This document shows, one piece after another, positions 1 to 64,000 of a DNA stretch of 64,000 nucleotides. Below the pieces are notes generated by a model. That model saw only the letters and a program-made list of their open reading frames with translations. It had not been told where the DNA came from and made no database searches. The stretch comes from Candidatus Woesearchaeota archaeon (GTDB lineage Archaea; Nanobdellota; Nanobdellia; Pacearchaeales; GW2011-AR1). The position numbers were made by a program, and so were the translations under genes. Each line of letters opens with the position of its first letter. Positions within the stretch are counted from its first letter, which is position 1. The stretch covers positions 56,285-120,284 of the forward strand of contig CAZLHJ010000001.1 in assembly GCA_964559675.1 (NCBI GenBank). Direction: 5' to 3'.

Positions 1-160
1 TAATATAATCTTCAAATTCAACCCCTAATTTTTGCTTAAAGTTTTCTTTAACATCTATCTCAGTAATTACTCCAAATCCTTCCTTTTTCAGAGCTTCTTT
101 AACTAAACTAATTACCTCATTAAATTCTATTTCAAGCTCGATTTTATCTCCAATTCTCAT
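1..160 (-). CDS. DUF302-family protein, 5' portion only (gene runs off window start)
   Basis: Reverse-strand translation from ATG at 160-158 gives MRIGDKIELEIEFNEVISLVKEALKKEGFGVITEIDVKENFKQKLGVEFEDYI, matching the DUF302 pattern GFGV..EID....F...LG.....Y.ILG. Start overlaps the stop of the upstream cupredoxin gene (ATGA). Confidence 0.5.
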   Translation of the reverse strand, partial: MRIGDKIELEIEFNEVISLVKEALKKEGFGVITEIDVKENFKQKLGVEFEDYI

Positions 161-588
161 TCTACGATTATCTTCCCTGTACCCATTCCCATTGAGCATG
201 CAAAAGTGTAAGTCCCTTTCTTTGTAGGTGTGAACTCAACTGTATCTTGAGGAGTTCTCAAATATTCTCTAACTCCAAATTCTCTAATTGTGAAATCTCT
301 AAAGCATCCATATACACTAGAGTCTAAAGATATACTAACTGGCTGATTAACTTTAACTTTAACTGTATTAGGGTAATAATTATAATTTTTCATTCCGATA
401 ACCACTTCTTGAATTTCACCACTCCCAGAATTTCCAGAGCCAATTAAATCTTCTCCTCTAGATTCTCCAGAACCTAACATAATGTATCCTGCTATGATTA
501 TCACGACAAATATTCCTATCAAATACAAAGTATTCTTTTTAATTTTCATTGGAATAACACACTCCTCGGACCAAACACAATCATCCAT
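157..588 (-). CDS. cupredoxin-like domain protein, N-terminal membrane anchor
   Basis: N-terminal TM helix. C-terminal domain YYPNTVKVKVNQPVSI...TFACSMGMG resembles the cupredoxin_1 fold (PF13473-like: PGtYeyyCs...). Confidence 0.55.
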   Translation of the reverse strand: MDDCVWSEECVIPMKIKKNTLYLIGIFVVIIIAGYIMLGSGESRGEDLIGSGNSGSGEIQEVVIGMKNYNYYPNTVKVKVNQPVSISLDSSVYGCFRDFTIREFGVREYLRTPQDTVEFTPTKKGTYTFACSMGMGTGKIIVE

Positions 589-1229
589 GTAGTAATAATA
601 GTAAGAACAAAACTCAATATAATTGTTATCATATTATCTTCAGTATGCTCTCTTTCTCTTCCACGTGTTTCAGTATAAATCATATAATTAAGCCCAATCA
701 CAATAATTGCAGATATAAACCAAACAACTATTCCTGCTAATTTCAAATTATCATTAATCATCATCACTGCAGTCATAGCACCCATTAATCCGCCCATGAA
801 TCCTGCCATTGTTCCCTCCATGAAACCCATAACTCCACAACATTTCCCATTCCAAATACCAAATAAAATTCCGCTTGACATTCCTATAATGCTTCCCCAG
901 AACATTCCATTAGTAGAAGCAACAAAAAATCCTGGAAGAAATCCTGCAATCATTCCAATTGTCATTCCAATCATCATTCCAGACATACACGCGAAATGTT
1001 TGTAAGCTCTAACCTGCCTTACAGAAGGAAGTATAATAGCATAACTCAAGATTGCAAAAAAGATGAAAAAGCCATACTTAGGAATAAAGCTATCTATTTC
1101 TCTAAGCTTCATAAAATATAAAATGCTTAAAACTATAAACGAAGTAAGTAGTGAAATGAATACGGTTTTTACCAATTCGCCCTCAACCCCATCATTATTC
1201 AGAGATTTTACAAATTCTTTAAACGACAT
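546..1229 (-). CDS. Met/Gly-rich polytopic membrane protein (possible Cu(I)-handling)
   Basis: Multiple TM helices carrying repeated M-x-G-M motifs (MSGMMIGMTIGMIAG, GMFWGSIIGMSSG, GVMGFMEGTMAGFMGGLMGAM). The 5' end overlaps the next gene; the true start may be an internal Met. Confidence 0.5.
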   Translation of the reverse strand: MSFKEFVKSLNNDGVEGELVKTVFISLLTSFIVLSILYFMKLREIDSFIPKYGFFIFFAILSYAIILPSVRQVRAYKHFACMSGMMIGMTIGMIAGFLPGFFVASTNGMFWGSIIGMSSGILFGIWNGKCCGVMGFMEGTMAGFMGGLMGAMTAVMMINDNLKLAGIVVWFISAIIVIGLNYMIYTETRGREREHTEDNMITIILSFVLTIITTWMIVFGPRSVLFQ

Positions 1230-1260
1230 AAATTTAATAAAAAAATCAATTATTTAAGTG

Positions 1261-1290
1261 CTTGGGTGAAACTAGTTTCGGATATAAAAT
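1261..1290. promoter_or_regulatory. conserved operator-like element containing palindrome GAAACTAGTTTC (copy 1)
   Basis: GCTTGGGTGAAACTAGTTTCGGATATAAAAT lies about 40 bp upstream of the start of 546..1229. A near-identical element is at 5114..5145. Confidence 0.5.
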
Positions 1291-1482
1291 TTATTTTCCG
1301 TATCCTCCTTCCTTCATCCAATCTTTTTTCATCTGTTCTTTAGAAGTTTTATCTTTTTCAATATGCATATTAGTGCTAGGAGCTTTCCCCCTTTGTCTTG
1401 AACTTCCTTTATTGTCTTTCTCTTTCCTTTTTTTCACATTTCTTCTCGCCCCAGAAGTAAGATGTTTTCCTTTATGCCTCAT
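1291..1482 (-). CDS. small highly basic protein (hypothetical)
   Basis: 63-aa Lys/Arg-rich ORF inside the cluster; no recognisable domain. Confidence 0.3.
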   Translation of the reverse strand: MRHKGKHLTSGARRNVKKRKEKDNKGSSRQRGKAPSTNMHIEKDKTSKEQMKKDWMKEGGYGK

Positions 1483-1526
1483 TAATATTGATGGGATAAC
1501 GACAATAAATCATTTCGTATTATTTT

Positions 1527-2033
1527 TTATACATCAATCTTACAAATTCCGACAATAGATTTACTAGTGAGATAAATCGAAAGTAATAAAATTAAAATTC
1601 CAACTAATTGTAATTCAATCCCTTTAAACGGAAAATAAGTAAGTGCGAGAGGCATCCCAATCAAACCAAATAAAAATGCTCCACATGTAGGGCATCCGAC
1701 ACCGAAAGCACTAACTCCAGATATAATAAATCCAAAAAAACCTTTCTTCTCTACTTTCTTATAATTATTAAATTTAAATAAAATCATAGAAAATAAAATC
1801 CCAGATAATCCAGATATAAACAATATGCTCATTATGCTCGCGCTCACAAATAATTCTCCAGACATCATGGCAGATATCCAAATGCTATAATTGGCTACTT
1901 TTGATACAAGTAAATAATAAAGAAAAGAAAAAGAAATTAATCCAAAAATTAAACCTATTACTTTATATTTCCAATTACTAAAAACTAAATTCATAGATTT
2001 TTGAACACATTCAAATCGTTTCATTCTAAACAC
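1527..2033 (-). CDS. membrane protein with intramembrane CPTCG (CxxC) motif
   Basis: Four to five TM helices; GVGCPTCGAFLFGLIGMP sits inside a helix. Overlaps the neighbouring genes. Confidence 0.5.
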   Translation of the reverse strand: MFRMKRFECVQKSMNLVFSNWKYKVIGLIFGLISFSFLYYLLVSKVANYSIWISAMMSGELFVSASIMSILFISGLSGILFSMILFKFNNYKKVEKKGFFGFIISGVSAFGVGCPTCGAFLFGLIGMPLALTYFPFKGIELQLVGILILLLSIYLTSKSIVGICKIDV

Positions 2034-2233
2034 TCCTTGTAGATATTAGGATGGTGGCCCATATGTTCTCTCCATTCTTCGTCAGTATATCCTGGTGGAG
2101 TTTGACATCTCTCATCAACAGATTTTCCAGAATCTCTCCAAGCCTGTATTATTCCTGGGAAAAAGGTTAAGATTAACAATGATAAAATTAATACACCCAT
2201 AACTACATAGATAATTATTTCTTTTTTATTCAT
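2021..2233 (-). CDS. small single-TM protein with C-terminal Cys/His-rich tail
   Basis: TM helix followed by ...ERCQTPPGYTDEEWREHMGHHPNIYKECLE. ATGA overlap with the downstream gene. Confidence 0.4.
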   Translation of the reverse strand: MNKKEIIIYVVMGVLILSLLILTFFPGIIQAWRDSGKSVDERCQTPPGYTDEEWREHMGHHPNIYKECLE

Positions 2234-2694
2234 TTTTTGCCCCCTTTCATTTTCATTAAATGATTTCTCATAATAAATATTCCAAATAGATTAGAGACAA
2301 TTCCCAAAACTAAAAACCAGTCTTGATATTTAGTTACGAATATAGCTAACCCTGAAAATCCTACAAATGGAATCACATTAAATAAGAAATGACTACAACA
2401 AGCTAACATGCTTCCAGCTGATACTCCTCCCGTTCCAATTGCTGTTCCGGTTACTTGGGCAGAATGCCTTATTGCACTAAAAATTCCAATCTGAGCTCCA
2501 AATCCAATAGCAAGGGGAAAAAATAAGAACCATTTGCTTCTTAAACTCAAGAGAGCAAACTCAAAACCTTGAAAGATAGAAACGATAGAAACATAAAAAA
2601 TTAATAATCCAAGCCCAGCTAACAACCCAATTAAAACAGGTTTATTCATTTCTCCTTTTTCACTCTTTTCAACATTACAACAATCCATTACCAA
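2230..2694 (-). CDS. membrane protein, N-terminal MDCC and intramembrane ACCSH motif
   Basis: Begins MVMDCCNVEKSE; polytopic; carries GSMLACCSHFLF. Confidence 0.5.
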   Translation of the reverse strand: MVMDCCNVEKSEKGEMNKPVLIGLLAGLGLLIFYVSIVSIFQGFEFALLSLRSKWFLFFPLAIGFGAQIGIFSAIRHSAQVTGTAIGTGGVSAGSMLACCSHFLFNVIPFVGFSGLAIFVTKYQDWFLVLGIVSNLFGIFIMRNHLMKMKGGKK

Positions 2695-3131
2695 TTTTTA
2701 CAACACTCCACTATTTTTTTCATAACTTTTCCAACTTTCCCATTAGATCTATAAAAATAAATTAATCCAAATAAAATCCAAACTACTAACGCAATAACTC
2801 CTTCCTGAATTAAATTTTCAAGAGTGAGTATATAATATCCTATTAATAACAATGTTAAAATGAAAGGTAACCTAAATACCAATAATTCTTTCCGTGCCTT
2901 TTTCTCAAAAGTATAAAATATACCTAATAAAGTCATACCTATCATTATCCCAATCAATAATAAATTATTAAACAGTCCTTGATAAAATAAAACTAATAAA
3001 ATTATCCAAGTTAATGAAAAAGCTAAACAAATTGAACAAATACCTTCTTTTGTTTTTTTAGGAAGAAATTCCCTAAATATTAATATTAAAAAAAATAAGC
3101 CGATTATTAAAAATAATATCTTCTCAATCAT
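2688..3131 (-). CDS. membrane protein, C-terminal ECC motif
   Basis: Polytopic; ends KKIVECCKNW. Overlaps the flanking genes by 4 to 7 bp. Confidence 0.45.
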   Translation of the reverse strand: MIEKILFLIIGLFFLILIFREFLPKKTKEGICSICLAFSLTWIILLVLFYQGLFNNLLLIGIMIGMTLLGIFYTFEKKARKELLVFRLPFILTLLLIGYYILTLENLIQEGVIALVVWILFGLIYFYRSNGKVGKVMKKIVECCKNW

Positions 3132-3646
3132 GTTAAATTTAATTGAATTAAACCTCCAATTATTATTAACATAATTAATGTAAGAAGAGTTCCTTGAAAT
3201 GGAATTATCTTTCCGTTCCTTGCCTTAGTTATCTTTCTACTTAATGTAGGCGAGATAAATACAATCAATGCCCCGAGTAAGCTAGCTCCCAATGAATAAT
3301 CTACTGCATAGGTAGTTCCATATTCTCCCATGAAAGACAAATATAATGGTCCAATCGCCTTGAAAATTGGAAGCAAAGGTAACAAGGTAGCTAAGAAAAC
3401 TACTATAATGATTACACTCTTTTGATATGGGATATATTTCTTATTAACTAATCTAGAGAACCACATTCCCATAGACATCGAAAATGCTCCAATAAATAAA
3501 GCAACTACTACTTTACTCACTCCAAGCCAAACTGCCCCTGCAGCAGCCGCTCCCGCTCCAATTGTGCATAATGGACAATGAGCCATTACACTACTAGCTA
3601 AGAAAATAGGAATTAAAAAAATAAAAAATAATTTTTTAAATGCCAT
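3128..3646 (-). CDS. membrane protein with HCPLC (CxxC) motif in first TM helix
   Basis: MAFKK...SSVMAHCPLCTIGAGAAAAG; polytopic. Confidence 0.5.
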   Translation of the reverse strand: MAFKKLFFIFLIPIFLASSVMAHCPLCTIGAGAAAAGAVWLGVSKVVVALFIGAFSMSMGMWFSRLVNKKYIPYQKSVIIIVVFLATLLPLLPIFKAIGPLYLSFMGEYGTTYAVDYSLGASLLGALIVFISPTLSRKITKARNGKIIPFQGTLLTLIMLIIIGGLIQLNLT

Positions 3647-3647
3647 C

Positions 3648-4121
3648 TTAAATTCTCATGAACTCCTGATAGCTTCCATCATTATTTACTGAATAAATGA
3701 CAAAGTCTCCTCTTTTATTTCCAGGCATTCCCGGAGATCCTTCAGGCATTCCAGGCATAGCAATTCCCTTTATATTAGGTTTTTCTGAGAGCAATTTCTC
3801 AACTGCCTCTAAAGGTATATGTCCTTCAACAAAATAATCTCCTATAATTGTCGTGTGACAACTTCTAAGTTCATTAGGAACCCCATACTTATCTTTAATA
3901 GGGTCTACACTTTGCCCATTAATCTCTTCCGCTTTAAGTGTCCCCTTCCTCTGGAAATAATTGACATATACGTCACAACATCCGCATGTAATTGATTTGT
4001 ATATTTTTACATCCACTTGTGCATCAATATTTTCAAAAGAACCTGAACTCTTTCCATTTAAGGCAAAAAATCCTAAAATAAGGATGACTACAACTCCAAT
4101 AAGTAAATAAGTTTTTTTCAT
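3648..4121 (-). CDS. DUF411/CopG-family copper-binding protein (secreted or membrane-anchored)
   Basis: Signal anchor followed by YKSITCGCCDVYV, GVPNELRSCHTTIIGDYFVEGHIPLEAVEKLLSEKPNIKGIAMPGMPEGSPGMP. This is the CxCC, SCHT and GH(I/V)P signature of DUF411/CopG proteins from copper-resistance operons. Confidence 0.85.
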   Translation of the reverse strand: MKKTYLLIGVVVILILGFFALNGKSSGSFENIDAQVDVKIYKSITCGCCDVYVNYFQRKGTLKAEEINGQSVDPIKDKYGVPNELRSCHTTIIGDYFVEGHIPLEAVEKLLSEKPNIKGIAMPGMPEGSPGMPGNKRGDFVIYSVNNDGSYQEFMRI

Positions 4122-4130
4122 TTTATAATT

Positions 4131-4367
4131 TTAGCAACCTCCTACCATTCCGCCGTACGATGATGCTGCACTTTTTGCAACACTTGTTGCACTCTGAACT
4201 CCAGAGCTTCCAACTGCACCTGCCTTGAATGTAAGGAATAATGCCAAAAAGAATAATGCAGCTATAACTATCCACATTATAATTCTTCTATCCATTCTAA
4301 AATTTCCTCCTTTCACTTTAATTTCTTTACAACAATTATCTTCTTCTTTAGTCTTACAACAATCCAT
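4131..4367 (-). CDS. small Cys-rich single-TM protein with C-terminal GGMVGGC
   Basis: MDCCKTKEEDNCCKEIK, one TM helix, a Gly/Ser/Ala linker, and the C-terminal ...SSYGGMVGGC*. Shares this terminus with 4413..5084. Confidence 0.5.
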   Translation of the reverse strand: MDCCKTKEEDNCCKEIKVKGGNFRMDRRIIMWIVIAALFFLALFLTFKAGAVGSSGVQSATSVAKSAASSYGGMVGGC

Positions 4368-4412
4368 GTTACATTAAATGGGAAACGGATGCTACCCAAT
4401 AAAAAAACAAAT

Positions 4413-5084
4413 TTAGCATCCTCCGACCATACCTCCTCCAGATGATTTACCTTGTTCAATCCCTCTGTATAAATTAGAAGCTAAATTGACATAATCTTTT
4501 GAATCTATTCCGTTTGCTTCTAAGACTTGAGCTTTCTGTTCATGAATCCCTGGGAAGAATAACACTTTCCACTTTCCAAGTTCAGATAAGATCTCTAAGT
4601 CGCTCATTTCAGGATTATTAATAAGCAAATATTTAGCTAGTCCTCTCATAGCATAACTATGTGCGCAACCGCATGCTCTTTGCCCATTACTAAATATAAT
4701 TGAATCAGCTCCACAGCAGTATTCACAACTAATTGAACCTGCAATTCTAATATACCTCTCCATCTGTTCAGAATTTAATTCTAAGTCTTCATGTTGAGAT
4801 AATTTCTTTATAGTTGAGTCCGCTAATCTAGGATTTGAAGCAGAAACATCATCATATTTGACCCCAAGTTTCTCACCATATACTGCAGGAACTCCGGTTG
4901 GAATTATGTCTGAAGCAGAAACGGTTCCTACTCCAGTGGCTACTGATCCTCCAGAACCTCCAGTATAAATTCTTCCAGCATTAAATACTAAGACTAAAGC
5001 TAGTATCGCAATAATGCCGAGTTGAATATAAAATTCAGTATTGGTCTTTTCCCCTCCTTTCATTTCACTTTTATGTGTTTTCAT
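4413..5084 (-). CDS. membrane-anchored Cys-rich protein with C-terminal GGMVGGC
   Basis: N-terminal TM helix, a GS-rich linker, the Cys cluster SCEYCCGADSIIFSNGQRACGCAH, and the C-terminus ...KSSGGGMVGGC*. Confidence 0.55.
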   Translation of the reverse strand: MKTHKSEMKGGEKTNTEFYIQLGIIAILALVLVFNAGRIYTGGSGGSVATGVGTVSASDIIPTGVPAVYGEKLGVKYDDVSASNPRLADSTIKKLSQHEDLELNSEQMERYIRIAGSISCEYCCGADSIIFSNGQRACGCAHSYAMRGLAKYLLINNPEMSDLEILSELGKWKVLFFPGIHEQKAQVLEANGIDSKDYVNLASNLYRGIEQGKSSGGGMVGGC

Positions 5085-5113
5085 GCTTTCTCAAAGAAAT
5101 AAAAATTATATAA

Positions 5114-5145
5114 GCGCTTTTGTGAAACTAGTTTCAATATCAAAA
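5114..5145. promoter_or_regulatory. conserved operator-like element containing palindrome TGAAACTAGTTTCA (copy 2)
   Basis: GCTTTTGTGAAACTAGTTTCAATATCAAAAG sits in the divergent spacer between 4413..5084 (-) and the regulator 5190..5678 (+). Confidence 0.5.
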
Positions 5146-5189
5146 GCTAAAAACGAAAAGTTCTTAAACCCTAAATTCTCCTCGATAAT

Positions 5190-5678
5190 ATGGAAAACAA
5201 GTTTGTAGGTTATCTTTTATTAGGGATCTCAATATTATTTATAATCATAATTCTAATGTTTAATTCAACTTTAAAGGAAATAATTTCCTCATCTTGTGGA
5301 GCAGAACATTCAATTGTTTGTCCTATGAATCAAACAGTAAATCAACAAACTTATCTTGCATTAAGTATTGTAGGATTACTATTAATTGTAGGCACAGTAT
5401 TAATATTTTCAAAACCTCAAAAAGAAATAATCTTTAAAACAAAAACCATAGAGAAAAAAGCTCAAAAGAAGAAGATAGATACTTCAGAATTAAAATCAGA
5501 AGAAAAATCAGTCTTTGAGTTAATTCAGAATAATAAGGCAGTGTTCCAAGCAGATTTGATTGAAAAGACTGGATTCGGAAAAGCAAAAATGACTCGAATT
5601 ATAGACCGATTAGAAGGCCGTGGTTTAGTCGAAAGAAAAAGACGTGGAATGACGAATGTTGTTGTCTTGAAGGAATAA
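5190..5678 (+). CDS. membrane-anchored winged-helix (MarR/TrmB-like) transcriptional regulator
   Basis: N-terminal TM helix, an extracytoplasmic segment with two Cys (SSSCGAEHSIVCP), a second TM helix, then a C-terminal wHTH: SVFELIQNNKAVFQADLIEKTGFGKAKMTRIIDRLEGRGLVERKRRG. Confidence 0.7.
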   Translation: MENKFVGYLLLGISILFIIIILMFNSTLKEIISSSCGAEHSIVCPMNQTVNQQTYLALSIVGLLLIVGTVLIFSKPQKEIIFKTKTIEKKAQKKKIDTSELKSEEKSVFELIQNNKAVFQADLIEKTGFGKAKMTRIIDRLEGRGLVERKRRGMTNVVVLKE

Positions 5679-5680
5679 AT

Positions 5681-6295
5681 TTACCTAGACACAAAAACAA
5701 TATCTTCATCAGTGCCGTTTGATCTTCTAGCTTTTTCAAAAACTTTCTTTTTAATCTTAAGATCTTTCTCAGGCAAATATGGTCCAGAATTATTCACATA
5801 AATATATTCATCGTCATATCCAGTTATCGGAACAAAATGCCCATTATATTTATCTTCACTTCCACCAAGAATAATATTCCAATTCAATAAAACAAACGAG
5901 ACGCAATTCTCAGAAATCTTTTCTTCTATTTCTTTTAACTCCAATTGCTTCTCAAATAATTGAACTCCTGCAGATTTACTCTCCTCAATCAATCTATTTA
6001 CTTTTTCTTTTAATTCTTCTAATCCCTCAGTCTTTTGCTTATAATAATCTAGATTGAAGTGTTCTGGATTAAATTCTAAAACCTTTGAGAAAAATTCAAC
6101 TCTAAATCCAGATAATGAAAGTGCCTTTGCTAATCCTAAAGTGGTAGTTGCCCCTCCCCTTTCAGGATAGATAATCTCTTTATTTTTTCTTCATTGAATT
6201 CCTTGCCAAAATAAGAAAAAATCATCTTTAATGTAATCGGGCCACAATCATTAGAATTTTCTGGCTGAATATAAAGGGGAATATCTAATTTCATA
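5681..6295 (-). pseudogene. C39-like (BtrH/papain-fold) cysteine peptidase interrupted by a 1-nt frameshift in a T7/A7 run
   Basis: Upstream frame: MKLDIPLYIQPENSNDCGPITLKMIFSYFGKEFNEE (the C39_2 catalytic-Cys motif QxxNDCGP). Downstream frame, which is the listed ORF 5681..5992: ...GHFVPITGYDDEYIYVNN (the His motif). The two frames meet at tattttttct, 6181..6190. Confidence 0.7.
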
Positions 6296-6388
6296 ACTCT
6301 TTCAATTTAATTTCATATATAAGAATTTCCATATTCGTCATAAAAAAACATCTAGATTTTAAGAAAGATTTTTGTTCTATTTTTACTA

Positions 6389-7354
6389 ATGAATTTTAAA
6401 AAATATTTTGATAGGGTGCAAAATTCCGGAACTGCCTTAGTTATCTTATTCATAGCATCACTCTTATTTTTTTATTTCATCTCAGATATAGTATTCACAA
6501 TTCTAGGTGGAATCATAATCGCCATAATTCTTTCTACACTAATATCTTTCACTTCCAGAAAAACTAATCTCTCGTGGATGTTTAGTTTTATAATCGTATT
6601 GTTTATAGTCCTCATAGTTTTAGGTTCCATTTCATATTATTTATCTTCAACAATAATTTCACAATCCACTCAGCTTTTCAGCGAAATCTCTTCCCAAGCA
6701 ACAAATCTATTATCAGAAATAGAAACTAGGTTCGGAATATCTATCTCTAATTTAGATTTCTTCAATCTTATTAGGGACGTATTATCCAACAATCTTATCT
6801 TTTCAGTTCTTACTTATCTTTCATTATTTCTTATTGCAATTTTCTTAGGGATTTATTTCTCATACTCTCCCAATGATTACTTCAACGATTTCAATAAGAA
6901 TGGAAAAATGAAATCTGCGCTTCTAAGGTCCAGAAAGGAATTAAAGAATTGGGTTATCGGCACATTATACTCTATGATTATAATTGGAACAGTTACAACT
7001 ATCGCATTATTAATCTTAGATGTAAGATACGCTATAGTTTTAGGATTATTAGCGGGCCTCCTCGAATTTATCCCATATGTAGGTCCAATCATCTCATGGG
7101 TTCCAGCTTTTATTATAACTGTAGTTCAAGACCCAATTTTAGGAGCTTACATAACTATCTTATATATTGGAATTCAACAACTTGAAAGTCATCTAGTGGT
7201 TCCAATTGTTCAAAAAAGAATGGTTTATCTCGAACCAGGCTACATCTTAATTGCAGAATTGTTCTTCGGACTCATATTCGGATTCTTTGGATTATTATTC
7301 GCAGTTCCGACAGTAGTTGTCTTAAGGGCAATATATCAAGAGCTCAGAAAATAA
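6389..7354 (+). CDS. AI-2E family transporter (PerM/UPF0118)
   Basis: Eight-TM topology and the characteristic C-terminal IPYVGPIISWVPAFIITVVQDP motif. Confidence 0.7.
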   Translation: MNFKKYFDRVQNSGTALVILFIASLLFFYFISDIVFTILGGIIIAIILSTLISFTSRKTNLSWMFSFIIVLFIVLIVLGSISYYLSSTIISQSTQLFSEISSQATNLLSEIETRFGISISNLDFFNLIRDVLSNNLIFSVLTYLSLFLIAIFLGIYFSYSPNDYFNDFNKNGKMKSALLRSRKELKNWVIGTLYSMIIIGTVTTIALLILDVRYAIVLGLLAGLLEFIPYVGPIISWVPAFIITVVQDPILGAYITILYIGIQQLESHLVVPIVQKRMVYLEPGYILIAELFFGLIFGFFGLLFAVPTVVVLRAIYQELRK

Positions 7355-7402
7355 CTTGTTTAGAAAAATTAATTTTAAATACCATTAAATCTTAGATATT
7401 AA

Positions 7403-7798
7403 ATGCAAAAAGAGGAACCAGAGCCCAGAAACTATGACTCGACCCAAAATTTTGCAGACGCTTTTAGATCTATTTGGACAGGAATAAAAACAACTACTAT
7501 TTATGCAACAATTAGTTTAGGATTATTAGCTGGAGGAGGTTATATCGGTAATAAAATAATTAATCATTATTCTGATAAAATTACACAAGAAATAAAAGCA
7601 GAAACTGAATCTTTAGACTCGTCTCGTCAAAATATCTACAGATTACAAGATTCTTTGGAATCTCAAGAAAATAAAAACAAGAAGCTATTAGAACAATCTT
7701 CTTCAAACCTCCAAGGTTTAGAATTATTAGTAAAAGATCTCAACAATAAATTGGGACATACAAATGATTTAATTGCAAATAATTCAGAGAAAAATTAA
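7403..7798 (+). CDS. hypothetical membrane-anchored coiled-coil protein
   Basis: One TM helix followed by Gln/Ser/Leu-rich heptad-like sequence. Confidence 0.4.
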   Translation: MQKEEPEPRNYDSTQNFADAFRSIWTGIKTTTIYATISLGLLAGGGYIGNKIINHYSDKITQEIKAETESLDSSRQNIYRLQDSLESQENKNKKLLEQSSSNLQGLELLVKDLNNKLGHTNDLIANNSEKN

Positions 7799-9372
7799 TA
7801 TCTTTTAACTCTACCGTATCTATCTCTTCCGCTTGATCGTCCTCTATCTCCTCTGTCTCGACTTCCAGATCCTTCTCCATCTCTAGATCTTGAACCAAAA
7901 CTTCTTCCGGATGGTCTTCCTCCACCAAATGATCTTCCACCACTAGGTCTTCCACCGAATGATCTGCCTCCAGATCTATTTCCAAAACTTCTTCCAGGCG
8001 GCCTTCCACCAGATGATCCACTACTTCCTTCTCCATCTCTAGATCTTGAACCAAAACTTCTTCCTGATGGTCTTCCTCCACCAAATGATCTTCCACTTCC
8101 TTCTCTTCTATCTGAGAAACTCCTCTCTCTTCCACCGAAACTTCTTCCAGCACCTCTGTCACCTCTTCTTCCGTCTCTTTGCCCATCACGACCTCCTCCA
8201 AATCGTCTATTTCCTCCTCTAGAACCTCTATCATTATTGAACATCTTAAAATTGACATCTAATGTCTCTAATTCTGGAAGTTCAACATTCTGTATATTTA
8301 ATGAAGAATCTTGTTTAACACTTCTGAAATTTTCATAATCTCTTGGAGAAACTAAATTAACTGCAATACCTTCTTTTCCAGCTCTTGCTGTTCTTCCAAT
8401 TCTATGTACGTATTCAGTACTATTTTTCGGAATATCATAATTATAAACGTGTGAAATTCCTTTAATATCTAATCCTCTGGCGGCAACATCTGTACATACT
8501 AATGTTAGAACTTCTTGTGAATGGAATGATTTGATTATATCATTTCTTTTATTCTGCGTTAATCCTCCATGAATTGCCATAGAATGAATTTCATATCTCA
8601 TTAAGTTTCTAACTACCATATCAGTATTTCTTCTTGTGTTACAAAATACCATTACTAATCCCTTTCTTTCCTGCTTTAATAAATGAACAAGTAATGAGAA
8701 TTTCTTATCTTGAGGAACATCATAATAGACTTGTTTCAATTTTGAAGGATCTACATATGATTCAACTTCAACTAAAACTGGGGCCTTCATATATTTTCTA
8801 GAAATTCTTTGGATATCTTGAGACATTGTTGCTGAAAACAATAAGGTCTGTCTTTCTTCAGGACACATCTTAATTATATTTTCAACATCTTTAATGAATC
8901 CCATTTCAAGCATTCTGTCTGCCTCATCTAAAACTAGGTATTTCACTTTCTCTAAATTTAATGTTCTTCTATCTAAATGATCTAAAATTCTTCCAGGAGT
9001 TCCGACAACAATCTCTGCTCTTGCTAAAGCATCAATCTGCGGACCAATAGCAACTCCACCATAAACTTCCTTAACTCTTAATGAATGGTGCCTTGAAAAG
9101 TTTCTAAGACTCTGAGCAACCTGCTCTGCTAATTCTCTTGTAGGTGTTAAGATTAAAGCTTGAATTCCAGCTCCTCTTTTAACGTTATCAATTATTCCAG
9201 CTCCGAATGCTAATGTCTTTCCAGATCCGGTTGAAGAACTACCTAAAACGTCTTTCCCTTGTAATACTAAAGGAATTGTTTTTTCTTGAATCTCACTAGG
9301 CGTTTCGAATTTTGCTTCTTCAATGGCCTTTAAGAGATTTTCACTTAATTTTAATTCTCTAAATTTTTCCAT
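7795..9372 (-). CDS. DEAD-box ATP-dependent RNA helicase with about 170-aa C-terminal RGG/GRSFGG repeat tail
   Basis: Motifs GSGKT, PTRELA, DEAD (VLDEADRMLEMGF), SAT, HRIGRTARAG. The C-terminus is made of repeated GRSFGG/RDGEGS units. Confidence 0.9.
   Translation of the reverse strand: MEKFRELKLSENLLKAIEEAKFETPSEIQEKTIPLVLQGKDVLGSSSTGSGKTLAFGAGIIDNVKRGAGIQALILTPTRELAEQVAQSLRNFSRHHSLRVKEVYGGVAIGPQIDALARAEIVVGTPGRILDHLDRRTLNLEKVKYLVLDEADRMLEMGFIKDVENIIKMCPEERQTLLFSATMSQDIQRISRKYMKAPVLVEVESYVDPSKLKQVYYDVPQDKKFSLLVHLLKQERKGLVMVFCNTRRNTDMVVRNLMRYEIHSMAIHGGLTQNKRNDIIKSFHSQEVLTLVCTDVAARGLDIKGISHVYNYDIPKNSTEYVHRIGRTARAGKEGIAVNLVSPRDYENFRSVKQDSSLNIQNVELPELETLDVNFKMFNNDRGSRGGNRRFGGGRDGQRDGRRGDRGAGRSFGGRERSFSDRREGSGRSFGGGRPSGRSFGSRSRDGEGSSGSSGGRPPGRSFGNRSGGRSFGGRPSGGRSFGGGRPSGRSFGSRSRDGEGSGSRDRGDRGRSSGRDRYGRVKRY
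7873..8096. repeat. about 68-bp near-perfect direct repeat (two copies 156 bp apart) inside the helicase RGG-tail coding region
   Basis: cttctccatctctagatcttgaaccaaaacttcttcc(g/t)gatggtcttcctccaccaaatgatcttccac at 7873..7940 and 8029..8096. Confidence 0.8.
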
Positions 9373-9503
9373 TTTGTCTCGGACTAATCATGTTAGTCAA
9401 CAGTTATTCAGTTTATCGAAGAAATAGATCACTTAAGTCTATTTCGTACACGTTATACTTATACTGATATAATAAGTTATTCTGGAGGGTATTTAAAACT
9501 ATG

Positions 9504-9899
9504 CTAATCAGCTTTGAAGAATTCTATCGGGACAGACTCTCTTTGTAATTTATAGCCTTCAATAATTCTATTCAGTCTAGATATTCTCTCACTTTCTGTT
9601 TCCGCGTCTTCAAAAATTAATTTATTCAGCGCGCCTTCTCCTGCAAATTGGTGAGAATAATCTCTAGCCGTCCAAATTCTTCCAATTTCAATCATTCCAT
9701 TTCTACAATCATAAATTGGAATGACTCCATTAAAAACAATTTTTCTCTCTCCATCCATATCAACTAGAGATTTAATCGCCTCTGCATGAAATATATGTCC
9801 TCCAACCCATTCCTCCAAAATCTCTCTTTTTCCAATTACTCCTCTAATTGGTAAATCTCTTGGTAATTCCAAATCTCTTAAATAAATAGATCCACTCAT
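9504..9899 (-). CDS. hypothetical protein
   Basis: 131-aa ORF immediately downstream of the ADP-ribosylglycohydrolase gene; no recognisable motif. Confidence 0.4.
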   Translation of the reverse strand: MSGSIYLRDLELPRDLPIRGVIGKREILEEWVGGHIFHAEAIKSLVDMDGERKIVFNGVIPIYDCRNGMIEIGRIWTARDYSHQFAGEGALNKLIFEDAETESERISRLNRIIEGYKLQRESVPIEFFKAD

Positions 9900-9939
9900 A
9901 GTTTTACCTCAAAAAGAGTCTTTTTAAAACTATCCCGAA

Positions 9940-11001
9940 TTAATTTAAATCGTAAATTCTATCTGCTAAATTAACTATCTTCATCTTATCTTTTAAATCA
10001 TCTAACCAACTTTCTCTGAAGAACATCCCATGTCTTGCTCCAGCCAACGCTCCAAATATTGCTCCAGTAGTATCGCAATCTCCTCCATAATTAACTGTTT
10101 CAAGCAATCCTTTCTGAGGCTCATCCCAAAACTTCTGAAACATAAATAAAGCAAAAGGATAAGATTTGTAAACAAGACTAGAATTCCCTAATTCATTAAA
10201 TGCCTCTTCACAGCTTTTATCTTTATTATCTGAAATCCATCTAATTCTTTGAGCCATATCTATTTGAGGATCTTTTCCAGCTTTTGGTTTCCAATTTTCT
10301 TCCCAAATTTTTGAAACACAGAAAATATCTTCCAAAAATTCTTCCTTATTTGCTCCGTTAAGTAATCTATAAATTGCGCTAGCTTGTATCACTCCACTTA
10401 CAACTGATCTAGGATCCAAATGAGTTATCTTTCCAACTAATCCTGCTTGCTCTAATCCTCCCATATAGTTTTGAGTTGCGTGCATGAACATTCCAAGCGG
10501 ATGCATTTTCATAGCAGGACCATTTCCAGCTCCAAATAAAACTCCAGAAGTATAAGGGATCCCCTCTTTTCTAAAATTTTCAAATGCTTTAATAGTTGAA
10601 CCTCCAAACCCTCCAAAAACGCTCCCATCCGGTCTTAATCTCTCTTCATATTCAGCAACTTGTCTTCTTGCAATATCCCATAAATCAAATTCTTTCTTAT
10701 CAGCTAAAGATTCTGCAAGCGCAAGAGTAAGGATAGTGTCATCTGTAAATTCCCCTTTCTTAAAATCTTTAGTCCAATATTTTAATTTTCCATATTCGTC
10801 TTCAGTTATTAAATTACCTTCAGAATCTCTTAAAACTACTGGATCAATTGGAGTTTCAATTCTCCCAGCGTATTTCAGAATTTGTTCTCTCTTCCAACCC
10901 TCAACAGGCATTCCAAGAGTATCTCCAACCGCACACCCTAAAAGAACTGCCCTATATTTATCTCTAGTCATATTAGAAAACAGGCCAAACCCATCTATCA
11001 A
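9940..11001 (-). CDS. ADP-ribosylglycohydrolase (DraG/ARH family)
   Basis: LGCAVGDTLGMPVEG near the N-terminus and GGDCDTTGAIFGALAGARHG near the C-terminus, the two metal-binding signature blocks of the family. Confidence 0.85.
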   Translation of the reverse strand: MIDGFGLFSNMTRDKYRAVLLGCAVGDTLGMPVEGWKREQILKYAGRIETPIDPVVLRDSEGNLITEDEYGKLKYWTKDFKKGEFTDDTILTLALAESLADKKEFDLWDIARRQVAEYEERLRPDGSVFGGFGGSTIKAFENFRKEGIPYTSGVLFGAGNGPAMKMHPLGMFMHATQNYMGGLEQAGLVGKITHLDPRSVVSGVIQASAIYRLLNGANKEEFLEDIFCVSKIWEENWKPKAGKDPQIDMAQRIRWISDNKDKSCEEAFNELGNSSLVYKSYPFALFMFQKFWDEPQKGLLETVNYGGDCDTTGAIFGALAGARHGMFFRESWLDDLKDKMKIVNLADRIYDLN

Positions 11002-11467
11002 AAAATCCAGAATTATCTTCTAAACAATCCCAAAGGTTTTTTGTCGGCACTCTCTCAAAATCTAAACTTCCGTCTGTTTTTTTATAACCTAATTGATCTG
11101 TAATTACAGCGTCAATTTGTACATGGTCAAAATCTGGATTTCTTTCCCTTACGTCTTGCCTTATATGATTTAGTAAATCGTTTCTCAAATCATCTCCCTG
11201 CCAGGTAACTTTATTATATGCAGTTCTAAGAAAATCTACCGGACCATAATTATAATTTGATACTGCCAAGGTGATTCCAATGGCTCCCATTATCAAACAC
11301 CCCTTATTACCCACACATCCTGAAGAATCATTTCCTCTTGAAGGTCTACCAGTTTCGCCTTGTATAGTGTAACGACCACCATCGCCATCTCTTTCTAAAA
11401 CTGCTTGAGTTCCACTAGAATAATCTCTCGGCCCCTTTACTCTTTTTACATCTACTCTCTCAACCAT
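10973..11467 (-). CDS. hypothetical protein translationally overlapped with the ARH gene
   Basis: 164-aa ORF overlapping the ARH start by 29 bp; no recognisable domain. Confidence 0.45.
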   Translation of the reverse strand: MVERVDVKRVKGPRDYSSGTQAVLERDGDGGRYTIQGETGRPSRGNDSSGCVGNKGCLIMGAIGITLAVSNYNYGPVDFLRTAYNKVTWQGDDLRNDLLNHIRQDVRERNPDFDHVQIDAVITDQLGYKKTDGSLDFERVPTKNLWDCLEDNSGFFDRWVWPVF

Positions 11468-11501
11468 AAAAAATCAATTAAAACTCTGTTTTTAAATTTT
11501 G

Positions 11502-12161
11502 TTATAAAATTTCAACTATCTCATTAACCTTTGTTTTCAATGAATATAATTTAGGGGGCCTATATGAAACTCCTTCTAAAACGTCTTCTTCTTTTAAGAT
11601 ATTTAGCGAATGAATCTTCTTTGCAAAATTTCTCTTATCAAACTTTTTTTTAAAGACGATTTCATAAATTTTTTGAAGTTGAGCAATTGTAAATTTCTTA
11701 GGTAATAATGAAAATGCAACTGTAGTGTATTCAAATTTCCACCTTAGTCTCTTTATTGCATACTCTAAAATTTCTTTATGATCGAAAGAAAGTTTTGGGA
11801 GTTTAGAAACACTAAACCATTCTGCCTCTGAAACGTCAGTTGAAGCACTAAGCTTTATTTTTTCAGAATTTATAAGTGCAATATAAGAAACAGTTATAAC
11901 TCTCCCTCTTGGATCTCTTTTAGGATTTCCAAATGTATAAAGTTGCTCAAGATAAACGTCCTTTACCCCCGTCTCTTCCTCTAATTCTCTTTTTGCAGAC
12001 TCTTCCAAGGATTCGTCCATCTTGATGAATCCCCCAGGTATTGCCCACATTCCCTTAAACGGTTCGACGTCTCTTTTAACCAGAAGAGCTTTCAATTCTT
12101 CTTGATGAATGGTAAAGATGACTGTGTCAACAGTTACAGAAGGTTTAACATATTCTGCCAT
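11502..12161 (-). CDS. NUDIX hydrolase (ADP-ribose pyrophosphatase-like) with C-terminal extension
   Basis: Nudix box GGFIKMDESLEESAKRELEEETGV. Confidence 0.85.
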   Translation of the reverse strand: MAEYVKPSVTVDTVIFTIHQEELKALLVKRDVEPFKGMWAIPGGFIKMDESLEESAKRELEEETGVKDVYLEQLYTFGNPKRDPRGRVITVSYIALINSEKIKLSASTDVSEAEWFSVSKLPKLSFDHKEILEYAIKRLRWKFEYTTVAFSLLPKKFTIAQLQKIYEIVFKKKFDKRNFAKKIHSLNILKEEDVLEGVSYRPPKLYSLKTKVNEIVEIL

Positions 12162-12162
12162 A

Positions 12163-12177
12163 GTGTATAAAATACAA
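12163..12177. promoter_or_regulatory. start-adjacent motif AGTGTATAAAATACA (shared with 13789..13805)
   Basis: Lies 1 nt upstream of the NUDIX start codon. Same 15-mer as the palindrome before the radical-SAM gene. Confidence 0.4.
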
Positions 12178-12184
12178 GAATCTA

Positions 12185-12673
12185 TTAAAACTTTTCTTTT
12201 ATAACATTAAAGACTTCTTCAGGTACGAGGAGTTTTACCTCTTCAAATTTTCTTTCACGAATTAATTTTTTTATATCTGTACCAGAAATCTGATTGTATC
12301 TTTTAAACTTTCTAATTTTTACATTTACTTTTCTCCAAGGAACATTATAATCTACCCCAGAGTAGATATTTGTTGGAAGTTCACCAACTAATGATAAAAC
12401 ACAGCTGGATAAAACCACATCCCACTGAGCTTCTTTAGAATGAGGGGAATCTAAATCAATATTTGCACCGATAAAAAGTTTCTTATTAGAACAAAAAATT
12501 TTCTTAATCATTTCTTTTCTCTCAAGTAAAGAAAATGGGTTTTTTTCATCTTTTTTATCGATTGAACCAATGAGGACTACTCCGACATCGCATTCCTCAA
12601 GCATTTTATCAACTAGGAATTTATGTCCATTATGAAATGGTTGAAATCTTCCATGAACTAATCCAATTTTCAT
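12185..12673 (-). CDS. nicotinamide-nucleotide adenylyltransferase (archaeal NMNAT-like cytidylyltransferase fold)
   Basis: MKIGLVHGRFQPFHNGHKFLV (the HxGH motif) in a small 162-aa protein, typical of archaeal NMNAT. Confidence 0.75.
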   Translation of the reverse strand: MKIGLVHGRFQPFHNGHKFLVDKMLEECDVGVVLIGSIDKKDEKNPFSLLERKEMIKKIFCSNKKLFIGANIDLDSPHSKEAQWDVVLSSCVLSLVGELPTNIYSGVDYNVPWRKVNVKIRKFKRYNQISGTDIKKLIRERKFEEVKLLVPEEVFNVIKEKF

Positions 12674-12721
12674 TTTAAATAAAAATAAAAGAACTTTAAA
12701 TACTTATACAGTTTAACAAAA

Positions 12722-13783
12722 TTACCTATTTATTCCTTCAATTTTGATTATGCTCTCCATCGTTTTTAAGGTACTTCCTCCCAAAACTGCATTCCCGCAA
12801 GTTACCAAACCGTCTTCTTCATCAATTGATGGAACGAAGACTAAGACATCAAATCCTTCTCTCTTTAAATCTTCTTCAGGTTTTTGGTAGGGTTTCCAAG
12901 AATTATATCCTCCAAGAGTTACAATTCCATTTTCACGACAAGCATTATTATTGTGAATAGGGGTTATTTTAGCCATAAATTTATCTCTGTCGAATAAAGC
13001 CGCAATTTTCTTAGCATCAATTTCAAAATTAGTAGAGTATGCAAAATTTAAGCAATATTTCCGACTAACAGGAGGAGGTAATTTTCTAGCAATCCTTGCA
13101 AAATCTTCAAGATGTAATTGTTGATTTCCAAACATCTCTGTCCTTTGATCTTCATCTGTCGAATTTATACTAAATTGCAGACCAGCTTGCCCATTATAAA
13201 CTTCGTTTTTAATTCTACACCATTCCAGGATTCTATCTTCCAATATTCTAAATTTTCTTGGTAATGAGGTGGTTAAAACAGGATGTAAAACTTCAATTCT
13301 CAATCCAGTATCTTCTTGAACTTTTCTTTTATTTAATTGAAGCCATTCCGAAAATGCAAATACATTTTCATTAAAAATTGGATCACCCATTCTTGCATAA
13401 TGTAAGTTTAGTCTTTCTGTATATTTAATTTCTGGAAATAATTCTAGCGCATTGTAAAGTTGATGTTGCAAATCCTCAAATGTTGCATTTCCTCTAAATT
13501 TTACATTAGGTACATCACAAAAGGAACACTTCATAGGACAGCCATATTGTGTACTTACAGTTACAACCCATTTCTCACTTAAGGGCATACAATTAGTATT
13601 TGGTACTCCTTCTATCTGTTTTGTGTACCCCAAAAAGTCTGCCTTCACATTCTTAGATTTCCCATAGTCTCCAATAGATAATGTTTCAAGTTCTCCTTTT
13701 GAATAATTACCTACAAAAAGGTATCCTGTAGGAATAGGATATCTTCTCGTTATTGTATTTGGGGTATAATGATTTATTTTCAT
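12722..13783 (-). CDS. radical SAM enzyme, RlmN/Cfr-like
   Basis: VSTQYGCPMKCSFCDV, a CxxxCxxC motif with the RlmN-like preceding STQ.GC; C-terminal conserved Cys in GLVTCGNAV. Confidence 0.55.
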   Translation of the reverse strand: MKINHYTPNTITRRYPIPTGYLFVGNYSKGELETLSIGDYGKSKNVKADFLGYTKQIEGVPNTNCMPLSEKWVVTVSTQYGCPMKCSFCDVPNVKFRGNATFEDLQHQLYNALELFPEIKYTERLNLHYARMGDPIFNENVFAFSEWLQLNKRKVQEDTGLRIEVLHPVLTTSLPRKFRILEDRILEWCRIKNEVYNGQAGLQFSINSTDEDQRTEMFGNQQLHLEDFARIARKLPPPVSRKYCLNFAYSTNFEIDAKKIAALFDRDKFMAKITPIHNNNACRENGIVTLGGYNSWKPYQKPEEDLKREGFDVLVFVPSIDEEDGLVTCGNAVLGGSTLKTMESIIKIEGINR

Positions 13784-13788
13784 ACCTT

Positions 13789-13805
13789 AGTGTATAAAAT
13801 ACACT
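13789..13805. promoter_or_regulatory. 17-bp perfect palindrome AGTGTAT-AAA-ATACACT, 5 nt upstream of the start codon
   Basis: Seen directly in the sequence. Its 15-mer recurs at 12163..12177. Confidence 0.45.
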
Positions 13806-13898
13806 ATATAAATCTTTCTATATCAAACAATACAAAAGAAAATCGCCAAATTTAAATAATCCTTAACCTTTCTAAAAACATCAAAAAGAGAGTGTGAG

Positions 13899-14190
13899 AT
13901 GAACGAAATTTTGTTAAATGAGGTTCTTATTCCTGCTGCAATCGGAGGAGTTGGAGGTCTAACAAGAGGAGTTGTTGGCTTATTGAAGGCGCTTTCTTTA
14001 AGGAGAAGAATTATTTGGGGCTATTATCTAATCACAGTTATTGTTGCAGCAATCATCGGAATTTTCATTGGAATAGTTTTCAATTTTGATTATCGTCTTG
14101 CTTTTACTTGCAGGTTACGCAGGCACAGATATTTTAGAAGGGATTTACAAATCTTTCAAAGTCGATAAAACATATGTTGTTAAAAAATGA
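13899..14190 (+). CDS. small membrane protein with apparent frameshift near 14079..14087
   Basis: Frame 1 gives MNEILLNEVLIPAAIGGVGG...IGIVFNF. The +1 frame continues as SILIIVLLLLAGYAGTDILEGIYKSFKVDKTYVVKK and ends in an ATGA overlap with the next gene. The listed ORF tail, DYRLAFTCRLRRHRYF, looks out of frame. Confidence 0.4.
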
Positions 14191-14411
14191 GCAAAAAGAA
14201 AATTTCAATCGAAGTAGATTCTGAAGAACTTTCTGTTTTAGAAAAACGTGCAAAGAAAAATTTCATGACAGTTCAAGAATTAATTGAGGATATAATAAGA
14301 AGAAGCTCAATTTCATATAAAAAAGGCACAACAACTCGAGAGATTAAAGTGGATGATCCAATAGTCGCAGTTTTCTCTCGCCAAAATTCCGGAAGAAAAA
14401 AGAAAAATTAG
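14187..14411 (+). CDS. ribbon-helix-helix (CopG/Arc-like) small DNA-binding protein
   Basis: KKISIEVDSEELSVLEKRAKKNFMTVQELIEDIIRR shows the beta-alpha-alpha RHH pattern. Basic C-terminal tail. Confidence 0.45.
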   Translation: MSKKKISIEVDSEELSVLEKRAKKNFMTVQELIEDIIRRSSISYKKGTTTREIKVDDPIVAVFSRQNSGRKKKN

Positions 14412-15814
14412 AATAATGTTCTAATCACATCAGAAGCCGTATTCTTTCCAGATCTGTGGTCACTAGGGGTTTTTGGAAATACGACAATATATTTTGGATC
14501 CGCTGTAATGGTCAATTTGTAATGGTTTCCATCTTCATCTATCTCAAATCCCATCTCATTCAACTCCTTTCTCATTCCAGCATTTAATCTATTATATCCA
14601 TTAAATAATCTTTTAACTCTCTCAACGATAGCATCTCTTTCATTTCCTAGAGGGTTAGCTTGAATCACTGCTTCTATAATATCGTGCCTTCTAGTTCTTA
14701 CAGGTACTCCATTTAAAGCATTCGCTAATTCTTGAATTACTACGGTTTTTGTTTCTTCATCATACGCTTGAGAGACTTGAGGGTCAACTAAAAAATTAGA
14801 CATATCTGAAACTATCGGTTTCTTTCTCAATTGCGATTGTAGTGCTATAACTGTATTTTCAAGACTTTGAATTTGAGAAGACTTATCTCCAAGTTCTTGG
14901 CTATAAAGCTCCAATAAGGTATTCGTATCTTGGCTATTCGATGTCCTAATTTGCTCAATTTGTTTTTGATTATTCAAGCTTTGAATGTTTTCCCAAGTAA
15001 GTGGTCTAGAAAGTCTTGTATATTGCAATGCTTTTACAATTATATCTAAAGTTTTCTGAATTATTTCCTTAGGTTCATGATTTGAATAATCTCTAGGTAA
15101 TAGGAAACTCCTTCCCAATCCTTCTGGCCAATATACACCTATAGCTCCTCCGAAAACATTAGCTCCTCTAGTCGCATCTCTTAGATTCAATGAGAATTTT
15201 TTATCAGGTTCAACGAATACATGAGATAATCCAGATAAAGCACTTGCTAGTCTATCGGGATTAACTAAATAAAATCCCCTAGGGTCTTTACTAACATAGA
15301 CTATTGGGAGTACATTTTCTCCATGTCCCAAAATTAAATCTGCAAATCTATTCTCTTGTCCAAAATCTAACAAATAAGGCCTATCTTTAACAAGAACTTC
15401 TCCATCCATCCCTCCTCCGAGTTCCTCAAGCAAAGTTTTAATTACATAAGGCTTTCTACTATGCGGAATAGAGGCTTTTCCAACTGCAGAATCATAATCT
15501 ACTGTAATCCCTACCCAAAATTTAGAATCATCTTTTGTTCCAACTACACGAGTATACCATGTATCTATCCCATGTTCTCCAGGATGAGTATATGCCAATC
15601 CCAATGTATTATAATCTTCCCCATTAACTCTTCCTAATTCTACTGTTTTGCCTTCAGATTTTATAATCTCTCCATGAAAGACAAGTTTGTCCAAATCTCC
15701 CCTTTTAAAAGAAGCGTGTGGGCTCCCAAGTATCCATTTCTTTCCCGCTTCAAGAAATTCATCCAATGTAGCAGATGAATCTACTGGAAATTGAGTTGAA
15801 AATAATCTCGCCAT
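14408..15814 (-). CDS. hypothetical 468-aa protein with central coiled coil
   Basis: No recognisable catalytic motif; central Q/S-rich coiled-coil segment. Convergent with, and overlapping, the RHH gene. Confidence 0.5.
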   Translation of the reverse strand: MARLFSTQFPVDSSATLDEFLEAGKKWILGSPHASFKRGDLDKLVFHGEIIKSEGKTVELGRVNGEDYNTLGLAYTHPGEHGIDTWYTRVVGTKDDSKFWVGITVDYDSAVGKASIPHSRKPYVIKTLLEELGGGMDGEVLVKDRPYLLDFGQENRFADLILGHGENVLPIVYVSKDPRGFYLVNPDRLASALSGLSHVFVEPDKKFSLNLRDATRGANVFGGAIGVYWPEGLGRSFLLPRDYSNHEPKEIIQKTLDIIVKALQYTRLSRPLTWENIQSLNNQKQIEQIRTSNSQDTNTLLELYSQELGDKSSQIQSLENTVIALQSQLRKKPIVSDMSNFLVDPQVSQAYDEETKTVVIQELANALNGVPVRTRRHDIIEAVIQANPLGNERDAIVERVKRLFNGYNRLNAGMRKELNEMGFEIDEDGNHYKLTITADPKYIVVFPKTPSDHRSGKNTASDVIRTLF

Positions 15815-15844
15815 TAAATTAATCTAAAATTCGGATTTAAAAAG

Positions 15845-16393
15845 CTATCTTTTCCAATCTTCTCTAAGTAATCCGTAAACATGAGTATCTGCAATTTCTC
15901 CAGTAGATTTGGCTCTATGATACTTTATTCTAGTTCCTTCAAAATTAAATCCGAACCTTTTAATCAATGAATTAGAGGCCTCATTTAAAGTAAATGCGCT
16001 TATATCTATCCTGCCAAGATTAAGCTCATCAAACGCGAACTTAATAATTGCTTCCAGTGCTTCAGACATAATTCCCTTTCTCCAATGTGATTCTCCAAGC
16101 CAATATCCTATCTCTCCTTTCGATTGAAATTGATCGACATGGGTTAAACCAATCATGCCTATTACTCGGTCATCTCCCTTTAAGGTAATTCCCAATTCAT
16201 AATTCTCTCTTGGACTTTTTCCATTTTGTTCTTTACAATATTTTACAAAACCTTCTGCGTCTTTAATTGTATAAGGGTAGGGCACAACAAGTAAATATCT
16301 AGATACGTTTAGATTATCTGCATTTTCTTGAATGGATTTTTCATCTCCCTCTTTCAAATCTCTCAAAATTAATCTTTCAGTTTGAATTTCCAT
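15845..16393 (-). CDS. GNAT N-acetyltransferase (RimJ/RimL-like)
   Basis: TERLILRDLKEGD... followed by a GNAT core (HWRKGIMSEALEAIIKFAF). Confidence 0.8.
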   Translation of the reverse strand: MEIQTERLILRDLKEGDEKSIQENADNLNVSRYLLVVPYPYTIKDAEGFVKYCKEQNGKSPRENYELGITLKGDDRVIGMIGLTHVDQFQSKGEIGYWLGESHWRKGIMSEALEAIIKFAFDELNLGRIDISAFTLNEASNSLIKRFGFNFEGTRIKYHRAKSTGEIADTHVYGLLREDWKR

Positions 16394-16423
16394 AATTTTT
16401 CATATGGATTTAATATATATAAA

Positions 16424-17041
16424 TTAAACACCTATTACAATTTCTCCCGCTCGAAGTCTATCTAAATAATTTTCCAAAATTTTAACGTTTTCAGTTTTTC
16501 CAGAATTTCTTCTAGATCGAGCTAATTCAGTATGATATTCATGAGACCTTAAGAAATTCAATTGAGTTTCATACCATTTAATATCATTTGGAACACCAAA
16601 TTCAATTCTTAAATTCTCTCCAAGTTCAAAGAAATCCTTTCTTCCCAGATTATCCAAGTCGGCATCACAAATTAATTTTTCAAGATCGCTCTCAGGTTTT
16701 TGAGGCATTTTAGTGGCCAAAATTAACTTCGCAACTTTTCCTCTAAAATCTGAAGAATAACTTAAATCTCCCAATCTTTCTACAGCTAAAGCAGCGCTTC
16801 TCTCTTCATTATCTTTCTTTCCAAGTTCAACAATTGCATCATGATATAGGCCTGCAAATTCCAATGCTAATTTATCTTGATAATTTGCTCCTGAAACTAA
16901 ACCATAGAATCTACAAGTATTCCAAACGTCTAAACCATGCAATCTTCCATGATAAGGCAATTTTGGATAATTATCTCTAACCCAAAATACGATCTCGATT
17001 ACATTTCTCTTATCATTCATTATCTGTTCTCTTGTTATCAT
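16424..17041 (-). CDS. HD-domain phosphohydrolase
   Basis: HGRLHGLDVW ... LYHDAIV, the H...HD motif. Confidence 0.6.
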   Translation of the reverse strand: MITREQIMNDKRNVIEIVFWVRDNYPKLPYHGRLHGLDVWNTCRFYGLVSGANYQDKLALEFAGLYHDAIVELGKKDNEERSAALAVERLGDLSYSSDFRGKVAKLILATKMPQKPESDLEKLICDADLDNLGRKDFFELGENLRIEFGVPNDIKWYETQLNFLRSHEYHTELARSRRNSGKTENVKILENYLDRLRAGEIVIGV

Positions 17042-17134
17042 AATATATATAATTCTAAGTTATATAAGAAAGATTTGATTAGATTTTTCTTATTTTCCGT
17101 AATATTTATATAATACTTCAGAGTTATAAGTAAA

Positions 17135-18139
17135 ATGAGATATTTACAAAAAAATTCCCAGATAAACTCTATTAAATTAGATTTGAAGGATAAAAAAATC
17201 CTTTCTCTTCTTTCTGAGAATGCAAGGGAATCTCTCACTCAGATTGCAAAGAAAGTTTCTCTTTCACGAGACGCAGTTTCATATAGAATAAAGGGATACG
17301 AGAAATCAGGAATTATACAAGGATACCGAACAATAGTAGACATGAATAAATTTGGATTCTCTAATTATCATTTATTTATCAAAATAACTAATCCTTCAAA
17401 AGAAAAAGAAGATTCGATTTTAAAGAAATTAAAAGAGCTGCCATTTATTAGAGCAATTCTTAAATTCAATGGAAGTTATGATTATGAGATCGCTTTAATC
17501 GCAAAAGACTCTAACTCATTAGATGAAAGTCTTCTAAAGATAAATAATTTATTCGAAGATTTATTCCAGAAATATGAGATTCTCACAATTATTAAATCAT
17601 ATGTTGCTGAAACATTCCCTCCAGATTTTATTTCAGAACATCCACATCATACGGATTCTCAAAAAATAGAAAAATATATTCCGGATGAAAAAGATATAAA
17701 AATTCTTAAATTATTAAGTGAAGACGCCACTCTTCCTGCTCATGAAATTGCCTCAAAATTAAAAACTTCCGCAGATACAATTTCTTATAGAATTAAAAAA
17801 ATGATCTCATCAAAAGTGATAATAAAATTCGTCCCAGTAATAAATTACACTTCAATAGATTACAATTTATACGCTATTTTACTTAATATTCCTTCACTTA
17901 CAAAGGAGAATGAAAAAAAATTAAAGGACCTTTTAATAAACAGCAAAAAAGTTTTATGGTCAGTAAAAACAATAGGAAGATATAATTGCATAGCTTATCT
18001 CTTAGTAAAAGACACGAGAGATTTCCAAGATACTCTTGTAGAATTAAGGTCTAAATTATCAAATTCACTTATGGATTATGAAGTCCTCTTAGGATATGAG
18101 GAATTCAAATATATTTATTTTCCTTCCGAGTTGTTCTAA
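17135..18139 (+). CDS. tandem-duplicated Lrp/AsnC-family transcriptional regulator
   Basis: Two successive HTH_AsnC plus RAM modules: LDLKDKKILSLLSENARESLTQIAKKVSLSRDAVSYRIK... and DEKDIKILKLLSEDATLPAHEIASKLKTSADTISYRIKK... Confidence 0.8.
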   Translation: MRYLQKNSQINSIKLDLKDKKILSLLSENARESLTQIAKKVSLSRDAVSYRIKGYEKSGIIQGYRTIVDMNKFGFSNYHLFIKITNPSKEKEDSILKKLKELPFIRAILKFNGSYDYEIALIAKDSNSLDESLLKINNLFEDLFQKYEILTIIKSYVAETFPPDFISEHPHHTDSQKIEKYIPDEKDIKILKLLSEDATLPAHEIASKLKTSADTISYRIKKMISSKVIIKFVPVINYTSIDYNLYAILLNIPSLTKENEKKLKDLLINSKKVLWSVKTIGRYNCIAYLLVKDTRDFQDTLVELRSKLSNSLMDYEVLLGYEEFKYIYFPSELF

Positions 18140-18148
18140 ATTAGAAAA

Positions 18149-18730
18149 TTAGTTTCTAACTTGCAAAACTTTATTTTGTTGATAAAATTGCTCAACACTA
18201 TCTTCAATTCCCATAGTTAACCACCAAGGAGGATTCTGGGAGAAATCTCTAACTTCTCCTTTATACTTTATCTCTCCTCTAAAAATCATCTCAGGTAAAT
18301 GGAAAGGTATTTTTTGTGGACCAAATCTATCTCCTTCCTTTTCAGGCCTTACATGAACCAAATGGTCTCCAGAAAACCAAACTCCATTTCTCAATACTGC
18401 TCTTCTAATAGCAACATCGTGTATATGATTATTAGGCGTTTCCTGAACATCATAGCTAAATCTTGCCAGAATATTTGATTCTGCAGTGTCATAAACATCA
18501 GATGCAGTATTCACAAGCCAAGTTAATTCTCTTTTATTATTTTTGAAAAATTCGTAATAAGCATCTTCATAGATTTGAATTGCTTCGGGCCTCTCAAGAA
18601 CTAATCCTCCAAATTGCCACGCAATTCTCCAATTCCCTTTACCATATCGATTATTCCATCCCGATTGAATTTCATCTCTACTAGTTCCCAAATATCCAGG
18701 TCTATCGATGGTCTGCCAAATCATATTCAA
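18149..18730 (-). CDS. hypothetical protein
   Basis: 193-aa Trp-rich ORF; no recognisable motif. Confidence 0.4.
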   Translation of the reverse strand: MNMIWQTIDRPGYLGTSRDEIQSGWNNRYGKGNWRIAWQFGGLVLERPEAIQIYEDAYYEFFKNNKRELTWLVNTASDVYDTAESNILARFSYDVQETPNNHIHDVAIRRAVLRNGVWFSGDHLVHVRPEKEGDRFGPQKIPFHLPEMIFRGEIKYKGEVRDFSQNPPWWLTMGIEDSVEQFYQQNKVLQVRN

Positions 18731-18772
18731 GAATCAGATCTACGGAATTTAAAGATTATTGATTTAAATTAA

Positions 18773-21025
18773 CTATTTCTTCCTAACGTCTTTTTCAGAA
18801 TTATCTCTTTTTTCAGAATCGGCCGTTTCTTTCATTTCCTTATTCTTGCCCTTATCTTCTGTATCTTCTTTCTTGGCTTTTTCTTCTTTCTTGGCTTTAT
18901 CCATTATAGGTTTATTTATAGATTTTGAAACTGTTTCCAAAGCTCTATCAAAATCATCCTTTGTAATTTTGAAATCTTCTTTACCTTCCTTACTCTTTCT
19001 CGAATAAACTCTTTTAATTGCATTCAATCCCGCGTTTCTTGTAATTGCTTCAATATCTGCTCCAGTCCAACCTTCCGTTTTATCCGAATAATCTTGAATT
19101 TTTACATCTTTATCCAGAGGCATTCCCCTAACTTTAACTTCAAATATTTTTTCTCTTGTCTTCTTCTCAGGAACTTTCAATTCAACAATTGAATCTATTC
19201 TTCCAGCCCTTAATAATGCAGGATCGATTAAGTCTTGTCTATTTGTAGCTGCAACAATCATTACTTTCTCAAGCTCTTCAACACCATCTAATTCAGTAAG
19301 TAATTGATTTACAATCTTATCCGTTGAATCACTAAAGCTCATTCCCCTCTGCTTAGATATCGAATCAAATTCGTCAAAGAAAATTATACAAGGTGCAACT
19401 TGTCTAGCTTTTTTGAAAATTTCCCTTACATGTTTTTCAGATTCTCCAACCCATTTACTCACCAACTCTGGACCTTTAACAGAAATGAAATTTGCATTAG
19501 CTTCTGTCGCAACCGCCTTAGCCAATAATGTCTTACCAGTTCCAGGAGGCCCAGTCAATAAAACTCCTTTACTAGGTTTAATCCCAGCTTTAACAAATAA
19601 ATCTGGCCTCATCAATGGAAGCTCAATTAATTCTCTTAATTTCTCTTTTGCCTCTTCCAATCCACCAATATCTTCCCACGAGACATGTGGTTTATTAATC
19701 AAAACTTCCCTCATTGCACTAGGTTCAACAACTTTCAATGCATCGCTAAAGTTTTGTCTTGAAACTTTTATCTTATCTAAAATTTGAGTTGGAACTTTTT
19801 CTTCTATATTTTTCAATTCTGCAAAATATGGCTTGATCGCTTTCAATGCTGCTTCCTTACATAAAACTTGAATATCTGCTCCAGTATACCCCATTGTTTT
19901 TTGAGCAATCTCATCAAAATTAACATCTTTATCCAGAGGCATTCCTCTTGTGTGAATTTGTAGGATCTCCCTTCTTCCGTCTTCATCAGGAGGATTAATT
20001 CTTAACTCTCTATCAAATCTTCCAGGTCTTCTTAATGCTTCATCAATATCGTCCGGCCTATTTGTTGCAGCCATAACTACTACTTGTCCTCTGCTCTTTA
20101 AACCATCCATTAAAGTTAATAGTTGAGCAACAATTCTTTTTTCAGTTTGATCTGTTCCTTCTCCCCTCTTAGGAGCAATAGAGTCTATTTCATCAATAAA
20201 AATAATTGACGGCGCATTCTTATCTGCTTGCTCAAAGATTTCTCTTATATGCTTTTCAGACTCTCCGTAATATTTACTCATAATTTCTGGCCCAGCAATA
20301 GAAAAGAAACTCGACTCTGTCTCTCCAGCAACCGCCTTAGCCAATAATGTCTTACCAGTTCCAGGAGGCCCAGTCAATAAAACTCCTTTAGGTGCTCCAA
20401 CTCCTAATTTCTGGAAAACTTCGGGATGTTTCATTGGAAGTTCTACCATCTCTCTAACTAATTCAACTTCATTTTTCAAACCACCAATATCTTCATAACT
20501 AATTCCAACTGCTTTCAAATCTCCTGCATATGGAGTATCAGAAACTTTAATTTTAGTTTTTGGAGTTACAATAACATATCCTTTAGGATCTACTTTAGAA
20601 ACTACATACGCCAATCTAGTACCAAATACATCAATTACTATTTTTTGTGCTTGAGACAATGGCCTATGTAGTAATTTTGTATGGAAATATTCTGTCGGAT
20701 CATCACTAAATCTAACTTGTTGCAATGGACTCAAAACTACGTTTTTAGCTTCTAAAATTTTAGCTTTGGAAACTTTAATATTATCTCCAATACTCGCTCC
20801 AATATTAGATCTTGTAGTTCCGTCTAATCTAATAATTGAATCTCCATTGTCTTCACTAACTGATCTCATCGCCTTAACTAATCCGGAACTCTTTCCACTG
20901 ACCTCAACTAAATCTCCCGAGCTAATTTGCATTTTAGCCATAATCTTAGAAGGAATTCTAGCAATACCTTTATCGATATCTTCTTGCAAAGATTCTTTTA
21001 CCTTAAGCTGAATTTCTTGACTCAT
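18773..21025 (-). CDS. cdc48: CDC48/VCP/p97-like AAA+ ATPase (N domain plus two AAA domains) with Lys/Glu-rich C-terminal tail
   Basis: Two Walker A motifs ([20 protein letters not shown], both copies), Walker [10 protein letters not shown] / IIFFDEFDS, second-region-of-homology Args, and an N-terminal double-psi barrel region. Confidence 0.95.
19510..19571. repeat. 62-bp perfect intragenic repeat (copy 1; copy 2 at 20329..20390) covering the Walker A regions of D1 and D2
   Basis: caaccgccttagccaataatgtcttaccagttccaggaggcccagtcaataaaactccttta is identical at both sites, while the flanking DNA diverges. Confidence 0.85.
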
Positions 21026-21411
21026 CTTTTATCAAAAGCAACCTCCAAAATGCCATTTTTCATTTCATGTGAGAATTTTTTTAAATTTACATTTTTAGGT
21101 AAAGTTTTCCTTATAGAGATGACTTGATTTAATTTTTCAAATAAATAATCTTGCATACCTTCTTCTTTCTTAACTTTCTGAGCTTTAATTTCAATCTCAT
21201 TTCCTTTCACCACAACCATAATATCTTTCTCATTATACCCTGGCAATTCAAATACAAGATATATTTTATCAGAATCTTCTATAAAATCAATATATCTTTC
21301 TTCTTCCTCTCCTTTTGTAAAATTCTGTTTTCTGCTTCTAGCTACTTTAGAGCCGAAAAACTCTTTGAATATTTCATCAAATGGATCCTCGTCATCATTA
21401 AAAAATCCCAT
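21022..21411 (-). CDS. Hsp20/alpha-crystallin small heat-shock protein
   Basis: Alpha-crystallin domain YIDFIEDSDKIYLVFELPGYNEKDIMVVVKGNEIEIKAQ...GILEVAFDK. Stop overlaps the CDC48 start (ATGA). Confidence 0.85.
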   Translation of the reverse strand: MGFFNDDEDPFDEIFKEFFGSKVARSRKQNFTKGEEEERYIDFIEDSDKIYLVFELPGYNEKDIMVVVKGNEIEIKAQKVKKEEGMQDYLFEKLNQVISIRKTLPKNVNLKKFSHEMKNGILEVAFDKR

Positions 21412-21527
21412 AATTTATTCAAAAAATTAATCTATTTAAATCTTTCGCTCAGTAAGTATCATATTTACTTAGCAAATAAAGAGATTATTAAAGAAACATT
21501 TTTATATATGAAAAGCATCTATTTTGC

Positions 21528-21923
21528 ATGAGAAGAATTATAATCCGAGAAATAGAAAAACCTCGAAACGGAAGAGTAAGGGAAGATGTAAAATGGATTT
21601 GTGAAAGTCTTGGTTTTGTTTCAGGTCGTGATGTAGATGATAATTCTTTCAGAATCATGTTTAAACTTCTTGAAGAATTAAAAAAAGAAGACATTGTTCC
21701 AACAGAATCTATTGCAAGAGGGTTAAAGATGGAATCTCCAGCAGTTAATCATCATTTAAGAAATCTAATGGACACTGGAGTTATTGTAAGAGAAAAAAGA
21801 AAAGTAACTTTGAGGGGAGGCTCTCTCACTGCAGCGATTGAAGAAATGAAAAGAGATTCAGATAAAATGTTTGAAAGAATCTTAGAAATCGCTAAGAAAA
21901 TCGACGAAGATCTAGGATTGTGA
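21528..21923 (+). CDS. winged-helix transcriptional regulator (Phr-like heat-shock regulator candidate)
   Basis: wHTH IARGLKMESPAVNHHLRNLMDTGVIVREKRK. Divergent from the hsp20–cdc48 operon, mirroring the Phr regulon layout of Thermococcales. Confidence 0.55.
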   Translation: MRRIIIREIEKPRNGRVREDVKWICESLGFVSGRDVDDNSFRIMFKLLEELKKEDIVPTESIARGLKMESPAVNHHLRNLMDTGVIVREKRKVTLRGGSLTAAIEEMKRDSDKMFERILEIAKKIDEDLGL

Positions 21924-22307
21924 TTTATCACAGCAATCTTCGTACTTTGGAATTACTTGTTTACAATTACTAAAAACATTATTATGGTATTTTCCACATA
22001 CTTCACAATGTAAATGATTTAATCTTATTACTTTCAAGATCCTCTGAATTTCTCTAACAGAATCGCTTTTTTTCTCAAGAATGTTTAATGCAGATTTTTC
22101 TACCTCATCATGAATTTTTACATGTAATTTAACCTTTGAAGCCCTCTTATTAGAAAGATATTGTGAAACTGCTGCCTTAGTTATTCCTAAAAGTCTCCCA
22201 ACCTTATCATATGATAGACCATGTTTCTTAATTAAAGCTTTTGATAATTCTCGTCTTAATGCTGGGATAATATACCAAGCTTCCACTTCTTGAGGTAAAA
22301 TATACAT
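21912..22307 (-). CDS. HTH (XRE-like) transcriptional regulator with C-terminal Cys cluster
   Basis: GLSYDKVGRLLGITKAAVSQYLSNKR plus C-terminal HCEVCGKY...CKQ...CC. Confidence 0.55.
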   Translation of the reverse strand: MYILPQEVEAWYIIPALRRELSKALIKKHGLSYDKVGRLLGITKAAVSQYLSNKRASKVKLHVKIHDEVEKSALNILEKKSDSVREIQRILKVIRLNHLHCEVCGKYHNNVFSNCKQVIPKYEDCCDKSQS

Positions 22308-22349
22308 AAGAGTTAACAGAAGTTAACATTTTTAAACCTTACTAGAAAA

Positions 22350-22712
22350 TTAAGCGCAATTAGAAATATCTTCTAACTCATTTAATGTTTTATATCCATA
22401 ATATACGCTTCCATTTATGTACCACGCAGGAATCTCCCTCAATCCTTCACATTTTATTTCAGTACAATCAACTATCTCTAAGAACTTTATTGCACTTCCA
22501 AATTCACCAATTTGTTTTGCACATTGAGCACAATTTTCTTCAACATATAATTCGCTCTCTTGAAAATCAAGGCATTGAGCTAATATTGTTTTCTCGTCTT
22601 CTCCAGAAACATATCCGGTAACTTTAGAAAACCAATCAGTAAAGAAATATAATCCAAATATCAATAATATTAAAAAGACAAAGCTCACCATCGTTTTGTA
22701 TTTTGTTTCCAT
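22350..22712 (-). CDS. membrane-anchored thioredoxin/glutaredoxin-like protein (CxxC)
   Basis: N-terminal TM helix; ENCAQCAKQ ... PAWYINGSVYYG follows a thioredoxin-fold pattern. Confidence 0.45.
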   Translation of the reverse strand: METKYKTMVSFVFLILLIFGLYFFTDWFSKVTGYVSGEDEKTILAQCLDFQESELYVEENCAQCAKQIGEFGSAIKFLEIVDCTEIKCEGLREIPAWYINGSVYYGYKTLNELEDISNCA

Positions 22713-22790
22713 CCGTATCTAAGAAATTTTTGCTATTAATATCTTTTGCTATTTGCTAAAATATAAAAAGACCCTTTAACTTAATCACGT

Positions 22791-23228
22791 ATGTTTGGAT
22801 GGTTCAAAAAAGGAGATGTAATGATAGAAATCCCCTCAAATACATATTCTTACGGAGATACAGTCGAGGGAAATGTTACTTTAAAATTAAAAAAACCTCT
22901 TGATGCTAGAGGATTTAAGGTAAGGATTTATGCAAAGAGAAGAACTAAGTCGATGAAACCAGGAAATAATAGAACAGAGTATACTAATGTATTCGACTCG
23001 GTTCAAATCCTAGATTCAAATAAAAATTTCGGAACAGAAGAAAAAACCTATTCTTTTAAGATAAAACTTCCTAAGAATTTTGTCCACAATCAAGTAACTT
23101 CTTCTATCATAAAATCAGTCCAGCTTCTTTCAGGAAATACAGAAAGAACTTATTGGTATCTTCAAGCATATCTAGATATCCCTATGGGAATTGATGTTTC
23201 AACCACAATTCCTTTAAATGTAAATTAA
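22791..23228 (+). CDS. hypothetical beta-rich protein
   Basis: 145-aa ORF; no recognisable motif. Confidence 0.4.
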   Translation: MFGWFKKGDVMIEIPSNTYSYGDTVEGNVTLKLKKPLDARGFKVRIYAKRRTKSMKPGNNRTEYTNVFDSVQILDSNKNFGTEEKTYSFKIKLPKNFVHNQVTSSIIKSVQLLSGNTERTYWYLQAYLDIPMGIDVSTTIPLNVN

Positions 23229-23229
23229 A

Positions 23230-23712
23230 ATGGAAAATCAAAAATATATCTGGGCAATCCTTAGAATAAGTATGGGGTGGATTTTCCTCTGGGCTTTCTT
23301 AGACAAACTTCTCGGTTTAGGATTTTCAACCTCTCCCCAGAACTCGTGGATTGCAGGAGGATCTCCAACTTATGGGTTTTTATCTAACACAAAAGGAGTA
23401 CTTAGCCCATTTTTCCAATCTCTTTCAAATTCAGTTTTAATTGAGTGGCTTTTCATGCTAGGGTTATTATTTGTCGGACTAACTTTAATCCTAGGTGTTT
23501 TAGTTAAATTAGGATCATATTCGGGAGCTTTAATGATGTTTTTAATCTGGTTATCTGTAATTCCACCAACTTCAAATCCATTTTTAGACAGCCATATTAT
23601 CTACATTCTTGTCTTAATCGGAATATCCTTAAGCGATGCAGGAAAAGTTTTCGGATTTGGAAAGTTTTGGGCTAGTTTAAGATTTATAAAAAAGCACCCT
23701 ATTCTAAAATAA
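23230..23712 (+). CDS. DoxX-family membrane protein
   Basis: IWAILRISMGWIFLWAFLDKL and a four-TM DoxX-like pattern. Confidence 0.55.
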   Translation: MENQKYIWAILRISMGWIFLWAFLDKLLGLGFSTSPQNSWIAGGSPTYGFLSNTKGVLSPFFQSLSNSVLIEWLFMLGLLFVGLTLILGVLVKLGSYSGALMMFLIWLSVIPPTSNPFLDSHIIYILVLIGISLSDAGKVFGFGKFWASLRFIKKHPILK

Positions 23713-23750
23713 TCCAAAGGATTTATAAATAAAATTATTCTTATTTAATC

Positions 23751-24305
23751 ATGCCAATCATATTATGGATTCTAATTGCAGTTTTCGCCTTAGTTGCAAT
23801 ATTATTCTTATATTATTATAACAAATTCGTTCTTCTTGATAATAGAATAGATAACTCGTTATCACAAATAGATGTTCAACTAAAAAGAAGAGCAGAACTA
23901 GTTCCTAATTTAATTAATACTGTAAAAGGATATGCAAAACACGAGAAAGGCATAATGAGCGAAGTTACAAATACAAGAAAAGCATTACTTTCAGCAAAAA
24001 CAATTGAGAAGAGAGCAAAAGCTGGAGCAGAATTACAAAACGCTTTAAGATCAATTTTCGCAATCGCAGAGAACTATCCACAATTAAGGGCAAACGAGAA
24101 TTTCTTACATTTACAACAAGAATTAGCTGCAATTGAAGATAGAATAGCTTATTCACGACAGTTCTATAATGATTCTATCTTATCATATAACAATTCAGTA
24201 GAAACATTCCCTGGAGTTATGTTTGCAAAGATATATGGAAAATCTGAGAGGAAATTCTTAGAAATCCCAGCAGAACAAAAATCAGTTCCTAATGTACAGT
24301 TCTAA
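23751..24305 (+). CDS. lemA: LemA-family protein
   Basis: N-terminal TM helix plus the conserved ENYPQLRANENFLHLQQELAAIEDRIAYSRQFYNDSILSYNNSVETFPGVMFAKIYG. Confidence 0.85.
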   Translation: MPIILWILIAVFALVAILFLYYYNKFVLLDNRIDNSLSQIDVQLKRRAELVPNLINTVKGYAKHEKGIMSEVTNTRKALLSAKTIEKRAKAGAELQNALRSIFAIAENYPQLRANENFLHLQQELAAIEDRIAYSRQFYNDSILSYNNSVETFPGVMFAKIYGKSERKFLEIPAEQKSVPNVQF

Positions 24306-24310
24306 AAAAA

Positions 24311-24913
24311 TTATCTCAATTTTACAAATTTTATTGAATAACTATATGCTCCAGTTCTTTCTAAAATTGCAAGATTCCTATCTCCCGAGATGACTTCCTG
24401 GTTTAATATTGGCCTTCCAAACTCCATTTCAGAAAGAGGCACTCCGTATATTTCTGATAACACATCTGAGAATTTATCACTATACCTCAATAAATATGCA
24501 CGTTTCATCTCAAACCTTCTATAAACTTGACCTCCTAAATCCTTAGACATAAGTGCAAAATCTTCACCATCTAAATTTAGTTCAAGAGTTTTATTTGGAA
24601 GCAAATTAAACCCTTTAGTTAATAATCTTCTAACTACTATATTCGCACTCTCATTTAGAATACTTTCAGTCGGAGATACTTCATTATCTCCAATACGCCC
24701 TATTCCCTCTTTTTCACACAGAGGAATAGATGAGGGTTTAGATCCAGGTTCATTTTTATTTGGATTATATTTCATATCATCTTTCCATGGTCCCTTCAAA
24801 CCCGTGTCAAATTCAGGTTCTTTAAATGGGTGAACATCTCCACCCCTCCAATCTGCATTTTTATCTTCTTCGTCTTCCCATCTGAATTCCTCATCTTCTC
24901 CAGTAGCCATCAA
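24311..24913 (-). CDS. hypothetical acidic, Trp-rich protein
   Basis: 200-aa ORF; no recognisable motif. Confidence 0.4.
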   Translation of the reverse strand: MMATGEDEEFRWEDEEDKNADWRGGDVHPFKEPEFDTGLKGPWKDDMKYNPNKNEPGSKPSSIPLCEKEGIGRIGDNEVSPTESILNESANIVVRRLLTKGFNLLPNKTLELNLDGEDFALMSKDLGGQVYRRFEMKRAYLLRYSDKFSDVLSEIYGVPLSEMEFGRPILNQEVISGDRNLAILERTGAYSYSIKFVKLR

Positions 24914-24947
24914 TTCCTTAAAAAAACCTTATTAATAAATTTTTATT

Positions 24948-25014
24948 TAAAAAATGGAATAGTGTAGACCCTAGGACATATGTCCCCAGGGAGCACATTA
25001 AAAAATGGAATAGT
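24948..25014. promoter_or_regulatory. intergenic element: 17-bp direct repeats TTAAAAAATGGAATAGT flanking a GC-rich palindrome (CCTAGG / GGACATATGTCC)
   Basis: Direct repeats at 24948..24964 and 24998..25014; palindrome GGACATATGTCC at 24974..24985. Lies between divergent gene 24311..24913 and pyruvate kinase. Confidence 0.45.
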
Positions 25015-25078
25015 TAGCTTTAAAAACCAAGAAAAATAATTATCATTTCTCTTTTTAAAAATTAAAAGAAAACTCAAA

Positions 25079-26497
25079 ATGATAACTGGAAAAAAAACTA
25101 AAATTGTCGCAACTATCGGACCCGCAAGCGAAGATAAGGAAACTCTCACAAAATTAGTAAATGCAGGATTAAATGTAATCAGATTAAATTTCTCACACGG
25201 AAGTCATGAAGAACATTCTAAAAGAATTAAAAATACAAGAGAAATTGCTCAAGAATTAAACACTCCTTTAGCAATTTTACAAGATTTAGCAGGTCCTAAA
25301 ATAAGAATCGGAGATTTTAGCACAGAAACAGTAACTCTAGAAAAAGGAGCTAATTTTATATTAACTGCAGAAGAATGTATAGGTACAAAAGAAAAAGTTT
25401 CATTAAATTATGAAAACCTTCATAATGATGTTAAAGTAAATTCTAAAATTTTCCTAAACGATGGAAAAATAAAATTAGTTGTAAAAGAAATATCTGGAAA
25501 TGAAGTTCATTGCACAGTTTTAGAAGGTGGAGAAATTAAAGGAAGGCGAGGAGTAAATCTCCCTGGAGCATATCTAAAAATAAGCTGTTTAACTAATAAA
25601 GATAAAAAAGACGTTCAATTTGGAATCAAACAAGAAGTAGATTTCATGGCTCTTTCATTTGTAAGAAAAGCATCCGACGTAGAAGAATTAAAAGCAATTC
25701 TAAAAAAATCTAAAGCAGATATCAAAATCATTGCTAAAATAGAAACTCAAGAAGCACTTGAAAATTTAGATGAAATAATTAAATCAGCAGATGGGATAAT
25801 GGTTGCAAGGGGAGATTTAGCAGTCGAAGTCCCCGCAGAAGAAGTTCCTATTTGGCAAAAGAAAATAATTAAGAAATGTAATGAAGCAGGTAAACCTGTA
25901 ATAACTGCAACTCAAATGTTAGTATCTATGATTAGTATTTCAACTCCAACTCGTGCAGAAATAAATGACGTTGCAAACGCAATTCTTGATGGAACAGATG
26001 CAGTTATGTTATCTGAAGAAACAACAATAGGTAAATTTCCTGAACTTGCAGTAAAAACAATGACTTCAGTCGCTCTTCATGTAGAAAAACATTTTCCATA
26101 CGAGGAAGTTCTTAAAGATCATCATTTAATGTCTAAAGATGTAACTGGGTCTGTAGGATATTCAGTAGTAAACACTGCTCACGATATAGACGCAGAAGCA
26201 ATTATCGCTTTAACTCTATCTGGATTTACAGCAAGAATGATTGCAAGATATAAACCTAAACGTCCAATTTTAGTTCTAACAACAGACAAAAAAACCTACA
26301 ATAGATTAGCATTGAGCTTCAATTGCTATCCTATTTTAACCGAGCAATTTGACGGAGTATCAAGAACAATAGAAATAACAAAAGAAAAAGTAATTCAACA
26401 TAGCCTAGCAAAACATGATGACACTGTAGTAATCGCAGCAGGAATTCCATTCTCCCAAGCAGGAAACACAAATTTCATGCTCGTTCAAAAGATTTAA
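25079..26497 (+). CDS. pyk: pyruvate kinase
   Basis: KTKIVATIGPAS, MVARGDLAVE, and overall PK barrel plus C-terminal domain. Confidence 0.95.
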   Translation: MITGKKTKIVATIGPASEDKETLTKLVNAGLNVIRLNFSHGSHEEHSKRIKNTREIAQELNTPLAILQDLAGPKIRIGDFSTETVTLEKGANFILTAEECIGTKEKVSLNYENLHNDVKVNSKIFLNDGKIKLVVKEISGNEVHCTVLEGGEIKGRRGVNLPGAYLKISCLTNKDKKDVQFGIKQEVDFMALSFVRKASDVEELKAILKKSKADIKIIAKIETQEALENLDEIIKSADGIMVARGDLAVEVPAEEVPIWQKKIIKKCNEAGKPVITATQMLVSMISISTPTRAEINDVANAILDGTDAVMLSEETTIGKFPELAVKTMTSVALHVEKHFPYEEVLKDHHLMSKDVTGSVGYSVVNTAHDIDAEAIIALTLSGFTARMIARYKPKRPILVLTTDKKTYNRLALSFNCYPILTEQFDGVSRTIEITKEKVIQHSLAKHDDTVVIAAGIPFSQAGNTNFMLVQKI

Positions 26498-26522
26498 TTA
26501 TTAAAATTAATTTATCTACTTA

Positions 26523-26750
26523 ATGCCGGAAGTAAAAAAAGGAAAATATCAACACTACAAAGGAAAATTCTACCAAGTTCTTGGAGTTGGGAGGCACAGC
26601 GAAACTCTCGAAGAATTTGTGATTTATCAAGCAATTTATGATTCTCCAGAATTCGGGAAAAACTCTATCTGGATTCGCCCAAAATTAATGTTCTTAGAAG
26701 AAGTTGAAATCGAAGGAAAGAAAATCCAGAGATTTAAATTCATTGAATAG
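26523..26750 (+). CDS. DUF1653-family small protein
   Basis: YQHYKGKFYQVLGVGRHSETLEEFVIYQAIY...WIRP matches the DUF1653 pattern. Confidence 0.6.
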   Translation: MPEVKKGKYQHYKGKFYQVLGVGRHSETLEEFVIYQAIYDSPEFGKNSIWIRPKLMFLEEVEIEGKKIQRFKFIE

Positions 26751-26780
26751 ATTTTTATATCTAAATATATTAAATCTCGT

Positions 26781-27686
26781 ATGAAAGAAGAAAGAATATC
26801 ATTTTATAATGAAATAAGAAATAATAAGATAAAATCCGTAATCTTAATGTTCTCAATTGTAATCGTCTTTATCGTTCTAGGGTACTTCATCTCATTCGCT
26901 TTTGATCCAAGCTTATTTTTTATTATAATGATTTTCTCAATTATCTTCTCGTTAGGATACACATTAATTAGTTATTATAATTCAGATAAAATCGCATTAG
27001 CCTCAGTTAAAGCAAAACCTGCCTCAAAAACAGAACACAGATTACTTTATCACGCAGTAGAAAATATGGCTCTAGCTTCTGGCTTACCAATGCCTAGGGT
27101 CTATGTTATGCACTCTCCACAAATAAATGCATTCGCCTCAGGAAGAGATCCAAAACACGCAGTTATCTGTGTCACAACTGGAGCTCTAGAGAAATTAAAC
27201 AAACAAGAACTTGAAGGAGTTATAGCTCACGAAATGGCACACATAGCAAACTTTGATATCAGATTCATAACTTTAACTGCTGTGATGGTTGGAATGATTT
27301 CAATTCTTGCTGAGATTTTCTTAAGAAGCCTATGGTTCTCAAATTCAGAAGATCGAGGCAAGGGCGGAGCAATATTAATTATCTTGGGAATAATTTTTGC
27401 AATTCTCGCTCCAATAGTCGCTCAATTAGTTTCATTAGCAATTTCAAGAAAGAGAGAATATGCCGCAGACGCAACAGGGGTCAAATTAACAAGATATCCA
27501 AGAGGACTGGCTTCAGCACTAAAAAAAATAAAAGGAGAACATATTTCCCAAGAAGATAAACACAGATATCCAAAAGCTTCAGCCCCCCTATTCATCGCAA
27601 ATCCATTCAAAAGAATTTCAGTTCAAGGATTATTTTCAACTCACCCACCAATAGACGAAAGAATAACACGATTGGAGAGAATGTAA
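26781..27686 (+). CDS. htpX: HtpX-like M48 zinc metalloprotease
   Basis: TM helices; HEMAHIANFD (HExxH); C-terminal conserved region. Confidence 0.9.
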   Translation: MKEERISFYNEIRNNKIKSVILMFSIVIVFIVLGYFISFAFDPSLFFIIMIFSIIFSLGYTLISYYNSDKIALASVKAKPASKTEHRLLYHAVENMALASGLPMPRVYVMHSPQINAFASGRDPKHAVICVTTGALEKLNKQELEGVIAHEMAHIANFDIRFITLTAVMVGMISILAEIFLRSLWFSNSEDRGKGGAILIILGIIFAILAPIVAQLVSLAISRKREYAADATGVKLTRYPRGLASALKKIKGEHISQEDKHRYPKASAPLFIANPFKRISVQGLFSTHPPIDERITRLERM

Positions 27687-27718
27687 TAATTTTTAAAGAT
27701 TCAATTCTCTTAATTATA

Positions 27719-27988
27719 ATGGATTCATATATTGCACTCGGTATTGCTACAGGTGCAATTTGTGCATCATGGTATGCATTATCTTCTGAATTTTTTGAAT
27801 CCATCGAAACAGGTTTTAAAGCAAAATATGCCTTAAGAGCAATAGCTGAAGGAGACGATCCTAGGGAATACAGAGATTTATTTCAAGATGTAAAATTAAC
27901 TTCTTCAAACACATTCGGATTATCGAGTCTAATTATGGGTGGTAAGAAGGCAATGTTAAAATCCTTAAGAGAAAATAGGAGAAGTTAA
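27719..27988 (+). CDS. hypothetical small protein
   Basis: 89-aa ORF. Confidence 0.35.
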   Translation: MDSYIALGIATGAICASWYALSSEFFESIETGFKAKYALRAIAEGDDPREYRDLFQDVKLTSSNTFGLSSLIMGGKKAMLKSLRENRRS

Positions 27989-27993
27989 AAAAA

Positions 27994-28278
27994 TTATCGT
28001 CTAAGGGATAATTCTCTACTAAGCGTCTTTACTTCTGGAATTTCTGTAACTTTTTGAATTAAAAAACTCTGTTGACCAAAACATAAATATCCAAACTTAT
28101 TTGCATCAGAATATGTATCCCAACAAGTAAATTGAGTTCCTGCTCTTCCAACAGCATACCTGCCTTTATTTCCTACTAAGAGTCTAGGTAACTGTTCTTC
28201 ATAAGCTCTAAAATTCTCTTGTAATTCGGTTGTTCCGGGATTAGAATCTTCCATTCTAGTAATTGGCTCGCTAGTCAT
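27994..28278 (-). CDS. hypothetical small protein
   Basis: 94-aa ORF. Confidence 0.35.
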   Translation of the reverse strand: MTSEPITRMEDSNPGTTELQENFRAYEEQLPRLLVGNKGRYAVGRAGTQFTCWDTYSDANKFGYLCFGQQSFLIQKVTEIPEVKTLSRELSLRR

Positions 28279-28316
28279 AAATAGCTCATTAATTTTAAGT
28301 TTAAAAACTTAACTTG

Positions 28317-28892
28317 TCAATTTTTTACACTTAATTTGGGATTTGTCAAAACATCAGGCCGATACTTAAGATCATACAATTTTCTTCCAAGTTCAACATC
28401 TTTCATAGCATCTTTTTTATCTAAAATCTCAAGAATTTTACATTCTTTTCCTTGAAGCTGTTTATATGTTTCAAAAAAGTGTTTAAGCTCAGCAATAATG
28501 TGTTTCGGAATATCCTTTATGCCATCATATTCTGCATATCTCGGATCACAATCATAAACTCCAATTATTTTATCATCTTTTTCATCATCATCCACCATTC
28601 TCAAGACTCCAATTACTCTAACTGAAACTAAAGTCATGGGATAAACTGGCCTATTAGTAAGAATAATAACATCTAACGGGTCTCCGTCTTCCCAAAGAGT
28701 TTGAGGAACAAAACCATAATCTCCAGGATAATGAACTGCGCTATATAAGAATCTATCAAGTTTCAACAGCCCAGAGTCCTTATCTAACTCATATTTCTGT
28801 TTGCAATCTTTAGGAATTTCAATTATAGCATTAATTACAGAAGGAGCTTTCTCCCCTACACAAACATCATGCCACGGATTTTCTATCGCCAT
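28317..28892 (-). CDS. ppa: inorganic pyrophosphatase (family I)
   Basis: DGDPLDVIILT ... Asp-rich active-site blocks. Confidence 0.9.
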   Translation of the reverse strand: MAIENPWHDVCVGEKAPSVINAIIEIPKDCKQKYELDKDSGLLKLDRFLYSAVHYPGDYGFVPQTLWEDGDPLDVIILTNRPVYPMTLVSVRVIGVLRMVDDDEKDDKIIGVYDCDPRYAEYDGIKDIPKHIIAELKHFFETYKQLQGKECKILEILDKKDAMKDVELGRKLYDLKYRPDVLTNPKLSVKN

Positions 28893-29010
28893 TTTATCTT
28901 AATTTAATTTAGAAGAGTGTTAAAAACAAAATTGGCTTTTTAAAACTAACGTTATTATAAAAAATACTACAAACCCATATTTTTATAAATGCCTTGAAAG
29001 GGCTAATAAT

Positions 29011-30234
29011 ATGGACTTAACTAGAGAATCAGCAAATAAATCCGAGGAAGCAATGCAAAGAAATATACCTAGGGGCAATTTTGTAGACCATGGCTTAGTC
29101 CTTACTAAATCTCTTTCTCCTTTAGTTTTAGCCCCTGCAAAAGGCATAGTCCATCCATTCTCAAATGAGAAGAGGGATCTATTAACTCTAAGGAGATGCA
29201 TGATGGATAATTCAAATACATTTAGTCTCGCTTTACTCATAATGGGAGATCTGCCAGAAGTAAGGGACGATCTAGTTATAACTCATCAAGGATACAAAAT
29301 TTTAGATTTAATAGACGAAAAAAAGAATTTAACACGAGGAGAAAAACAAGAGTTAATGAATTTTTATCTCAATACGGTAGAATATCCAGAAAATAATATC
29401 CCTGAACTTGAGCGCAGGATCCAATCATTAAATTTACATTCGGATAAAGATGCAGAACATGCTTCTTTAGTGGCCCATATAGGAACTTTAATTCATGCTT
29501 TTCAACATAGGCCTCAAAGAGTAAAGGACGCATTCTTAAGAGATGGAAGAAATATGGCAGAGGGATTTAAGCGACAAGAAAACGCACAAATTTTAGATAT
29601 GCATGGAGTGAGGTCAGATTTATTAGTAAATGCTGGCTATGTTGGCTACACAGTTGATTCAATTTTAACAGCAAGAGGACTTTTAACTGAAGAGGAAGAA
29701 AAGAATTTAAGACCTCACGCAAGAAAAACTGGAGAAGGAGTTCAAACTGCAAATAATCTAAGAGATTTATTCAAAGACCTTGATGACGAAATTTATCATT
29801 GGCCTCAACGTATAATCGATGCAGTAAAGTTAGTTATTCCGAAACATCTTCCTTCAAGAGATTTCTCCAAAATTGAAGAGCTATATAGAAATGAATTTGC
29901 AGAGATAAGGGAATATACTAAAAAAACAATGTTTCGTGCGTGCGATTACATTGATGAATTACAAAGGATTAGAGGAGATAGGCCCGAAATAGGGCACATA
30001 GCATTCACAACTCTAAGTTTAGCAGTTTCAGCAATGACAGTTAGAAACGTAGATGACATTTGCTTTTTACTGTCCAGAGGAACTTATCAAAAACCTAGCA
30101 AACATGAAAGAATAGATGCTTATGACGTTTCATTACATCTCGCAAAAGAAAAAGGAGACGTAAGGCCTTACTTAGAACACATATTAATAAAAAAGAAAGA
30201 TTCAAGAGTTTTTAGGGCGCTTAGGACAAGATGA
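29011..30234 (+). CDS. hypothetical 407-aa protein translationally coupled to ogt
   Basis: No recognisable motif; stop overlaps the ogt start (ATGA). Confidence 0.5.
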   Translation: MDLTRESANKSEEAMQRNIPRGNFVDHGLVLTKSLSPLVLAPAKGIVHPFSNEKRDLLTLRRCMMDNSNTFSLALLIMGDLPEVRDDLVITHQGYKILDLIDEKKNLTRGEKQELMNFYLNTVEYPENNIPELERRIQSLNLHSDKDAEHASLVAHIGTLIHAFQHRPQRVKDAFLRDGRNMAEGFKRQENAQILDMHGVRSDLLVNAGYVGYTVDSILTARGLLTEEEEKNLRPHARKTGEGVQTANNLRDLFKDLDDEIYHWPQRIIDAVKLVIPKHLPSRDFSKIEELYRNEFAEIREYTKKTMFRACDYIDELQRIRGDRPEIGHIAFTTLSLAVSAMTVRNVDDICFLLSRGTYQKPSKHERIDAYDVSLHLAKEKGDVRPYLEHILIKKKDSRVFRALRTR

Positions 30235-30539
30235 AAAATCAATTGCAGACTAAATCAGAAAAAATCTTTTCAATCCTAAATAAAATTCCAAAAGGAAAAG
30301 TTACGACTTATAAAATATTAGCTGAAAAAATAAACTCTCATCCAAGAGCAATTGGCAAGATCCTAAATTCAAACCCTTATCCAATTAAAGTTCCTTGTCA
30401 TAGGGTAATCATGTCCTCTGGCAAACTCGGAGGGTATGTCTCAGGTATAGAAAAGAAGACTTCTCTTTTAAGGCACGAGGGATTACACATAACTAACGGG
30501 AAAATAGATTTGAAAAGGTATTTATACACCCCAAATTAA
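30231..30539 (+). CDS. ogt: methylated-DNA–protein-cysteine methyltransferase (minimal Ogt, DNA-binding/active-site domain only)
   Basis: VTTYKILAEKI...PCHRVI, active-site PCHR. Confidence 0.85.
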   Translation: MKNQLQTKSEKIFSILNKIPKGKVTTYKILAEKINSHPRAIGKILNSNPYPIKVPCHRVIMSSGKLGGYVSGIEKKTSLLRHEGLHITNGKIDLKRYLYTPN

Positions 30540-30547
30540 CCTAAACC

Positions 30548-31027
30548 ATGGAAAAAGTCTCTTCTGGACTATTAATGTATAAGTTTGACTCTGAAAATAA
30601 TCTAAGGGTATTCTTAGTTCATCCAGGAGGCCCGTATTGGAAGGATAAAAATGAAGGGGCTTGGAGTATTCCAAAAGGAGAAATAGACGATTTTGATGGA
30701 GATGATTTATTAGAAACTGCTAAAAGAGAATTTAAAGAAGAAACTGGAATAATTCCTCCAGAAGAAAAAGAAGCCTATGCTTACCTTGGAGAAATACAAC
30801 AAAAATCCGGTAAAAAAGTCCATGCATTTGCTTTCAAAGGAGAATGGTCTGGATTAATAATGTGTAAATCTATGGTTAAAATAGAATATCCTTATAGGTC
30901 AAATAAATTCATCACATTCCCAGAAGTAGATAAGGCCGATTTTCTCAAAATAGAAAAAGCAAAAGAATTCATCAACCCTGCTCAAGTTCAATTAATTGAT
31001 AAACTGGTTGAAATTCTAGAACTTTAA
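30548..31027 (+). CDS. NUDIX hydrolase
   Basis: Nudix box GEIDDFDGDDLLETAKREFKEETGI. Confidence 0.85.
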   Translation: MEKVSSGLLMYKFDSENNLRVFLVHPGGPYWKDKNEGAWSIPKGEIDDFDGDDLLETAKREFKEETGIIPPEEKEAYAYLGEIQQKSGKKVHAFAFKGEWSGLIMCKSMVKIEYPYRSNKFITFPEVDKADFLKIEKAKEFINPAQVQLIDKLVEILEL

Positions 31028-31693
31028 TTTTTTACCATCCTCTTTAGGAGAATTCTTTTGTAAATACATTGATGCCCCAGTTAAATTTCCTTGCAAATAT
31101 CTTATTCCTTGCAAAAAATCCTCTCTTAATAACTTTCCTGAGAAAATTAATTTATTTACATGATTATCTACAACTCTCGCATGCCCCTCTAAAATTCCAG
31201 GACCATAAGTTAATGCTTGATAATGTAATTCAAGTAATGCAAGTCTAGAAATAGGATCTAATTGCTGAGGATTACTTATATTTTCAATAGACTTAAAATT
31301 TTTTTCTAATTCTTCAGATAATCTCTTCCTTCTCCCAGCAGGTAATTCTGTTAAGAATAAATGGAACTCTTCATCTCTCTGATCCATGTACCCAATTCCA
31401 AAACCTAATCGCTTAACTTTTTCTAAATCTTCTTCAGAGAAAACTTGAACTTCGCTAGAATATAATTTTCTAGATAAGTCTCTAAGGGTTTGATCTAAAA
31501 CTCTGTCTTGCCTTCTATTTCTCTCACAATCAAGTGATGAAGCATCAATTCTGGAGATTAGCCCTCCAGATTTTTCTCTATACTCTTCTAAAGTGCTTTG
31601 TGCAACATAAATTTTTCCATCAATTATAGGAAGAGTAACCCCAAAAATTTCCACCGGAAATTTCTGTTCTTCAGGCATCCCTAAGTTCTCCAT
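31016..31693 (-). CDS. hypothetical protein
   Basis: 225-aa ORF. Confidence 0.4.
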   Translation of the reverse strand: MENLGMPEEQKFPVEIFGVTLPIIDGKIYVAQSTLEEYREKSGGLISRIDASSLDCERNRRQDRVLDQTLRDLSRKLYSSEVQVFSEEDLEKVKRLGFGIGYMDQRDEEFHLFLTELPAGRRKRLSEELEKNFKSIENISNPQQLDPISRLALLELHYQALTYGPGILEGHARVVDNHVNKLIFSGKLLREDFLQGIRYLQGNLTGASMYLQKNSPKEDGKKLKF

Positions 31694-31743
31694 AATAAAA
31701 AATCCTCAACATTCTTTAAAAATATAATTATTCTTTAATTTGC

Positions 31744-32306
31744 ATGAAAAAACTGAATAAAACCTTTTTCAACAGATCAACTCTTGAAGTAGCACAATCT
31801 CTCTTAGGTTGCTACTTAGTTCACGAAACTCCCAAAGGCAAAATAATTGGAAAAATAGTTGAGACTGAGGCATATTTAAGCGATGACCCAGCATCACATT
31901 CATTTAAGGGAGAAACTAAAAGAAATGATGCGATGTTTATATCTATTTCACGTATGGGATGTATTTCTGTTTCAATGTTGTTACAAATAAAGAAAAGATT
32001 GGAGAAGCAGTTCTTATCAGAGCTCTCGAGCCAATTTCAGGTCTTGAACTCATGAAAATAAATAGGAAAAAAGAGAACCTAAAAGATTTATGCTCTGGCC
32101 CAGGCAAATTAGTTATTGCGCTAGAATTAAAGAAAGAACATAATAAAATAGATTTAACTGAAAGTAAGAATCTTTATCTCTGCCAATCAGATTCTCAATC
32201 ACAAAACTCTCAAATTGTGAAAACCAAAAGAATCGGCATCTCAAAAGGAATTAATCTCCCGCACAGATTTTACATAAAAGATAATAAATTTATTTCAAAA
32301 CCTTAG
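31744..32306 (+). pseudogene. mpg: DNA-3-methyladenine glycosylase (Mpg/AAG family) split by a frameshift near 31936..31945
   Basis: ORF 31744..32055 gives FFNRSTLEVAQSLLGCYLVHE...[28 protein letters not shown]. Frame 0 from about 31938 continues [16 protein letters not shown]...[16 protein letters not shown]. Together the two match the Mpg signature across a 1-nt shift. Confidence 0.75.
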
Positions 32307-32706
32307 CTTCTGCTTCCAATTCAAGTTTTCTCTTCATCTCTCTTTCTCTCGCCTTTTCTTTCCTTGCATAATTGTCTCTTGCCCAATTTAAAAGAGTCTG
32401 ATTTACATCAATAAATCTTTCATCCATTTCACGAGTATAAACATCATTACTTATTTTTCCGTCTTTTTTGATTACACTACACTTCAAAATATCTAGAATC
32501 CCCTCATTTCCCAAATCTATCAGATGATTTCCCCTATCAATATACTCAATTGCACATCCTTTTCCATCATAGTTTTTATGCTCAATTTTCTGAACGGTTC
32601 CATAAGGCACGATTTCTCTAGATTTAGATCTTCCAAATCCAAATGCTAAAATCACAGTCATTAGTCCGACTCCAAGTGAATATTCAAGCCCTCTTTTTTC
32701 TATCAT
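32290..32706 (-). CDS. hypothetical membrane-anchored protein
   Basis: N-terminal TM helix; Lys/Glu-rich C-terminus. Confidence 0.4.
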
Positions 32707-32779
32707 GCCCGTCCCACTAAAATGAAGTATTTAAATTTTTATTACAAAATTATATAAATTTCAATTTTCTATAAAATAT

Positions 32780-33193
32780 ATGAAATCTCATACAGCTTAT
32801 CTCAAAATAAAAACAGAAAAAGAAAAAGAAATTGTCAACATCACATCTCAAGTAGCTCAAGAAGTGCAAAATTCAGGAATTAAGGAAGGCCTCGTTTTAA
32901 TCAACTCTATGCATATAACTTCTAGTGTATTCATAAATGATGAAGAACAAGGTCTAAAGCGAGATTTTATGATATGGCTTGAAAAATTAGCCCCGGACAC
33001 TCCTTATTACCAACATCACAATACAGGAGAAGATAATGCAGACGCTCACCTAAAAAGAACAATTATGGGGAGAGAAGTCGTAGTTGCAATCACAAATGGA
33101 AAACTAGATTTCGGCCCATGGGAACAAATATTTTACGGAGAATTTGATGGGAAAAGAGAAAAAAGAGTTTTAATTAAAATCCTTGGAGAATAG
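32780..33193 (+). CDS. YjbQ/UPF0047 family protein
   Basis: HTAYLKIKT...[19 protein letters not shown]...[24 protein letters not shown] matches the UPF0047 pattern. Confidence 0.8.
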
Positions 33194-33242
33194 TTATAAA
33201 AAAACAACTAATTATTTTAAATTCAGAATATAATTCTTTGAA

Positions 33243-33698
33243 ATGAGTATAATTAAACCGGAACCAGCAACAATCAAAGACGCGATAAATCAAAGATTGA
33301 CCAATGGAGATCTTAGAATTGCTTTCGGTAGAGAGTTAAGGAGAGAAATAGATTCTCTTCAACTAGGGCCGACTCTTTCATATATAACCCAGTTTATTGG
33401 AAAGCATAAGGAATCGAGAGGATTTGAATATTCTATAGGGAGAGACACTCAAGTCTTAGCAACCTTAACTCGAGGAGGGACTCTAATGATTTACGGTGGA
33501 AAAGAAATGCACGATCTCATTGTTCCGCTTGCTAAAGAATTAAATCAAAGAGAGAGAACAAATTACCTTCTTCTTAAACAAAAAGACTCTCCAACACCCC
33601 CATTTAGAATAGTAAGTCCATTTTTAAGAGATTTTTACAGGCGAAGAATCGAAGGAGAATTACAAGAAGAATTTTTCATTAGAGAATCAGAATTTTAG
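33243..33698 (+). CDS. hypothetical protein
   Basis: 151-aa ORF. Confidence 0.4.
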   Translation: MSIIKPEPATIKDAINQRLTNGDLRIAFGRELRREIDSLQLGPTLSYITQFIGKHKESRGFEYSIGRDTQVLATLTRGGTLMIYGGKEMHDLIVPLAKELNQRERTNYLLLKQKDSPTPPFRIVSPFLRDFYRRRIEGELQEEFFIRESEF

Positions 33699-36352
33699 TT
33701 CAACTCATTCCAGAAATTCTTCTTATTATTCCAAAACTTTAACAAATCAAACACAAAGATAATACTAATTGCAGGTATCAAAGCAATCATCCAATAATAA
33801 GCACTCAATGGAACTGTCTGGAAAATTGAGTTCAAAGGAGAATGTATAATTAAAATTGTCAAAAGAATTGAGATTATTCCAGCAATAAACAAATATCTAT
33901 TTACAAAAGGAGATCTATTCAAAACTCCTTTTCTAAATGATCTGAAATTAAAAGCATTTGCAATTTCAAATATTATCAAAGAAACTAAGGCAGAAGTTCT
34001 AGCAATCTCTAAACTTTCTCCTAAAATAGAATAAACAAAATAGAATACTCCTAACGTTCCGAGGCCCATTACAAGCCCAGCGATTAAAAGTAGTGCAGTC
34101 AAGTCCTTATTTAATAAATTTGAATTTTTTCTCGGTTTCTTAGCCATAATATCTGTTGAGCTAGGATTCAACCCGAGAGTAATGGCGGTGATATCCGAAG
34201 TTACAAGATTCATAAACAAAATTTGAATTGCAACTAATGGCAAAGGTAAACCGATAGCAATCCCTAAAAATATAATAAATATCTCTGCATAACTACAAGA
34301 TAATTGATATGTGGTGAACTTTTTCATATTATTAAAAATTGTTCTTCCTTCTTTCACAGCTTCTAATATACTAGAAAAATGATCATCTTTCAAAATTAAA
34401 TCTGAAACTTCTCTTGAGACGTCTGTACCTTTTTTTCCCATTGCAACTCCAATATGTGCTGCTTTCAAAGCAGGAGCATCATTTACTCCATCTCCAGTCA
34501 TTGTTACAATCTCCCCATTTGTTTTGAGCGCATTAACAATTCTCAATTTGTGCTCAGGATTAACTCTTGCAAAGATAACTATATCATCTACCATTTTTTT
34601 CAATTTCTCATCACTAATTTTATCTAATTCATTTCCAGTTAAGCATAATCCTTTCAAACCTATTTGAGATGCAATAGAAATGGCAGTTTCTTTATTATCT
34701 CCAGTAATCATCTTAACTTTGATTCCCCCCTCTATGCATTCTTCAATGGCTTCTAAAACGCCCTTTCTTGGAGGATCTTCCATTGCAACAAATCCTAAGA
34801 AAATTAAATCTTCTTCAAATTCATCTCTATTTTTAGAATTAAATGGCTTATATGCAATCCCCACTGTCCTATATGCATTTAAATTAAATTCCTTATTTTT
34901 TTCTAAAATTCTCTCTTTTTCCTTTCTAGTTAATGTAAAGACTCCATTATTTCTCTGTACCCTAGAACACTTATCAATAACAATTTCTGGAGCTCCTTTT
35001 GTAAAAACAAATTTATCTTTTCCAAGTTTAGAAAGCACACTCATTAATTTCCTACTTGATGAAAAAGAAATCTCATCTAATCTTTGAGCATTCAAAGTTT
35101 CCTTAGTTATTCCGAGCTTTGACGCCATAACTAAAAGAGAAACTTCGGTCCCAGTTCCAATTGTATTAAATTCTTTTTCGTTCTCAACTTTTTGTATTTC
35201 AGAATCATTACATAAAACGGATGCTTTACCTAGTAAATCAAGAGCCCGGTTATCTCCAATTTCAATCTTCTTTTTATTATATAAGAGTTCTCCTTCCGAG
35301 TCATAACCATTTCCAGTTACATCTATAGTTTTATCATCCGCATAAATTGATTTTACTGTCATCTCTCCTCTTGTAATTGTGCCAGTTTTATCAGAACAAA
35401 TTACAGTAGTTTCTCCAAGAGTCTCAATTATAGACATTCTATTTACAATAGCGTTCTTTTTAGCCATTCTATATGCCCCAGAGGACAAAGTTGTAACTAA
35501 TGCAACTGGAAATCCTTCAGGGAAAGCTGAAACTGCTAATGCAATCGCAATAATCATTGCTTCAGTAAATAAATCATAATTGTATACTTCTGCTCTAAAA
35601 AAGAAAATAATCCCTGTTAAAATTGCAAAGAATATCGCAACAGTAGCCATCGTCTTGGTAATTTTATTTATTTTCTTTTGTAATGGCATCTCTTTTTCTT
35701 GTCTGGAAATTAAATTTGCAATTTTTCCAAATTTTGTTCTCATTCCAGTATAAGAAACCTTGGCTAAGCATCTACCATTTACAATGAATGTACCCATATA
35801 AATCATATTTTCTTCTTGAGGATCATCCAAATTCTTACACTCTTTCTTTGCGATTTCAACTGACTCACCAGTCAAAACAGATTCATCCACCCTAAGTTCT
35901 TTAGAATCAATTATAATACAATCTGCAGGAATCTTCTCTCCATTTCCTAGAACAAGTATATCTCCAGGAACTAACTCATTAGATGGAATTTTTTGTTGTA
36001 TTCCATCCCTTATAACAACTGAGATTGGAGTAATTAATTTCCTGAGGGAATCCACGGCTTTTTCAGCTTTATATTCTTGGAAAAAACCGACAGAAACTAC
36101 CATTAAAATAACTCCTAAAATCGCGTAAGCAGTGATATTCTTCCCAACAATAAAAGAAAGAGTCATAGCAACAAGCAATAAATAAATCACAAAATTATTC
36201 TTAATCTGCCTTGTTAAAATTTTAAACAAACTCGCCTTACCAATCTCACTTATCTCATTTCTTCCAAATTTAGCCAGTCTCTTTTCAGCTTCCTTACTCT
36301 CAAGACCCATTTCACCCTTCTCAACTCTTTTTACCATATCCTTAATTAACAA
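33695..36352 (-). CDS. P-type cation-transporting ATPase (P2-type, Ca2+/Mg2+-like)
   Basis: DKTGTIT phosphorylation site, PEGFP, TGDGVNDAPAL, ten TM helices. Confidence 0.95.
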   Translation of the reverse strand: MLIKDMVKRVEKGEMGLESKEAEKRLAKFGRNEISEIGKASLFKILTRQIKNNFVIYLLLVAMTLSFIVGKNITAYAILGVILMVVSVGFFQEYKAEKAVDSLRKLITPISVVIRDGIQQKIPSNELVPGDILVLGNGEKIPADCIIIDSKELRVDESVLTGESVEIAKKECKNLDDPQEENMIYMGTFIVNGRCLAKVSYTGMRTKFGKIANLISRQEKEMPLQKKINKITKTMATVAIFFAILTGIIFFFRAEVYNYDLFTEAMIIAIALAVSAFPEGFPVALVTTLSSGAYRMAKKNAIVNRMSIIETLGETTVICSDKTGTITRGEMTVKSIYADDKTIDVTGNGYDSEGELLYNKKKIEIGDNRALDLLGKASVLCNDSEIQKVENEKEFNTIGTGTEVSLLVMASKLGITKETLNAQRLDEISFSSSRKLMSVLSKLGKDKFVFTKGAPEIVIDKCSRVQRNNGVFTLTRKEKERILEKNKEFNLNAYRTVGIAYKPFNSKNRDEFEEDLIFLGFVAMEDPPRKGVLEAIEECIEGGIKVKMITGDNKETAISIASQIGLKGLCLTGNELDKISDEKLKKMVDDIVIFARVNPEHKLRIVNALKTNGEIVTMTGDGVNDAPALKAAHIGVAMGKKGTDVSREVSDLILKDDHFSSILEAVKEGRTIFNNMKKFTTYQLSCSYAEIFIIFLGIAIGLPLPLVAIQILFMNLVTSDITAITLGLNPSSTDIMAKKPRKNSNLLNKDLTALLLIAGLVMGLGTLGVFYFVYSILGESLEIARTSALVSLIIFEIANAFNFRSFRKGVLNRSPFVNRYLFIAGIISILLTILIIHSPLNSIFQTVPLSAYYWMIALIPAISIIFVFDLLKFWNNKKNFWNELN

Positions 36353-36408
36353 ATCTTCTTTATTAATTTAATCAAAACCCTTATAAAACTTAAATCTTAA
36401 ACAATAAC

Positions 36409-37089
36409 ATGGGTGAACAAAAAGAGTTTAAGGTAAAAGTCCTAGAGGCAGGATATGTCACTCACGACACAAGATATTTTATTATGGAGAAACCTAAGGA
36501 TTATTCTTATCTTCCCGGTCAAGCAACCGAGCTTTCTATTAACACTCCTGAATTAAAAGATAAAAAAAGACCATTTACATTTACAACTCATCCTGAAAAT
36601 CCTTTCTTAGAATTTACAATTAAAATGTATCCAGAACATGAAGACGGAGTAACTAAACATCTTAAAGACATAAAGGAAGGAGACGAATTCTTAATAGGAG
36701 AAAGCTGGGGAGCTATAAATTACAATGGGAAGGGAGTTTTCATTGCTGGAGGGGCTGGAATCACCCCATTCATAGCAATTCTAAGGCATCTAAGGAAAAA
36801 TAACCAATTACCGGGACACAAACTCTTATTCTCAAATAAAACTTCAAAAGATATTATACTAGAGCATGAATTCAAAGCAATGCTTGAAGAAAATTGCATC
36901 TTCACACTTACTCGAGAAGAAAATCCAAATTATCTAAATGAAAGAATAACTGAAGATTTTCTCAAATCTCATATAAAAGATTTCTCTCAACATTTTTATG
37001 TTTGCGGTCCAGCTCGTTTCGTCGGAGAAATCACATCAATTTTGCAAAAGCTCGGAGCTAACTCAGATTCAATTGTTGTAGAGACTTAA
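36409..37089 (+). CDS. FNR-like FAD/NAD(P)-binding oxidoreductase
   Basis: RPFTFTT (the RxYS-like FAD motif) and GGAGITPFIAIL (NAD-binding). Confidence 0.7.
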   Translation: MGEQKEFKVKVLEAGYVTHDTRYFIMEKPKDYSYLPGQATELSINTPELKDKKRPFTFTTHPENPFLEFTIKMYPEHEDGVTKHLKDIKEGDEFLIGESWGAINYNGKGVFIAGGAGITPFIAILRHLRKNNQLPGHKLLFSNKTSKDIILEHEFKAMLEENCIFTLTREENPNYLNERITEDFLKSHIKDFSQHFYVCGPARFVGEITSILQKLGANSDSIVVET

Positions 37090-37568
37090 TCTCTTCTTAA
37101 AACCCCTTTCTGAGCAAGAGAATCAAGAGCACTCTCACGTTTAGCTATGGCCTGATCCATTCTAGATATATGCGGAGCCCAATCAAATTTAGATGCTGCT
37201 TCAATAATTCTTTCAGGAATGAAAAATATATTCTTTGGATTTGGTTGAAATCCATAAAGTTCCCCAAATCTAGTTGAATAATCCTTTATTTTTCTTGCAT
37301 AATCAAATGCACTCGGGTTAATAGAAAAAATAAATCCTGGAACAATTTCAACATCTAAATATTCATTTGTGGAGCAAGGCAAACAAAACGGAATTTCCAC
37401 ACCTTGAACTTCCCTAATTTCATCTAAAGGTATTCTAACTAGATCGTAAGGGCGATTTTTATTCAATTCAACTAATCCTTCTGTAATTTGCTCAATATTA
37501 TCTCCTATGAAGAACCATCCCGGAATCTGAGGAGAATCATGCCTATAAAATAAATTCGATTCAGTCAT
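37086..37568 (-). CDS. hypothetical protein
   Basis: 160-aa ORF. Confidence 0.4.
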   Translation of the reverse strand: MTESNLFYRHDSPQIPGWFFIGDNIEQITEGLVELNKNRPYDLVRIPLDEIREVQGVEIPFCLPCSTNEYLDVEIVPGFIFSINPSAFDYARKIKDYSTRFGELYGFQPNPKNIFFIPERIIEAASKFDWAPHISRMDQAIAKRESALDSLAQKGVLRRD

Positions 37569-37807
37569 AAAGAAACCTTTTTAACTTCATATTTAAACTT
37601 TTCATAAGAGTTTAATGTATAAAACCCATAACTTCCAAAACATATATAAACTAAATTCACTTTCAAATATCATGCAAAGAGGAAATAGTCAAATGACTTG
37701 GAATAATTCTAAATTTACATTTGTAGCTATTGCCCTGATTGCAGTTTGTTTTAAGCCGATCGATGTCAGGGCCTAAACAAATAAACTAAATTTTTTCTAC
37801 TGAACAA

Positions 37808-38137
37808 ATGGCCCGAAATAAAACTAATACTACTGGTAGCATTGAATTTCCTAGAGTTCTTCCTCAATTAAAGGACTTGGATAAACTTAATTTAGATAAT
37901 GCAATAAAACGGCTTCTTAGAGAAGAAGCAAAATTATTCATTTATAGAAACAAGGTAATAGAAGTTAAAGATGAAACAATATGCTGTCATAAATGTTTAA
38001 ACGCGCACTTAGTCAAGACTTGGAACGATATGGGTCTAGATGGAGAAGGTGCAATAAAGCACTTAAAATTATGTGAAAAAGATATAGGTCACGAAGGATA
38101 TTACCTAGATGAAGAAAAACTTATCTCTTTATCTTAA
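37808..38137 (+). CDS. hypothetical Cys-containing protein
   Basis: 109-aa ORF with CCHKC...C. Confidence 0.35.
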   Translation: MARNKTNTTGSIEFPRVLPQLKDLDKLNLDNAIKRLLREEAKLFIYRNKVIEVKDETICCHKCLNAHLVKTWNDMGLDGEGAIKHLKLCEKDIGHEGYYLDEEKLISLS

Positions 38138-40081
38138 TTTTTTCATTTGAGAACCGATAAATTGTTGATGTTCAGATCTATCCACAACTCTTCTTACTTT
38201 GTAGAAATCTTCTCTCTTAGATCTTTCTACTTTTACGCTTCCCATTACTCTGGATTGTAATTCTCTAGAAATTAAGAATTCGTTATTAGAATAATCTGAG
38301 ATTTTCTTTGTTTTTATAACGGTATTTCCAATACTTGCGAATTTGAATTTTCCACCAGTTAAATCTACAACTAATTCTCCAATATGTGCTCCAATTCCAT
38401 AATCTATTTTCAATTTAGCTCCAGAATTGAACATATTTATTGAATCTTCAATTTGTTTAGCAACTTTAACAGCAACAAAACTATTATCTTCTTGTCCGGT
38501 CATTTTCTTTGTAAACATAATCAATCTATGATTTCCGTCGATAAATATTCTTGCTCCAGAGCTCTTTGCACTCATCAAAGCTTCTTCAACTACTTTAAGC
38601 CCTTGTGCTCCCTCTAAAGAATTATTTAATTCTCTATGGTTTCTTAAATATAATGAAACTATTCCTACTTGCTCTTTATTGCCTTGGTCCATGACTTCAG
38701 TTTTTCCCTCAGGCTTGGTCTTTTCTCTCCCAAATAATCTCTTTGTTTCAATACTTGTTACAGGAATAGAATCTTTCCTTCTCTTTCTATAATAAATAGC
38801 CAAGGTTGCTGCTAATATAATTAAAACCAAGACAAACCATGTAATAAATGCATATTTTCCAACAAACACTTCTCCAACGCTATCTACTCCAATTATTCTA
38901 GGTGTTAAGAAAGTTCTTCCAAGAGGAATTTCTCCAACTCCATCATTAACAAATACATCATATTCTCCCTTTGGAGCTTCTAATCTAATCCTTAACATCC
39001 CATTCACTGGAACATTTACTTCTCTAATTTCAGAAATCTCTCCAATTTTTACTTCAACAGGTTTTTTATATGGCACATTACCTTCATTAATTACAAATAA
39101 TGTTGAATTCTCGACGAAGAAGTTAACTTTTTCAAATTCTTCAACAAAGAATAATCTTTCATATTTCAAATCACTAAAGGTAGTTATTATTTTAGAATAT
39201 CCGCTAGAATAATTTCTAACTATCTCTAATTTTCTACTCTCGCCCGATTTAACTAATTCTTCCTTTATTAAATTTCCATTTGAATCATAAATTTGAGCAG
39301 CAATATTTTCATTTATTTTCTCTCCAGTTTGATCTTTTAATGTAATTTGATAAGATATTGAGTTTTCAGGAATTATATTTTGAACATCAGTCGCAATATC
39401 TATCTTACTAGGAACTTGTTTTATTCTTATTAAAAGACTTGAACTTCCCTTATTTAATGTGTTTCCATTATCATCTTTTTCTGAAGCATCGATTTTTAAT
39501 TTAAACTCTCCCGCTTTTGCATTTCCAGGAAGAGTTAAATTAGCGTCAAAGTTTCCATCTATTATTCTCGCATTTGTTTTAGCCTCAATGCCTTCAATCG
39601 AGATATCAACAAAACCATTAATTAAATCTCCATTTTTCTTAGCTACTTTTCCACCAACATAAACTACATCAGATGGATTAAAGATGGACTTAGAAATATC
39701 TACGTTTAAATCTAAATCTCTAGAAATTTCAAATTTCTGACTACTTGAAGTTTCAGAATCAAATTCTGCCTGAATAAAACATTCTCCTTGAAGATTTTCA
39801 ACAAAAACTCCTAACAAATTAATAGAAATTCCAACTTGCTTATCAATACCTTGTTTTACGCTATAAGGGCTCTTCAATAATTCTATGCTACTATTTCCAC
39901 AAACTAAATCTGCAATTAAAAAATCATTAATATTTTTCCCGTAACTTAATGTGATATCGACATCAAAATTATCTCCTATATTATAATAACTAGAAGGTTG
40001 AGAAAAGAAAATTTCAGCACTTACAGATGTTATTAAAAGAGCAGAAACTAGCACTCCCAATAGTAATCCTCTTTTTATCAT
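38129..40081 (-). CDS. receptor-like membrane protein: signal peptide, about 380-aa extracellular region, one TM helix, cytoplasmic degenerate class-III nucleotidyl-cyclase homology domain
   Basis: Signal peptide MIKRGLLLGVLVSALLITSVSA; TM ITWFVLVLIILAATLAIYY. The C-terminal GIGAHIGELVVDLTGGKFKFASIGNTVIKTKKIS and GARIFIDGNHRLIMF align with the CHD blocks (GIHtGpvvaGviG.kr..Y.v.GdtVN.AsR and kfIGDavMavF), but the canonical metal-binding Asp residues are not conserved. Confidence 0.5.
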   Translation of the reverse strand: MIKRGLLLGVLVSALLITSVSAEIFFSQPSSYYNIGDNFDVDITLSYGKNINDFLIADLVCGNSSIELLKSPYSVKQGIDKQVGISINLLGVFVENLQGECFIQAEFDSETSSSQKFEISRDLDLNVDISKSIFNPSDVVYVGGKVAKKNGDLINGFVDISIEGIEAKTNARIIDGNFDANLTLPGNAKAGEFKLKIDASEKDDNGNTLNKGSSSLLIRIKQVPSKIDIATDVQNIIPENSISYQITLKDQTGEKINENIAAQIYDSNGNLIKEELVKSGESRKLEIVRNYSSGYSKIITTFSDLKYERLFFVEEFEKVNFFVENSTLFVINEGNVPYKKPVEVKIGEISEIREVNVPVNGMLRIRLEAPKGEYDVFVNDGVGEIPLGRTFLTPRIIGVDSVGEVFVGKYAFITWFVLVLIILAATLAIYYRKRRKDSIPVTSIETKRLFGREKTKPEGKTEVMDQGNKEQVGIVSLYLRNHRELNNSLEGAQGLKVVEEALMSAKSSGARIFIDGNHRLIMFTKKMTGQEDNSFVAVKVAKQIEDSINMFNSGAKLKIDYGIGAHIGELVVDLTGGKFKFASIGNTVIKTKKISDYSNNEFLISRELQSRVMGSVKVERSKREDFYKVRRVVDRSEHQQFIGSQMKKLR

Positions 40082-40164
40082 GGGTTTTTAAAAGAACTTT
40101 TATATTTAAAGCTTATTGCTCTTCTTTCACGAATCTTTATAAATAAATAAAACTAATTCTTTTC

Positions 40165-41271
40165 ATGTCAAATAAAGAATCAGTGGTAAATCCATGGGAA
40201 GTTTCTGGAGATATTGATTATAATAAATTAGTAAAAGAATTTGGAGTAAGCATAATTCCAGATAATTTAAAAAAAGAATTCAAAAATCTTCATCCATTAT
40301 TAAGAAGAAGCATCTATTTTGCCCATAGAGATTTTGACAAATGGATAGAGAACCATAAAAAAGGTAAAAAAGTCTCAATTATTACAGGAAGAGGCCCATC
40401 TGAAAAAATGCACCTTGGCCACTTAGTTCCATTTTTAGTTGCAAAATCTCTCCAAGATCAATTTGATTGCGAAGTATTCATTCCAATTTCAGATGACGAA
40501 AAATTCTTCGTTAAAGAAGACTTGAATTTCAAAAATGCTTTAGAGTATTCTAAAGATAATATCTTAGATTTAATCGCACTTGGATTTAAACCAGGAAAAA
40601 CATTCATATTTCAAGACTTTGTCTACACAAATATCTACAAATACGCCGCCCAAGTTGCAAAAAGAATTAATTATTCTACTGCAAAAGCAGCTTTCGGATT
40701 AAAACCAGAAAATAATATCGGATGGAGCTTTTATCCAGCAGTTCAAGCAGCGCATATTTTATTCCCTCAATTTCAAAGGGGCAAACACCTTTCTTTAGTT
40801 CCAGTGGGGATAGATCAAGATCCATTTATCAGATTAACAAGGGATATAGCAAATCATAAAGATTTCAATTTTGAGAAACCTGCAGCAATCCACGCCCAAT
40901 TTATTCCTTCCTTACACGGAGGGGCAAAGATGAGTTCTTCTGGAGAAGGAGTAATCTTCTTATCAGATACTCCAAAGGAAGTTGAGAAGAAAATAAAGAG
41001 GTATGCCTTTTCAGGAGGAAGAGATACATTAGAAGAACATAGAAAATTAGGTGGAAATCCAGATGTAGATGTCTCATTCCAATACCTTAGAATTTTCTTT
41101 GAACCAGACGACATAGAATTAAAGAAAATAGAAAATGATTATCGAACTGGAAAATTACTTTCAGGTGAATTGAAACAAATTACAATTGATAAAATAAATG
41201 CATTTCTCAAAGAACATCAAGAGAACAAAAAGAAAGCCGAGAATCTCGTTGATAAATTTATATTAAAATAA
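40165..41271 (+). CDS. trpS: tryptophanyl-tRNA synthetase (archaeal/eukaryotic type)
   Basis: Class I HIGH-type motif MHLGHLVPF and KMSSS; archaeal-type N-terminal region. Confidence 0.9.
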   Translation: MSNKESVVNPWEVSGDIDYNKLVKEFGVSIIPDNLKKEFKNLHPLLRRSIYFAHRDFDKWIENHKKGKKVSIITGRGPSEKMHLGHLVPFLVAKSLQDQFDCEVFIPISDDEKFFVKEDLNFKNALEYSKDNILDLIALGFKPGKTFIFQDFVYTNIYKYAAQVAKRINYSTAKAAFGLKPENNIGWSFYPAVQAAHILFPQFQRGKHLSLVPVGIDQDPFIRLTRDIANHKDFNFEKPAAIHAQFIPSLHGGAKMSSSGEGVIFLSDTPKEVEKKIKRYAFSGGRDTLEEHRKLGGNPDVDVSFQYLRIFFEPDDIELKKIENDYRTGKLLSGELKQITIDKINAFLKEHQENKKKAENLVDKFILK

Positions 41272-41329
41272 ATTGAGACTTTTTATTAAAATTCTTAATT
41301 ACAATAATAATCTAAATAAGAAAAACTAA

Positions 41330-41758
41330 TTATCTCTCTTCTTCTTCTTCAGATTCTTCGTCAGAATCATCAGACTCTTCATCAGATAAATCTTCTTCAG
41401 AATCATCATAGTCAATTTCTAATTCACTTAGAACTTGTAAAATCTTATCTAACTTAGCATTAATTTGGTCAAATTGCTCAGAAGATACTCCTCCAGCAGA
41501 TGATCCGTGTTTCTTAGCATCAAAGCAGTTATCACATAATACTGGTTTACTTCCAGTTGGTCTAAATGGAACTTGACATCTCTTTCCACATTTATCACAT
41601 GTAGCATCAAACATTTCAGTAGTACCATCTCTTCCAAATGATCTTCCTCTTCCTCTATCTCCACCGAAGCTTCTTCCTCCGCCAGATCTACCTCTATCTC
41701 CACCGAATGATCTTCCACCACCGGATCTTCCTCGACTATCTCTTCCAAAGTTTCCCAT
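41330..41758 (-). CDS. small protein with RGG/GRSFGG N-terminus, C4 zinc ribbon and acidic Ser/Asp/Glu tail
   Basis: GGGRSFGGDRGRSGGGRSFGGDRGRGRSFG ... CDKCGKRC...CDNC ... DDSEEDLSDEESDDSDEESEEEEER. Confidence 0.6.
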   Translation of the reverse strand: MGNFGRDSRGRSGGGRSFGGDRGRSGGGRSFGGDRGRGRSFGRDGTTEMFDATCDKCGKRCQVPFRPTGSKPVLCDNCFDAKKHGSSAGGVSSEQFDQINAKLDKILQVLSELEIDYDDSEEDLSDEESDDSDEESEEEEER

Positions 41759-41853
41759 AGAGATTTACTAAATCGTGGGTATTTAAAGGTATGTTATTTT
41801 GAAGTATCCTCCTTACACCTTAAATTAAAACTCCTTCAAGGCTTTCCAGAATA

Positions 41854-43164
41854 ATGGCTAAAGTAATAATTATAGGAGGAGGGCTTTCAGGGCTATCGTG
41901 TGCAGCAAAACTCATTGAAGAAGGCTTCGAAGTAGAAATATACGAAAAAGAATCCGAATTAGGGGGAAGGGCTTCAAATTGGATTGAGAAGGGAAAACCC
42001 ATTGAAAGTGGAGTTCACACATATTTCGGAATTTATTCTCATCTCTCTAAACTATTAAGAAAAGCAAATATCGATCTAAATAGTTTTTTGAAATGGCAAT
42101 ACTCAATTACATTCATAGGAAAAGATAAGAAAAAATATGTTTATGCACTAAATCCAATCCTCGCCCCAATAACTTTCTTAAAAGGAGTGTTTGGAAATAA
42201 TTCATTCCTATCTTTTTATGATAAATTCACTTTACTAAAATCAGTAATTTATGGCTTAACCTTTTTCAATTATTACAAGAAGCATACCTTAAGGGAATGG
42301 AAGAAAGATTCAAATTTATCAGAAAACGCATACGAAAACTTTATTAGGCCTCTTGTGAGAGGTTTAACCTTTGCAGAACCTGAGGAATTAAGTGCAAGGG
42401 TCTTCTTTAATTTACTTTTACACATGATAAAAAACCCCCTGAATGTCAAAGCAGGTAGTTTCAAAGGAGGAATGACAGATGTAATGATAAATCCGTTAGC
42501 AAAATGGTTAAAAAATAAAGGAGTTAAGATACACACAGATTCAGAAATATCTTCTTTAATCTACTCTAATCAAGATAACTCAATTAATGGAATAAAATTA
42601 AAAAATGGAAAAATAAAAAGTGCAGATATTTATGTTTCTGCAATACAATTAGAATTTATCCAGAAACTACTTCCAAATAAACTCTTCACAGAACTAAAAT
42701 CTATTGAAACTGTTCCTGCCACCTCAGTTCAAATCTTATTTGATAAAAAATTAATCTTTAATGATGATTTTCATTTCTTAGCAAGAAGTCCGTTCATAAT
42801 ATTTCAAGATGAATCTAATACTTTCTACCCCTCAATATCAAGTTATTTATCTGGACAAATTACAGATAGGAAAACAGACAAATTCTCAGATAAGGCACTC
42901 TTATATCTAGCCCTTAAACAGATTAATTTGTATCTCCCACAATCTAAGGATTCACAAGTAATTAAATCACATATTGTTAGGCACAATGCCATATTGCTTA
43001 CCCCTAAAAATTACAAGCTAAGGCCGGAGGCAAAAACAAAAATCTCCAATTTATTTCTAGCAGGAGATTACGTTAAACAAGAATGGTATACAACAATGGA
43101 AGGCGCAGTTAGGGGTGGAGAATTAGCCGCGAAAGAAATTATCTCTAAATTTTCCCCCATCTAG
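41854..43164 (+). CDS. FAD-dependent oxidoreductase (amine-oxidase/phytoene-desaturase-like)
   Basis: N-terminal dinucleotide-binding fingerprint KVIIIGGGLSGLSCAAKL...EKESELGGRA. Confidence 0.8.
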   Translation: MAKVIIIGGGLSGLSCAAKLIEEGFEVEIYEKESELGGRASNWIEKGKPIESGVHTYFGIYSHLSKLLRKANIDLNSFLKWQYSITFIGKDKKKYVYALNPILAPITFLKGVFGNNSFLSFYDKFTLLKSVIYGLTFFNYYKKHTLREWKKDSNLSENAYENFIRPLVRGLTFAEPEELSARVFFNLLLHMIKNPLNVKAGSFKGGMTDVMINPLAKWLKNKGVKIHTDSEISSLIYSNQDNSINGIKLKNGKIKSADIYVSAIQLEFIQKLLPNKLFTELKSIETVPATSVQILFDKKLIFNDDFHFLARSPFIIFQDESNTFYPSISSYLSGQITDRKTDKFSDKALLYLALKQINLYLPQSKDSQVIKSHIVRHNAILLTPKNYKLRPEAKTKISNLFLAGDYVKQEWYTTMEGAVRGGELAAKEIISKFSPI

Positions 43165-43660
43165 ACCCATGTCCTCTAGAATCTATATGTGTAAAATTAT
43201 GATATTTACCAAGTCCTCCTCTGTTACCCCAATGAGGATTTAAACGGTCATAAACTTCAATCGGATTAACTCCTCTAACAACAAAATCTACTGCAATCCC
43301 TTCTAAATGCTTACTATTCTCTTCACCACCAACTTTCTTATTTGAAACAGGATCTCTATACCAAGAGTTAACTGTGATGGGTTTATTTCCAAAATAGTCT
43401 CTCACTTCTTCCATAAAATTGGCAGCTTCTAAAATTCCTTTCACAATCTTTTCATTATTGGGAATTCTTGTTCCGTTCTTTGTCGCTTCTGCCCAATTAA
43501 AATGTCCTCCATTTAGAATTTTATCTCTTAATGAGACTTCTCCAACGTAAGGCAAAACTAATTTTCCAGTATTCGCTTCAGCAATATTTTGGGAAAAACC
43601 ATACGTGCTCATTCCTGCGACAATAAGCCCTTTAAGAAAATCTCTTCTACTTCCTTCCAT
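43145..43660 (-). CDS. Tat-signal peptidase M15 (D-Ala-D-Ala carboxypeptidase/VanY/DUF882-like) zinc hydrolase
   Basis: Twin-arginine signal MEGSRRDFLKGLIVAGMS; SWYRDPVSNKKVGGEENSKHLEGIAVDF...GGLGKYHNFTHIDSR matches the M15 pattern (SxHxxGxAxD...H). Confidence 0.75.
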   Translation of the reverse strand: MEGSRRDFLKGLIVAGMSTYGFSQNIAEANTGKLVLPYVGEVSLRDKILNGGHFNWAEATKNGTRIPNNEKIVKGILEAANFMEEVRDYFGNKPITVNSWYRDPVSNKKVGGEENSKHLEGIAVDFVVRGVNPIEVYDRLNPHWGNRGGLGKYHNFTHIDSRGHGSRWGKI

Positions 43661-43904
43661 ACTCCCTTTCCTCTTTTTTATCTAACTCTCCAAATAATTT
43701 TCTCTCAAATTCACCATCACTCTCTCCGTATTTGATTGAAGTCGGATTTCTGTTATATTCTTCTTCTGTTTGAACTCTTGTTAAATTATAATCTTTAGAA
43801 TCCTCAACGCATCTAACTACATTTCCAATTAAAACAGTACCTACTAATCCTCCAACAATCGCGGTTTCAATAGCTCTTCTTTTTATAAAATCTTTAAGTG
43901 ACAT
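43647..43904 (-). CDS. small membrane protein
   Basis: 85-aa ORF with one TM helix; overlaps the M15 gene start. Confidence 0.35.
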   Translation of the reverse strand: MSLKDFIKRRAIETAIVGGLVGTVLIGNVVRCVEDSKDYNLTRVQTEEEYNRNPTSIKYGESDGEFERKLFGELDKKEEREYGRK

Positions 43905-44037
43905 TTCACCAACCTCCTTCTTTAAAGCGCTGGTAAAATCAATTCACATTTTCCCTTTTTAAATCTTTCTATTTGTAGTTACTAGATAATAATAACACTT
44001 TAGAAAAGCTTAAATACTCAAATTTCATTATTTTTTT

Positions 44038-44613
44038 ATGAATTTAAATCCATTCACAGTAGTAGACAACGCCTTAGTCTACGGAGCATCCAAATTAACT
44101 CACGCGAATTGGGCAACCGGAGAAACTCGAGCTCAATTAGCAAATAAAATGCTAACAATAGGTTCAATAAGCCAATCTGTCGGCCTACCTCCCACTGCCC
44201 CTCTTTGGTTAGGTATAGCTCATCTTCATCAAAAACGAAATAATAAAGCTGACGAATTGGACTCACAAGCAAATGAAAATTCAGCAATTGATTTAAATCG
44301 TCAAGAATACCATATTTTCATGAGTTATATATTTGGTGCACTAGCAAATTATCATTTTCTTAATCAAGATGAAGGCCCTATTGTTGAATTCGCACATACT
44401 CTTTTAGGTGCAGGCCATTCATTAGTCTCAGCATCGCACTTCGTCATGAGAACACCATACTTACCTCCAAAGAAAAACTGCGTAAGAAGAGGAGTTGACA
44501 AATTATCTGAGATGGTTGAAAAATACAAACCACAACCAAAAACAGAAAGAGAGGCTTTACCTATTCCAGCTTTAGTCAACAATAAAAACTATTTATTAGA
44601 GAATTTAATCTAA
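44038..44613 (+). CDS. hypothetical protein
   Basis: 191-aa ORF between the two hydrolase-like genes. Confidence 0.35.
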   Translation: MNLNPFTVVDNALVYGASKLTHANWATGETRAQLANKMLTIGSISQSVGLPPTAPLWLGIAHLHQKRNNKADELDSQANENSAIDLNRQEYHIFMSYIFGALANYHFLNQDEGPIVEFAHTLLGAGHSLVSASHFVMRTPYLPPKKNCVRRGVDKLSEMVEKYKPQPKTEREALPIPALVNNKNYLLENLI

Positions 44614-45197
44614 GAAGCTCTTCGCAATAAAGTATCTCGAATAATTTCAACAGGTCGATTATTTATCTCTATTAATTGTCTAAGTGAAACCACTCTTCTC
44701 TCTGAAATTCTTTGCTCTCCTAAAATTAGAGTTCCGCTTGGAAGCTCGCCTAAAAATACTCCTACATGAGTATATCTCACAGGTTTTCCTTCCCTATCTA
44801 AATTTTTATTGAATCTACTTCCAGGATGATAAATACCAATAAGATCTCCCTTTCCAATTTCACCATTTCTAAATTGCTCTTGAAAATCATGAACTTGAAT
44901 TGTCTCATAAACTAAATGTAAATCCCATGCTGAAGCTAAACAATCTTGTGAAGGAGCATATCTTTTACCAAAAACCTCATTTGCAACTATTCTAGCATAT
45001 TTTACACAATGAAGTGGTGGAATAAAATCTAAATTATATATTGGAAATTCACAAACACTTCCATCATTTAATTTAATCAAATCCACTCCAGATTTTAGAT
45101 CGTCTTCTTCTACTCGTAATTTAGTTATATATGAGCTATCAACCATTCCATGATTTTTGACATCAACATCTTTAAATATATCTTTTTTCTCCCACAA
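44610..45197 (-). CDS. NlpC/P60-like (papain-fold) hydrolase
   Basis: Cys motif APSQDCLASAWDLHLVY (DCSG-like) followed by the His motif RYTHVGVFLG. No signal peptide. Confidence 0.55.
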   Translation of the reverse strand: MWEKKDIFKDVDVKNHGMVDSSYITKLRVEEDDLKSGVDLIKLNDGSVCEFPIYNLDFIPPLHCVKYARIVANEVFGKRYAPSQDCLASAWDLHLVYETIQVHDFQEQFRNGEIGKGDLIGIYHPGSRFNKNLDREGKPVRYTHVGVFLGELPSGTLILGEQRISERRVVSLRQLIEINNRPVEIIRDTLLRRAS

Positions 45198-45199
45198 TT

Positions 45200-46927
45200 A
45201 TGAAGATATTGACATTACATTGCGATTATATCAAATATAAACCCTTGAAGAAAGCTTTCAAGGATGCAGAGGAACTTAAAAACAAAGAACAAGTAGAAGT
45301 TAGTGAGCCGCTTGTAGTTTTAGCAGCAGTTGAAAAAGGAGATTCAGACTCAGAGGTAAAAAAAGTTGTTGAATCAATCGATAAAACTGCTAAAGAAGTA
45401 AAAGCAGAAAATATTGTAGTTTATCCTTATGCTCATCTCTCATCTAATTTATCCAACCCAAACACCGCTTTAGGATACTTAACAGAAATAACAAAATCTC
45501 TCCAGAAATTAAAATATAATGTAGAGAGGGCACCATTCGGACATTACAAAGAATTCGAATTAAAAGTAAAGGGGCATCCATTATCTGAATTATCCAAAAC
45601 TTTCATTTCAGAAATTCAATCTAGTAAGGCAGAATCTAAAGAAGAGGAAAAAGAAGAAGATATTTCTAAGCTTCTTAAAGAGATTTCACGTTCAAAACTA
45701 GATACAAGTAAACTAAAAGAAAACGACCACAGAATTCTCGGACAAAAATTAGATTTATTTTCATTTAACGAATCAGCTCCTGGAAGTGTATTCTGGCACC
45801 CTAATGGGCAAATATTATATGCAGAACTTGTAAGATTTTCAAAAGAAATTCAAAAAGATTTAGGATATCACGAAGTATCCACCCCTCAGATTTACGATAA
45901 TAAATTATGGAAAGTTTCAGGACATTGGGGAAAATACAAAGAAAATATGTTTTTAACAAATTATGAAGGAAAAGATGCTGCAGTAAAACCGATGAATTGT
46001 CCAGGACATCATCTTTTATTTAGAACCAAAACGCGAAGTTATAAAGACCTTCCATTAAGATTTTCAGAATACTCTCCATTACACAGAATGGAATTATCGG
46101 GAGTATTAAATGGATTATTCAGAGTAATTAGATTACATCAAGACGACGCACATATATTTATCGCACCAGAGCAATTAGAGAGCGAAGCAACAAATGTACT
46201 AAATCTTTTCAAGCAGTTTTTAGATAAATTCGGATTTACTTATACTTTTACCTTAAGTGTAAGAAGTAAAGAAAAGAAAGACAAATATCTTGGAGACGAT
46301 AAATTATGGAAAGAAGCAGAAGATTCGCTTGAAAAAGTTCTAAATAAAAATAAACTTAAATTCGAAAGAATGGAAGGGGAAGCAAAATTCTATGGTCCAA
46401 GTCTAGATGTTCAGATAAGAGACTCCCTTGGAAGAGAATGGCAATGCTCCACTCTTCAAGTAGACTTTAACCTTCCTAGAAGATTTGAATTACAATACAC
46501 TGGAGAAGATAATAAACCACACATGCCAATAGTTTTACACAGGGCAGTTTTCGGTTCTTTAGAAAGATTCATTGGAATACTATTGGAGCATTTAAATGGA
46601 AATCTTCCAGTCTGGCTTTCACCAATTCAAGTAAGAGTAATTAATTTCACAGACAGAAATACAAAAACAGCTGAGAAAATAATAGAAAAGTTACAAAAAG
46701 AAATTCCTTCTTTAAGAATTGACTCAGACTTAAGAAATACCACCGTAAATGATAAAGTTAGAGACGCCGAATTAATGAAAATACCTAATATTGTAGTAAT
46801 CGGAGATAAAGAGGAGGAAAAAGGAACTTTAGCAGTAAGAAGACGTGGCGAAAAGAAACCTGAATTCGGAGTAAAATTAGAAGATTTTGTTAAAGAATTA
46901 AAAGATAAAATTGAGAAGAGAAATTAA
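45200..46927 (+). CDS. thrS: threonyl-tRNA synthetase (archaeal type with N-terminal editing domain)
   Basis: Archaeal N-terminal editing domain and class II core (FWHPNGQ..., MNCPGH, motif 3 region). Confidence 0.9.
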   Translation: MKILTLHCDYIKYKPLKKAFKDAEELKNKEQVEVSEPLVVLAAVEKGDSDSEVKKVVESIDKTAKEVKAENIVVYPYAHLSSNLSNPNTALGYLTEITKSLQKLKYNVERAPFGHYKEFELKVKGHPLSELSKTFISEIQSSKAESKEEEKEEDISKLLKEISRSKLDTSKLKENDHRILGQKLDLFSFNESAPGSVFWHPNGQILYAELVRFSKEIQKDLGYHEVSTPQIYDNKLWKVSGHWGKYKENMFLTNYEGKDAAVKPMNCPGHHLLFRTKTRSYKDLPLRFSEYSPLHRMELSGVLNGLFRVIRLHQDDAHIFIAPEQLESEATNVLNLFKQFLDKFGFTYTFTLSVRSKEKKDKYLGDDKLWKEAEDSLEKVLNKNKLKFERMEGEAKFYGPSLDVQIRDSLGREWQCSTLQVDFNLPRRFELQYTGEDNKPHMPIVLHRAVFGSLERFIGILLEHLNGNLPVWLSPIQVRVINFTDRNTKTAEKIIEKLQKEIPSLRIDSDLRNTTVNDKVRDAELMKIPNIVVIGDKEEEKGTLAVRRRGEKKPEFGVKLEDFVKELKDKIEKRN

Positions 46928-47268
46928 GTGCTTCTTGAATTTACTCTGTTCCTAGGAGTATAACTTCCATTTGAGCTTCTACCTCTTCTTGAACCAGATT
47001 CATCCCCGCCCCTTCCAGAGGCATTCGAAAATCTAGTCTCTCCTAACCCTATTTTTTTCATTCTTGGATCTGTGGGTTTTAATGCAATATGTCCTAACAT
47101 ACTCTCAAGGGCCCTCTGAAGAGTAATTTTCCTTAAACTAACTTCAGAAGATCTAGGAATAATGTACGGATCATCTCTCCCAACTATTGAAATGGCCATA
47201 TATCTCTCTCCAAGCTCGTTTTCATCAAGTTTTTCTTGATATTTTTGGTTTATTTCATAAACTCTCAT
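46924..47268 (-). CDS. hypothetical protein with Arg/Ser/Gly-rich tail
   Basis: 114-aa ORF. Confidence 0.35.
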   Translation of the reverse strand: MRVYEINQKYQEKLDENELGERYMAISIVGRDDPYIIPRSSEVSLRKITLQRALESMLGHIALKPTDPRMKKIGLGETRFSNASGRGGDESGSRRGRSSNGSYTPRNRVNSRST

Positions 47269-47355
47269 GTTGTTAAATCAAAACAACCATTTTTAAAACT
47301 ATCTCCTAAAAACTTATAAACTCCTTCAATCACATTTACATCATAAAAGAGCAAA

Positions 47356-48003
47356 ATGAAAGTCGATCCATATGTTGAAAAATTAAATTCTTCACAAGAA
47401 TTTAAAGAATTTAAGGAAAAAAACCCTGATTCTTATTTAGCCGCAGGTTTCTTCATTATAGATTTAGAAAATGAGAACAACATTCATCAAATAGATTATT
47501 ACATTCCATCTAGCAAGAAAATTGCAGCTTTCACATTAGATGAAGAAATTAAAGTTCAAGTTTTAGATACTTTAAATGAAAAAGTTCCAGAGAAACTTGA
47601 TCTTAAAATTAATACTGATTTAGAAGCTCTAAAGGGAATTTTAGAAGATGAAATGAAAAATAGGAATATGTCTCAAAGTATTAAGAAATTAATTGCAGTG
47701 ATCCAAACTATTGAAGGAAAAGACACTTGGACAATAAATTGTGTTCTTTCAGGAATGGAAATTCTAAGAGCAAGTATTGAAGATGAGTCCAAAACTGTCT
47801 TAAAAATGGAAAAATCCTCAATAATGGAGTTTGTCAAGAAAGTCCCAGTTCAACAACTAAAACCAAAACCTAGCCCAGAATCTAAGGAGCAAATAAAACA
47901 AGAGCTCTCAAAATTGAACGAATTAGCAGATGAAATCAAAAAAGAAAAATCTGAATTGGAAAGCGAGTTAAAAGATTTAGAAGAAAATAAAGATAAAAAG
48001 TAA
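47356..48003 (+). CDS. hypothetical coiled-coil protein
   Basis: 215-aa ORF. Confidence 0.4.
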   Translation: MKVDPYVEKLNSSQEFKEFKEKNPDSYLAAGFFIIDLENENNIHQIDYYIPSSKKIAAFTLDEEIKVQVLDTLNEKVPEKLDLKINTDLEALKGILEDEMKNRNMSQSIKKLIAVIQTIEGKDTWTINCVLSGMEILRASIEDESKTVLKMEKSSIMEFVKKVPVQQLKPKPSPESKEQIKQELSKLNELADEIKKEKSELESELKDLEENKDKK

Positions 48004-48540
48004 TTATTTCTTATTCCACAACATCTTCGTATACCCTTCACTTATAATTTCCTTCTTACTTACTCCCAACTTCTCAATAACGTCATAAACTTCCTTCCTA
48101 GCTCTTTCCACATTTTTTTCTAAACATAAATATTCAACTTCAATGAAATGACCGAGACCCTTTACTTTATTTAATTCGATATGAAAATTCTTCTTTATTT
48201 CATATAATTCAGTGACTTTCTCTTTAGTAAGCCATTTCTTAAAACCAAAATCTTCCAATAATAATAAATATCCTTCAATTTCTTTCGTTTTAAACTCAAT
48301 TTCATTTTTTGCATAAACTCCTTTAATATAAGATAATTTTTTTTTAAAATTAACTTCATAAAATCCTCCTCTCTTTCTTACTCTCAAACTCTTTCTAGGA
48401 TATTTTTCACAATTCTCAAGAGTGTAATAATCATCAATCTTTCTCTCTTTTTTTGTAAATTTAGCTAATTTTTTAATATCTAATCTAAATTTATCGACTT
48501 CATTCTCAGAAATTTTTATTTTTGCTTCTACCTCTATCAT
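48004..48540 (-). CDS. CYTH-domain protein (CyaB/thiamine-triphosphatase-like)
   Basis: MIEVEAKIKI (the ExExK motif) and the rest of a CYTH barrel pattern. Confidence 0.8.
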   Translation of the reverse strand: MIEVEAKIKISENEVDKFRLDIKKLAKFTKKERKIDDYYTLENCEKYPRKSLRVRKRGGFYEVNFKKKLSYIKGVYAKNEIEFKTKEIEGYLLLLEDFGFKKWLTKEKVTELYEIKKNFHIELNKVKGLGHFIEVEYLCLEKNVERARKEVYDVIEKLGVSKKEIISEGYTKMLWNKK

Positions 48541-48590
48541 ATCAAAATAAATTAAATTTAATAAAATAATAAAAAAATAAATTTTTGTTT

Positions 48591-49043
48591 TTAGTTACAA
48601 ACAACTGTCTTTGGAGAAAAGTCACATGTGTTTGTCTCTCCATTTTCTTTCAAGACAACTCCTGCTACTCTAACTTCACTTGGTGTTCCAGCAACTCCAG
48701 TCAAATTCGCGCTAGCTGTAGCTCCCTCAAGAATTCCTCCAGGAATCGTACTAGTAGACCTGACAATCGTTTCATCACCATACTTAAATCCAAGTTTAAC
48801 TTCAGTTAAATCAACATCTCCGCCCTTCCATCTATATTTGACAGTAGCATTTTTTGAAGTCGAATCATAGTCACAACTTGTTGGTTCAAGCTCAAGTTCA
48901 ATACAACTTGTAGTTAAACTCTCTCCTGCTTTCTGAATAGCGGGTTTTACAAAACTCCAAACTATTAATACAGCAGCAATTGCAAGTAAGATAATTAAGA
49001 CAGTAGTAACAACATCACTCAATCCTCTTTTATTTTTATACAT
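48591..49043 (-). CDS. archaeal type IV pilin-like protein (class III signal peptide, DUF361-like)
   Basis: MYKNKRGLSDVVTTVLIILLAIAAVLIVWSFV, the signature of a prepilin-peptidase-processed archaeal signal. Confidence 0.75.
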   Translation of the reverse strand: MYKNKRGLSDVVTTVLIILLAIAAVLIVWSFVKPAIQKAGESLTTSCIELELEPTSCDYDSTSKNATVKYRWKGGDVDLTEVKLGFKYGDETIVRSTSTIPGGILEGATASANLTGVAGTPSEVRVAGVVLKENGETNTCDFSPKTVVCN

Positions 49044-49113
49044 TTTTACCCTCCTTTCACCATTAAATTGGATAATTAATAAAGCAAAAAGTTGTTTATA
49101 TACGTTTCTATAA

Positions 49114-49326
49114 CTAAATTATTTCAACAGGATGGATCTTAACAATTCTAGGGTCTAGAGGAGGTAATCTTTGTAAATCTCTAATATTCCCATCATAAGT
49201 AATCCTACACTCTCCGTTTTGAGTGGTCCTAACCTCAACACCTTCAAGACTTGCAAGCACACCTCGTGCATCATCCATCATTCCAGTTCCCTTGTATTTT
49301 CTATCAATTGTTAATGTGTATTCCAT
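49114..49326 (-). CDS. small protein, paralogue of 49363..49623
   Basis: LEGVEVRTTQNGECRITYDG in this ORF versus VEGVRDISPTVGTRGLGQFTYTG in the neighbour. Confidence 0.35.
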   Translation of the reverse strand: MEYTLTIDRKYKGTGMMDDARGVLASLEGVEVRTTQNGECRITYDGNIRDLQRLPPLDPRIVKIHPVEII

Positions 49327-49362
49327 AAGCGAATCTTTAAAATTAAGCTTTTAAATACATTT

Positions 49363-49623
49363 CTATCTTCTTGGACCAGAGGTTTGCAACTCAAGATAAA
49401 TAACTGGTTCGATAAAAACTCTTTCCTCACTAAGTCCAGAGCTTCCATAAATATTTTCTATTCCGCCTCTTCCAGTATATGTGAATTGTCCTAGCCCTCT
49501 AGTTCCAACAGTGGGGCTTATGTCTCTTACTCCCTCAACCCTACTTAATTTTTGAACAACTTCTTCTAAAACCGCAGGATCTTCTCTAAATTCTCTTCTT
49601 ACTGCTATTACAAAATCTGTCAT
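49363..49623 (-). CDS. small protein, paralogue of 49114..49326
   Basis: See above. Confidence 0.35.
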   Translation of the reverse strand: MTDFVIAVRREFREDPAVLEEVVQKLSRVEGVRDISPTVGTRGLGQFTYTGRGGIENIYGSSGLSEERVFIEPVIYLELQTSGPRR

Positions 49624-49657
49624 AAAAAAATAGCTAATTCTTAGTTTATAAATCTAA

Positions 49658-51322
49658 TTATTTATGCCCAAACCAGAACTCATATACAAACTTATCATCG
49701 ATTTTCTTCTTGCCTTGGAACTTTGCAAAACCATATCTCTCAAATTGAACTATTTCCTCTTTTTCTAATTTCTTTATTCCCGCATCCGCAATTCCATTAT
49801 CCCATTCACCATTAGGCATTAATATTCTAGTAACTACAAAATCAGAAACCCAATTTACTTTCGGAATATCTTTATTATCAATACTTGTAACTTTAGATTT
49901 CTTATCTAAATCTATATTAAACAAGTGCAATAATCTAATCTCTTTACCTTTAAACTTCTCAAAATCTCCACTACTTAGATAAATATCTTCTAATTTTATT
50001 TCTCTCTTCTCTTCCTTATCTGGATGAATTGGAATCTCTATACTTTTCCAATCCGGATTATTAGTTATCTCTAATTTAACAGGATCTTTAACAAAACTAT
50101 ATCTATTTGATTCTTTGTCTAGTAACTTTCTATTTATTGAATATAATGAATCAATTGGAACAGAAATGTCTTGCTTATTTATCCCAATTTCAAGTATAAA
50201 CTCTCTAAATGCCTCTGGTAAAATGCCTCTCTTCTCTACACTCTGAATGCTCCATGTTCTTGGATCATCCCAACCGAAGAACTTTCCAGATTTTACTTCC
50301 TCTCTATTCTTTGACTTAGAAAACTTCCCTTCTGCACCTTCAAGTTTAACAACTCCTCTATGGATTACAACTTTATCTTTCCATTTGAAAATATCCCATA
50401 TAAATCTCTCGACATCTGTTTCAATCATTAATTCATTTCCTCTTATAATGTGTGTAATTCCAAGTAAATGATCGTCGATAGACCATGTCATTTCAAGTGT
50501 TGGCCAAACCCTATACTTATTTCCAACTCTAGGATGGGCTCTATCACTTATCTTAAACAAAACCCTATCTCTAAATGCAGGATTTGGATGTTGCATACTA
50601 GTCTTCAATCTTAAAACAGCATTTCCTTCTTTTTCTTTAAACATCTCTTTCCATCTTTCCAACTGAATCTTAGGAGGGAATTGTCTACATCCGCACTCTT
50701 TCATACTATCTTTTAATTTTTTAAAATCTGCTTGAGAGCAAAAACAAACGTAAGCCTTATCTTTCTCAATTAATTTTTCAGCATATTCATAATATATCTT
50801 CAATCTATCAGACTTATACACAATTTCTTTTTCATAATTTATTTTCAAATATCTAAGTGCATCTTTAATTAAATCATAAGAATCCTTTTCAACTTGTTTT
50901 ATCTCACTTCCAATTGTATCGTCTATAACAAGAAGTAATTTACCATTATATTTTTCAGCATACATAGCATTAGTTAAGAAAGTAATTGCATTTCCTATAT
51001 GTAATGCTCCAGAAGGGAATGGTGCAATTCTCAATACAGGTTTACCTTTAACATCAGGAAGCTCAGGCAATCCTCTTTCTTCTTCAACTTTCTCTTTAAC
51101 AAACTCACTATATTTCTCAAATTCTTTTTCTCTTTCCTTTTCAGACATAGAATTAACTTTTTTTACAATCTCTTGAATTAAAGGCATAACTTCTTTTATC
51201 TTATCTTTTCCAAGTCCAAACTGAAATAATTTCGGAAGAATTTTCCCAACATCCGCTTTCCCAAATTCAATTGCATTTTTCAAAGAATATGCCCATATGT
51301 AATTATCAAACTTTTTAACCAT
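49658..51322 (-). CDS. gltX: glutamyl-tRNA synthetase (archaeal GluRS)
   Basis: HIGNAITFLTNAMYA (HIGH) and KFSKS; about 550 aa, typical of archaeal GluRS. Confidence 0.85.
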   Translation of the reverse strand: MVKKFDNYIWAYSLKNAIEFGKADVGKILPKLFQFGLGKDKIKEVMPLIQEIVKKVNSMSEKEREKEFEKYSEFVKEKVEEERGLPELPDVKGKPVLRIAPFPSGALHIGNAITFLTNAMYAEKYNGKLLLVIDDTIGSEIKQVEKDSYDLIKDALRYLKINYEKEIVYKSDRLKIYYEYAEKLIEKDKAYVCFCSQADFKKLKDSMKECGCRQFPPKIQLERWKEMFKEKEGNAVLRLKTSMQHPNPAFRDRVLFKISDRAHPRVGNKYRVWPTLEMTWSIDDHLLGITHIIRGNELMIETDVERFIWDIFKWKDKVVIHRGVVKLEGAEGKFSKSKNREEVKSGKFFGWDDPRTWSIQSVEKRGILPEAFREFILEIGINKQDISVPIDSLYSINRKLLDKESNRYSFVKDPVKLEITNNPDWKSIEIPIHPDKEEKREIKLEDIYLSSGDFEKFKGKEIRLLHLFNIDLDKKSKVTSIDNKDIPKVNWVSDFVVTRILMPNGEWDNGIADAGIKKLEKEEIVQFERYGFAKFQGKKKIDDKFVYEFWFGHK

Positions 51323-51367
51323 AAAATAAATAATTAAAATCCTTATTTAAAAGTTCTCAAAATAGTT

Positions 51368-51904
51368 TTAATCGGACTTTCCAATCAAATTTTCTATCTT
51401 CTCAAGCCTTTCCAAGAATCTATCTATCTTATATTCTAAATCTTCTATCTTAACTTTCAAATGATCTACGCTCGCTAACGAACTCGTAGAGCCATAACTC
51501 GAAGAAGAACTAATTGAACTAGAATCAGAAGAAGCTCCAAAATTAGAGAAATCCATAAAAGAACCTGAGTCACCAGGTGAGCTAAATGAACTTGTTGAAC
51601 TAGAATTTACACCCGAGTTACTTGAGTTTCCAGAAGAAGAAAAATCGTTCCCAAAAAATCCGGCAAATGTACTACTCTCATTCCCAGAAGTTCCAGAACT
51701 AGATGAATTCTGAGGTTGAGTTGGCTGACTAAAACTTTGATTTGTAGAGAATGAACTTAAATCAACAACATCTGCACTTGAAGCAACGTTAGCTCTTTTT
51801 GTAATGTTCTCAAGTCTCTTCGCTTTTTCAAGTAATCTCTTGCTTTGCTCACTAGTTAAATCAAGAGTTTCAATAGAAGAATCCTCAAACCACCCCATCT
51901 TCAA
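51368..51904 (-). CDS. hypothetical protein with long Ser-rich low-complexity segment
   Basis: N-terminal and C-terminal coiled segments flank an S/G/N/F-rich region. Confidence 0.4.
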   Translation of the reverse strand: MKMGWFEDSSIETLDLTSEQSKRLLEKAKRLENITKRANVASSADVVDLSSFSTNQSFSQPTQPQNSSSSGTSGNESSTFAGFFGNDFSSSGNSSNSGVNSSSTSSFSSPGDSGSFMDFSNFGASSDSSSISSSSSYGSTSSLASVDHLKVKIEDLEYKIDRFLERLEKIENLIGKSD

Positions 51905-51944
51905 GTATAGAAATACTTTTATTTAAATCTTTATAGGAATTTCC

Positions 51945-52343
51945 ATGAGTTTACCATTATATTTGCCTTCAGAAGAACAAACGAATCCTAGAGAGGTCTA
52001 CATTTTAGTTTCTAAAAAACCATTAGAAAATAGCCAAAATGAATTCAGAGATAAAATTGGAGAATTAATTGCAGAACTTGAACCCCAAGGAAAAAGACTT
52101 TCTGCGGTATGTATATGCGGTAGACCTAATCTTCCAGACATCAGAGAACTATGCTCGAAAAGGGGAATTCCATGTTTCCAAAATTTTCCTATAAGAAAAG
52201 TGGCCTCAGAGATATTAGACGGAAGATATGTAAGACACTCAACTTTCGCTATTCTAATTTATAAAAGAAATTATTTCCCAAGCGATGTGCGAGGAGATTT
52301 AAAATTCACATATGGCATTGAAACTACTCAAAGAGATTTTTAA
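51945..52343 (+). CDS. hypothetical protein
   Basis: 132-aa ORF. Confidence 0.35.
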   Translation: MSLPLYLPSEEQTNPREVYILVSKKPLENSQNEFRDKIGELIAELEPQGKRLSAVCICGRPNLPDIRELCSKRGIPCFQNFPIRKVASEILDGRYVRHSTFAILIYKRNYFPSDVRGDLKFTYGIETTQRDF

Positions 52344-53134
52344 TTATCAAAACCTAAGAACATTGCACACACTATTAATCCAACCCCTACAACAGAACTG
52401 AACGCTAAACCTTCACTACTTCCAATCACCGCCCCTGTAACTCTCATTCCATTAGATATCAATAAACCTACTCCAAACAATCCTAAAACTGATGCTACAA
52501 TTCTCTTCCCTTTCCAATTTATTTTTCTTATACTCTGATCTAAATTCCCTTCTATAGTTTCACTAACAAAAGCTCTAATTTTTCCAACATCTTCTTCATC
52601 AATTAACTGATCTCCCTTTAACAAATAAAGACTAGAATCTAAAAATCCGAGATGGTAAATATTTAATAATTTCTGATTTATTTTAGAGCTTCCTAAATAA
52701 CCTTTCTTTTTTATTGATTTATACACCTCCTTGAATTCAAGTGAAACTAAATCAATTTTATCTAAATCAGATTTACTTCTTCCAAATATCTTAGTGAAAA
52801 ACCCAGGTTCTTTTTCTTCTAGCTTTTTTCTCAGAATCATTTGCTGTGCATTTTCATCAAATAATTTTCCTTCAGAAACATAATCAGCAATAAAATCAAA
52901 TGTAAATTGTTTTTTATTCTCCTCTTTATCTTTTTCTAGATTATTTTCAACATAATCTTTAGCTAAGCCCACACATTTATTTAATTCCTGCATGTCGATA
53001 TGTCTAAATAAAAAATCCGAACTAGAAGATAAAGCTTCATGCCGATTACTCAATCTCAAAATTCCTTCTCTAACAGCACCTTGAACAAATCCCTCATCAA
53101 TCTTTAATTCAACATTCTTCCTCTTCTTCATCAT
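52340..53134 (-). CDS. hypothetical protein with C-terminal TM helices
   Basis: 264-aa ORF. Confidence 0.4.
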   Translation of the reverse strand: MMKKRKNVELKIDEGFVQGAVREGILRLSNRHEALSSSSDFLFRHIDMQELNKCVGLAKDYVENNLEKDKEENKKQFTFDFIADYVSEGKLFDENAQQMILRKKLEEKEPGFFTKIFGRSKSDLDKIDLVSLEFKEVYKSIKKKGYLGSSKINQKLLNIYHLGFLDSSLYLLKGDQLIDEEDVGKIRAFVSETIEGNLDQSIRKINWKGKRIVASVLGLFGVGLLISNGMRVTGAVIGSSEGLAFSSVVGVGLIVCAMFLGFDN

Positions 53135-53244
53135 ACTCTCTTTTATTTATCCAGATTAATAAATCTAACTCCTTCTTTTACTAAAAGTAACTTATAAGTA
53201 ACAACAGCCAAAAGCTTTAAAAATGCCCCAAAGTAGGATAAAGT

Positions 53245-53385
53245 ATGGCAAAAGCAAAAATCTCAATAACTATTGATGAAAAATTGATAAAAACGATAGA
53301 CAAAGTTTTAAAAAATAAACAATTTAGAAACCGATCACATGTATTAGAATATTCATTATCAAAATTTATGGAAGATAAAAAATGA
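53245..53385 (+). CDS. ribbon-helix-helix (CopG-like) small protein (not in the supplied ORF track)
   Basis: MAKAKISITIDEKLIKTIDKVLKNKQFRNRSHVLEYSLSKFMEDKK. Stop overlaps the next start (ATGA). Confidence 0.5.
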   Translation: MAKAKISITIDEKLIKTIDKVLKNKQFRNRSHVLEYSLSKFMEDKK

Positions 53386-54428
53386 ATGGGCTAGAAAAGA
53401 AGTTTTACAAAATTAGAACCGTTACACAAAAGAGAAAACTCAATTTAACTCAAGTATTTAGTCCAGAAGGTCTCGTTCAAAGAATCCTTGACCTATGCCC
53501 CTCAGAGTCTTTAGAATTAAGATTTCCACTTCTCCCAGGAAACTTCTATGCAAGAGATAAAACAAGGGCAGAAGCCTCAAAAAAAGCATGGAATCACTTA
53601 TCGCTATTAAAACTAGACCAGCCTAAAACTCAAAATGAAGCTCATCATTCAGAAGAAACTCCTCAAAAAATCCTAAAGCGTTCTCTTACGGATATGAAAG
53701 GAGATTTCGATGGATATTCTTTTGTTCCCCTTATGGGAGGAGATAAAAGAAGAAGAGTGGTCCCCTTTATTTGGACTTTAGAAGCAGCAAGAGATTTTGC
53801 ATTTTACTCAGAATTAGGAGAATTTAGAGTTAAACCTTATGTGGATGCAAGAGCAGTTCCATTCCAAGGAGGAGATGTTTTAGTTACATTCCCTCAACTT
53901 AATGGTAAGGACTCAAGATACGTTATAAACCTAAGATCTCTCCCAACAAGTGATTCTACATTCAAGGGTTTAGATTTAAAGAACGCAATTATCTGGGGAA
54001 TTAATTCAGAACATGTAGAAAGACCGAATGCCCATAAAGCAGTAAGTGCAACAAGATACAATTCTGGAGAGATAGCAACTCACAGAGATAGAGAAATTAT
54101 TTATCCGGAAGAAATAGTAGCATATCTCGCAACGTGCAATCATTTTCAAGCAGAGAACAATCCAATCCTAACCAGGATGAATCCATTTTTCCTTCCTTCA
54201 AGAGAGTTAGCAGAATTCTATAAAAAACTAGAAAATAATGTAATTATTTTCGATAAAACTCTATCTAAAAAGAATAATAAATTTCAAAACGGACACCTTC
54301 ATGCAATAGAGAAATCCAGACTATTGGGAAGAGCAATTTCCCTTCTTGGTCCAGATAGGGCAATTTATTCAAATAAAAGAGATGGAAAATTAAGAGATTA
54401 TGATTGGTCCACTCTAGAGGTCGCGTAA
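53382..54428 (+). CDS. hypothetical 348-aa protein (operon with RHH gene)
   Basis: No recognisable motif; TAAATG junction with the next gene. Confidence 0.5.
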   Translation: MNGLEKKFYKIRTVTQKRKLNLTQVFSPEGLVQRILDLCPSESLELRFPLLPGNFYARDKTRAEASKKAWNHLSLLKLDQPKTQNEAHHSEETPQKILKRSLTDMKGDFDGYSFVPLMGGDKRRRVVPFIWTLEAARDFAFYSELGEFRVKPYVDARAVPFQGGDVLVTFPQLNGKDSRYVINLRSLPTSDSTFKGLDLKNAIIWGINSEHVERPNAHKAVSATRYNSGEIATHRDREIIYPEEIVAYLATCNHFQAENNPILTRMNPFFLPSRELAEFYKKLENNVIIFDKTLSKKNNKFQNGHLHAIEKSRLLGRAISLLGPDRAIYSNKRDGKLRDYDWSTLEVA

Positions 54429-54878
54429 ATGACAACTCTAGCAGAATTAACAAGAAAAGTAAGGGAAAAAATCACACAACCTAATTTAATTAGAACTATT
54501 CTTACAGACCAAGATTTAGAAATATGGTTTGATGAAGGAAAAGGAGACATTCAAAATATGGAGTCGCTTAAAATTGAACCAAATTCAGATTCAAAATTCG
54601 TAGCAGATTATTTCGGTATATGCCCGTATGGGCCCTTCCAGACTTTTCTTTCTCCCAGGAATTCTCAATTAATCCAAGGATCTAAAATTTTAAACCAAAT
54701 TAGAGAAAGAATTCAAGGAATAAAAGATTCAAAAAAATTTGAACAATATTCTCCCAGAACAAATAATTTTTACACTCAAATCGCTTCAGAAAGAACAGAT
54801 CCTCAAAATTATGAAGAAGCAGAAAGAGCAGCTTTAACCATAATTGATATATTCAATATAAGGGGAACTAACCCTTAA
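54429..54878 (+). CDS. hypothetical 149-aa protein
   Basis: No recognisable motif. Confidence 0.45.
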   Translation: MTTLAELTRKVREKITQPNLIRTILTDQDLEIWFDEGKGDIQNMESLKIEPNSDSKFVADYFGICPYGPFQTFLSPRNSQLIQGSKILNQIRERIQGIKDSKKFEQYSPRTNNFYTQIASERTDPQNYEEAERAALTIIDIFNIRGTNP

Positions 54879-55413
54879 ACGCACTATATCCTTCTCTACT
54901 ATAATCCTCTCTAGTAATTGTTCCCTTTCTTGCTTTTTTATTCCACCTATCATTATAATCTTCTTGACTTACATGATACAATAAATCGTCTATAAACAAA
55001 GTATTTGTACTTCCGTCAAAATGCCACGCTACTCTTCTATCTGTATGTCTTTGATGCGGAGAGATATTAAAATCTCCAATTTTCTCTTTGTCCGGAGTTG
55101 CAATAGGATTCGCAGCAATTGTCCTAATCCTATTAACGTATGCAGGCATATTATTCCGTACTCTTGGATCATCTCTAGCTCTTTCCAATGCCTTATTAGA
55201 AATTAAAATTGTTAATGGACTTGCAGTATGTCGGGCCATTAAGATTAAAACTCCGCCCGCAACTAAAAACCAAATAGCATAAATTGTTCCAGCCTTAAAA
55301 TCTGCTCCCTCAAATACAACATATCCTGTAATCCCTTGAAGTGAATTAAGCACAAGAACAAAACCAATAAGTAAGAAAGATACTCCTAAAATTCTAAACA
55401 CTCTCTTTTTCAT
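54868..55413 (-). CDS. hypothetical membrane-anchored protein
   Basis: Two N-terminal TM helices plus a soluble domain. Confidence 0.4.
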   Translation of the reverse strand: MKKRVFRILGVSFLLIGFVLVLNSLQGITGYVVFEGADFKAGTIYAIWFLVAGGVLILMARHTASPLTILISNKALERARDDPRVRNNMPAYVNRIRTIAANPIATPDKEKIGDFNISPHQRHTDRRVAWHFDGSTNTLFIDDLLYHVSQEDYNDRWNKKARKGTITREDYSREGYSAFKG

Positions 55414-55419
55414 TTTTAT

Positions 55420-55953
55420 TTATCTTCTTTTATCTTTAAATAAATTTTCTTTTATCTCCAAAGACATCTCTTTAACTACTTCCTTAAAACCATATTTTTC
55501 GTAAAACTTTATTGCAGGAATATTTTCGGAATTTACGGATAAGGCAATTCTCTCAACTTTTTTCTCTTTAAACCATTTTATTAATGCATCAGTTAATTCT
55601 CTTCCAACACCTTCTTTCCTATATTTTTTATCAACAAAAAAATCTCTAATACTCGCTTCTTTAGAGTATCTCATATATTTAGTCCCTCTTCTGACAACTC
55701 CTTCAATATATCCAATTAATTCACCTTCAGAATCTGCAACATAAACTCTTTTATTTACATTTCTCAAAACTTCAAGAAAATATTTTTTATAATTTTCTTT
55801 AACTTCAGAATTAGTTCTTAACTTAAGGGATCTAATGATTTTAGCATGATAATCCATATTTTTCCCAGCAAGTTCCGACAATTTCTTTATATCTCCAGAG
55901 GTCGCTTTTCGTATTTTCATTCCTTCAAATATCCGCCTTTCTGTAAATTCCAC
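55420..55953 (-). CDS. GNAT N-acetyltransferase
   Basis: YRKEGVGRELTDALIKWFKEKKVERIALSVNSENIPAIKFYEKYGF. Confidence 0.85.
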   Translation of the reverse strand: MEFTERRIFEGMKIRKATSGDIKKLSELAGKNMDYHAKIIRSLKLRTNSEVKENYKKYFLEVLRNVNKRVYVADSEGELIGYIEGVVRRGTKYMRYSKEASIRDFFVDKKYRKEGVGRELTDALIKWFKEKKVERIALSVNSENIPAIKFYEKYGFKEVVKEMSLEIKENLFKDKRR

Positions 55954-57722
55954 AATTTCCTATATTGACCTTGCTGATTAATAAGATCATTATGTTTACC
56001 AATCTGAACTATCTTTCCTTTTTCCAGAACAACAATTTTATCTGCTTTCATAATTGTACTTAATCTATGTGCAATAATTATGCTTGTTCTCCCTTGCATT
56101 AATTTTTCTAAATCTTTTTGTATCTCATATTCTGTTTCTGAATCAAGAGCAGAGGTAGCTTCATCTAAAACTAAAATTTTCTTATTAGCTAAAATTGCCC
56201 TTGCAATTGAAACTCTCTGTCTTTCTCCTCCAGACAATTTTACTCCTCTTTCTCCCACAATTGTATTTTCTTTCTGAGGCAAATCCTTTATCAATCTGTC
56301 AAGTTGAGCGAATTTAATAGCTTTAAAGACTTCTTCTTTACTCGCAGAAGGATTAGAAAATTTGATATTATTAAAAATACTATCATCAAATAAAATTGCT
56401 TCTTGAGGAACAATGCTTAATTCTCCTCTTAAAGATTCTTGTTTAACATTTCTTATGTCTACTCCATCAATTTTTATACTCCCTCTCTTTACATCATATA
56501 ATCTGTACAATAGTTTAACTAAAGTTGTTTTTCCACACCCAGAATGTCCAACTAAAGCAATTTTCTCTCCAGAATTAACATCTAATGTAATTCCATGCAA
56601 CGCCCTATTTTTCTTCCCATCATATGTAAACTCAACATTATCAAACTTAATTTCTCCTCTCTTAATATTCAATTTAGGTGCATTTGGCTTATCTTCAATT
56701 TCATTATTTACTTCAGCATATTTGAATAGGTCGTCTACATCTCCAAGAGAAGTATAAAACCTTCTTATCCCGTGTACAAATCCAAATAATGGATTCACAA
56801 GATTAAGATAAACTGTATAAATGAAAGTTAGAGTTCCAATTGTAATCTCTCCATTTAACAATTTTATTAACGGGAAATAAATAAGGAAAAATGTTCCAAT
56901 TCCTAGAATTAAACTCTCTCCTGCTCCAAACCACATTCCATAATTCCAAAATTTAACTAATTTAATTTTAGTTTCTTCAGCTAATTTTCCAAATTTTCTC
57001 TTAATCCAATTCTCTTTTCCAAAATACTTAACAGAATCAATATTAGTAAACGTATCTGCAATATTTGCTTTCTCTATATCTTCTGCAGCGTTAGCCTCGT
57101 ACTGGGCTTTCTGCTGTTTCTTTGAGATATATATTCCAAATGCAAGGAAAGTTACAGAGGTTAAAAGTAAAACTAAAGCAGAGATCTTATCGAAATAATA
57201 AATTGATCCTCCAACAATAAGAATTTGTAAAATCAATGGGGCGAAATTAAATATAAAAAAGTCAGTTAAGCCTTCAACTGCTCTTCCTCCTCTATTCATT
57301 CTAGCAATTAAACTTCCAGTCTTATGCGTTACGTGGAATCCATGGTGTAAATTGACTATATGGTTGAAGAATTTTGTTTTTATATCAAACATCATTTGAG
57401 ATTCGACTCTATTCAATAAACTAATTTGAACAATACTTATAACGAATTTAGAAATAATTACTAAAATAAACGCAATTCCTACTCCAATTAATGCTTGAAC
57501 AAAGAAATTTCTCGCAAGCTCTCCAGCAACATATTCAGTTCCATTATCAATTACAATTTTAAATAAAAATTTATCGACAACAGACAAACCTTCTCTCAAT
57601 GTAGTAAATATGATAATGAAAACAAAAAGCCACCTATATACTCCAGCTACCCTGAAGTAAGTTTTTATGTTTTTCATAAAATCTATTTTCTCATCTGGTT
57701 TTTTTCTGCCTTGAACTCCCAT
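55917..57722 (-). CDS. ABC transporter, fused permease/ATP-binding exporter (MsbA-like)
   Basis: Six-TM N-terminal domain; GHSGCGKTT, LSGGERQRVSIARA, LVLDEATSALD. Confidence 0.95.
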   Translation of the reverse strand: MGVQGRKKPDEKIDFMKNIKTYFRVAGVYRWLFVFIIIFTTLREGLSVVDKFLFKIVIDNGTEYVAGELARNFFVQALIGVGIAFILVIISKFVISIVQISLLNRVESQMMFDIKTKFFNHIVNLHHGFHVTHKTGSLIARMNRGGRAVEGLTDFFIFNFAPLILQILIVGGSIYYFDKISALVLLLTSVTFLAFGIYISKKQQKAQYEANAAEDIEKANIADTFTNIDSVKYFGKENWIKRKFGKLAEETKIKLVKFWNYGMWFGAGESLILGIGTFFLIYFPLIKLLNGEITIGTLTFIYTVYLNLVNPLFGFVHGIRRFYTSLGDVDDLFKYAEVNNEIEDKPNAPKLNIKRGEIKFDNVEFTYDGKKNRALHGITLDVNSGEKIALVGHSGCGKTTLVKLLYRLYDVKRGSIKIDGVDIRNVKQESLRGELSIVPQEAILFDDSIFNNIKFSNPSASKEEVFKAIKFAQLDRLIKDLPQKENTIVGERGVKLSGGERQRVSIARAILANKKILVLDEATSALDSETEYEIQKDLEKLMQGRTSIIIAHRLSTIMKADKIVVLEKGKIVQIGKHNDLINQQGQYRKLWNLQKGGYLKE

Positions 57723-57993
57723 GCTTAAATATATAAATCTCCTTTATCTTGTATTTCTATGCGAGATGACAATCTATATGATGCGTTTAAACCCGCAAAC
57801 CTTATTTCTAAATCTTTTAACCTCTCTGAAGATTCAGATGATTCTGATGATCCAGATTCAAACGATGATGACGATTTCCTCATAGATTAACCTCTCTTTT
57901 ATAAGCCAATAAGCAAATCTCAATATAAAAAACTATTTATATCCTTAAATCTCAAAATTATTATGAACCTTCAAGATTTAAATTCACGGAGTT

Positions 57994-58545
57994 ATGGGTG
58001 TTGCTCCATCTGAACGAATTAAATTAATTTTAGATAATTTTGAAAAACCTATAATTACCTCAAGCTTCGGATCATTTTCAGCAGTTACTCTAGATCTAGT
58101 TTATTCTTTATCAAAAGTCCCAGTTATATTTATAGACAGAGGAGATTTAACTCAAGAAACTCACGAGCATAAAGCAAAATTAATTAAAAAATTAAGTTTA
58201 AATTTACTCACGTACTCTCCTAGAGCTGAAGAATCAAAAGTTCAAGTTTTAGAGAGGGCAATTTCAGAACTCTCTCCAGATGTTTGGATCTCTGGAGTCA
58301 TGGCCCATGAAACTAGGGAAAGAGCAAATTTTAATTTCTTTATGAAAAGAGAGGATGGAGTTATAAAAGCACATCCCATTTTAGATTGGTCTCAAAGAGA
58401 AGCTTATCAATATTTAAAATCTAAATCTCTCCCATTTAATCAAAATTATAACGATCCAGATAAACCTAAAAACGGAGAATGCGGAATTCATTTATCTCAA
58501 CTAACTTCTGAACAATTAAGAAGTTTAAATTCAAGTAAATTATAA
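57994..58545 (+). CDS. phosphoadenosine-phosphosulfate (PAPS/APS) reductase family protein, CysH-like
   Basis: ITSSFGSFSAVTLDLV, PVIFIDRGDLTQET, WISGVMAHETRERANF, KAHPILDWSQREAYQYL, ECGIH all align with E. coli CysH blocks. Confidence 0.8.
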   Translation: MGVAPSERIKLILDNFEKPIITSSFGSFSAVTLDLVYSLSKVPVIFIDRGDLTQETHEHKAKLIKKLSLNLLTYSPRAEESKVQVLERAISELSPDVWISGVMAHETRERANFNFFMKREDGVIKAHPILDWSQREAYQYLKSKSLPFNQNYNDPDKPKNGECGIHLSQLTSEQLRSLNSSKL

Positions 58546-58597
58546 TCGCTTAATTTAAATAACTAAAACCCTTAAGAATTAATATCAAAAGAGGAAA

Positions 58598-60142
58598 ATG
58601 GCGAAAGATATTCATAAATTAATTGGGGCAGTATGTCCAACATATGCAAAATCTAGTTGTAAGGATAAAGTTAAGGAAATTGTATCAAAGGGACTTCCAG
58701 AAGGAGGATATCTTAATGCAGTAAGTCATGTTGAGCTAGTTGAGCCTCAATTCATGGACTTTGAGAAAGAAAAATTAAAAAATGCAATCGAAGCTGGAGG
58801 TCTAAAAAACCCTATCGAAAAACATGTTGTCGAATACGATTTATCTGGAAATCCAACAGAATTACTAGAACAATTATATTTCTGGCTATTAGATAAAATT
58901 AGGGGAGATTACGGAAAGGTAGATAAATTAATGGATAACTTTATAGCATCCCCTGGATCAGGATTATTCACAGATTTCTTATCTAAAACAACTAGGGTTC
59001 AAGAAGAAGCTTCAAGAATAATGGGAAATGTAAATACTGTAATAAGGTCTATTCTAAACTTATTATATGACTTAAAAGAATTAAAAATGGTCTTACAAGA
59101 ATATGATAATTATAAAACTAAAAAAGGGGCAGAAAAAGAAGCTTCTTTATTAACTCTTAAACAAAGATGGCTTGACCAAGTTGATATAAAGAAAGGAGGA
59201 ACTGCTCTTAAACAGTTAGTAATGACTGGTGCAAATCAACCTAACTTCGTTCTAGTTATTGATGCATTTATGCATTCAAAAACTCTAGAAGAAGCAAAAG
59301 AATTAGATGTAAATGAAAGAGTAAAAAGATTAGTCTTACAAAGACTTTCTGAATTTTTCATATGGATAGATCAATCGCACGCTGAATTAAAGAAAAGATT
59401 CGATTTAGAAAAATTATATCTCCAATCTCAAGTTAATTCTGTAAAGCTATATGCAAGATGGGCTAAACCATACTTAATTGCTGCTAAGAAATTAGAACAG
59501 AATGCAACAGACGCAGAAGACTTAGTTACTGGATTTAATACAGCGCTATTCGAATTTGTTTTATTTGGTCAAGGAGATTACAAAATTGATGGAGATATAG
59601 AAAATGGAGTTCTCCCATCATTATTTAAGAATGTTCCACTAAGAAAGTTCCACCATTGCGTTATAGTCGAATTAAAATTACGTTCAACTCCTGAAACTGT
59701 CGGACAACATCATAGATTTAGAGGAAAATTAAATGCAGTCTTCACAGGTTACGCCCTAAATGAAGATGAAGTGAAAGTATTCAAGGAGCAAGTTGCTAAG
59801 GACGATTTCGGAGATATCTTTGGGGCAATAGAAGGCGCAACAGATAATAGCATAGCACAATTACAAGCAGATCTAGATGAAGTTTTAGAAACTAAAAAAG
59901 AGAATAAAGATGAGGAAGAAGATAAAGATGTTAATCCTTTCTCTGCATTATTAGATATTTTCAGCATATTCAAATCAAAGAAAAAGGATGAAAAAAAAGA
60001 TAAGGGTGATCTTAGCAAGGGAATTCCCAAAGATAACGACTATGAAAAAGTAGTTAGGTCCTTAGCAATTATAAAAGCTAGAGAAGAATGCAACAAATTA
60101 TTTACTGAATTTAAGAAGAGAAATAGCATGCCTGCATTCTAA
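58598..60142 (+). CDS. hypothetical 514-aa helical protein with K/E/D-rich C-terminal region
   Basis: No recognisable motif. Confidence 0.5.
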   Translation: MAKDIHKLIGAVCPTYAKSSCKDKVKEIVSKGLPEGGYLNAVSHVELVEPQFMDFEKEKLKNAIEAGGLKNPIEKHVVEYDLSGNPTELLEQLYFWLLDKIRGDYGKVDKLMDNFIASPGSGLFTDFLSKTTRVQEEASRIMGNVNTVIRSILNLLYDLKELKMVLQEYDNYKTKKGAEKEASLLTLKQRWLDQVDIKKGGTALKQLVMTGANQPNFVLVIDAFMHSKTLEEAKELDVNERVKRLVLQRLSEFFIWIDQSHAELKKRFDLEKLYLQSQVNSVKLYARWAKPYLIAAKKLEQNATDAEDLVTGFNTALFEFVLFGQGDYKIDGDIENGVLPSLFKNVPLRKFHHCVIVELKLRSTPETVGQHHRFRGKLNAVFTGYALNEDEVKVFKEQVAKDDFGDIFGAIEGATDNSIAQLQADLDEVLETKKENKDEEEDKDVNPFSALLDIFSIFKSKKKDEKKDKGDLSKGIPKDNDYEKVVRSLAIIKAREECNKLFTEFKKRNSMPAF

Positions 60143-60174
60143 CTATTTATAAATCTCTTCGTCTTATATATCTT

Positions 60175-60798
60175 ATGCTCAAAAAGAAAAAATCTGAAAA
60201 ATCAAACTCAAAAAAAGTAGCTAAAACTCCAAAAATAAAAATTAATAAATCTAAAAAAGAAATAAGTATCAAGGAAATCTCTATTCCAAAAGAAATAGAT
60301 GAAAAAGAGCTAGATAGACAAATATTAGAAAAAGAAAAAGAAATATCGAGATTGGAATCTATCTCTCCAGTTCCAGAAATTCAAGAACATTCTCTTCCTC
60401 CTCCGGTAAGAGAATTCCCAAGAGCAAATCAAATTCAACAGCCTCCAAGAGTCGCAACTACACCCACTCCAGATACAGAAATAGTTTACAACGTAGAAAG
60501 AAATTATACTACTCTCAGACCAGCAAACAATCCAAATAATCAAAATGAGGTGGTCTACCAATCAAGAAATTATATCTCTCCACTAGACACTCAAAGAAGA
60601 GTAGCTCAATCGACTTTCACTCCCATTCAAGTTCCCCTTTTAGAAAGGCCTAGGAGAGATATTTTCCAAAATCCCACAATTGACGATATAAATAAATTAA
60701 ATATTCCTCAAATGAACCTCCCCACAGGAAATGATCAAGAAAGAGCCTATAAAGCTTCGGATTTCATGAATGATAATAGAAGAAGGAGAAGATGGTAA
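60175..60798 (+). CDS. hypothetical low-complexity (Lys-rich N-terminus, Pro/Gln-rich) protein
   Basis: 207-aa ORF. Confidence 0.4.
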   Translation: MLKKKKSEKSNSKKVAKTPKIKINKSKKEISIKEISIPKEIDEKELDRQILEKEKEISRLESISPVPEIQEHSLPPPVREFPRANQIQQPPRVATTPTPDTEIVYNVERNYTTLRPANNPNNQNEVVYQSRNYISPLDTQRRVAQSTFTPIQVPLLERPRRDIFQNPTIDDINKLNIPQMNLPTGNDQERAYKASDFMNDNRRRRRW

Positions 60799-60855
60799 TT
60801 ATCGAGAGATTTAAATAACTTAAATCATTATATTCATTAATTTAAAGAGGTAAAA

Positions 60856-62739
60856 ATGGCAGATTATAAACATACTTTGTATCAAGGTGGAAATTATATG
60901 CAATCTGGGATGTCTGAATACGGCCCAACTATCGCCCCGTATGTTCCTCCAACTGCAATGGCATTAACTACAAATGCTCAAATGGCTAATCAACTTAAAG
61001 CAACTTCCGATTCTATAAATACTGGAGCAAAAACAGTTGAAGTACAATTAACATTCGCTAATATTGAAAAAGCCATTCCAAATCAACACCTTGATGAAAT
61101 AAATAGATTAAGAAAACTTACAGGAGTTGATTTAACTGTTCACGGACCAATGCTTGAACCAACTGGAGTTACAGACAGGGGAGAGTGGGATCCAATGATG
61201 CGTCAACAAACAGAAGACCAAATGTGGAACGCATTAAAAAGAGCAGCAAAAGTTGATGAAAGGGGAAACGTAGTAGTTACCTTCCATTCGTCTTTCACAC
61301 TTCCAGAACCAGAAACAAAACAAAAAATCAACGGAAAGGAAGTCACAACCGGAATAGGAGTAGTACAATTCAACCCAGATAGAAATACTGCTTCGGTAGG
61401 GAACATACCAGTCCCAGGATATGATAATCTCTTGAATAAGAAACAAGCACCAGAAGATTTCTTAAAAGAAATTAATCAAAGATCTTGGAATGAAAATATT
61501 ACAAACATAAACCAAGTTCTTCTAAAAGCCCGAGAATTAATTGATCATGCAACTTCATCAAAAGGAGAATCAGAGAGCGGAACAAGAAAAGATGCCCTTT
61601 CAGAGATAGAGAAATATAAGAAATTTACTCCTGAAGAAAAAGAGGCTTTTTCAAATTTAAAATCAGAAGGTCTCGGATTACCTTACGGTCAAATCATTGA
61701 CGATAAGTTAGAATATCTTAGCAGAGGAGGAGATTACCTTAATGATGCAGTCTCTGCTTTCAAACAAGCTTTCAATACTGCATGGGCAACTGCAAATAAT
61801 TCTGAGAAAAAAGGAGATGTTCAGAAATTGGAATCTTTCAGAGAAGAATGGATAAATACAATTGAAAAGGCAAGGGATAAAGAAGGGCATTTAGAACTTT
61901 CAAAATTGGACGATGTAAAAAAAACATTATCTCACGGATTAAATATACTTAGAGATATTACTCCTGAAAGAATTGTCCCAATAAAGAAATTCGCATTAAC
62001 TCAAGCATCAGAAACCTTCTCAAATTTAGCTCTGAAGGGGTATGGACAATTTGGTGATAAAGCTCCAATTATAAGTCTAGAAAATCATCCTGCAAGTCCA
62101 ATGTCAGGATTTAATAGAGCAGACCAAATGAAAGAACTAATAGATAATACAAGAAAAGTTTTATCTAAAAAACTAGTGGAAAAAGAAGGATTATCAGAAT
62201 CTCAAGCAAAGAAAGAAGCAGAAAAATTAATAGGAGTTACATGGGACGTCGGACATATCAATTTAATTAAGAAATATGGTTATGATGATGATGATCTGAA
62301 AAAAGAATTTAAAACAATTGCACCGTACGTTAAACATCTCCACTTATCAGATAACTTTGGATTTGAACACGCTGAACTACCAATGGGCATGGGAAATGTT
62401 CCTATGGCAGATTATGAAAAAATACTTAAGAAACAATATGGGGATAAAGTTAAGGACATAAAAAGAGTTATTGAAACAGGAGATTGGTATCAACATTTTC
62501 AATCTTCCCCATTACCAGCAACTCTTGCTTCATACGGTTCTCCAATTTATTCAATGGAAATGGCCCCTGCATGGAATCAAGCACAAGCAGTTAGTGCAGG
62601 GTATATGGGCGGTTACGGAAACTTCCTTCCAGACGTACATTTCTCTCAAATTTATGGTGGAGGATTTTCATCACTTCCAGTTGAATTAGGCGGAAGTGTA
62701 TCTGGAAGAAGTAGATTTTCAGGAAATCCTAATGCATAA
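60856..62739 (+). CDS. large protein with split xylose-isomerase-like TIM-barrel (sugar-phosphate isomerase/epimerase) signature and Gly/Ser-rich tail
   Basis: GVDLTVHGP near the N-terminus; GVTWDVGHINL ... KHLHLSDNFGFEHAELPMGMGNVP near the C-terminus, with a long helical insertion between them. Confidence 0.5.
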   Translation: MADYKHTLYQGGNYMQSGMSEYGPTIAPYVPPTAMALTTNAQMANQLKATSDSINTGAKTVEVQLTFANIEKAIPNQHLDEINRLRKLTGVDLTVHGPMLEPTGVTDRGEWDPMMRQQTEDQMWNALKRAAKVDERGNVVVTFHSSFTLPEPETKQKINGKEVTTGIGVVQFNPDRNTASVGNIPVPGYDNLLNKKQAPEDFLKEINQRSWNENITNINQVLLKARELIDHATSSKGESESGTRKDALSEIEKYKKFTPEEKEAFSNLKSEGLGLPYGQIIDDKLEYLSRGGDYLNDAVSAFKQAFNTAWATANNSEKKGDVQKLESFREEWINTIEKARDKEGHLELSKLDDVKKTLSHGLNILRDITPERIVPIKKFALTQASETFSNLALKGYGQFGDKAPIISLENHPASPMSGFNRADQMKELIDNTRKVLSKKLVEKEGLSESQAKKEAEKLIGVTWDVGHINLIKKYGYDDDDLKKEFKTIAPYVKHLHLSDNFGFEHAELPMGMGNVPMADYEKILKKQYGDKVKDIKRVIETGDWYQHFQSSPLPATLASYGSPIYSMEMAPAWNQAQAVSAGYMGGYGNFLPDVHFSQIYGGGFSSLPVELGGSVSGRSRFSGNPNA

Positions 62740-62782
62740 TGTTTAAATATATATTCCAGTATATAATTCAATAGAGGTGAAA

Positions 62783-63649
62783 ATGGTAAAAGCAAAAGCA
62801 AAAAAGAAGTCAACAACTAAGAAATCATCTGTCAAAACTCTTCCTTTAGAAAGAAAAACTGATTTCAAATCTGAAAAAGAAATAGCAATGGATTTTGCAA
62901 TTAAAGCAAACGAAAAATTTGATAGGATGATTAAGGCATCCGTCTTATTCGGAAGCCAAGCAAAAAATACTGCTTCAGCAGATTCAGATATAGACATTAT
63001 CCTTATAATTGACGACGCAGCAATAAACTGGGACTTGGAATTAATTGCGTGGTATAGAGAAGAACTTGGCAAATTAATTTCTGCACAAGGTTATTCTAGA
63101 GAATTACATATTAACACAATCAAATTAACTACTTGGTGGCAAGATTTGATGTACGGAGATCCAGTTGTAATAAATATTGTAAGATATGGAGAAGTTTTAA
63201 TCGACTCAGGTGGATTCTTCAATCCAATAAAATCTCTTTTAGTGCAAGGTAAAATACATTCTACTCCTGAAGCGGTTTATGCTGCTTTGCAAAGAGCTCC
63301 TCAACATTTAGCAAGATCCAAAATGTATGAAATGTCTGCAATAGAAGGCGTTTATTGGACTTTAGTTGATTCTTCACAAGCAGCGTTAATGTCTGCAGGA
63401 AAGTTACCTCCAAGTCCGGAACATATTCCTCAAATGTTAAAAGAAACTTTTGTTGATGCTGGAGTTTTAAAAATTAATCATGTAAAAGCAATGAGGGAAT
63501 TATATATGCTTCACAAAGAAATCTCACACGGAAAAATAAGAGAAATTAAAGGCGCAGAAATTGATAGATGGCAAGCTATCGCAGAAGATTTCTTAAAAGA
63601 CATGACTACAATAATCCAACAAATTATAGATAATAAAAAGAAATTTTAG
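62783..63649 (+). CDS. minimal nucleotidyltransferase (MNT)–helical (HEPN-like) fusion protein
   Basis: RBS-like GAGGTGA 6 nt upstream of the ATG at 62783. LFGSQAKNTASADSDIDIILIIDD (GS...D.D NTase motif) plus a C-terminal all-helical domain. Confidence 0.65.
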   Translation: MVKAKAKKKSTTKKSSVKTLPLERKTDFKSEKEIAMDFAIKANEKFDRMIKASVLFGSQAKNTASADSDIDIILIIDDAAINWDLELIAWYREELGKLISAQGYSRELHINTIKLTTWWQDLMYGDPVVINIVRYGEVLIDSGGFFNPIKSLLVQGKIHSTPEAVYAALQRAPQHLARSKMYEMSAIEGVYWTLVDSSQAALMSAGKLPPSPEHIPQMLKETFVDAGVLKINHVKAMRELYMLHKEISHGKIREIKGAEIDRWQAIAEDFLKDMTTIIQQIIDNKKKF

Positions 63650-63740
63650 ATTGGAATATTATAGATGTAAATCTAATTTATAACTAAATTAAAGAATCTT
63701 ATCTAAAAAATTTAAGATAAAATAATAAAAAATAAAATTA

Positions 63741-64000
63741 ATTATTTCTTCTTTTTATCTTTCTTTTCTTCACCAGCTTTACCAAGTAATGCTATTGCCA
63801 TTCCAATTGCCCTTTCATCACCTGATTCAGCTAGTTGTCTGATTGATTCTCTTGCATATGCCGCTTTTGCTTTATCATCTCCAAATTGAGCGTCAAAATC
63901 TTTTCTATAATTCTTTGCAAGTGCTTGAGTTTCTGCTATAGCTAATTTTCTAGAGCTTAATAATAATCCTTGATTAAGGCTGGCTGCAATTTGATAGGCT
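63741..64000 (-). CDS. hypothetical protein, C-terminal fragment (gene extends beyond window end)
   Basis: Reverse-strand translation: ...AYQIAASLNQGLLLSSRKLAIAETQALAKNYRKDFDAQFGDDKAKAAYARESIRQLAESGDERAIGMAIALLGKAGEEKKDKKKK*. Confidence 0.4.

Follow-up and report, generated by a model that had tools for sequence, protein, structure and literature searches.

A predicted receptor-like membrane protein with a degenerate class III cyclase-homology domain, from a family of Pacearchaeota-type DPANN archaea

Described systems and how the locus compares

In DPANN archaea, which are of the symbiotic type and have tiny genomes, signalling proteins that can be recognised are few, and partner sensing and attachment are poorly understood. 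In class III nucleotidyl cyclases ATP is specified by Lys paired with Asp or Thr, and GTP by Glu paired with Cys or a similar residue. The mammalian C1/C2 pair is a heterodimeric class III cyclase with one degenerate half, and the GGDEF domain is related in fold, but only distantly, to the cyclase-homology domain (CHD). Class III catalysis is considered to require both metal-binding Asp residues, while the transition-state Asn is dispensable in Rv1900c (PMC4886424). In canonical membrane cyclases the cyclase-transducer element (CTE) is both conserved and indispensable (PMC9552081). Heterodimers of rhodopsin-cyclase and NeoR subunits are described in PMC8815786.

The gene considered here (38129..40081, minus strand, as are all its parts below) lies in a window of 64 kb, that is, the whole stretch of DNA that was analysed. 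The solved class III cyclase closest to its C-terminal domain is Synechocystis Cya2 (PDB 2w01). The likeness covers the fold of the whole domain (Foldseek E 1.3e-11) and detectable sequence homology; shared structural motifs line up in register, among them the beta4-beta5 region, which is the dimerisation arm in canonical CHDs and is present in the AF2 model of the tail. However, unlike in Cya2-type CHDs, the metal Asp pair, the specificity pair and the Asn are replaced by Y478, N517, F513, A582 and I589, and the Arg by Lys. Further, the domain is below the Pfam gathering threshold, has no cyclase-transducer helix, and is archaeal.

The overall layout of a signal peptide, a large ectodomain, a single TM helix and a C-terminal CHD is that of the receptor cyclases, such as GC-A (PDB 9bcv/9bcs), whose cyclase domain is among the structural matches of the tail, and the trypanosomatid receptor adenylyl cyclases. 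The ectodomains differ, as those proteins have a periplasmic-binding-protein-type ligand domain, whereas here four MG/Ig-like sandwiches are predicted. Kinase-homology domain, coiled coil and CTE are all lacking here, and the CHD is degenerate.

The C2 domain of mammalian adenylyl cyclase (PDB 1azs_B), also among the Foldseek matches, and the NeoR-type subunits are CHDs that have no metal Asp pair and do not catalyse the reaction alone. The G-N-T-V of the tail agrees with the G-N-T-V of the C2 type and not with G-D-T-V. However, C2 and NeoR pair with a catalytic CHD and keep Lys/Asp, Asn and Arg, which here are lost or altered. A gene for such a partner is found neither within the 64-kb window nor in the syntenic loci of about 60 kb.

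Tandem MG-like beta-sandwiches are shared with the alpha2-macroglobulin superfamily (alpha2-macroglobulin, C3-C4-C5, TEP1, CD109 and bacterial ECAM; PF01835, MG2). Unlike those proteins, this one has four domains in about 385 aa, no thioester, bait region, CUB or receptor-binding domain, its own TM anchor, a fusion to a CHD, and no Cys other than C61 and C101. Finally, degenerate GGDEF/EAL receptor domains and pseudokinase receptors may serve as functional analogies, as there too an enzyme-derived domain is conserved after the loss of catalysis. Such domains are presumably retained for binding of a ligand or a partner.

The protein family, its ectodomain and its membrane anchor

The product of the gene is a type I membrane protein of 650 aa; its reading frame starts with ATG and has its stop codon at 38129-38131. 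A chance ORF can be discounted, because there exist full-length homologs (best E 5.5e-126) and a large family retrieved with the tail profile. While a word-indexed homolog search yielded just eight relatives, far below the family size, the exhaustive profile search corrected the count to 1037 representative proteins at E<=1e-3, 439 of them at E<=1e-30, and hence to a family of at least 439 clusters at 50% identity. The family belongs to Pacearchaeota/Nanoarchaeota-type DPANN archaea, an assignment made from the names of ThrRS homologs; it is large, collinear and without annotation, and no description of it, or of archaeal pseudo-cyclases, was found in the literature. The sequence-only reading had assumed that a pseudo-cyclase receptor would be rare in reduced archaeal genomes, whereas the family proved to be widespread there.

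Scans of the single sequence against Pfam, NCBIfam, PDB and PADLOC produced no cyclase match. The genes of the family carry the label hypothetical because routine searches with Pfam and NCBIfam models overlook the CHD. Two weak matches were discarded: that to 'Heimdall-CTERM' (E 0.032) reflects merely a TM helix followed by basic residues and is not C-terminal, and that to adenosine receptor A3 (E 0.61) covers the TM helix only and was judged irrelevant.

The topology proposed from the sequence, with a signal peptide, an extracellular region of about 380 aa and a single TM helix, is retained with small adjustments. The predicted cleavable signal peptide occupies aa 1-22 (MIKRGLLLGVLVSALLITSVSA, followed by EIF; 40016..40081). 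It is hydrophobic by the scan, forms a helix at residues 3-17 of the AF2 model and ends in VSA, with Ala22 conserved in 92% of the family. The extracellular region, aa 23 to about 407 (some 385 aa), is all-beta in the AF2 model, which presents it as a rod of four macroglobulin/Ig-like beta-sandwich domains.

The first sandwich, D1 (aa 23-120, 39722..40015), is delimited by the AF2 secondary structure. It contains Cys61 and Cys101, each conserved in 100% of 127 relatives and probably forming a disulfide. These are the sole Cys residues of the protein and neither has a CxEQ context. The second sandwich, D2 (aa 122-220, 39422..39718), is MG2-like by Pfam and Foldseek. Its own Pfam MG2 match is sub-threshold (E 4.3e-4, 21 bits vs 32.8), but the domain is matched in eight of nine homologs with the best E of 3.8e-9. 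D3 (aa 224-313, 39143..39412) is modelled with pLDDT of about 90 and is covered by the Foldseek multi-MG alignment. The membrane-proximal D4 (aa 319-401, 38879..39127), defined by the model and by family conservation, is the best conserved of the four, having invariant N332, G334 and N335 and the LTG motif at 392-394. The Foldseek matches of the ectodomain are C3, C4, C5, TEP1, CD109, A2M (alpha2-macroglobulin) and ECAM, with E about 1e-12. At that, a CGEQ-type thioester domain, a bait region and a set of seven or more MG domains are absent from these four sandwiches.

The single TM helix (aa 408-434, 38780..38860), identified by hydrophobicity and as an AF2 helix with the same boundaries, is followed by basic residues (YRKRRK). 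The cytoplasmic tail comprises aa 435-650, and the CHD is its last 184 aa. They are separated by a Lys/Ser-rich linker (aa 435-466, 38684..38779), predicted to be disordered: the model gives residues 434-466 a pLDDT below 50 and shows no helix there, and across the family the linker has a median identity of 12% and a length varying from 22 to 162 aa. The AF2 model and this family comparison agree in that a conserved helical cyclase-transducer element upstream of the CHD is absent.

The cyclase-homology domain and its catalytic positions

The C-terminal domain (aa 467-650, 38132..38683) is, by profile and model evidence, a true class III CHD by descent and fold, although a degenerate one. The tail is modelled confidently (pLDDT 87.7, pTM 0.82), and its top 50 Foldseek matches in PDB are class III CHDs without exception (probability 1.00, E from 1.3e-11 to 2.7e-8), none being GGDEF or another palm domain. 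These alignments span about 190 columns, with moderate TM-scores of 0.55-0.70. The tail profile retrieves 2w01 from PDB by HMMER with E 3.8e-5, and with E 1.3e-6 when the profile is deeper. By hhalign, the family profile matches genuine Cya2-type cyclases with a probability of 97.9-98.4% (E 5.5e-13 and 3.6e-14) and a single cyclase sequence with 92.5% (E 4.9e-7). Reciprocally, the HMM of genuine cyclases picks out only this protein among all ORFs of the window (E 7.8e-7). The motifs F-x-P...A-V...A, G-I-G-x-x-x-G-E and G-N-T-V...A-x-(K/R) are shared with cyclases in register. Hence the alignment of cytoplasmic blocks with the adenylyl/guanylyl cyclase CHD, noticed in the sequence-only reading, is borne out by both sequence profiles and structure.

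The Guanylate_cyc model (PF00211), the check suggested in the sequence-only reading, gave a divided answer. It does not match the window protein even at E<=10, be it the full length or the tail alone, nor any of nine full-length homologs, but it does match 32 of 60 isolated tails of relatives (best E 8.6e-6) and is the sole recurrent Pfam match among them. The case named in advance as fatal to a cyclase assignment, no CHD HMM match together with an unrelated fold, is thus not what is seen: HMM matches exist at the family level and the fold is that of a CHD.

The catalytic positions were read from the alignments. Tyr478 (38648..38650) occupies the position of metal-binding Asp 1 in the extended/global hhalign register, a low-confidence segment that agrees with the AF2 strand and helix boundaries. 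In the family this position is Lys or Arg in 120 of 151 relatives and never Asp or Glu. The loss of the first metal Asp is robust to register shifts, because positions 474-479 are free of acidic residues in all 151 relatives. Asn517 (38531..38533) is found at the position of Asp 2 in a high-confidence hhalign register (I-D-G-N against F-I-G-D); in the family the counts are 62 D, 39 N and 24 E of 151, so that Asp or Glu is present in 86 (about 57%). An alternative register by eye, placing K511/D515 on the canonical K-x-x-G-D, was dropped for the gap-free hhalign/HMMER one, which places G516-N517 on G-D.

Phe513 (38543-38545) stands, in the hhalign register, at the Lys/Glu specificity position, where the family has Tyr or Phe in 133 of 151 relatives (124 Y, 9 F). 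The segment A582-S-I-G-N-T-V-I589-K-T-K592-K593 (38303..38338) corresponds to the canonical (D/T/C)-x-x-G-D-T-V-N-x-A-S-R in the HMMER alignment to RhGC and Cya2 and in hhalign. The substrate-specifying pair is replaced by F513/A582, the latter position being T in 77, V in 19, S in 16 and A in 12 of 151 relatives. The transition-state Asn position is I589 and varies across the family, and the transition-state Arg position is K593, with 68 K and 58 R of 151 (Arg or Lys in about 83%). The adjacent position 592 is Lys or Arg in 100% of the family, and positions 478, 480, 558, 592 and 593 are each Lys or Arg in 79-100%. As judged by this residue mapping, the CHD has lost the canonical catalytic equipment, in agreement with the initial claim that the metal-binding Asp residues are missing.

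Two further observations concern the relatives. Asp or Glu is held either at 517, in 57% of them, or at 515 when 478 is non-basic. The covariation of 478 and 517, examined for a Lys478-Asp/Glu517 salt bridge, gives a modest signal by a statistic that ignores phylogeny, and may hint at compensation between these two residues.

Further, the Asp/Glu frequency at the second metal site and the Arg/Lys frequency at the Arg site count against the view of the entire family as dead enzymes; the retained residues could point to residual or altered chemistry in some relatives.

Proposed function, alternatives and genomic context

The gene is separated from the divergent gene of tryptophanyl-tRNA synthetase (TrpRS; 40165..41271, plus strand; Pfam tRNA-synt_1b, E 7e-34, and synteny) by an 83-bp AT-rich spacer (40082..40164). 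TATA-like boxes in the spacer face each gene, and from this reading it is a putative bidirectional promoter. The divergent pairing recurs in four loci (L001, L002, L004, L007). This is an unexpected conserved feature of the genomic context.

A CYTH gene (48004..48540, minus strand; Pfam E 1.1e-9) is indeed present 7.9 kb away, close to the 8 kb given originally, but it is upstream of the minus-strand receptor-like gene, not downstream. It is syntenic in L001 and L002, and is absent from the genes called around the receptor-like gene in L004 (about 3.8 kb available on that side) and in L006. Archaeal CYTH proteins are near-universal and are triphosphatases rather than cyclases (PMC8233210, PMC10249747). 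Most likely this one is a housekeeping triphosphatase, and its proposed link with the receptor-like gene is weak.

We estimate at about 0.55 the probability that the protein is a pseudo-cyclase receptor or adhesin acting by clustering, the basic pocket of its dead CHD binding a phosphate-bearing ligand or a partner. The degenerate CHD of the original proposal (a pseudo-cyclase receptor or an unusual signalling protein) is confirmed by the residue mapping, while the receptor role, with its dimerisation, ligand binding and signalling, is what we infer from the architecture. The protein would make no cAMP or cGMP. The MG-domain stalk would engage an external ligand or surface, plausibly the envelope of a host or neighbouring cell, and this engagement would alter the oligomeric or clustering state of the protein. 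The tails might then form or rearrange head-to-tail CHD dimers and pass the signal by proximity, which we propose because there is no rigid helical transducer. What were once active-site pockets would now have a lining of conserved basic residues and would accommodate either a cytoplasmic partner or a ligand with a phosphate, most obviously a nucleotide, and the binding would proceed without metal-dependent turnover. In this the protein would be comparable to the pseudo-site of the mammalian C2 domain and to the degenerate GGDEF/EAL domains and pseudokinase receptors named above.

The alternative that survives best, which we nevertheless regard as rather unlikely, is a passive surface protein, structural or adhesive, whose dead CHD is a cytoplasmic oligomerisation plug or anchor that neither senses nor relays. 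Ig-like/MG modules are typical of structural and adhesive proteins, and purely structural surface proteins also carry MG-like domains. The loss of catalytic residues and the flexible, non-conserved linker without a transducer element fit this explanation, as does the rate of evolution: between the genomes compared, the receptor-like protein has 32-34% identity and ThrRS, for the same pairs, 63-64%, so that the protein evolves fast relative to housekeeping genes. However, the CHD is about as strongly conserved as the ectodomain across 127 full-length relatives, and its polar or charged residues N481, T528, N533, N552, K558 and K592 are near-invariant, which is more than a simple oligomerisation plug would need. 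Moreover, all 127 are collinear and the ectodomain-CHD fusion is strictly kept, which speaks for selection on the protein as one unit.

Activity of a non-canonical kind seems improbable. Here the domain might produce a second messenger as a nucleotidyl cyclase or transferase that works with one metal or with the help of a Lys, and the family would be true DPANN receptor cyclases. The acidic residues held at 517 or 515, the invariant Lys/Arg at 592 and its 83% at 593 are in line with this, and so is the dispensable Asn of some real cyclases such as Rv1900c (PMC4886424). Against it, not one of the 151 relatives has the first metal Asp, the second is Asn in 39 of them, including the window protein, and both are considered indispensable (PMC4886424); the specificity residues are swapped for aromatic or small ones.

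More improbable still is a C2-like or NeoR-like role, in which the protein would be the non-catalytic subunit of a heterodimer and would give a competent CHD partner, encoded elsewhere in the genome, a half-site for regulation or for substrate binding. Heterodimers of class III cyclases in which one partner is degenerate are well established, and the Lys/Arg at the Arg position and the Thr at the second specificity position, often kept here, are normally residues of the C2-type subunit. But the other C2-side residues are degenerate too, the Lys/Glu position being aromatic in 133 of 151 relatives and the Asn lost; the genuine-cyclase HMM finds no further CHD gene, either within the 64 kb of the window or in the syntenic loci of about 60 kb from other genomes; and these are reduced DPANN genomes.

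The weakest alternative, in which the tail is unrelated to cyclases and resembles them by convergence on a ferredoxin-like/palm beta-alpha-beta-beta-alpha-beta fold, would suit the moderate TM-scores and the lone window protein's lack of Pfam or PDB sequence matches to cyclases, but it is effectively refuted by the profile search of PDB, hhalign, PF00211 in relatives and the reciprocal HMM, all of them specific and significant sequence-only matches with motifs in register, and by the CHD identity of 50 of the 50 top structural matches.

Returning to the pseudo-cyclase receptor or adhesin, the family offers a specific candidate for such a protein on the DPANN surface. It is also a rare case of a whole lineage of homomeric-type pseudo-cyclases, and may serve as a model for asking why a CHD pocket is retained after its catalysis is lost. 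Cyclic-nucleotide signalling in these archaea is not demonstrated by the family, and for the window protein the evidence, if anything, argues against it. A bolder version, which we consider improbable, is that of a conserved, lineage-specific contact receptor of Pacearchaeota-type DPANN, whose rod recognises the envelope of a host or partner and whose Lys-substituted CHD is a metal-free nucleotide sensor, for energy or signal, or carries out a metal-independent nucleotidyl reaction of a hitherto unknown kind. In this version the gene may share its regulation with that of TrpRS via the putative bidirectional promoter. If this were true, it would be the first case of receptor-type CHD signalling in archaea.

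Membrane topology and ectodomain

The receptor gene lies at 38129..40081 on the minus strand, exactly where the sequence-only reading had placed it, starts with ATG and encodes 650 aa. It is not a chance ORF, since its best full-length homologs are found at E 5.5e-126. The hydrophobicity scan gives two hydrophobic stretches, aa 1-22, terminating in VSA before EIF, and aa ~405-433. The full-length AlphaFold2 model (mean pLDDT 80.6) begins with an N-terminal helix, followed by four all-beta sandwiches (aa ~23-120, 122-220, 224-313, 319-401), a single long transmembrane (TM) helix (408-434), a linker with pLDDT <50 (434-466) and a compact alpha/beta domain (468-650). Hence the scan and the model confirm the proposed signal peptide, extracellular region (about 385 aa), single TM helix and cytoplasmic domain. 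The 3' end of the gene shares 9 nt (38129-38137) with the end of a convergent ORF (37808-38137, plus strand; 109 aa, Cys/His-rich, without a Pfam match), which is consistent with a very compact genome.

The Pfam MG2 (macroglobulin-like, MG) model matches eight of nine homologs (best E 3.8e-9) and is sub-threshold for the window protein itself. The best PDB matches of the full-length model are complement C4/C3/C5, TEP1, CD109, alpha2-macroglobulin and bacterial ECAM. These matches have E ~1e-12 across 420-500 columns; their TM-scores are low, since the domains are arranged differently relative to one another. Unlike complement and alpha2-macroglobulin proteins, the ectodomain has no thioester, bait or receptor-binding domain, as it consists of only four sandwiches with two Cys; it is a bare rod of MG domains.

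Cyclase homology and the former active site

The homology of the C-terminal cytoplasmic part (the tail) to the class III cyclase-homology domain (CHD) is established, since the profile, Foldseek, hhalign, PF00211 and reciprocal HMM tests are all positive and specific. The Guanylate_cyc check proposed by the sequence-only reading was negative for the window protein itself, with no match at E<=10 for the full length or the isolated tail, and for all nine full-length homologs (0/9); it was positive at the family level, PF00211 being matched in 32 of 60 diverse family tails scanned singly (best E 8.6e-6), and no other Pfam family in more than three. A tail profile from seven sequences matches solved class III cyclases (2w01 Cya2, E 3.8e-5); from 60 sequences, Cya2 is at E 1.3e-6, followed by further adenylyl/guanylyl cyclases. 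With hhalign, the family profile matches genuine Cya2-type cyclases at 97.9% probability (E 5.5e-13) in the local mode and 98.4% (E 3.6e-14) in the global mode; against one genuine cyclase the values are 92.5% and E 4.9e-7, the register being unchanged. A reciprocal HMM, built from genuine cyclases only and applied to all 584 ORFs read in six frames from the window and the fetched loci, finds only the receptor gene (E 7.8e-7) and its orthologs. Compared with PDB by Foldseek, the tail-only model (pLDDT 87.7, pTM 0.82) has nothing but class III catalytic domains among its 50 best matches (E 1.3e-11 to 2.7e-8, ~175-197 aligned columns), including Cya2, CyaC, RhGC, CyaB, GC-A, mammalian AC C2, Rv1625c, sGC and Rv1900c. 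The fold is therefore not an unrelated one, and the central proposal, that a receptor-like membrane protein carries a degenerate class III CHD, is supported.

Class III catalysis is defined by a pair of metal-binding Asp residues that are regarded as indispensable, by a second pair that specifies the substrate, and by an Asn and an Arg that stabilise the transition state (PMC4886424). In the C-terminal half of the CHD, where the register is high-confidence in HMMER and hhalign alike, the canonical (D/T/C)-x-x-G-D-T-V-N-x-A-S-R corresponds to A582-S-I-G585-N-T-V-I589-K-T-K592-K593. In the confidently aligned beta2-beta3 turn, E/K-F-I-G-D corresponds to F513-I-D-G516-N517. In beta1, M-A-D-L-R-G-F-T falls on S-L-Y478-L-R-N-H-R with low per-column confidence; this register, taken from the extended/global hhalign alignment, agrees with the AF2 model (strand end 479, helix start 482). 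The metal-binding Asp residues are indeed missing, with Y478 and N517 at their positions. Among 151 aligned relatives, position 478 is K106/N15/R14/Y6 and never acidic, and none of the 151 has Asp or Glu anywhere in 474-479, hence the conclusion that the first metal ligand is gone withstands a register shift. The same relatives have Y124/F9 at 513, D62/N39/E24 at 517, T77/V19/S16/A12 at 582, K68/R58 at 593 and a variable 589 (S45/I18/P16/V15/N14).

Lys/Arg occupies positions 478, 480, 558, 592 and 593 in 79-100% of the family, and the predicted pocket is strongly basic. Basic 478 is modestly paired with acidic 517 (odds ratio 3.0, p 0.008), and acidic 515 accompanies non-basic 478 (odds ratio 0.2, p 5e-4), both by Fisher tests ignoring kinship; this hints at internal charge compensation within the former metal site. 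Kinship again being ignored, there seem to be two sub-types at the dead metal site (codons within 38531-38650), one with Lys/Arg478 and Asp/Glu517, the other with non-basic 478, Asp/Glu515 and often Asn517. The window protein (Y478/D515/N517) is of the non-basic-478, acidic-515 type.

Gene neighbourhood

The window has GC 30-35%, and its ThrRS carries the archaea-specific editing domain, the closest named relatives (62-69% identity) being from Candidatus Pacearchaeota, Nanoarchaeota and Nanoarchaeia MAGs. ARAGORN detected no tRNA genes across the 64-kb window; the GC skew is negative for most of it, changing sign near 58 kb.

The CYTH gene is present near the receptor gene as noted (48004-48540, minus strand) and is syntenic in L001 and L002, two of the loci from other genomes carrying receptor relatives. 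A functional link is unsupported, since CYTH proteins are near-universal in archaea, where the member that has been characterised acts as a triphosphatase (PMC8233210, PMC10249747), and no CYTH occurs near the receptor among genes called in L006 or L004 (~3.8 kb on that side in L004). This CYTH/TTM gene stands amid three aminoacyl-tRNA synthetase genes within ~11 kb (40165-51322), TrpRS (40165-41271), ThrRS (45200-46927) and GluRS (49658-51322), an order repeated in L001 and L002.

More striking in the gene context is TrpRS, which lies beside the receptor gene and is transcribed divergently from it in five of six informative genomes: the window (plus strand; 40082-41271 with the spacer), L001 (6805-7911), L002 (6449-7573, with one small gene in between), L004 (2565-3692) and L007 (3-911, only 41% identical to the window TrpRS). 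The pairing is absent in L006. The window spacer, 83 bp, is AT-rich with TATA-like boxes facing both ways. The pairing could reflect co-regulation or merely persistent synteny.

A Peptidase_M15_3 gene (43145-43660, minus strand, E 2.7e-19) encodes a bacterial-type D-Ala-D-Ala/cell-wall peptidase, here in a DPANN archaeon, and in L004, from a related genome, TrpRS is adjoined by an SLT lytic transglycosylase that carries a PG_binding_1 domain (1748-2593). Enzymes that target murein may indicate that the host or prey is bacterial. The small protein encoded at 41330-41758 (minus strand) begins with RGG/GGRS repeats, contains a treble-clef zinc finger (PF23477, E 1.6e-15) and ends in a strongly acidic Asp/Glu/Ser tail; it resembles a nucleic-acid-binding or chaperone-like protein. 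In four other genomes a Peptidase_M48 gene follows the receptor gene at 1.4-4 kb downstream (L001 11417-12325, L002 11553-12464, L004 9922-10836, L006 7437-8342), accompanied by LemA in L001 and L002; none is seen in the corresponding window region, which holds a P-type ATPase (33695-36352) and an FNR-like oxidoreductase (36409-37089) instead.

The family and its proposed mode of action

At E<=1e-3 the exhaustive profile search yields 1037 proteins, each representing a cluster at 50% identity; 576 of them reach <=1e-10 and 439 reach <=1e-30, so the implied rarity in reduced archaeal genomes is not supported. Nearly all of the best 150 of 1037 have 630-700 aa and a C-terminal CHD. The architecture of 127 full-length relatives aligns collinearly and with hardly any gaps, the four sandwiches and the CHD are similarly conserved (median identity to the window protein 29-40%), and Cys61 and Cys101 are invariant; the best-conserved domain is the fourth, membrane-proximal sandwich, with invariant N332, G334 and N335. 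Receptor identity is 32-34% between genomes with ThrRS identity of 63-64%, hence the receptor evolves fast. Fast evolution is typical of surface proteins.

The TM-to-CHD linker shows no conservation in these 127 relatives (12% identity, 22-162 aa, Lys/Ser-rich). In canonical membrane-coupled cyclases, a helical cyclase-transducing element of 19 aa, conserved in its position, is indispensable for passing on the signal (PMC9552081), whereas this family has no equivalent. We infer, at a probability of about 0.55, that the window protein is a pseudo-cyclase receptor or adhesin whose MG rod would contact a ligand or surface outside the cell. The linker being floppy and variable, any information would have to pass via proximity or oligomerisation, not a rigid helix. 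The CHDs would pair as usual head-to-tail dimers, whose former active-site pockets, basic and without metal ligands, would serve as binding sites for a phosphate-bearing ligand or a partner protein.

The less probable but serious competitor is that the protein is purely structural at the cell surface, its CHD acting as an oligomerisation plug. A non-canonical active enzyme is improbable; a complete catalytic set is found in none of the 151 aligned relatives. Slightly more doubtful still is a C2/NeoR-like half of a heterodimer with the partner encoded elsewhere, the genuine-cyclase HMM finding no second CHD gene in the window or fetched loci. Non-homology of the tail to cyclases is very improbable, convergent resemblance being effectively excluded.

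The family has no name in databases, where entries are carried as hypothetical or unnamed, and we found no description of it in the literature. This large family of pseudo-cyclase membrane proteins with MG ectodomains is DPANN-specific and unannotated; its function is inferred, but its structure and evolution are clear, if somewhat unexpected.

Follow-up and report, generated by a model that had tools for sequence, protein, structure and literature searches.

A candidate murein-directed hydrolase locus in a woesearchaeote

The window analysed here is a 64-kb stretch of DNA (64,000 nucleotides) from a Candidatus Woesearchaeota archaeon, and it contains a gene group that we lean towards reading as a murein-directed hydrolase locus in an organism that makes no murein. 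Its two enzymes are a predicted zinc peptidase (M15) and a Cys/His hydrolase related to NlpC/P60 (CH). As related archaea carry other bacterial-wall hydrolases at the same spot, the locus probably acts on bacterial walls, and its likely role is to cut bacterial murein, whether for attack, attachment or salvage. The sequence-only reading had proposed a weapon or tool, a view that gains in part from genomic context, where CH abuts Hydrolase_2 or Amidase_3 instead of M15 in relatives. The earlier assignment to a DPANN archaeon is upheld by the ThrRS gene, which encodes the archaeal editing domain PF08915 and finds its top full-length matches in Woesearchaeota MAGs (51-73% identity), identifying a woesearchaeote as the source. 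The GC content (~32%) is uniform across the window, and the gene order is also found in independent assemblies, indicating that the window is not chimeric. All four ORFs from M15 to CH are coding in their own frame only, with codon usage typical of the host. No murein-synthesis homologs were found in the 333 kb formed by the window and 32 related loci. The features of the locus are as follows.

40165-41271, + strand: TrpRS (PF00579), second synteny anchor
41330-41758: zf protein, part of a lineage-specific insert between TrpRS and M15
41854-43164: amine-oxidase-type flavoprotein, part of the same insert
43145-43660, - strand: M15_3 zinc peptidase, 171 aa, MEROPS M15A type (PF08291)
43307-43309, 43286-43288 and 43187-43189, - strand: M15 zinc ligands H118, D125 and H158; the catalytic residue is D160, and R102 within the SWYR motif is the substrate-binding R of SxxR
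43574-43660, - strand: predicted Tat signal peptide MEGSRRDFLKGLIVAGMSTYGFSQNIAEA of M15, read from the sequence; RR codons at 43643-43648
43647-43904, - strand: 85-aa bitopic membrane protein, one TM helix at about residues 11-34, basic N-terminus and acidic tail
43905-44037, unstranded: AT-rich divergent intergenic region with TTTAAA-type elements, from sequence inspection
44038-44613, + strand: orf191, conserved, 191 aa; coding score 0.23, own frame only
44610-45197, - strand: CH, Cys/His hydrolase, 195 aa, from comparison of its family profile with NlpC/P60 and a structure model
45006-45008, 44766-44768 and 44715-44717, - strand: CH triad Cys64, His144 and Glu161
45168-45178, unstranded: TTTAAATATA element, from sequence inspection
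45200-46927, + strand: ThrRS with archaeal editing domain (PF08915, PF00587, PF03129), synteny anchor of the cassette

The M15 peptidase, its export signal and its origin

The M15 ORF matches Peptidase_M15_3 (PF08291) with E=2.7e-19 (69.7 bits, cut-off 23.2), the solved Zn DD-carboxypeptidase 1LBU with E=1.6e-5 as a single sequence and 1e-9 as a profile, and the endolysin family phrog_894 with E=1.7e-26. Residues R102, H118, D125, H158 and D160 are unchanged in 81 of 81 aligned homologs, and the ORF is coding in its own frame only (coding score 0.31). The PF08291 and 1LBU matches and the intact zinc and catalytic residues bear out the original call of an M15 zinc peptidase, and they mark the predicted product as an intact enzyme from the family to which the Streptomyces DD-carboxypeptidase belongs, along with many phage endolysins. 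As to the 'D-Ala-D-Ala' specificity then attached to it, the family stands and the specificity falls away as a mere family label; among M15 relatives are DD-, LD- and L-Ala-D-Glu peptidases. Neither M15 nor CH carries a wall-binding domain.

The N-terminus of M15 reads MEGSRRDFLK..AEA/N and contains the textbook S-R-R-x-F-L-K motif. Its layout, SRRDFLK-GLIVAGMSTYGF-SQNIAEA, corresponds to the motif, then an h-region of moderate hydrophobicity and lastly an A-x-A site, with cleavage likely after AEA. The RR motif is kept in M15 orthologs (SRRDILK, TRRSFLG, NRRQFII), and a Tat-type motif is also present in CH-family members from related lineages. M15 is the sole RR-motif ORF of the window. Both Tat HMMs score under their cut-offs on M15 (PF10518, 17.2 against 22.7 bits; TIGR01409, 11.9 against 16.7 bits). 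The RRDFLK motif named earlier as a Tat signal is present. No homologs of E. coli TatA, TatB or TatC were found in the window and the 32 related loci, of whose 333 kb in total ~64 kb come from this genome.

The nearest named homologs of M15 are cyanobacterial (53-59% identity), with phage proteins at 30-54%; the wider family consists of phage endolysins, with 479 homologous phage records, and two of the loci compared (L089 and L090) are cyanobacterial contigs. In a neighbour-joining tree, which is in effect unrooted, of moderate support and built from a word-indexed homolog sample, the archaeal M15 sequences group together (99 of 200 bootstrap replicates), and they have a common GGLGKY signature. 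These relationships place M15 as the descendant of a bacterial gene closest to cyanobacterial ones, in agreement with the bacterial origin suspected at the outset; the phylogeny does not assign it to an archaeal wall-processing or housekeeping family. Its position next to ThrRS, common to at least five archaeal lineages, suggests that M15 was imported from bacteria long ago and has been vertically inherited since. That M15 is a remnant of transfer, as had also been considered, is unlikely given the intact catalytic residues, the host codon usage and the retention of the gene at this locus in at least five lineages that have diverged to ~49-59% identity.

CH and the genes that separate it from M15

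The window CH has no Pfam or NCBIfam match and is missed by the PF00877 HMM. Its family comprises at least 282 clusters or representatives, and a Pfam scan of 94 members gave sub-threshold matches only (NLPC_P60, E=0.011; CHAP, E=0.0011), with Peptidase_C92 in 4 members. The NlpC/P60-like assignment made earlier was borne out by way of profile-profile comparison and the structure model. In hhalign, the 94-sequence CH profile aligned to E. coli MepS/NlpC/MepH/YafL with 94.6% probability (E=6.6e-8, 99 columns) against 0.36% for the negative control, the CH profile versus M15, and the CH residues fall on the Cys of DCSG, the His of HVGIY and the third residue of FxH, so that the triad is aligned. 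Within the family, C64 and H144 are each conserved in 93 of 94 sequences, whereas position 161 is H, E, D, Q or N in 91 of 94 (44, 31, 10, 3 and 3, respectively). In the AF2 model (pLDDT 88.8), C64 begins helix 64-76 and H144 begins strand 144-151; its closest structural counterparts are murein hydrolases of the CHAP and NlpC/P60 types, albeit as weak matches (E>0.01, TM 0.35-0.41). Together, the profile and model define CH, with its full Cys-His-Glu triad, as a new predicted archaeal family within the NlpC/P60 superfamily.

Residues 1-17 are disordered in the model, and translation probably begins at Met18 (ATG at 45146), which would make the protein 178 aa long. The centre of the TTTAAATATA element lies ~27 nt from this ATG and equally far from the ThrRS ATG (45200), making it a candidate bidirectional TATA box common to two leaderless transcripts. 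No signal peptide is present in the window CH or its nearest relatives, and this copy may therefore not be extracellular; signal or anchor segments occur in about half of the family members. The proposal that CH, too, is a bacterial import is not supported: CH is not recognisable as such and represents a lineage-specific archaeal family at a conserved TrpRS-ThrRS site. Pfam and NCBIfam searches of the four proteins, and of the 94 CH members, returned no match to pseudomurein endoisopeptidase (PeiW/PeiP) or other archaeal wall families.

Between the two enzymes lie two ORFs (43647-43904, - strand, and 44038-44613, + strand) rather than the single gene first described. The first, the 85-aa membrane protein, has a strong SD (AAGGAGGT, 7 nt upstream) and a coding score of 0.41, and overlaps the M15 start by 14 nt (..TATGGAAGG..), an arrangement that probably reflects translational coupling. 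Small membrane ORFs of the same architecture occupy the equivalent position before M15 in L003 and before Hydrolase_2 in L093, although sequence similarity of the 85-aa protein to these positional analogs is not significant; nor is its match to a holin HMM (phrog_24402, E=0.031). The intergenic region at 43905-44037 presumably serves as the promoter region between the 85-aa/M15 operon and orf191. The latter has no Pfam, NCBIfam or PHROG match, and a homolog occurs at the matching cassette position in L116 (28% identity, E=5e-11). Being on the opposite strand, orf191 breaks the CH-M15 gene order found in the relative L003, and CH and M15 are not co-transcribed in the window.

Synteny, proposed function and rival explanations

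In more than 20 loci, CH occupies the TrpRS-ThrRS interval as its constant gene, and ThrRS adjoins CH and/or M15 in most related loci; the zf protein and the amine-oxidase-type flavoprotein of the window are absent from the loci of relatives. A murein hydrolase is found at the TrpRS-ThrRS site in 10 of ~25 lineages and directly abuts CH in 7 of ~21, where three unrelated folds are represented.

CH partner M15_3: the window and L003
CH partner SleB-like Hydrolase_2: L093, L094, L106 and L116
CH partner Amidase_3: L110

In the six loci other than the window, the partner is adjacent to CH on the same strand, with gaps or overlaps of a few to ~25 nt; in L003, CH and M15 have a small TM ORF between them. 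M15 is situated beside ThrRS or TrpRS in the window, L003, L087, L122 and L123, the last three of which have M15 but not CH, and ~14 of the 21 CH-bearing lineages have no recognised murein hydrolase beside CH. The pairing is thus facultative.

In the mechanism we propose, M15 would be exported folded and zinc-loaded, its signal removed after AEA, and as a small single-domain enzyme would act extracellularly on bacterial peptidoglycan, cutting its peptide stems or cross-links. M15 may be tethered or regulated by the 85-aa membrane protein, whose translation is probably coupled to its own. CH would cleave a second bond of murein peptides; the usual targets of NlpC/P60 enzymes are gamma-D-Glu-diamino acid or D-Ala-mDAP bonds. 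The window CH has no signal, and its most likely site of action is therefore the cytoplasm, on imported stem peptides, for which YkfC of B. subtilis is the model; CH proteins of sister lineages, equipped with Sec/Tat signals or lipoprotein-like anchors, would act outside the cell. Such activity may serve to penetrate or hold the wall of a bacterial host or prey; alternatively, murein may be a source of amino acids.

A different reading, which we regard as improbable, is that CH, and possibly M15, processes the cell's own surface or that of an archaeal host, with S-layer or pilin maturation, peptide cross-links or D-amino-acid-containing surface polymers as proposed targets. Conserved synteny with housekeeping genes allows such an envelope role for CH, which is vertically inherited, lineage-wide and fixed between two aaRS genes, mostly without a neighbouring murein hydrolase, and is exported or anchored in about half of its members. 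Elsewhere, as is textbook knowledge, some NlpC/P60-fold enzymes have substrates other than murein. DPANN hosts known so far are also mostly archaea (PMC8204110). Against this stand the independent placement beside CH of M15_3, SleB-type and Amidase_3 proteins, whose characterised members are murein-active, the nesting of M15 with bacterial and phage murein enzymes, the Pfam scans devoid of archaeal wall families, and the wall-synthesis genes not found in the 333 kb searched. It is similarly doubtful that the association is a coincidence, with M15 alone a murein-active import and CH an unrelated amidase or peptidase, cytoplasmic here and acting on small thiol or peptide conjugates or protein modifiers, for example, that marks an insertion hotspot. 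The missing signal peptide of the window CH, the opposite-strand gene that parts it from M15 and the three loci with M15 only would fit such a reading, and the interval also hosts a primase-like element (L007), LAGLIDADG (L087, L104), toxin-antitoxin genes and amine oxidase, cargo that could place part of the CH-hydrolase association at a hotspot. However, murein hydrolases are rare, yet recur at this site and, in six loci, immediately beside CH on its strand, and CH is homologous to murein endopeptidases with its catalytic residues in register.

Very improbable, in our estimate, is that the 85-aa protein and M15 form a domesticated or residual holin-endolysin pair of a bacteriophage or archaeal virus. 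A one-TM ORF that overlaps the start of a phage-endolysin homolog and the weak phrog_24402 match would agree with this, but the holin match is not significant and the flanks are aaRS and metabolic genes with no other viral genes, on which grounds a phage holin-endolysin cassette was rejected. M15 also has its own export signal, is closer to cellular cyanobacterial (55-59% identity) than to phage proteins (30-54%) and is stably inherited at one chromosomal site, and a murein endolysin would be useless for self-lysis of a murein-free archaeon.

Returning to the murein-directed locus that we favour, a bolder extension, to which we attach little confidence, would make the TrpRS-ThrRS interval of Woesearchaeales a dedicated and evolvable 'bacterial-wall toolkit'. 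CH would be its constant element; bacterial-derived hydrolases that differ in the bond they cut (M15 peptidase, SleB-type, AmiC-type amidase) would be exchanged according to how the wall of the bacterial host or prey is built. Tethering or regulation would fall to small co-translated membrane proteins and to accessories of the orf191 type, and the whole would amount to a host-range determinant for DPANN on bacteria. DPANN make up a large share of archaeal diversity; to our knowledge, only a minority of their lineages have an identified partner, and life on bacteria is not established for any. The presence of murein hydrolases in some archaea is accepted, and two of these enzymes have been shown to kill bacteria. 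What is new here is a tractable small pair of single-domain enzymes overlooked by domain-architecture surveys, a hitherto unannotated family of the NlpC/P60 superfamily with wide occurrence in Woesearchaeales, and a fixed chromosomal site that has taken up murein hydrolases of three different folds. Provided that the enzymes are muralytic, the locus would offer an easily scored genomic marker along with recombinant targets, which could serve to test whether given Woesearchaeota attack bacteria, adhere to them or feed on them, and against which wall chemotypes they act; the enzymes could also yield new antibacterial activities.

Comparison with known systems

Archaeal peptidoglycan hydrolases directed against bacteria were described by Strock et al. 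2025 (PLoS Biol, PMC12352652), with activity shown for Woldo and Danwoldo of Halogranum salarium. Those enzymes are of bacterial origin, often Tat/Sec-exported, patchy in distribution and prominent in Nanoarchaeota, and M15 and CH are likewise murein-hydrolase homologs in a murein-free archaeon. PF08291 is among the catalytic domains listed there, but the survey required a catalytic plus a wall-binding domain, and the single-domain M15 and CH would thus have been excluded by design. Among its entries are Woesearchaeales proteins of the LysM+SLT type, unlike M15 and CH, and a fixed locus with exchangeable partners, a feature of the present case, is not described there. Activity was demonstrated in that study, whereas that of M15 and CH is predicted.

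Castelle et al. 2015 and 2021 (PMC8204110) and Vigneron et al. 2022 (PMC9723730) described large proteins resembling murein lytic transglycosylases in Woesearchaeota and Pacearchaeota. The archaeal group is the same, as is the inference drawn, namely extracellular binding or degradation of bacterial walls, suggestive of bacteria as episymbiotic partners or prey. However, those enzymes are GH23/SLT glycosidases within giant proteins of up to ~3,000 aa, whereas M15 and CH are small, of peptidase/amidase type, predicted to act on the peptide moiety and grouped around the conserved NlpC/P60-like gene.

The small membrane-protein gene that overlaps the start of an endolysin-family gene recalls phage holin-endolysin cassettes, from which the locus differs in the lack of significant holin homology or viral context and in the export signal of M15 itself. 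Compared with E. coli MepS, MepH, NlpC and YafL (PF00877), CH has the same order of Cys, His and third residue, but its motifs are P-x-x-x-C-A-x-Y-A-R and Y-T-H-x-x-x-Y-L-G rather than D-C-S-G and H-V-G-I-Y; it is also archaeal and aaRS-syntenic, has an extra N-terminal beta region in the model and, in this copy, lacks a signal peptide or lipobox. M15 belongs to the same Pfam family, with the same zinc-binding H-x6-D...H-x-D set, as the Zn D-Ala-D-Ala carboxypeptidase of Streptomyces albus G (1LBU, M15A) and phage phrog_894. An N-terminal PG-binding domain is present in 1LBU, and N-terminal extensions of other kinds in the cyanobacterial relatives; in the archaeal M15 clade, only a Tat/Sec signal takes their place.

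The gene cluster and its host

The catalytic-type genes of the locus and those between them lie beside the ThrRS gene, with TrpRS and ThrRS as synteny anchors:

40165-41271 (+), TrpRS
43145-43660 (-), M15 ORF, Peptidase_M15_3, 171 aa
43647-43904 (-), 85-aa ORF, small membrane protein
44038-44613 (+), orf191, 191 aa
44610-45197 (-), CH ORF, Cys/His protein, 195 aa, TTG start
45200-46927 (+), ThrRS

By a codon-frame score trained on the long ORFs of the window, the four ORFs from M15 to CH are each positive in their own frame (0.23-0.41), with all five remaining frames negative, and the values fall among those of the other window genes; all four are thus apparently real genes whose codon usage is typical of the host. 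At ~32%, GC content is uniform along the window, in which no tRNA or Rfam features are present. Archaeal housekeeping genes (CDC48, GluRS and a ThrRS whose editing domain, PF08915, is of the archaeal type), best matches of the full-length ThrRS to Woesearchaeota MAGs (51-73% identity), and recurrence of the same four-gene arrangement in independent JGI and Logan assemblies together indicate a DPANN (Woesearchaeales) archaeon and rule out a chimeric assembly of the locus.

The sequence-only reading had placed a single gene between the two enzymes; two are found, the 85-aa ORF and orf191. The former, preceded by a strong Shine-Dalgarno sequence, shares 14 nt with the start of M15 and encodes a protein with a single TM helix and an acidic tail. 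Two related loci have an ORF of this architecture that likewise overlaps the start of the hydrolase gene, M15 in L003 and a SleB-type hydrolase in L093; in L094 the hydrolase itself has an N-terminal TM segment. Sequence similarity among these small TM ORFs is not detectable. The C-terminus of the 85-aa ORF resembles that of its L003 analog (..E-x-x-Y-G), and as this stretch is also where the ribosome-binding site of M15 and the overlap with its start lie, the likeness may be a nucleotide rather than a protein constraint. A homolog of orf191 at the equivalent position in L116 (28% identity, E=5e-11) illustrates that orf191 is a real gene, possibly an accessory of the cassette.

An M15 peptidase of bacterial ancestry

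The assignment of the first enzyme as an M15 zinc peptidase holds, with a score of 69.7 bits against PF08291 (Peptidase_M15_3; cut-off 23.2), matches to the phage endolysin family phrog_894 (E=1.7e-26) and, in a profile search, to the solved Zn DD-carboxypeptidase of Streptomyces albus (1LBU, E=1e-9). The enzyme has R102 (of the SWYR motif), H118, D125, H158 and D160, none of which varies among 81 homologs, and on this sequence evidence it appears to be active; 'D-Ala-D-Ala' is the label of the M15 family and not a statement of the bond cleaved. The proposed Tat signal stands in part: the N-terminus MEGSRRDFLKGLIVAGMSTYGFSQNIAEA agrees with the Tat consensus and the RR motif is retained by orthologs (SRRDILK, TRRSFLG, NRRQFII), whereas scores with Tat HMMs are under their cut-offs. 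TatA and TatC were not found in the 64 kb of this genome and the pieces of relatives searched.

The nearest named homologs are cyanobacterial (53-59% identity across the catalytic domain), and neighbouring genes (CHASE2/DUF928, CpeS) show clearly that the contigs of two unnamed close matches are cyanobacterial. This bears out the bacterial origin raised earlier, as far as a neighbour-joining (NJ) tree of uncertain rooting can (numpy NJ bootstrap; homologs sampled by word-indexed search). In this tree the window M15 groups with short forms that have a signal peptide only, and the clade including the homolog P0012 has a bootstrap of 99/200. The short forms have a common GGLGKY signature, the cyanobacterial counterpart being GG(L/I)AS(A/G)S. 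Five members of the clade could be placed in genomic context (the window's own locus, L003, L087, L122 and L123), and all five adjoin a ThrRS and/or TrpRS that is of archaeal type and has Woesearchaeota affinity. The simplest reading of these sequences is a single old import of a bacterial gene with vertical inheritance afterwards, in which the N-terminal domain would have been exchanged for an export signal, with later divergence to ~49-59% identity. Such retention would be the opposite of the decay expected of a horizontal-transfer remnant, the alternative previously offered.

A putative new family with an NlpC/P60-like catalytic core

No match to CH is found in Pfam, NCBIfam, PHROGs, PDB sequence searches or phage tblastn; its sole match in a word-indexed protein search is CH itself, and a two-sequence profile in the same kind of search retrieves two clusters. 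That CH is an ORFan was nonetheless ruled out by synteny, which brought to light a homolog of 36% identity in a relative from Rifle groundwater, and by the two-sequence profile in an exhaustive HMMER search, which revealed a family of 282 cluster representatives (136 at E<=1e-10, mostly 160-230 aa). In an alignment of 94 sequences C64 and H144 are each conserved in 93, W91 and G117 are invariant, and 91 have H, E, D, Q or N at position 161. Profile-profile comparison with four E. coli NlpC/P60 paralogs gives a probability of 94.6% (E=6.6e-8), against 0.36% for the same profile with the M15 alignment as control, and sets C64 on the DCSG cysteine, H144 on the HVGIY histidine and position 161 on the third catalytic residue. 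A confident AlphaFold model from the 94-sequence alignment (pLDDT 88.8, pTM 0.85) has residues 1-17 disordered. Foldseek with this model gives no significant match, the top-ranked entries being almost all papain-fold enzymes, and in a viral library CHAP and NlpC/P60 murein hydrolases come on top (probability 0.91-0.99, TM 0.35-0.41). The profile match, the conserved triad and the predicted model thus support the earlier call of an NlpC/P60-like Cys/His hydrolase and identify CH as a putative new, unannotated family inside the NlpC/P60 superfamily; as a member of PF00877 it fails that model's own threshold.

The TTG start of CH would sit 2 nt from the divergent ThrRS gene, whereas the Met18 ATG of CH and the ThrRS ATG are each 27 nt from a TTTAAATATA element centred at ~45173 (within 45146-45200). 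From this we infer that CH probably begins at Met18 (45146), and the element may be a shared bidirectional TATA box for two leaderless divergent transcripts. The window CH and its closest relatives are without a signal peptide; about 27-44 of the 94 aligned members have one, several with RRxFLK motifs or lipoprotein-like ends. In a giant 6400-aa protein (P0103), 15 separate stretches match CH profile residues 41-88, which suggests that the N-terminal beta region and Cys-helix segment may recur as a repeat in what would be a giant surface protein.

A fixed locus with exchangeable hydrolases, and its likely role

Loci of relatives were collected by contig look-ups and a degenerate-pattern metagenome scan (hand-made pattern) with local HMM annotation, and the taxonomy of CH-bearing loci is inferred from neighbouring genes. 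The CH gene is present in ~21 distinct lineages, and on contigs of sufficient length TrpRS and/or ThrRS almost always flank it.

Hydrolases directly beside the CH gene (W, the window's own locus; L numbers, related loci)
M15_3: W, L003
SleB-like Hydrolase_2: L093, L094 (above Pfam threshold)
Divergent SleB-like Hydrolase_2: L106, L116 (E ~1e-21 to 1e-24 with local HMM; 0.0065 with Pfam)
Amidase_3: L110 (E=2.5e-39)

M15 is also found in the TrpRS-ThrRS interval without CH (L087, L122, L123), and a murein hydrolase of one of three unrelated folds occupies this site in ~10/25 lineages. The idea that a signal-less CH rides with a signal-bearing hydrolase while a signal-bearing CH stands alone is contradicted by L106 and L116, in which CH has a strong N-terminal hydrophobic segment and an adjacent secreted Hydrolase_2. 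A 275-285-aa family without a Pfam match adjoins CH in three further lineages (L114:1-642, L115:199-1056, L119:1624-2451) and could be a fourth type of partner.

We lean towards a locus directed at bacterial murein, in view of an intact, exported-type M15 of bacterial ancestry, an intact NlpC/P60-superfamily hydrolase, and the recurrent pairing with murein hydrolases. M15 would leave the cell, probably through Tat and as a folded zinc enzyme, and would cut the peptide part of bacterial peptidoglycan; CH would cut a second peptide or amide bond, in the window's lineage probably after import of stem peptides into the cytoplasm, and outside the cell in signal-bearing relatives. The purpose could be attack, attachment or nutrient salvage. 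Murein-synthesis genes are absent from the sequence available, a small part of each genome.

That these enzymes instead carry out housekeeping envelope processing seems unlikely to us. We would put at a similarly low level the view that they are coincidental neighbours, for which the TrpRS-ThrRS interval does give grounds: it also holds a primase-like element, LAGLIDADG genes, toxin-antitoxin genes and, in the window, a zinc-finger protein and a flavoprotein of amine-oxidase type, and as it collects such unrelated cargo it may be an insertion hotspot. In several loci hydrolase and CH lie on the same strand and almost touch, which favours functional coupling. Far less probable is the remnant of a viral lysis cassette, as the match of the 85-aa ORF to holins is not significant (E=0.031).

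Probable mobile cargo includes a 510-aa primase/Toprim-like gene accompanied by two large unknowns (L007:2150-5968) and LAGLIDADG-type genes within the interval (L087:6652-7791, L104:5117-6244), and toxin-antitoxin pairs (MazE/PIN and MazE/ParE) are seen immediately outside the cassette at L093:1121-1938 and L094:245-771. The window's own insert from TrpRS to M15 (41330-43164) is lineage-specific, both of its genes being absent from the relatives examined: a 142-aa zinc-finger protein (treble-clef PF23477, RGG repeats, acidic tail) and a 436-aa flavoprotein of amine-oxidase or phytoene-desaturase type (PF01593). The 650-aa product of 38129-40081 (-) has a signal peptide, a C-terminal TM segment and a weak MG2 (alpha-2-macroglobulin-like) domain match and is probably a surface protein; since its homologs adjoin TrpRS in 13 related loci it is part of the conserved syntenic block. 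Near the locus are small proteins whose signal sequences are of archaeal class III (type IV pilin-like), in the window (48591-49043 (-)) and in a relative (L095:6953-7393); they fit a surface-appendage-rich, cell-contact lifestyle.

The general idea of archaeal murein hydrolases is already established. Modular enzymes occur in ~5% of archaeal genomes, prominently Nanoarchaeota, and two haloarchaeal ones were shown to kill a bacterium (Strock et al. 2025, PMC12352652); large SLT/GH23 proteins are described from Woesearchaeota and Pacearchaeota, for which interactions with bacteria were proposed (Castelle et al. 2021, PMC8204110; Vigneron et al. 2022, PMC9723730). The Strock survey demanded a wall-binding domain, whereas the window M15 is single-domain, and such enzymes were therefore excluded by design. 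New here are a Woesearchaeal clade of M15_3, an NlpC/P60-like family without annotation to which CH would belong, and a fixed locus with exchangeable hydrolase partners.

Follow-up and report, generated by a model that had tools for sequence, protein, structure and literature searches.

A probable ribbon-helix-helix-headed operon around a divergent member of a conserved DPANN protein family in a Candidatus Woesearchaeota genome

The window analyzed here is a 64,000-nucleotide stretch of contig CAZLHJ010000001.1 from a Candidatus Woesearchaeota archaeon (GCA_964559675.1). Direct reading of the open reading frames (ORFs) recovered three co-directional genes at exactly the coordinates of the original prediction. 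The first gene (53245–53385, + strand) encodes a 46-aa ribbon-helix-helix (RHH) protein. The second (53382–54428, + strand) encodes 348 aa, and its start codon overlaps the stop codon of the RHH gene; the predicted coupling is present as an ATGA at 53382–53385, which combines the RHH stop with the next start in a 4-nt overlap. The third (54429–54878, + strand) encodes 149 aa and abuts the second as described, with a TAA at 54426–54428, an ATG at 54429, and a gap of 0 nt. The overlap, the absence of any gap, and the one TATA-like promoter ahead of the first gene argue for one compact transcription unit, and the three genes are probably co-transcribed. The convergent neighbor that had been noted (54868–55413, − strand) is also present and encodes a 181-aa protein with two hydrophobic N-terminal segments. 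The 3′ ends of this gene and of the 149-aa gene share 11 nt, and the neighbor is not a member of the operon. One homolog of the 181-aa protein was found, in a Pacearchaeota metagenome-assembled genome (MAG; locus L037), where it is not adjacent to the relative of the 348-aa gene.

Shuffling the window 100 times gives an expectation of 0.03 for ORFs of at least 149 aa and of 0 for those of at least 348 aa, indicating that the two longer ORFs are beyond chance. About 105 ORFs of at least 46 aa are expected by the same procedure. Thus, the length of the first ORF is not significant, and the case for the RHH gene comes from homology; both the JGI and the ENA gene callers predict it. The start of the 348-aa ORF is confirmed by its N-terminus, MNGLEKKFYKIRT, which aligns with the family consensus MxxKKxFFxERT. 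The locus is flanked by genes for GluRS, ThrRS, a GNAT protein, an ABC exporter, and a PAPS reductase. The GC content is 0.28–0.35 throughout the neighborhood without a compositional island, no integrase, repeat boundary, or compositional shift was found near the locus, and no tRNA genes or Rfam families were found within the window.

The 46-aa protein is basic (pI 9.9) and adds a new member to the CopG/Arc/MetJ class of RHH proteins. Its direct match to RHH_1 (PF01402) is sub-threshold (E 0.0093; 16.3 bits vs. the gathering cut-off of 20.5 bits), and membership in the PF01402 class comes via homology to a PF01402-positive protein. In BLASTP, it shares 35% identity over 40 aa (E 5e-13) with a 46-aa protein that has a recorded PF01402 match. 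Weak matches to RHH_1, HicB-like, NikR N-terminal, and phage repressor profiles (E 1e-2 to 1e-4) converge on the same class, and together with the BLASTP homology they bear out the RHH identity that had been proposed for the first gene. A resemblance to MazE-antitoxin-like profiles is weak. The pattern KISITID ... RNRSHVLEYSL appears to fit a beta-alpha-alpha layout of ~45 aa, and the BLASTP alignment spans residues 3–42. Homologs were found by jackhmmer in four other lineages (L005, L010/L020, L056, and L071). Judged from its sequence, the 46-aa protein is presumed to be a CopG/Arc/MetJ-type DNA-binding protein that regulates the operon.

The divergent intergenic region upstream of the RHH gene (53135–53244; 110 nt) contains the likely promoter. 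Reading of the sequence places an A/T-rich TATA-like box, TTTAAAAAT, at 53216–53224, about 25 nt 5′ of the RHH ATG, and this apparent spacing would fit an archaeal transcript that is leaderless or has a short leader. A repeat search located an imperfect 16-bp palindrome, GTAACTTATAAGTAAC, at 53187–53202, which is a candidate RHH operator; palindromes of this sort are common in AT-rich DNA, and both the promoter and the operator roles are putative. By analogy with known RHH regulators, an RHH dimer or tetramer would most likely bind the promoter region and auto-repress the operon. A shared operator 5′ of the homologous RHH genes was also sought and rejected, as the palindromes there are unrelated in sequence.

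For the 348-aa protein, a word-indexed search returned only a self-match, and a single-protein scan of genome contigs returned nothing. This appearance of an orphan was overturned by an exhaustive HMMER search of 1.84 billion representatives, which recovered 201 relatives at E ≤ 1e-3; the count falls to 109 at ≤1e-10 and to 36 at ≤1e-30. The relatives are mostly 320–380 aa long and align end to end at 25–40% identity, and the phmmer alignments cover residues 5–343 of the 348-aa query, such that membership is full-length. We use the label FAM for this uncharacterized DPANN family of ~350-aa proteins, as defined by a 79-sequence alignment (A1). The family HMM matches the window protein at E 1.9e-107, with the window sequence itself among the model's input. 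FAM relatives fall in singleton clusters and are deeply divergent. Searching the word index with the A1 profile yielded only four proteins, and the alignments A1–A4 contain no conserved stretch of 7–10 columns. The conserved blocks in A1 include GYSFxP, DxRxRxVPF, EGAR, VPSRT...RY...VP, and FxPHxIAAY, as well as MNPFxxPS, FYxKLxNNVLIxD, LRKLxxxEKS, and RDGxLxxYxW.

As predicted, neither the 348-aa nor the 149-aa protein has a recognizable domain, and neither has a match with a meaningful E-value in Pfam, NCBIfam, PADLOC, PHROGs, or PDB sequences. The same is true of the family. The named FAM members are all annotated as "hypothetical protein [archaeon]", and neither the 79 members of A1 nor 10 longer or atypical members have a match in Pfam, NCBIfam, or PADLOC. 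Domain fusions were looked for in the longer or atypical members, and none were found. A FAM profile search of PDB sequences gave no match, Rep, primase, helicase, and HUH signatures are absent from the window protein and the 89 scanned members, and a literature search found no paper on FAM itself. FAM proteins are basic (median pI 9.35, net charge +11.5), and 85% of the members have a pI above 9, compared with 41% of the neighboring proteins. The AlphaFold check proposed with the original prediction produced a confident AF2 model of the 348-aa protein (pLDDT 92.4, pTM 0.92). Fold comparison was by Foldseek only, and this found no match for the model in PDB or BFVD.

For a survey of the taxonomic range, GTDB genomes were scanned with a back-translated degenerate DNA motif, G[AG]x[VILF]xxxVPSRx5[RK]Yx6[VI]P. 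The scan yielded 71 loci, of which ~66 are true FAM carriers according to the family HMM. Almost all carriers are MAGs of Candidatus Woesearchaeota, Pacearchaeota, and Nanoarchaeota; a few belong to Parvarchaeota and Aenigmatarchaeota, and a handful of loci have odd bin labels. The same motif had zero matches among the 2.9 million viral contigs of IMG/VR.

By homology, the window protein is a member of FAM, and judging from its residues it is an atypical one. The near-invariant residues of the family are K6, F9, G111, G163, P171, S172, Y180, R304, and Y340. Retrieval with the VPSR motif favors canonical members, and the conservation figures for positions 172 and 304 are from the unbiased alignment A1, in which 77 of the 79 sequences have Ser at 172 and 74 have Arg at 304. 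The window copy carries the substitutions S172Q, R173L, R304G, G73L, P263L, H243E, and F9Y. It departs from the family at 10 of 33 conserved sites (family median, 4), and its nearest unbiased relatives (P0003, P0004, and P0005) retain the residues that are changed. In the neighbor-joining tree, the terminal branch of the window copy is the eighth longest of 75. With the loss of Ser172/Arg173 and Arg304, the window copy may have altered or reduced activity.

The proposed survey of neighborhoods in related genomes was based on heuristic ORF calling in 8-kb locus chunks followed by clustering, and the upstream comparison covered ~63 independent loci, namely 60 with at least 200 nt upstream (the window included) and three further contexts. 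An RHH gene lies directly upstream of FAM in two of these. The overlap of an RHH gene with the FAM start is limited to the window and the L010/L020 (P0009/P0155) lineage. In the neighbor-joining tree, L018 and P0004 rather than L020 are closest to the window copy, which places the RHH adjacency on two separate branches. Among 10 other loci with small ORFs 5′ of FAM, none of these ORFs encodes an RHH protein, and one encodes an HNH_3 protein. In three more loci, an RHH homolog lies no more than 2.5 kb from FAM. The RHH homologs of L005, L056, and L071 precede unrelated genes, and those of L071 head operons of helix-turn-helix (HTH)-rich proteins.

The partners of FAM vary between genomes. In one locus, FAM directly follows the RNAP-L7Ae-NusA-S12-S7 operon; in another, it follows Nop5-fibrillarin; and in a third, it overlaps a 203-aa gene and Kae1/TsaD within an Rpb7-Spt4-S24e-S27 operon. 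MetRS is immediately 3′ of FAM in several species, and the other neighbors include AP-endonuclease-like TIM barrels, TrmB-like regulators, M42 peptidases, class II aaRS, and TruD. A same-strand downstream neighbor within 60 nt of FAM is present in 29 of 63 loci. On the P0155 contig, the genes that come after the RHH-FAM pair encode an HTH-rich 438-aa protein and a NUMOD3 protein. Upstream of the pair are a Prim-Pol/AAA_25 gene and numerous small ORFs, and the contig end has a faint integrase match. The HTH-rich family is directly 3′ of FAM in L020, L033, and L035, and lies within 3.5 kb in about six loci in all. In addition, about seven FAM loci encode large proteins that begin with a NucS_C-like nuclease domain. 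These nuclease and HTH contexts suggest that some FAM members are tied to DNA transactions. The window locus is without the HTH-rich, NucS-like, HNH_3, and NUMOD3 partner genes.

The ABC exporter of the window (55917–57722, − strand; 601 aa, with ABC_membrane and ABC_tran domains in Pfam) has orthologs of 46–72% identity beside or near FAM in seven other loci. The exporter gene is convergent and downstream of FAM in L036, L081, L050, L062, and L063, and in some loci only a few bases separate the two. It is downstream on the same strand in L007, and ~1.7 kb upstream in L035. The FAM proteins of the exporter-bearing loci have 32–36% identity, which is below that of the exporters. Such retained synteny points to a locus that has been inherited vertically. 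Furthermore, the exporter directly follows FAM in some relatives, suggesting that the 149-aa, 181-aa, and GNAT genes were inserted between the two in the lineage of the window.

The 149-aa protein is acidic (pI 5.3) and probably helical. The AlphaFold check suggested for this protein was carried out, and the resulting single-sequence AF2 model is unusable (pLDDT 39). Its sole relative is a 97%-identical allele of 145 aa from the same organism. Across the locus, the four contigs from this organism differ only by a 12-nt in-frame deletion inside the 149-aa gene; the deletion preserves the frame, which fits a translated ORF. With this one indel and no strain-level substitutions among the four contigs, there is no material for a dN/dS estimate. 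No homologs of the 149-aa protein were found in ~75 FAM loci. A derivation as a remnant from the HTH-rich proteins encoded after FAM in other loci was rejected (hhalign probability 0.2%). The 149-aa protein is a species-specific orphan, and it was probably added in this lineage and is not an ancestral partner of FAM.

On balance, and with a confidence only a little better than even, we favor the explanation that the locus is an ordinary, probably autoregulated, RHH-headed operon around a divergent copy of a conserved and probably nucleic-acid-associated DPANN protein, with a lineage-specific orphan at its end. The second gene is the local, fast-evolving copy of a vertically inherited, basic, DPANN-wide protein of ~350 aa. 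The original prediction had instead pointed to a toxin-antitoxin (TA) or defense module. In such a module, the RHH protein would be the antitoxin or repressor, and infection or stress would release a toxic effector, either the 348-aa protein, the 149-aa protein, or both. Many type II TA loci do have a small RHH gene that overlaps the next gene, the RHH protein has its weak HicB-like and MazE-antitoxin resemblances, the 149-aa protein is an orphan, and the RHH-FAM pair recurs once in the mobile-looking context of P0155. However, FAM occurs without the RHH gene in ~61 of 63 loci, which would be intolerable for a toxin, and homologs of the 149-aa protein occur nowhere else. The idea of a toxin or defense effector does not hold for the 348-aa protein, which belongs to a large DPANN family that is conserved over its full length, is almost always found without an RHH partner, stands alone or lies within or beside housekeeping operons in other genomes, and keeps its exporter synteny. 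Known toxin domains are absent according to Pfam and NCBIfam (and, for FAM, there is also no Foldseek match), and no defense link of the 348-aa cargo emerged from PADLOC-DB v2, which has 0 matches among the window proteins and the 79 FAM members. The locus also lacks a GC anomaly, and its flanks are housekeeping genes; the single mobile-looking context belongs to a distant FAM member. As the pair is not co-conserved, carries no toxin or defense signature, and lies in a housekeeping syntenic context, the TA/defense explanation fails and is very improbable. Conserved housekeeping orthologs in all archaea had been named at the outset as the pattern that would speak against such a module. A weaker form of this pattern was found, with orthologs in housekeeping contexts in many DPANN genomes and not in all archaea.

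Alternatively, the locus may be the remnant or cassette of a mobile element, comparable to a plasmid copG-rep operon, in which the RHH protein controls a DNA-processing FAM and the window copy is decaying and domesticated. The P0155/L020 setting, with its HTH-rich, NUMOD3, and Prim-Pol/AAA_25 genes, small ORFs, and faint integrase match, is in line with this, as are the tight coupling of FAM to NucS_C-domain and HTH-rich proteins and once to an HNH_3 protein, the RHH homologs that head operons of HTH-rich proteins in L071, and the loss of conserved residues from the window copy. Yet FAM members are deeply divergent rather than near-identical across hosts, as seen in their 25–40% identity and singleton clusters. 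Moreover, the absence of viral matches, the many plainly chromosomal housekeeping loci, the conserved exporter synteny, and a window locus devoid of an integrase, a repeat boundary, or a compositional shift all make a mobile origin unlikely. It is also conceivable that the adjacency is meaningless, such that the RHH protein is a general transcription factor placed upstream by chance and the shared transcript is a product of genome compactness. Overlapping or abutting unrelated genes are common around FAM (the 29 of 63 same-strand downstream neighbors within 60 nt), FAM partners differ between genomes, and RHH homologs precede unrelated genes in L005, L056, and L071. Nonetheless, the same 46-aa type of RHH protein overlaps the FAM start in two distant lineages, and RHH homologs lie within 2.5 kb of FAM in the three additional loci; chance adjacency is thus an improbable explanation as well. 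Within the favored explanation of an RHH-headed operon, FAM may be a cellular factor that binds or processes nucleic acids, a suggestion of low confidence that draws on the charge of the family and on its AP-endonuclease-like TIM barrel, NucS-like, HTH-rich, aaRS, and tRNA-modification partners. A bolder version is that the DPANN-wide FAM, with a predicted alpha/beta fold without a solved counterpart, acts on nucleic acids in DNA repair/maintenance or in tRNA/translation, and that the window copy, having lost the most conserved Ser/Arg residues of the family, has come under RHH control with a new 149-aa partner. This version is speculative and rather unlikely.

Plasmid copG-rep operons, such as CopG-RepB of pMV158 and ORF56-ORF904 of the Sulfolobus plasmid pRN1, offer one comparison for this locus. 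As in these operons, the RHH gene of the window comes first and overlaps a much larger downstream gene, and by analogy autoregulation would be the expected mode. However, the downstream gene of the window is not a recognizable replication protein. The window protein resembles CopG/Arc/MetJ (PF01402) proteins in being a basic protein of ~45 aa with an apparent N-terminal beta-strand motif (KISITID) and two putative helices, but it falls under the Pfam gathering threshold and its operator is only a candidate. NikR provides the best NCBIfam match of the 46-aa protein through its N-terminal RHH domain (E 1e-4). The window protein lacks the C-terminal nickel-binding ACT-like domain and scores far below the cut-offs (22 vs. 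175 bits), such that the likeness concerns the RHH fold only. Type II TA systems with RHH antitoxins (ParD, CcdA, RelB, and HicB-C-terminal) are alike in having a small, overlapping, upstream RHH gene. They differ in that the window partner has 348 aa, has no toxin domain, and is conserved without the antitoxin in ~97% of loci. The layout of the window is therefore like those of copG-rep and RHH-antitoxin operons in geometry only.

Archaeal genomes are known to contain blocks of lineage-specific families dominated by proteins lacking functional predictions (PMC9258230), and the protein-family content of DPANN has been described (PMC8204110). FAM resembles the lineage-specific hypothetical families of both studies in being DPANN-restricted and without a functional prediction, but it was not matched to any numbered family in either. 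What is new for FAM is a structure model predicted with high confidence and without a PDB match, a list of conserved residues, and a set of recurrent neighbors.

The evidence points away from defense and TA functions, and the locus thus carries little weight as a module of that type. Its value lies in an uncharacterized, DPANN-restricted family of more than 200 sequence clusters that has no relative by sequence or by Foldseek. FAM is a concrete target for structural genomics and bears on what reduced symbiotic archaea retain in their small genomes. Once the function of FAM is known, a useful natural comparison would be the window copy, with its Ser172/Arg304 lost and with a regulator and an orphan gene gained as partners. 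If FAM does act on nucleic acids and its window copy has been placed under RHH control with a new partner, this locus would be a snapshot of the neofunctionalization of a lineage-core protein.

The genes that adjoin the DPANN-wide family of ~350-aa proteins (FAM) at the loci found by motif scanning of GTDB genomes (L-numbers) include two recurrent types. HTH-rich proteins of 370–500 aa, with multiple weak HTH matches, are encoded at L004 (3–968), L020 (3859–5175), L033 (700–2196), L035 (3882–5036), and L071 (2527–4897), and such genes repeatedly lie downstream of the FAM gene or of an RHH gene. These proteins have no Pfam assignment and share a conserved C-terminal block (RYxVEGRFYxDSxxEGAVALLLEKY...DFLVxDxFLEWHPI), which looks nuclease-like. 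The second type comprises large NucS-like proteins of 600–1000 aa (L033, 2198–5257; L054, 4373–6481; L062, 3045–5471; L072, 4200–6032), which have an N-terminal NucS_C-like (PD-(D/E)xK) domain followed by a long C-terminal part without annotation. Their genes adjoin the FAM gene in several DPANN MAGs. In addition, a 91-aa HNH_3 endonuclease gene of a Nanoarchaeota MAG (L026, 3846–4121) ends 1–2 nt upstream of the FAM gene.

In the window, the convergent gene at 54868–55413 (minus strand) encodes a 181-aa membrane protein. A clear homolog (jackhmmer E-value 8e-93) is present in a Pacearchaeota MAG (L037, 5824–6444), where it adjoins a large NucS-like protein rather than a FAM gene. Within the 149-aa gene, comparison between the window and locus L001 revealed a 12-nt in-frame deletion (54726–54737) in one of the four contigs of the source organism, which are otherwise identical; the loss of four codons gives a 145-aa allele (P0002).

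Farther out, a GNAT acetyltransferase gene (55420–55953, called with a GTG start) overlaps the end of an ABC exporter gene (55917–57722) by 37 nt (55917–55953). Other gene callers place its start later (166 aa), which reduces the overlap to 4 nt. The 178-aa ORF at 51368–51904 (minus strand), flanked by GluRS on one side and by the divergent 132-aa and 264-aa genes on the other, has no family match; its long low-complexity middle is Ser/Asn/Gly/Phe-rich, and its C-terminus is coiled-coil-like.

The FAM member P0155 (L010/L020 lineage) lies in a 15-kb stretch of a contig from JGI 3300072015. This stretch contains Prim-Pol/AAA_25, about 12 small ORFs that are all co-directional, and RHH-FAM-HTH-NUMOD3, followed by MFS, GNAT, APH, and a faint integrase match. 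The stretch may represent an element integrated into the genome of a DPANN archaeon.
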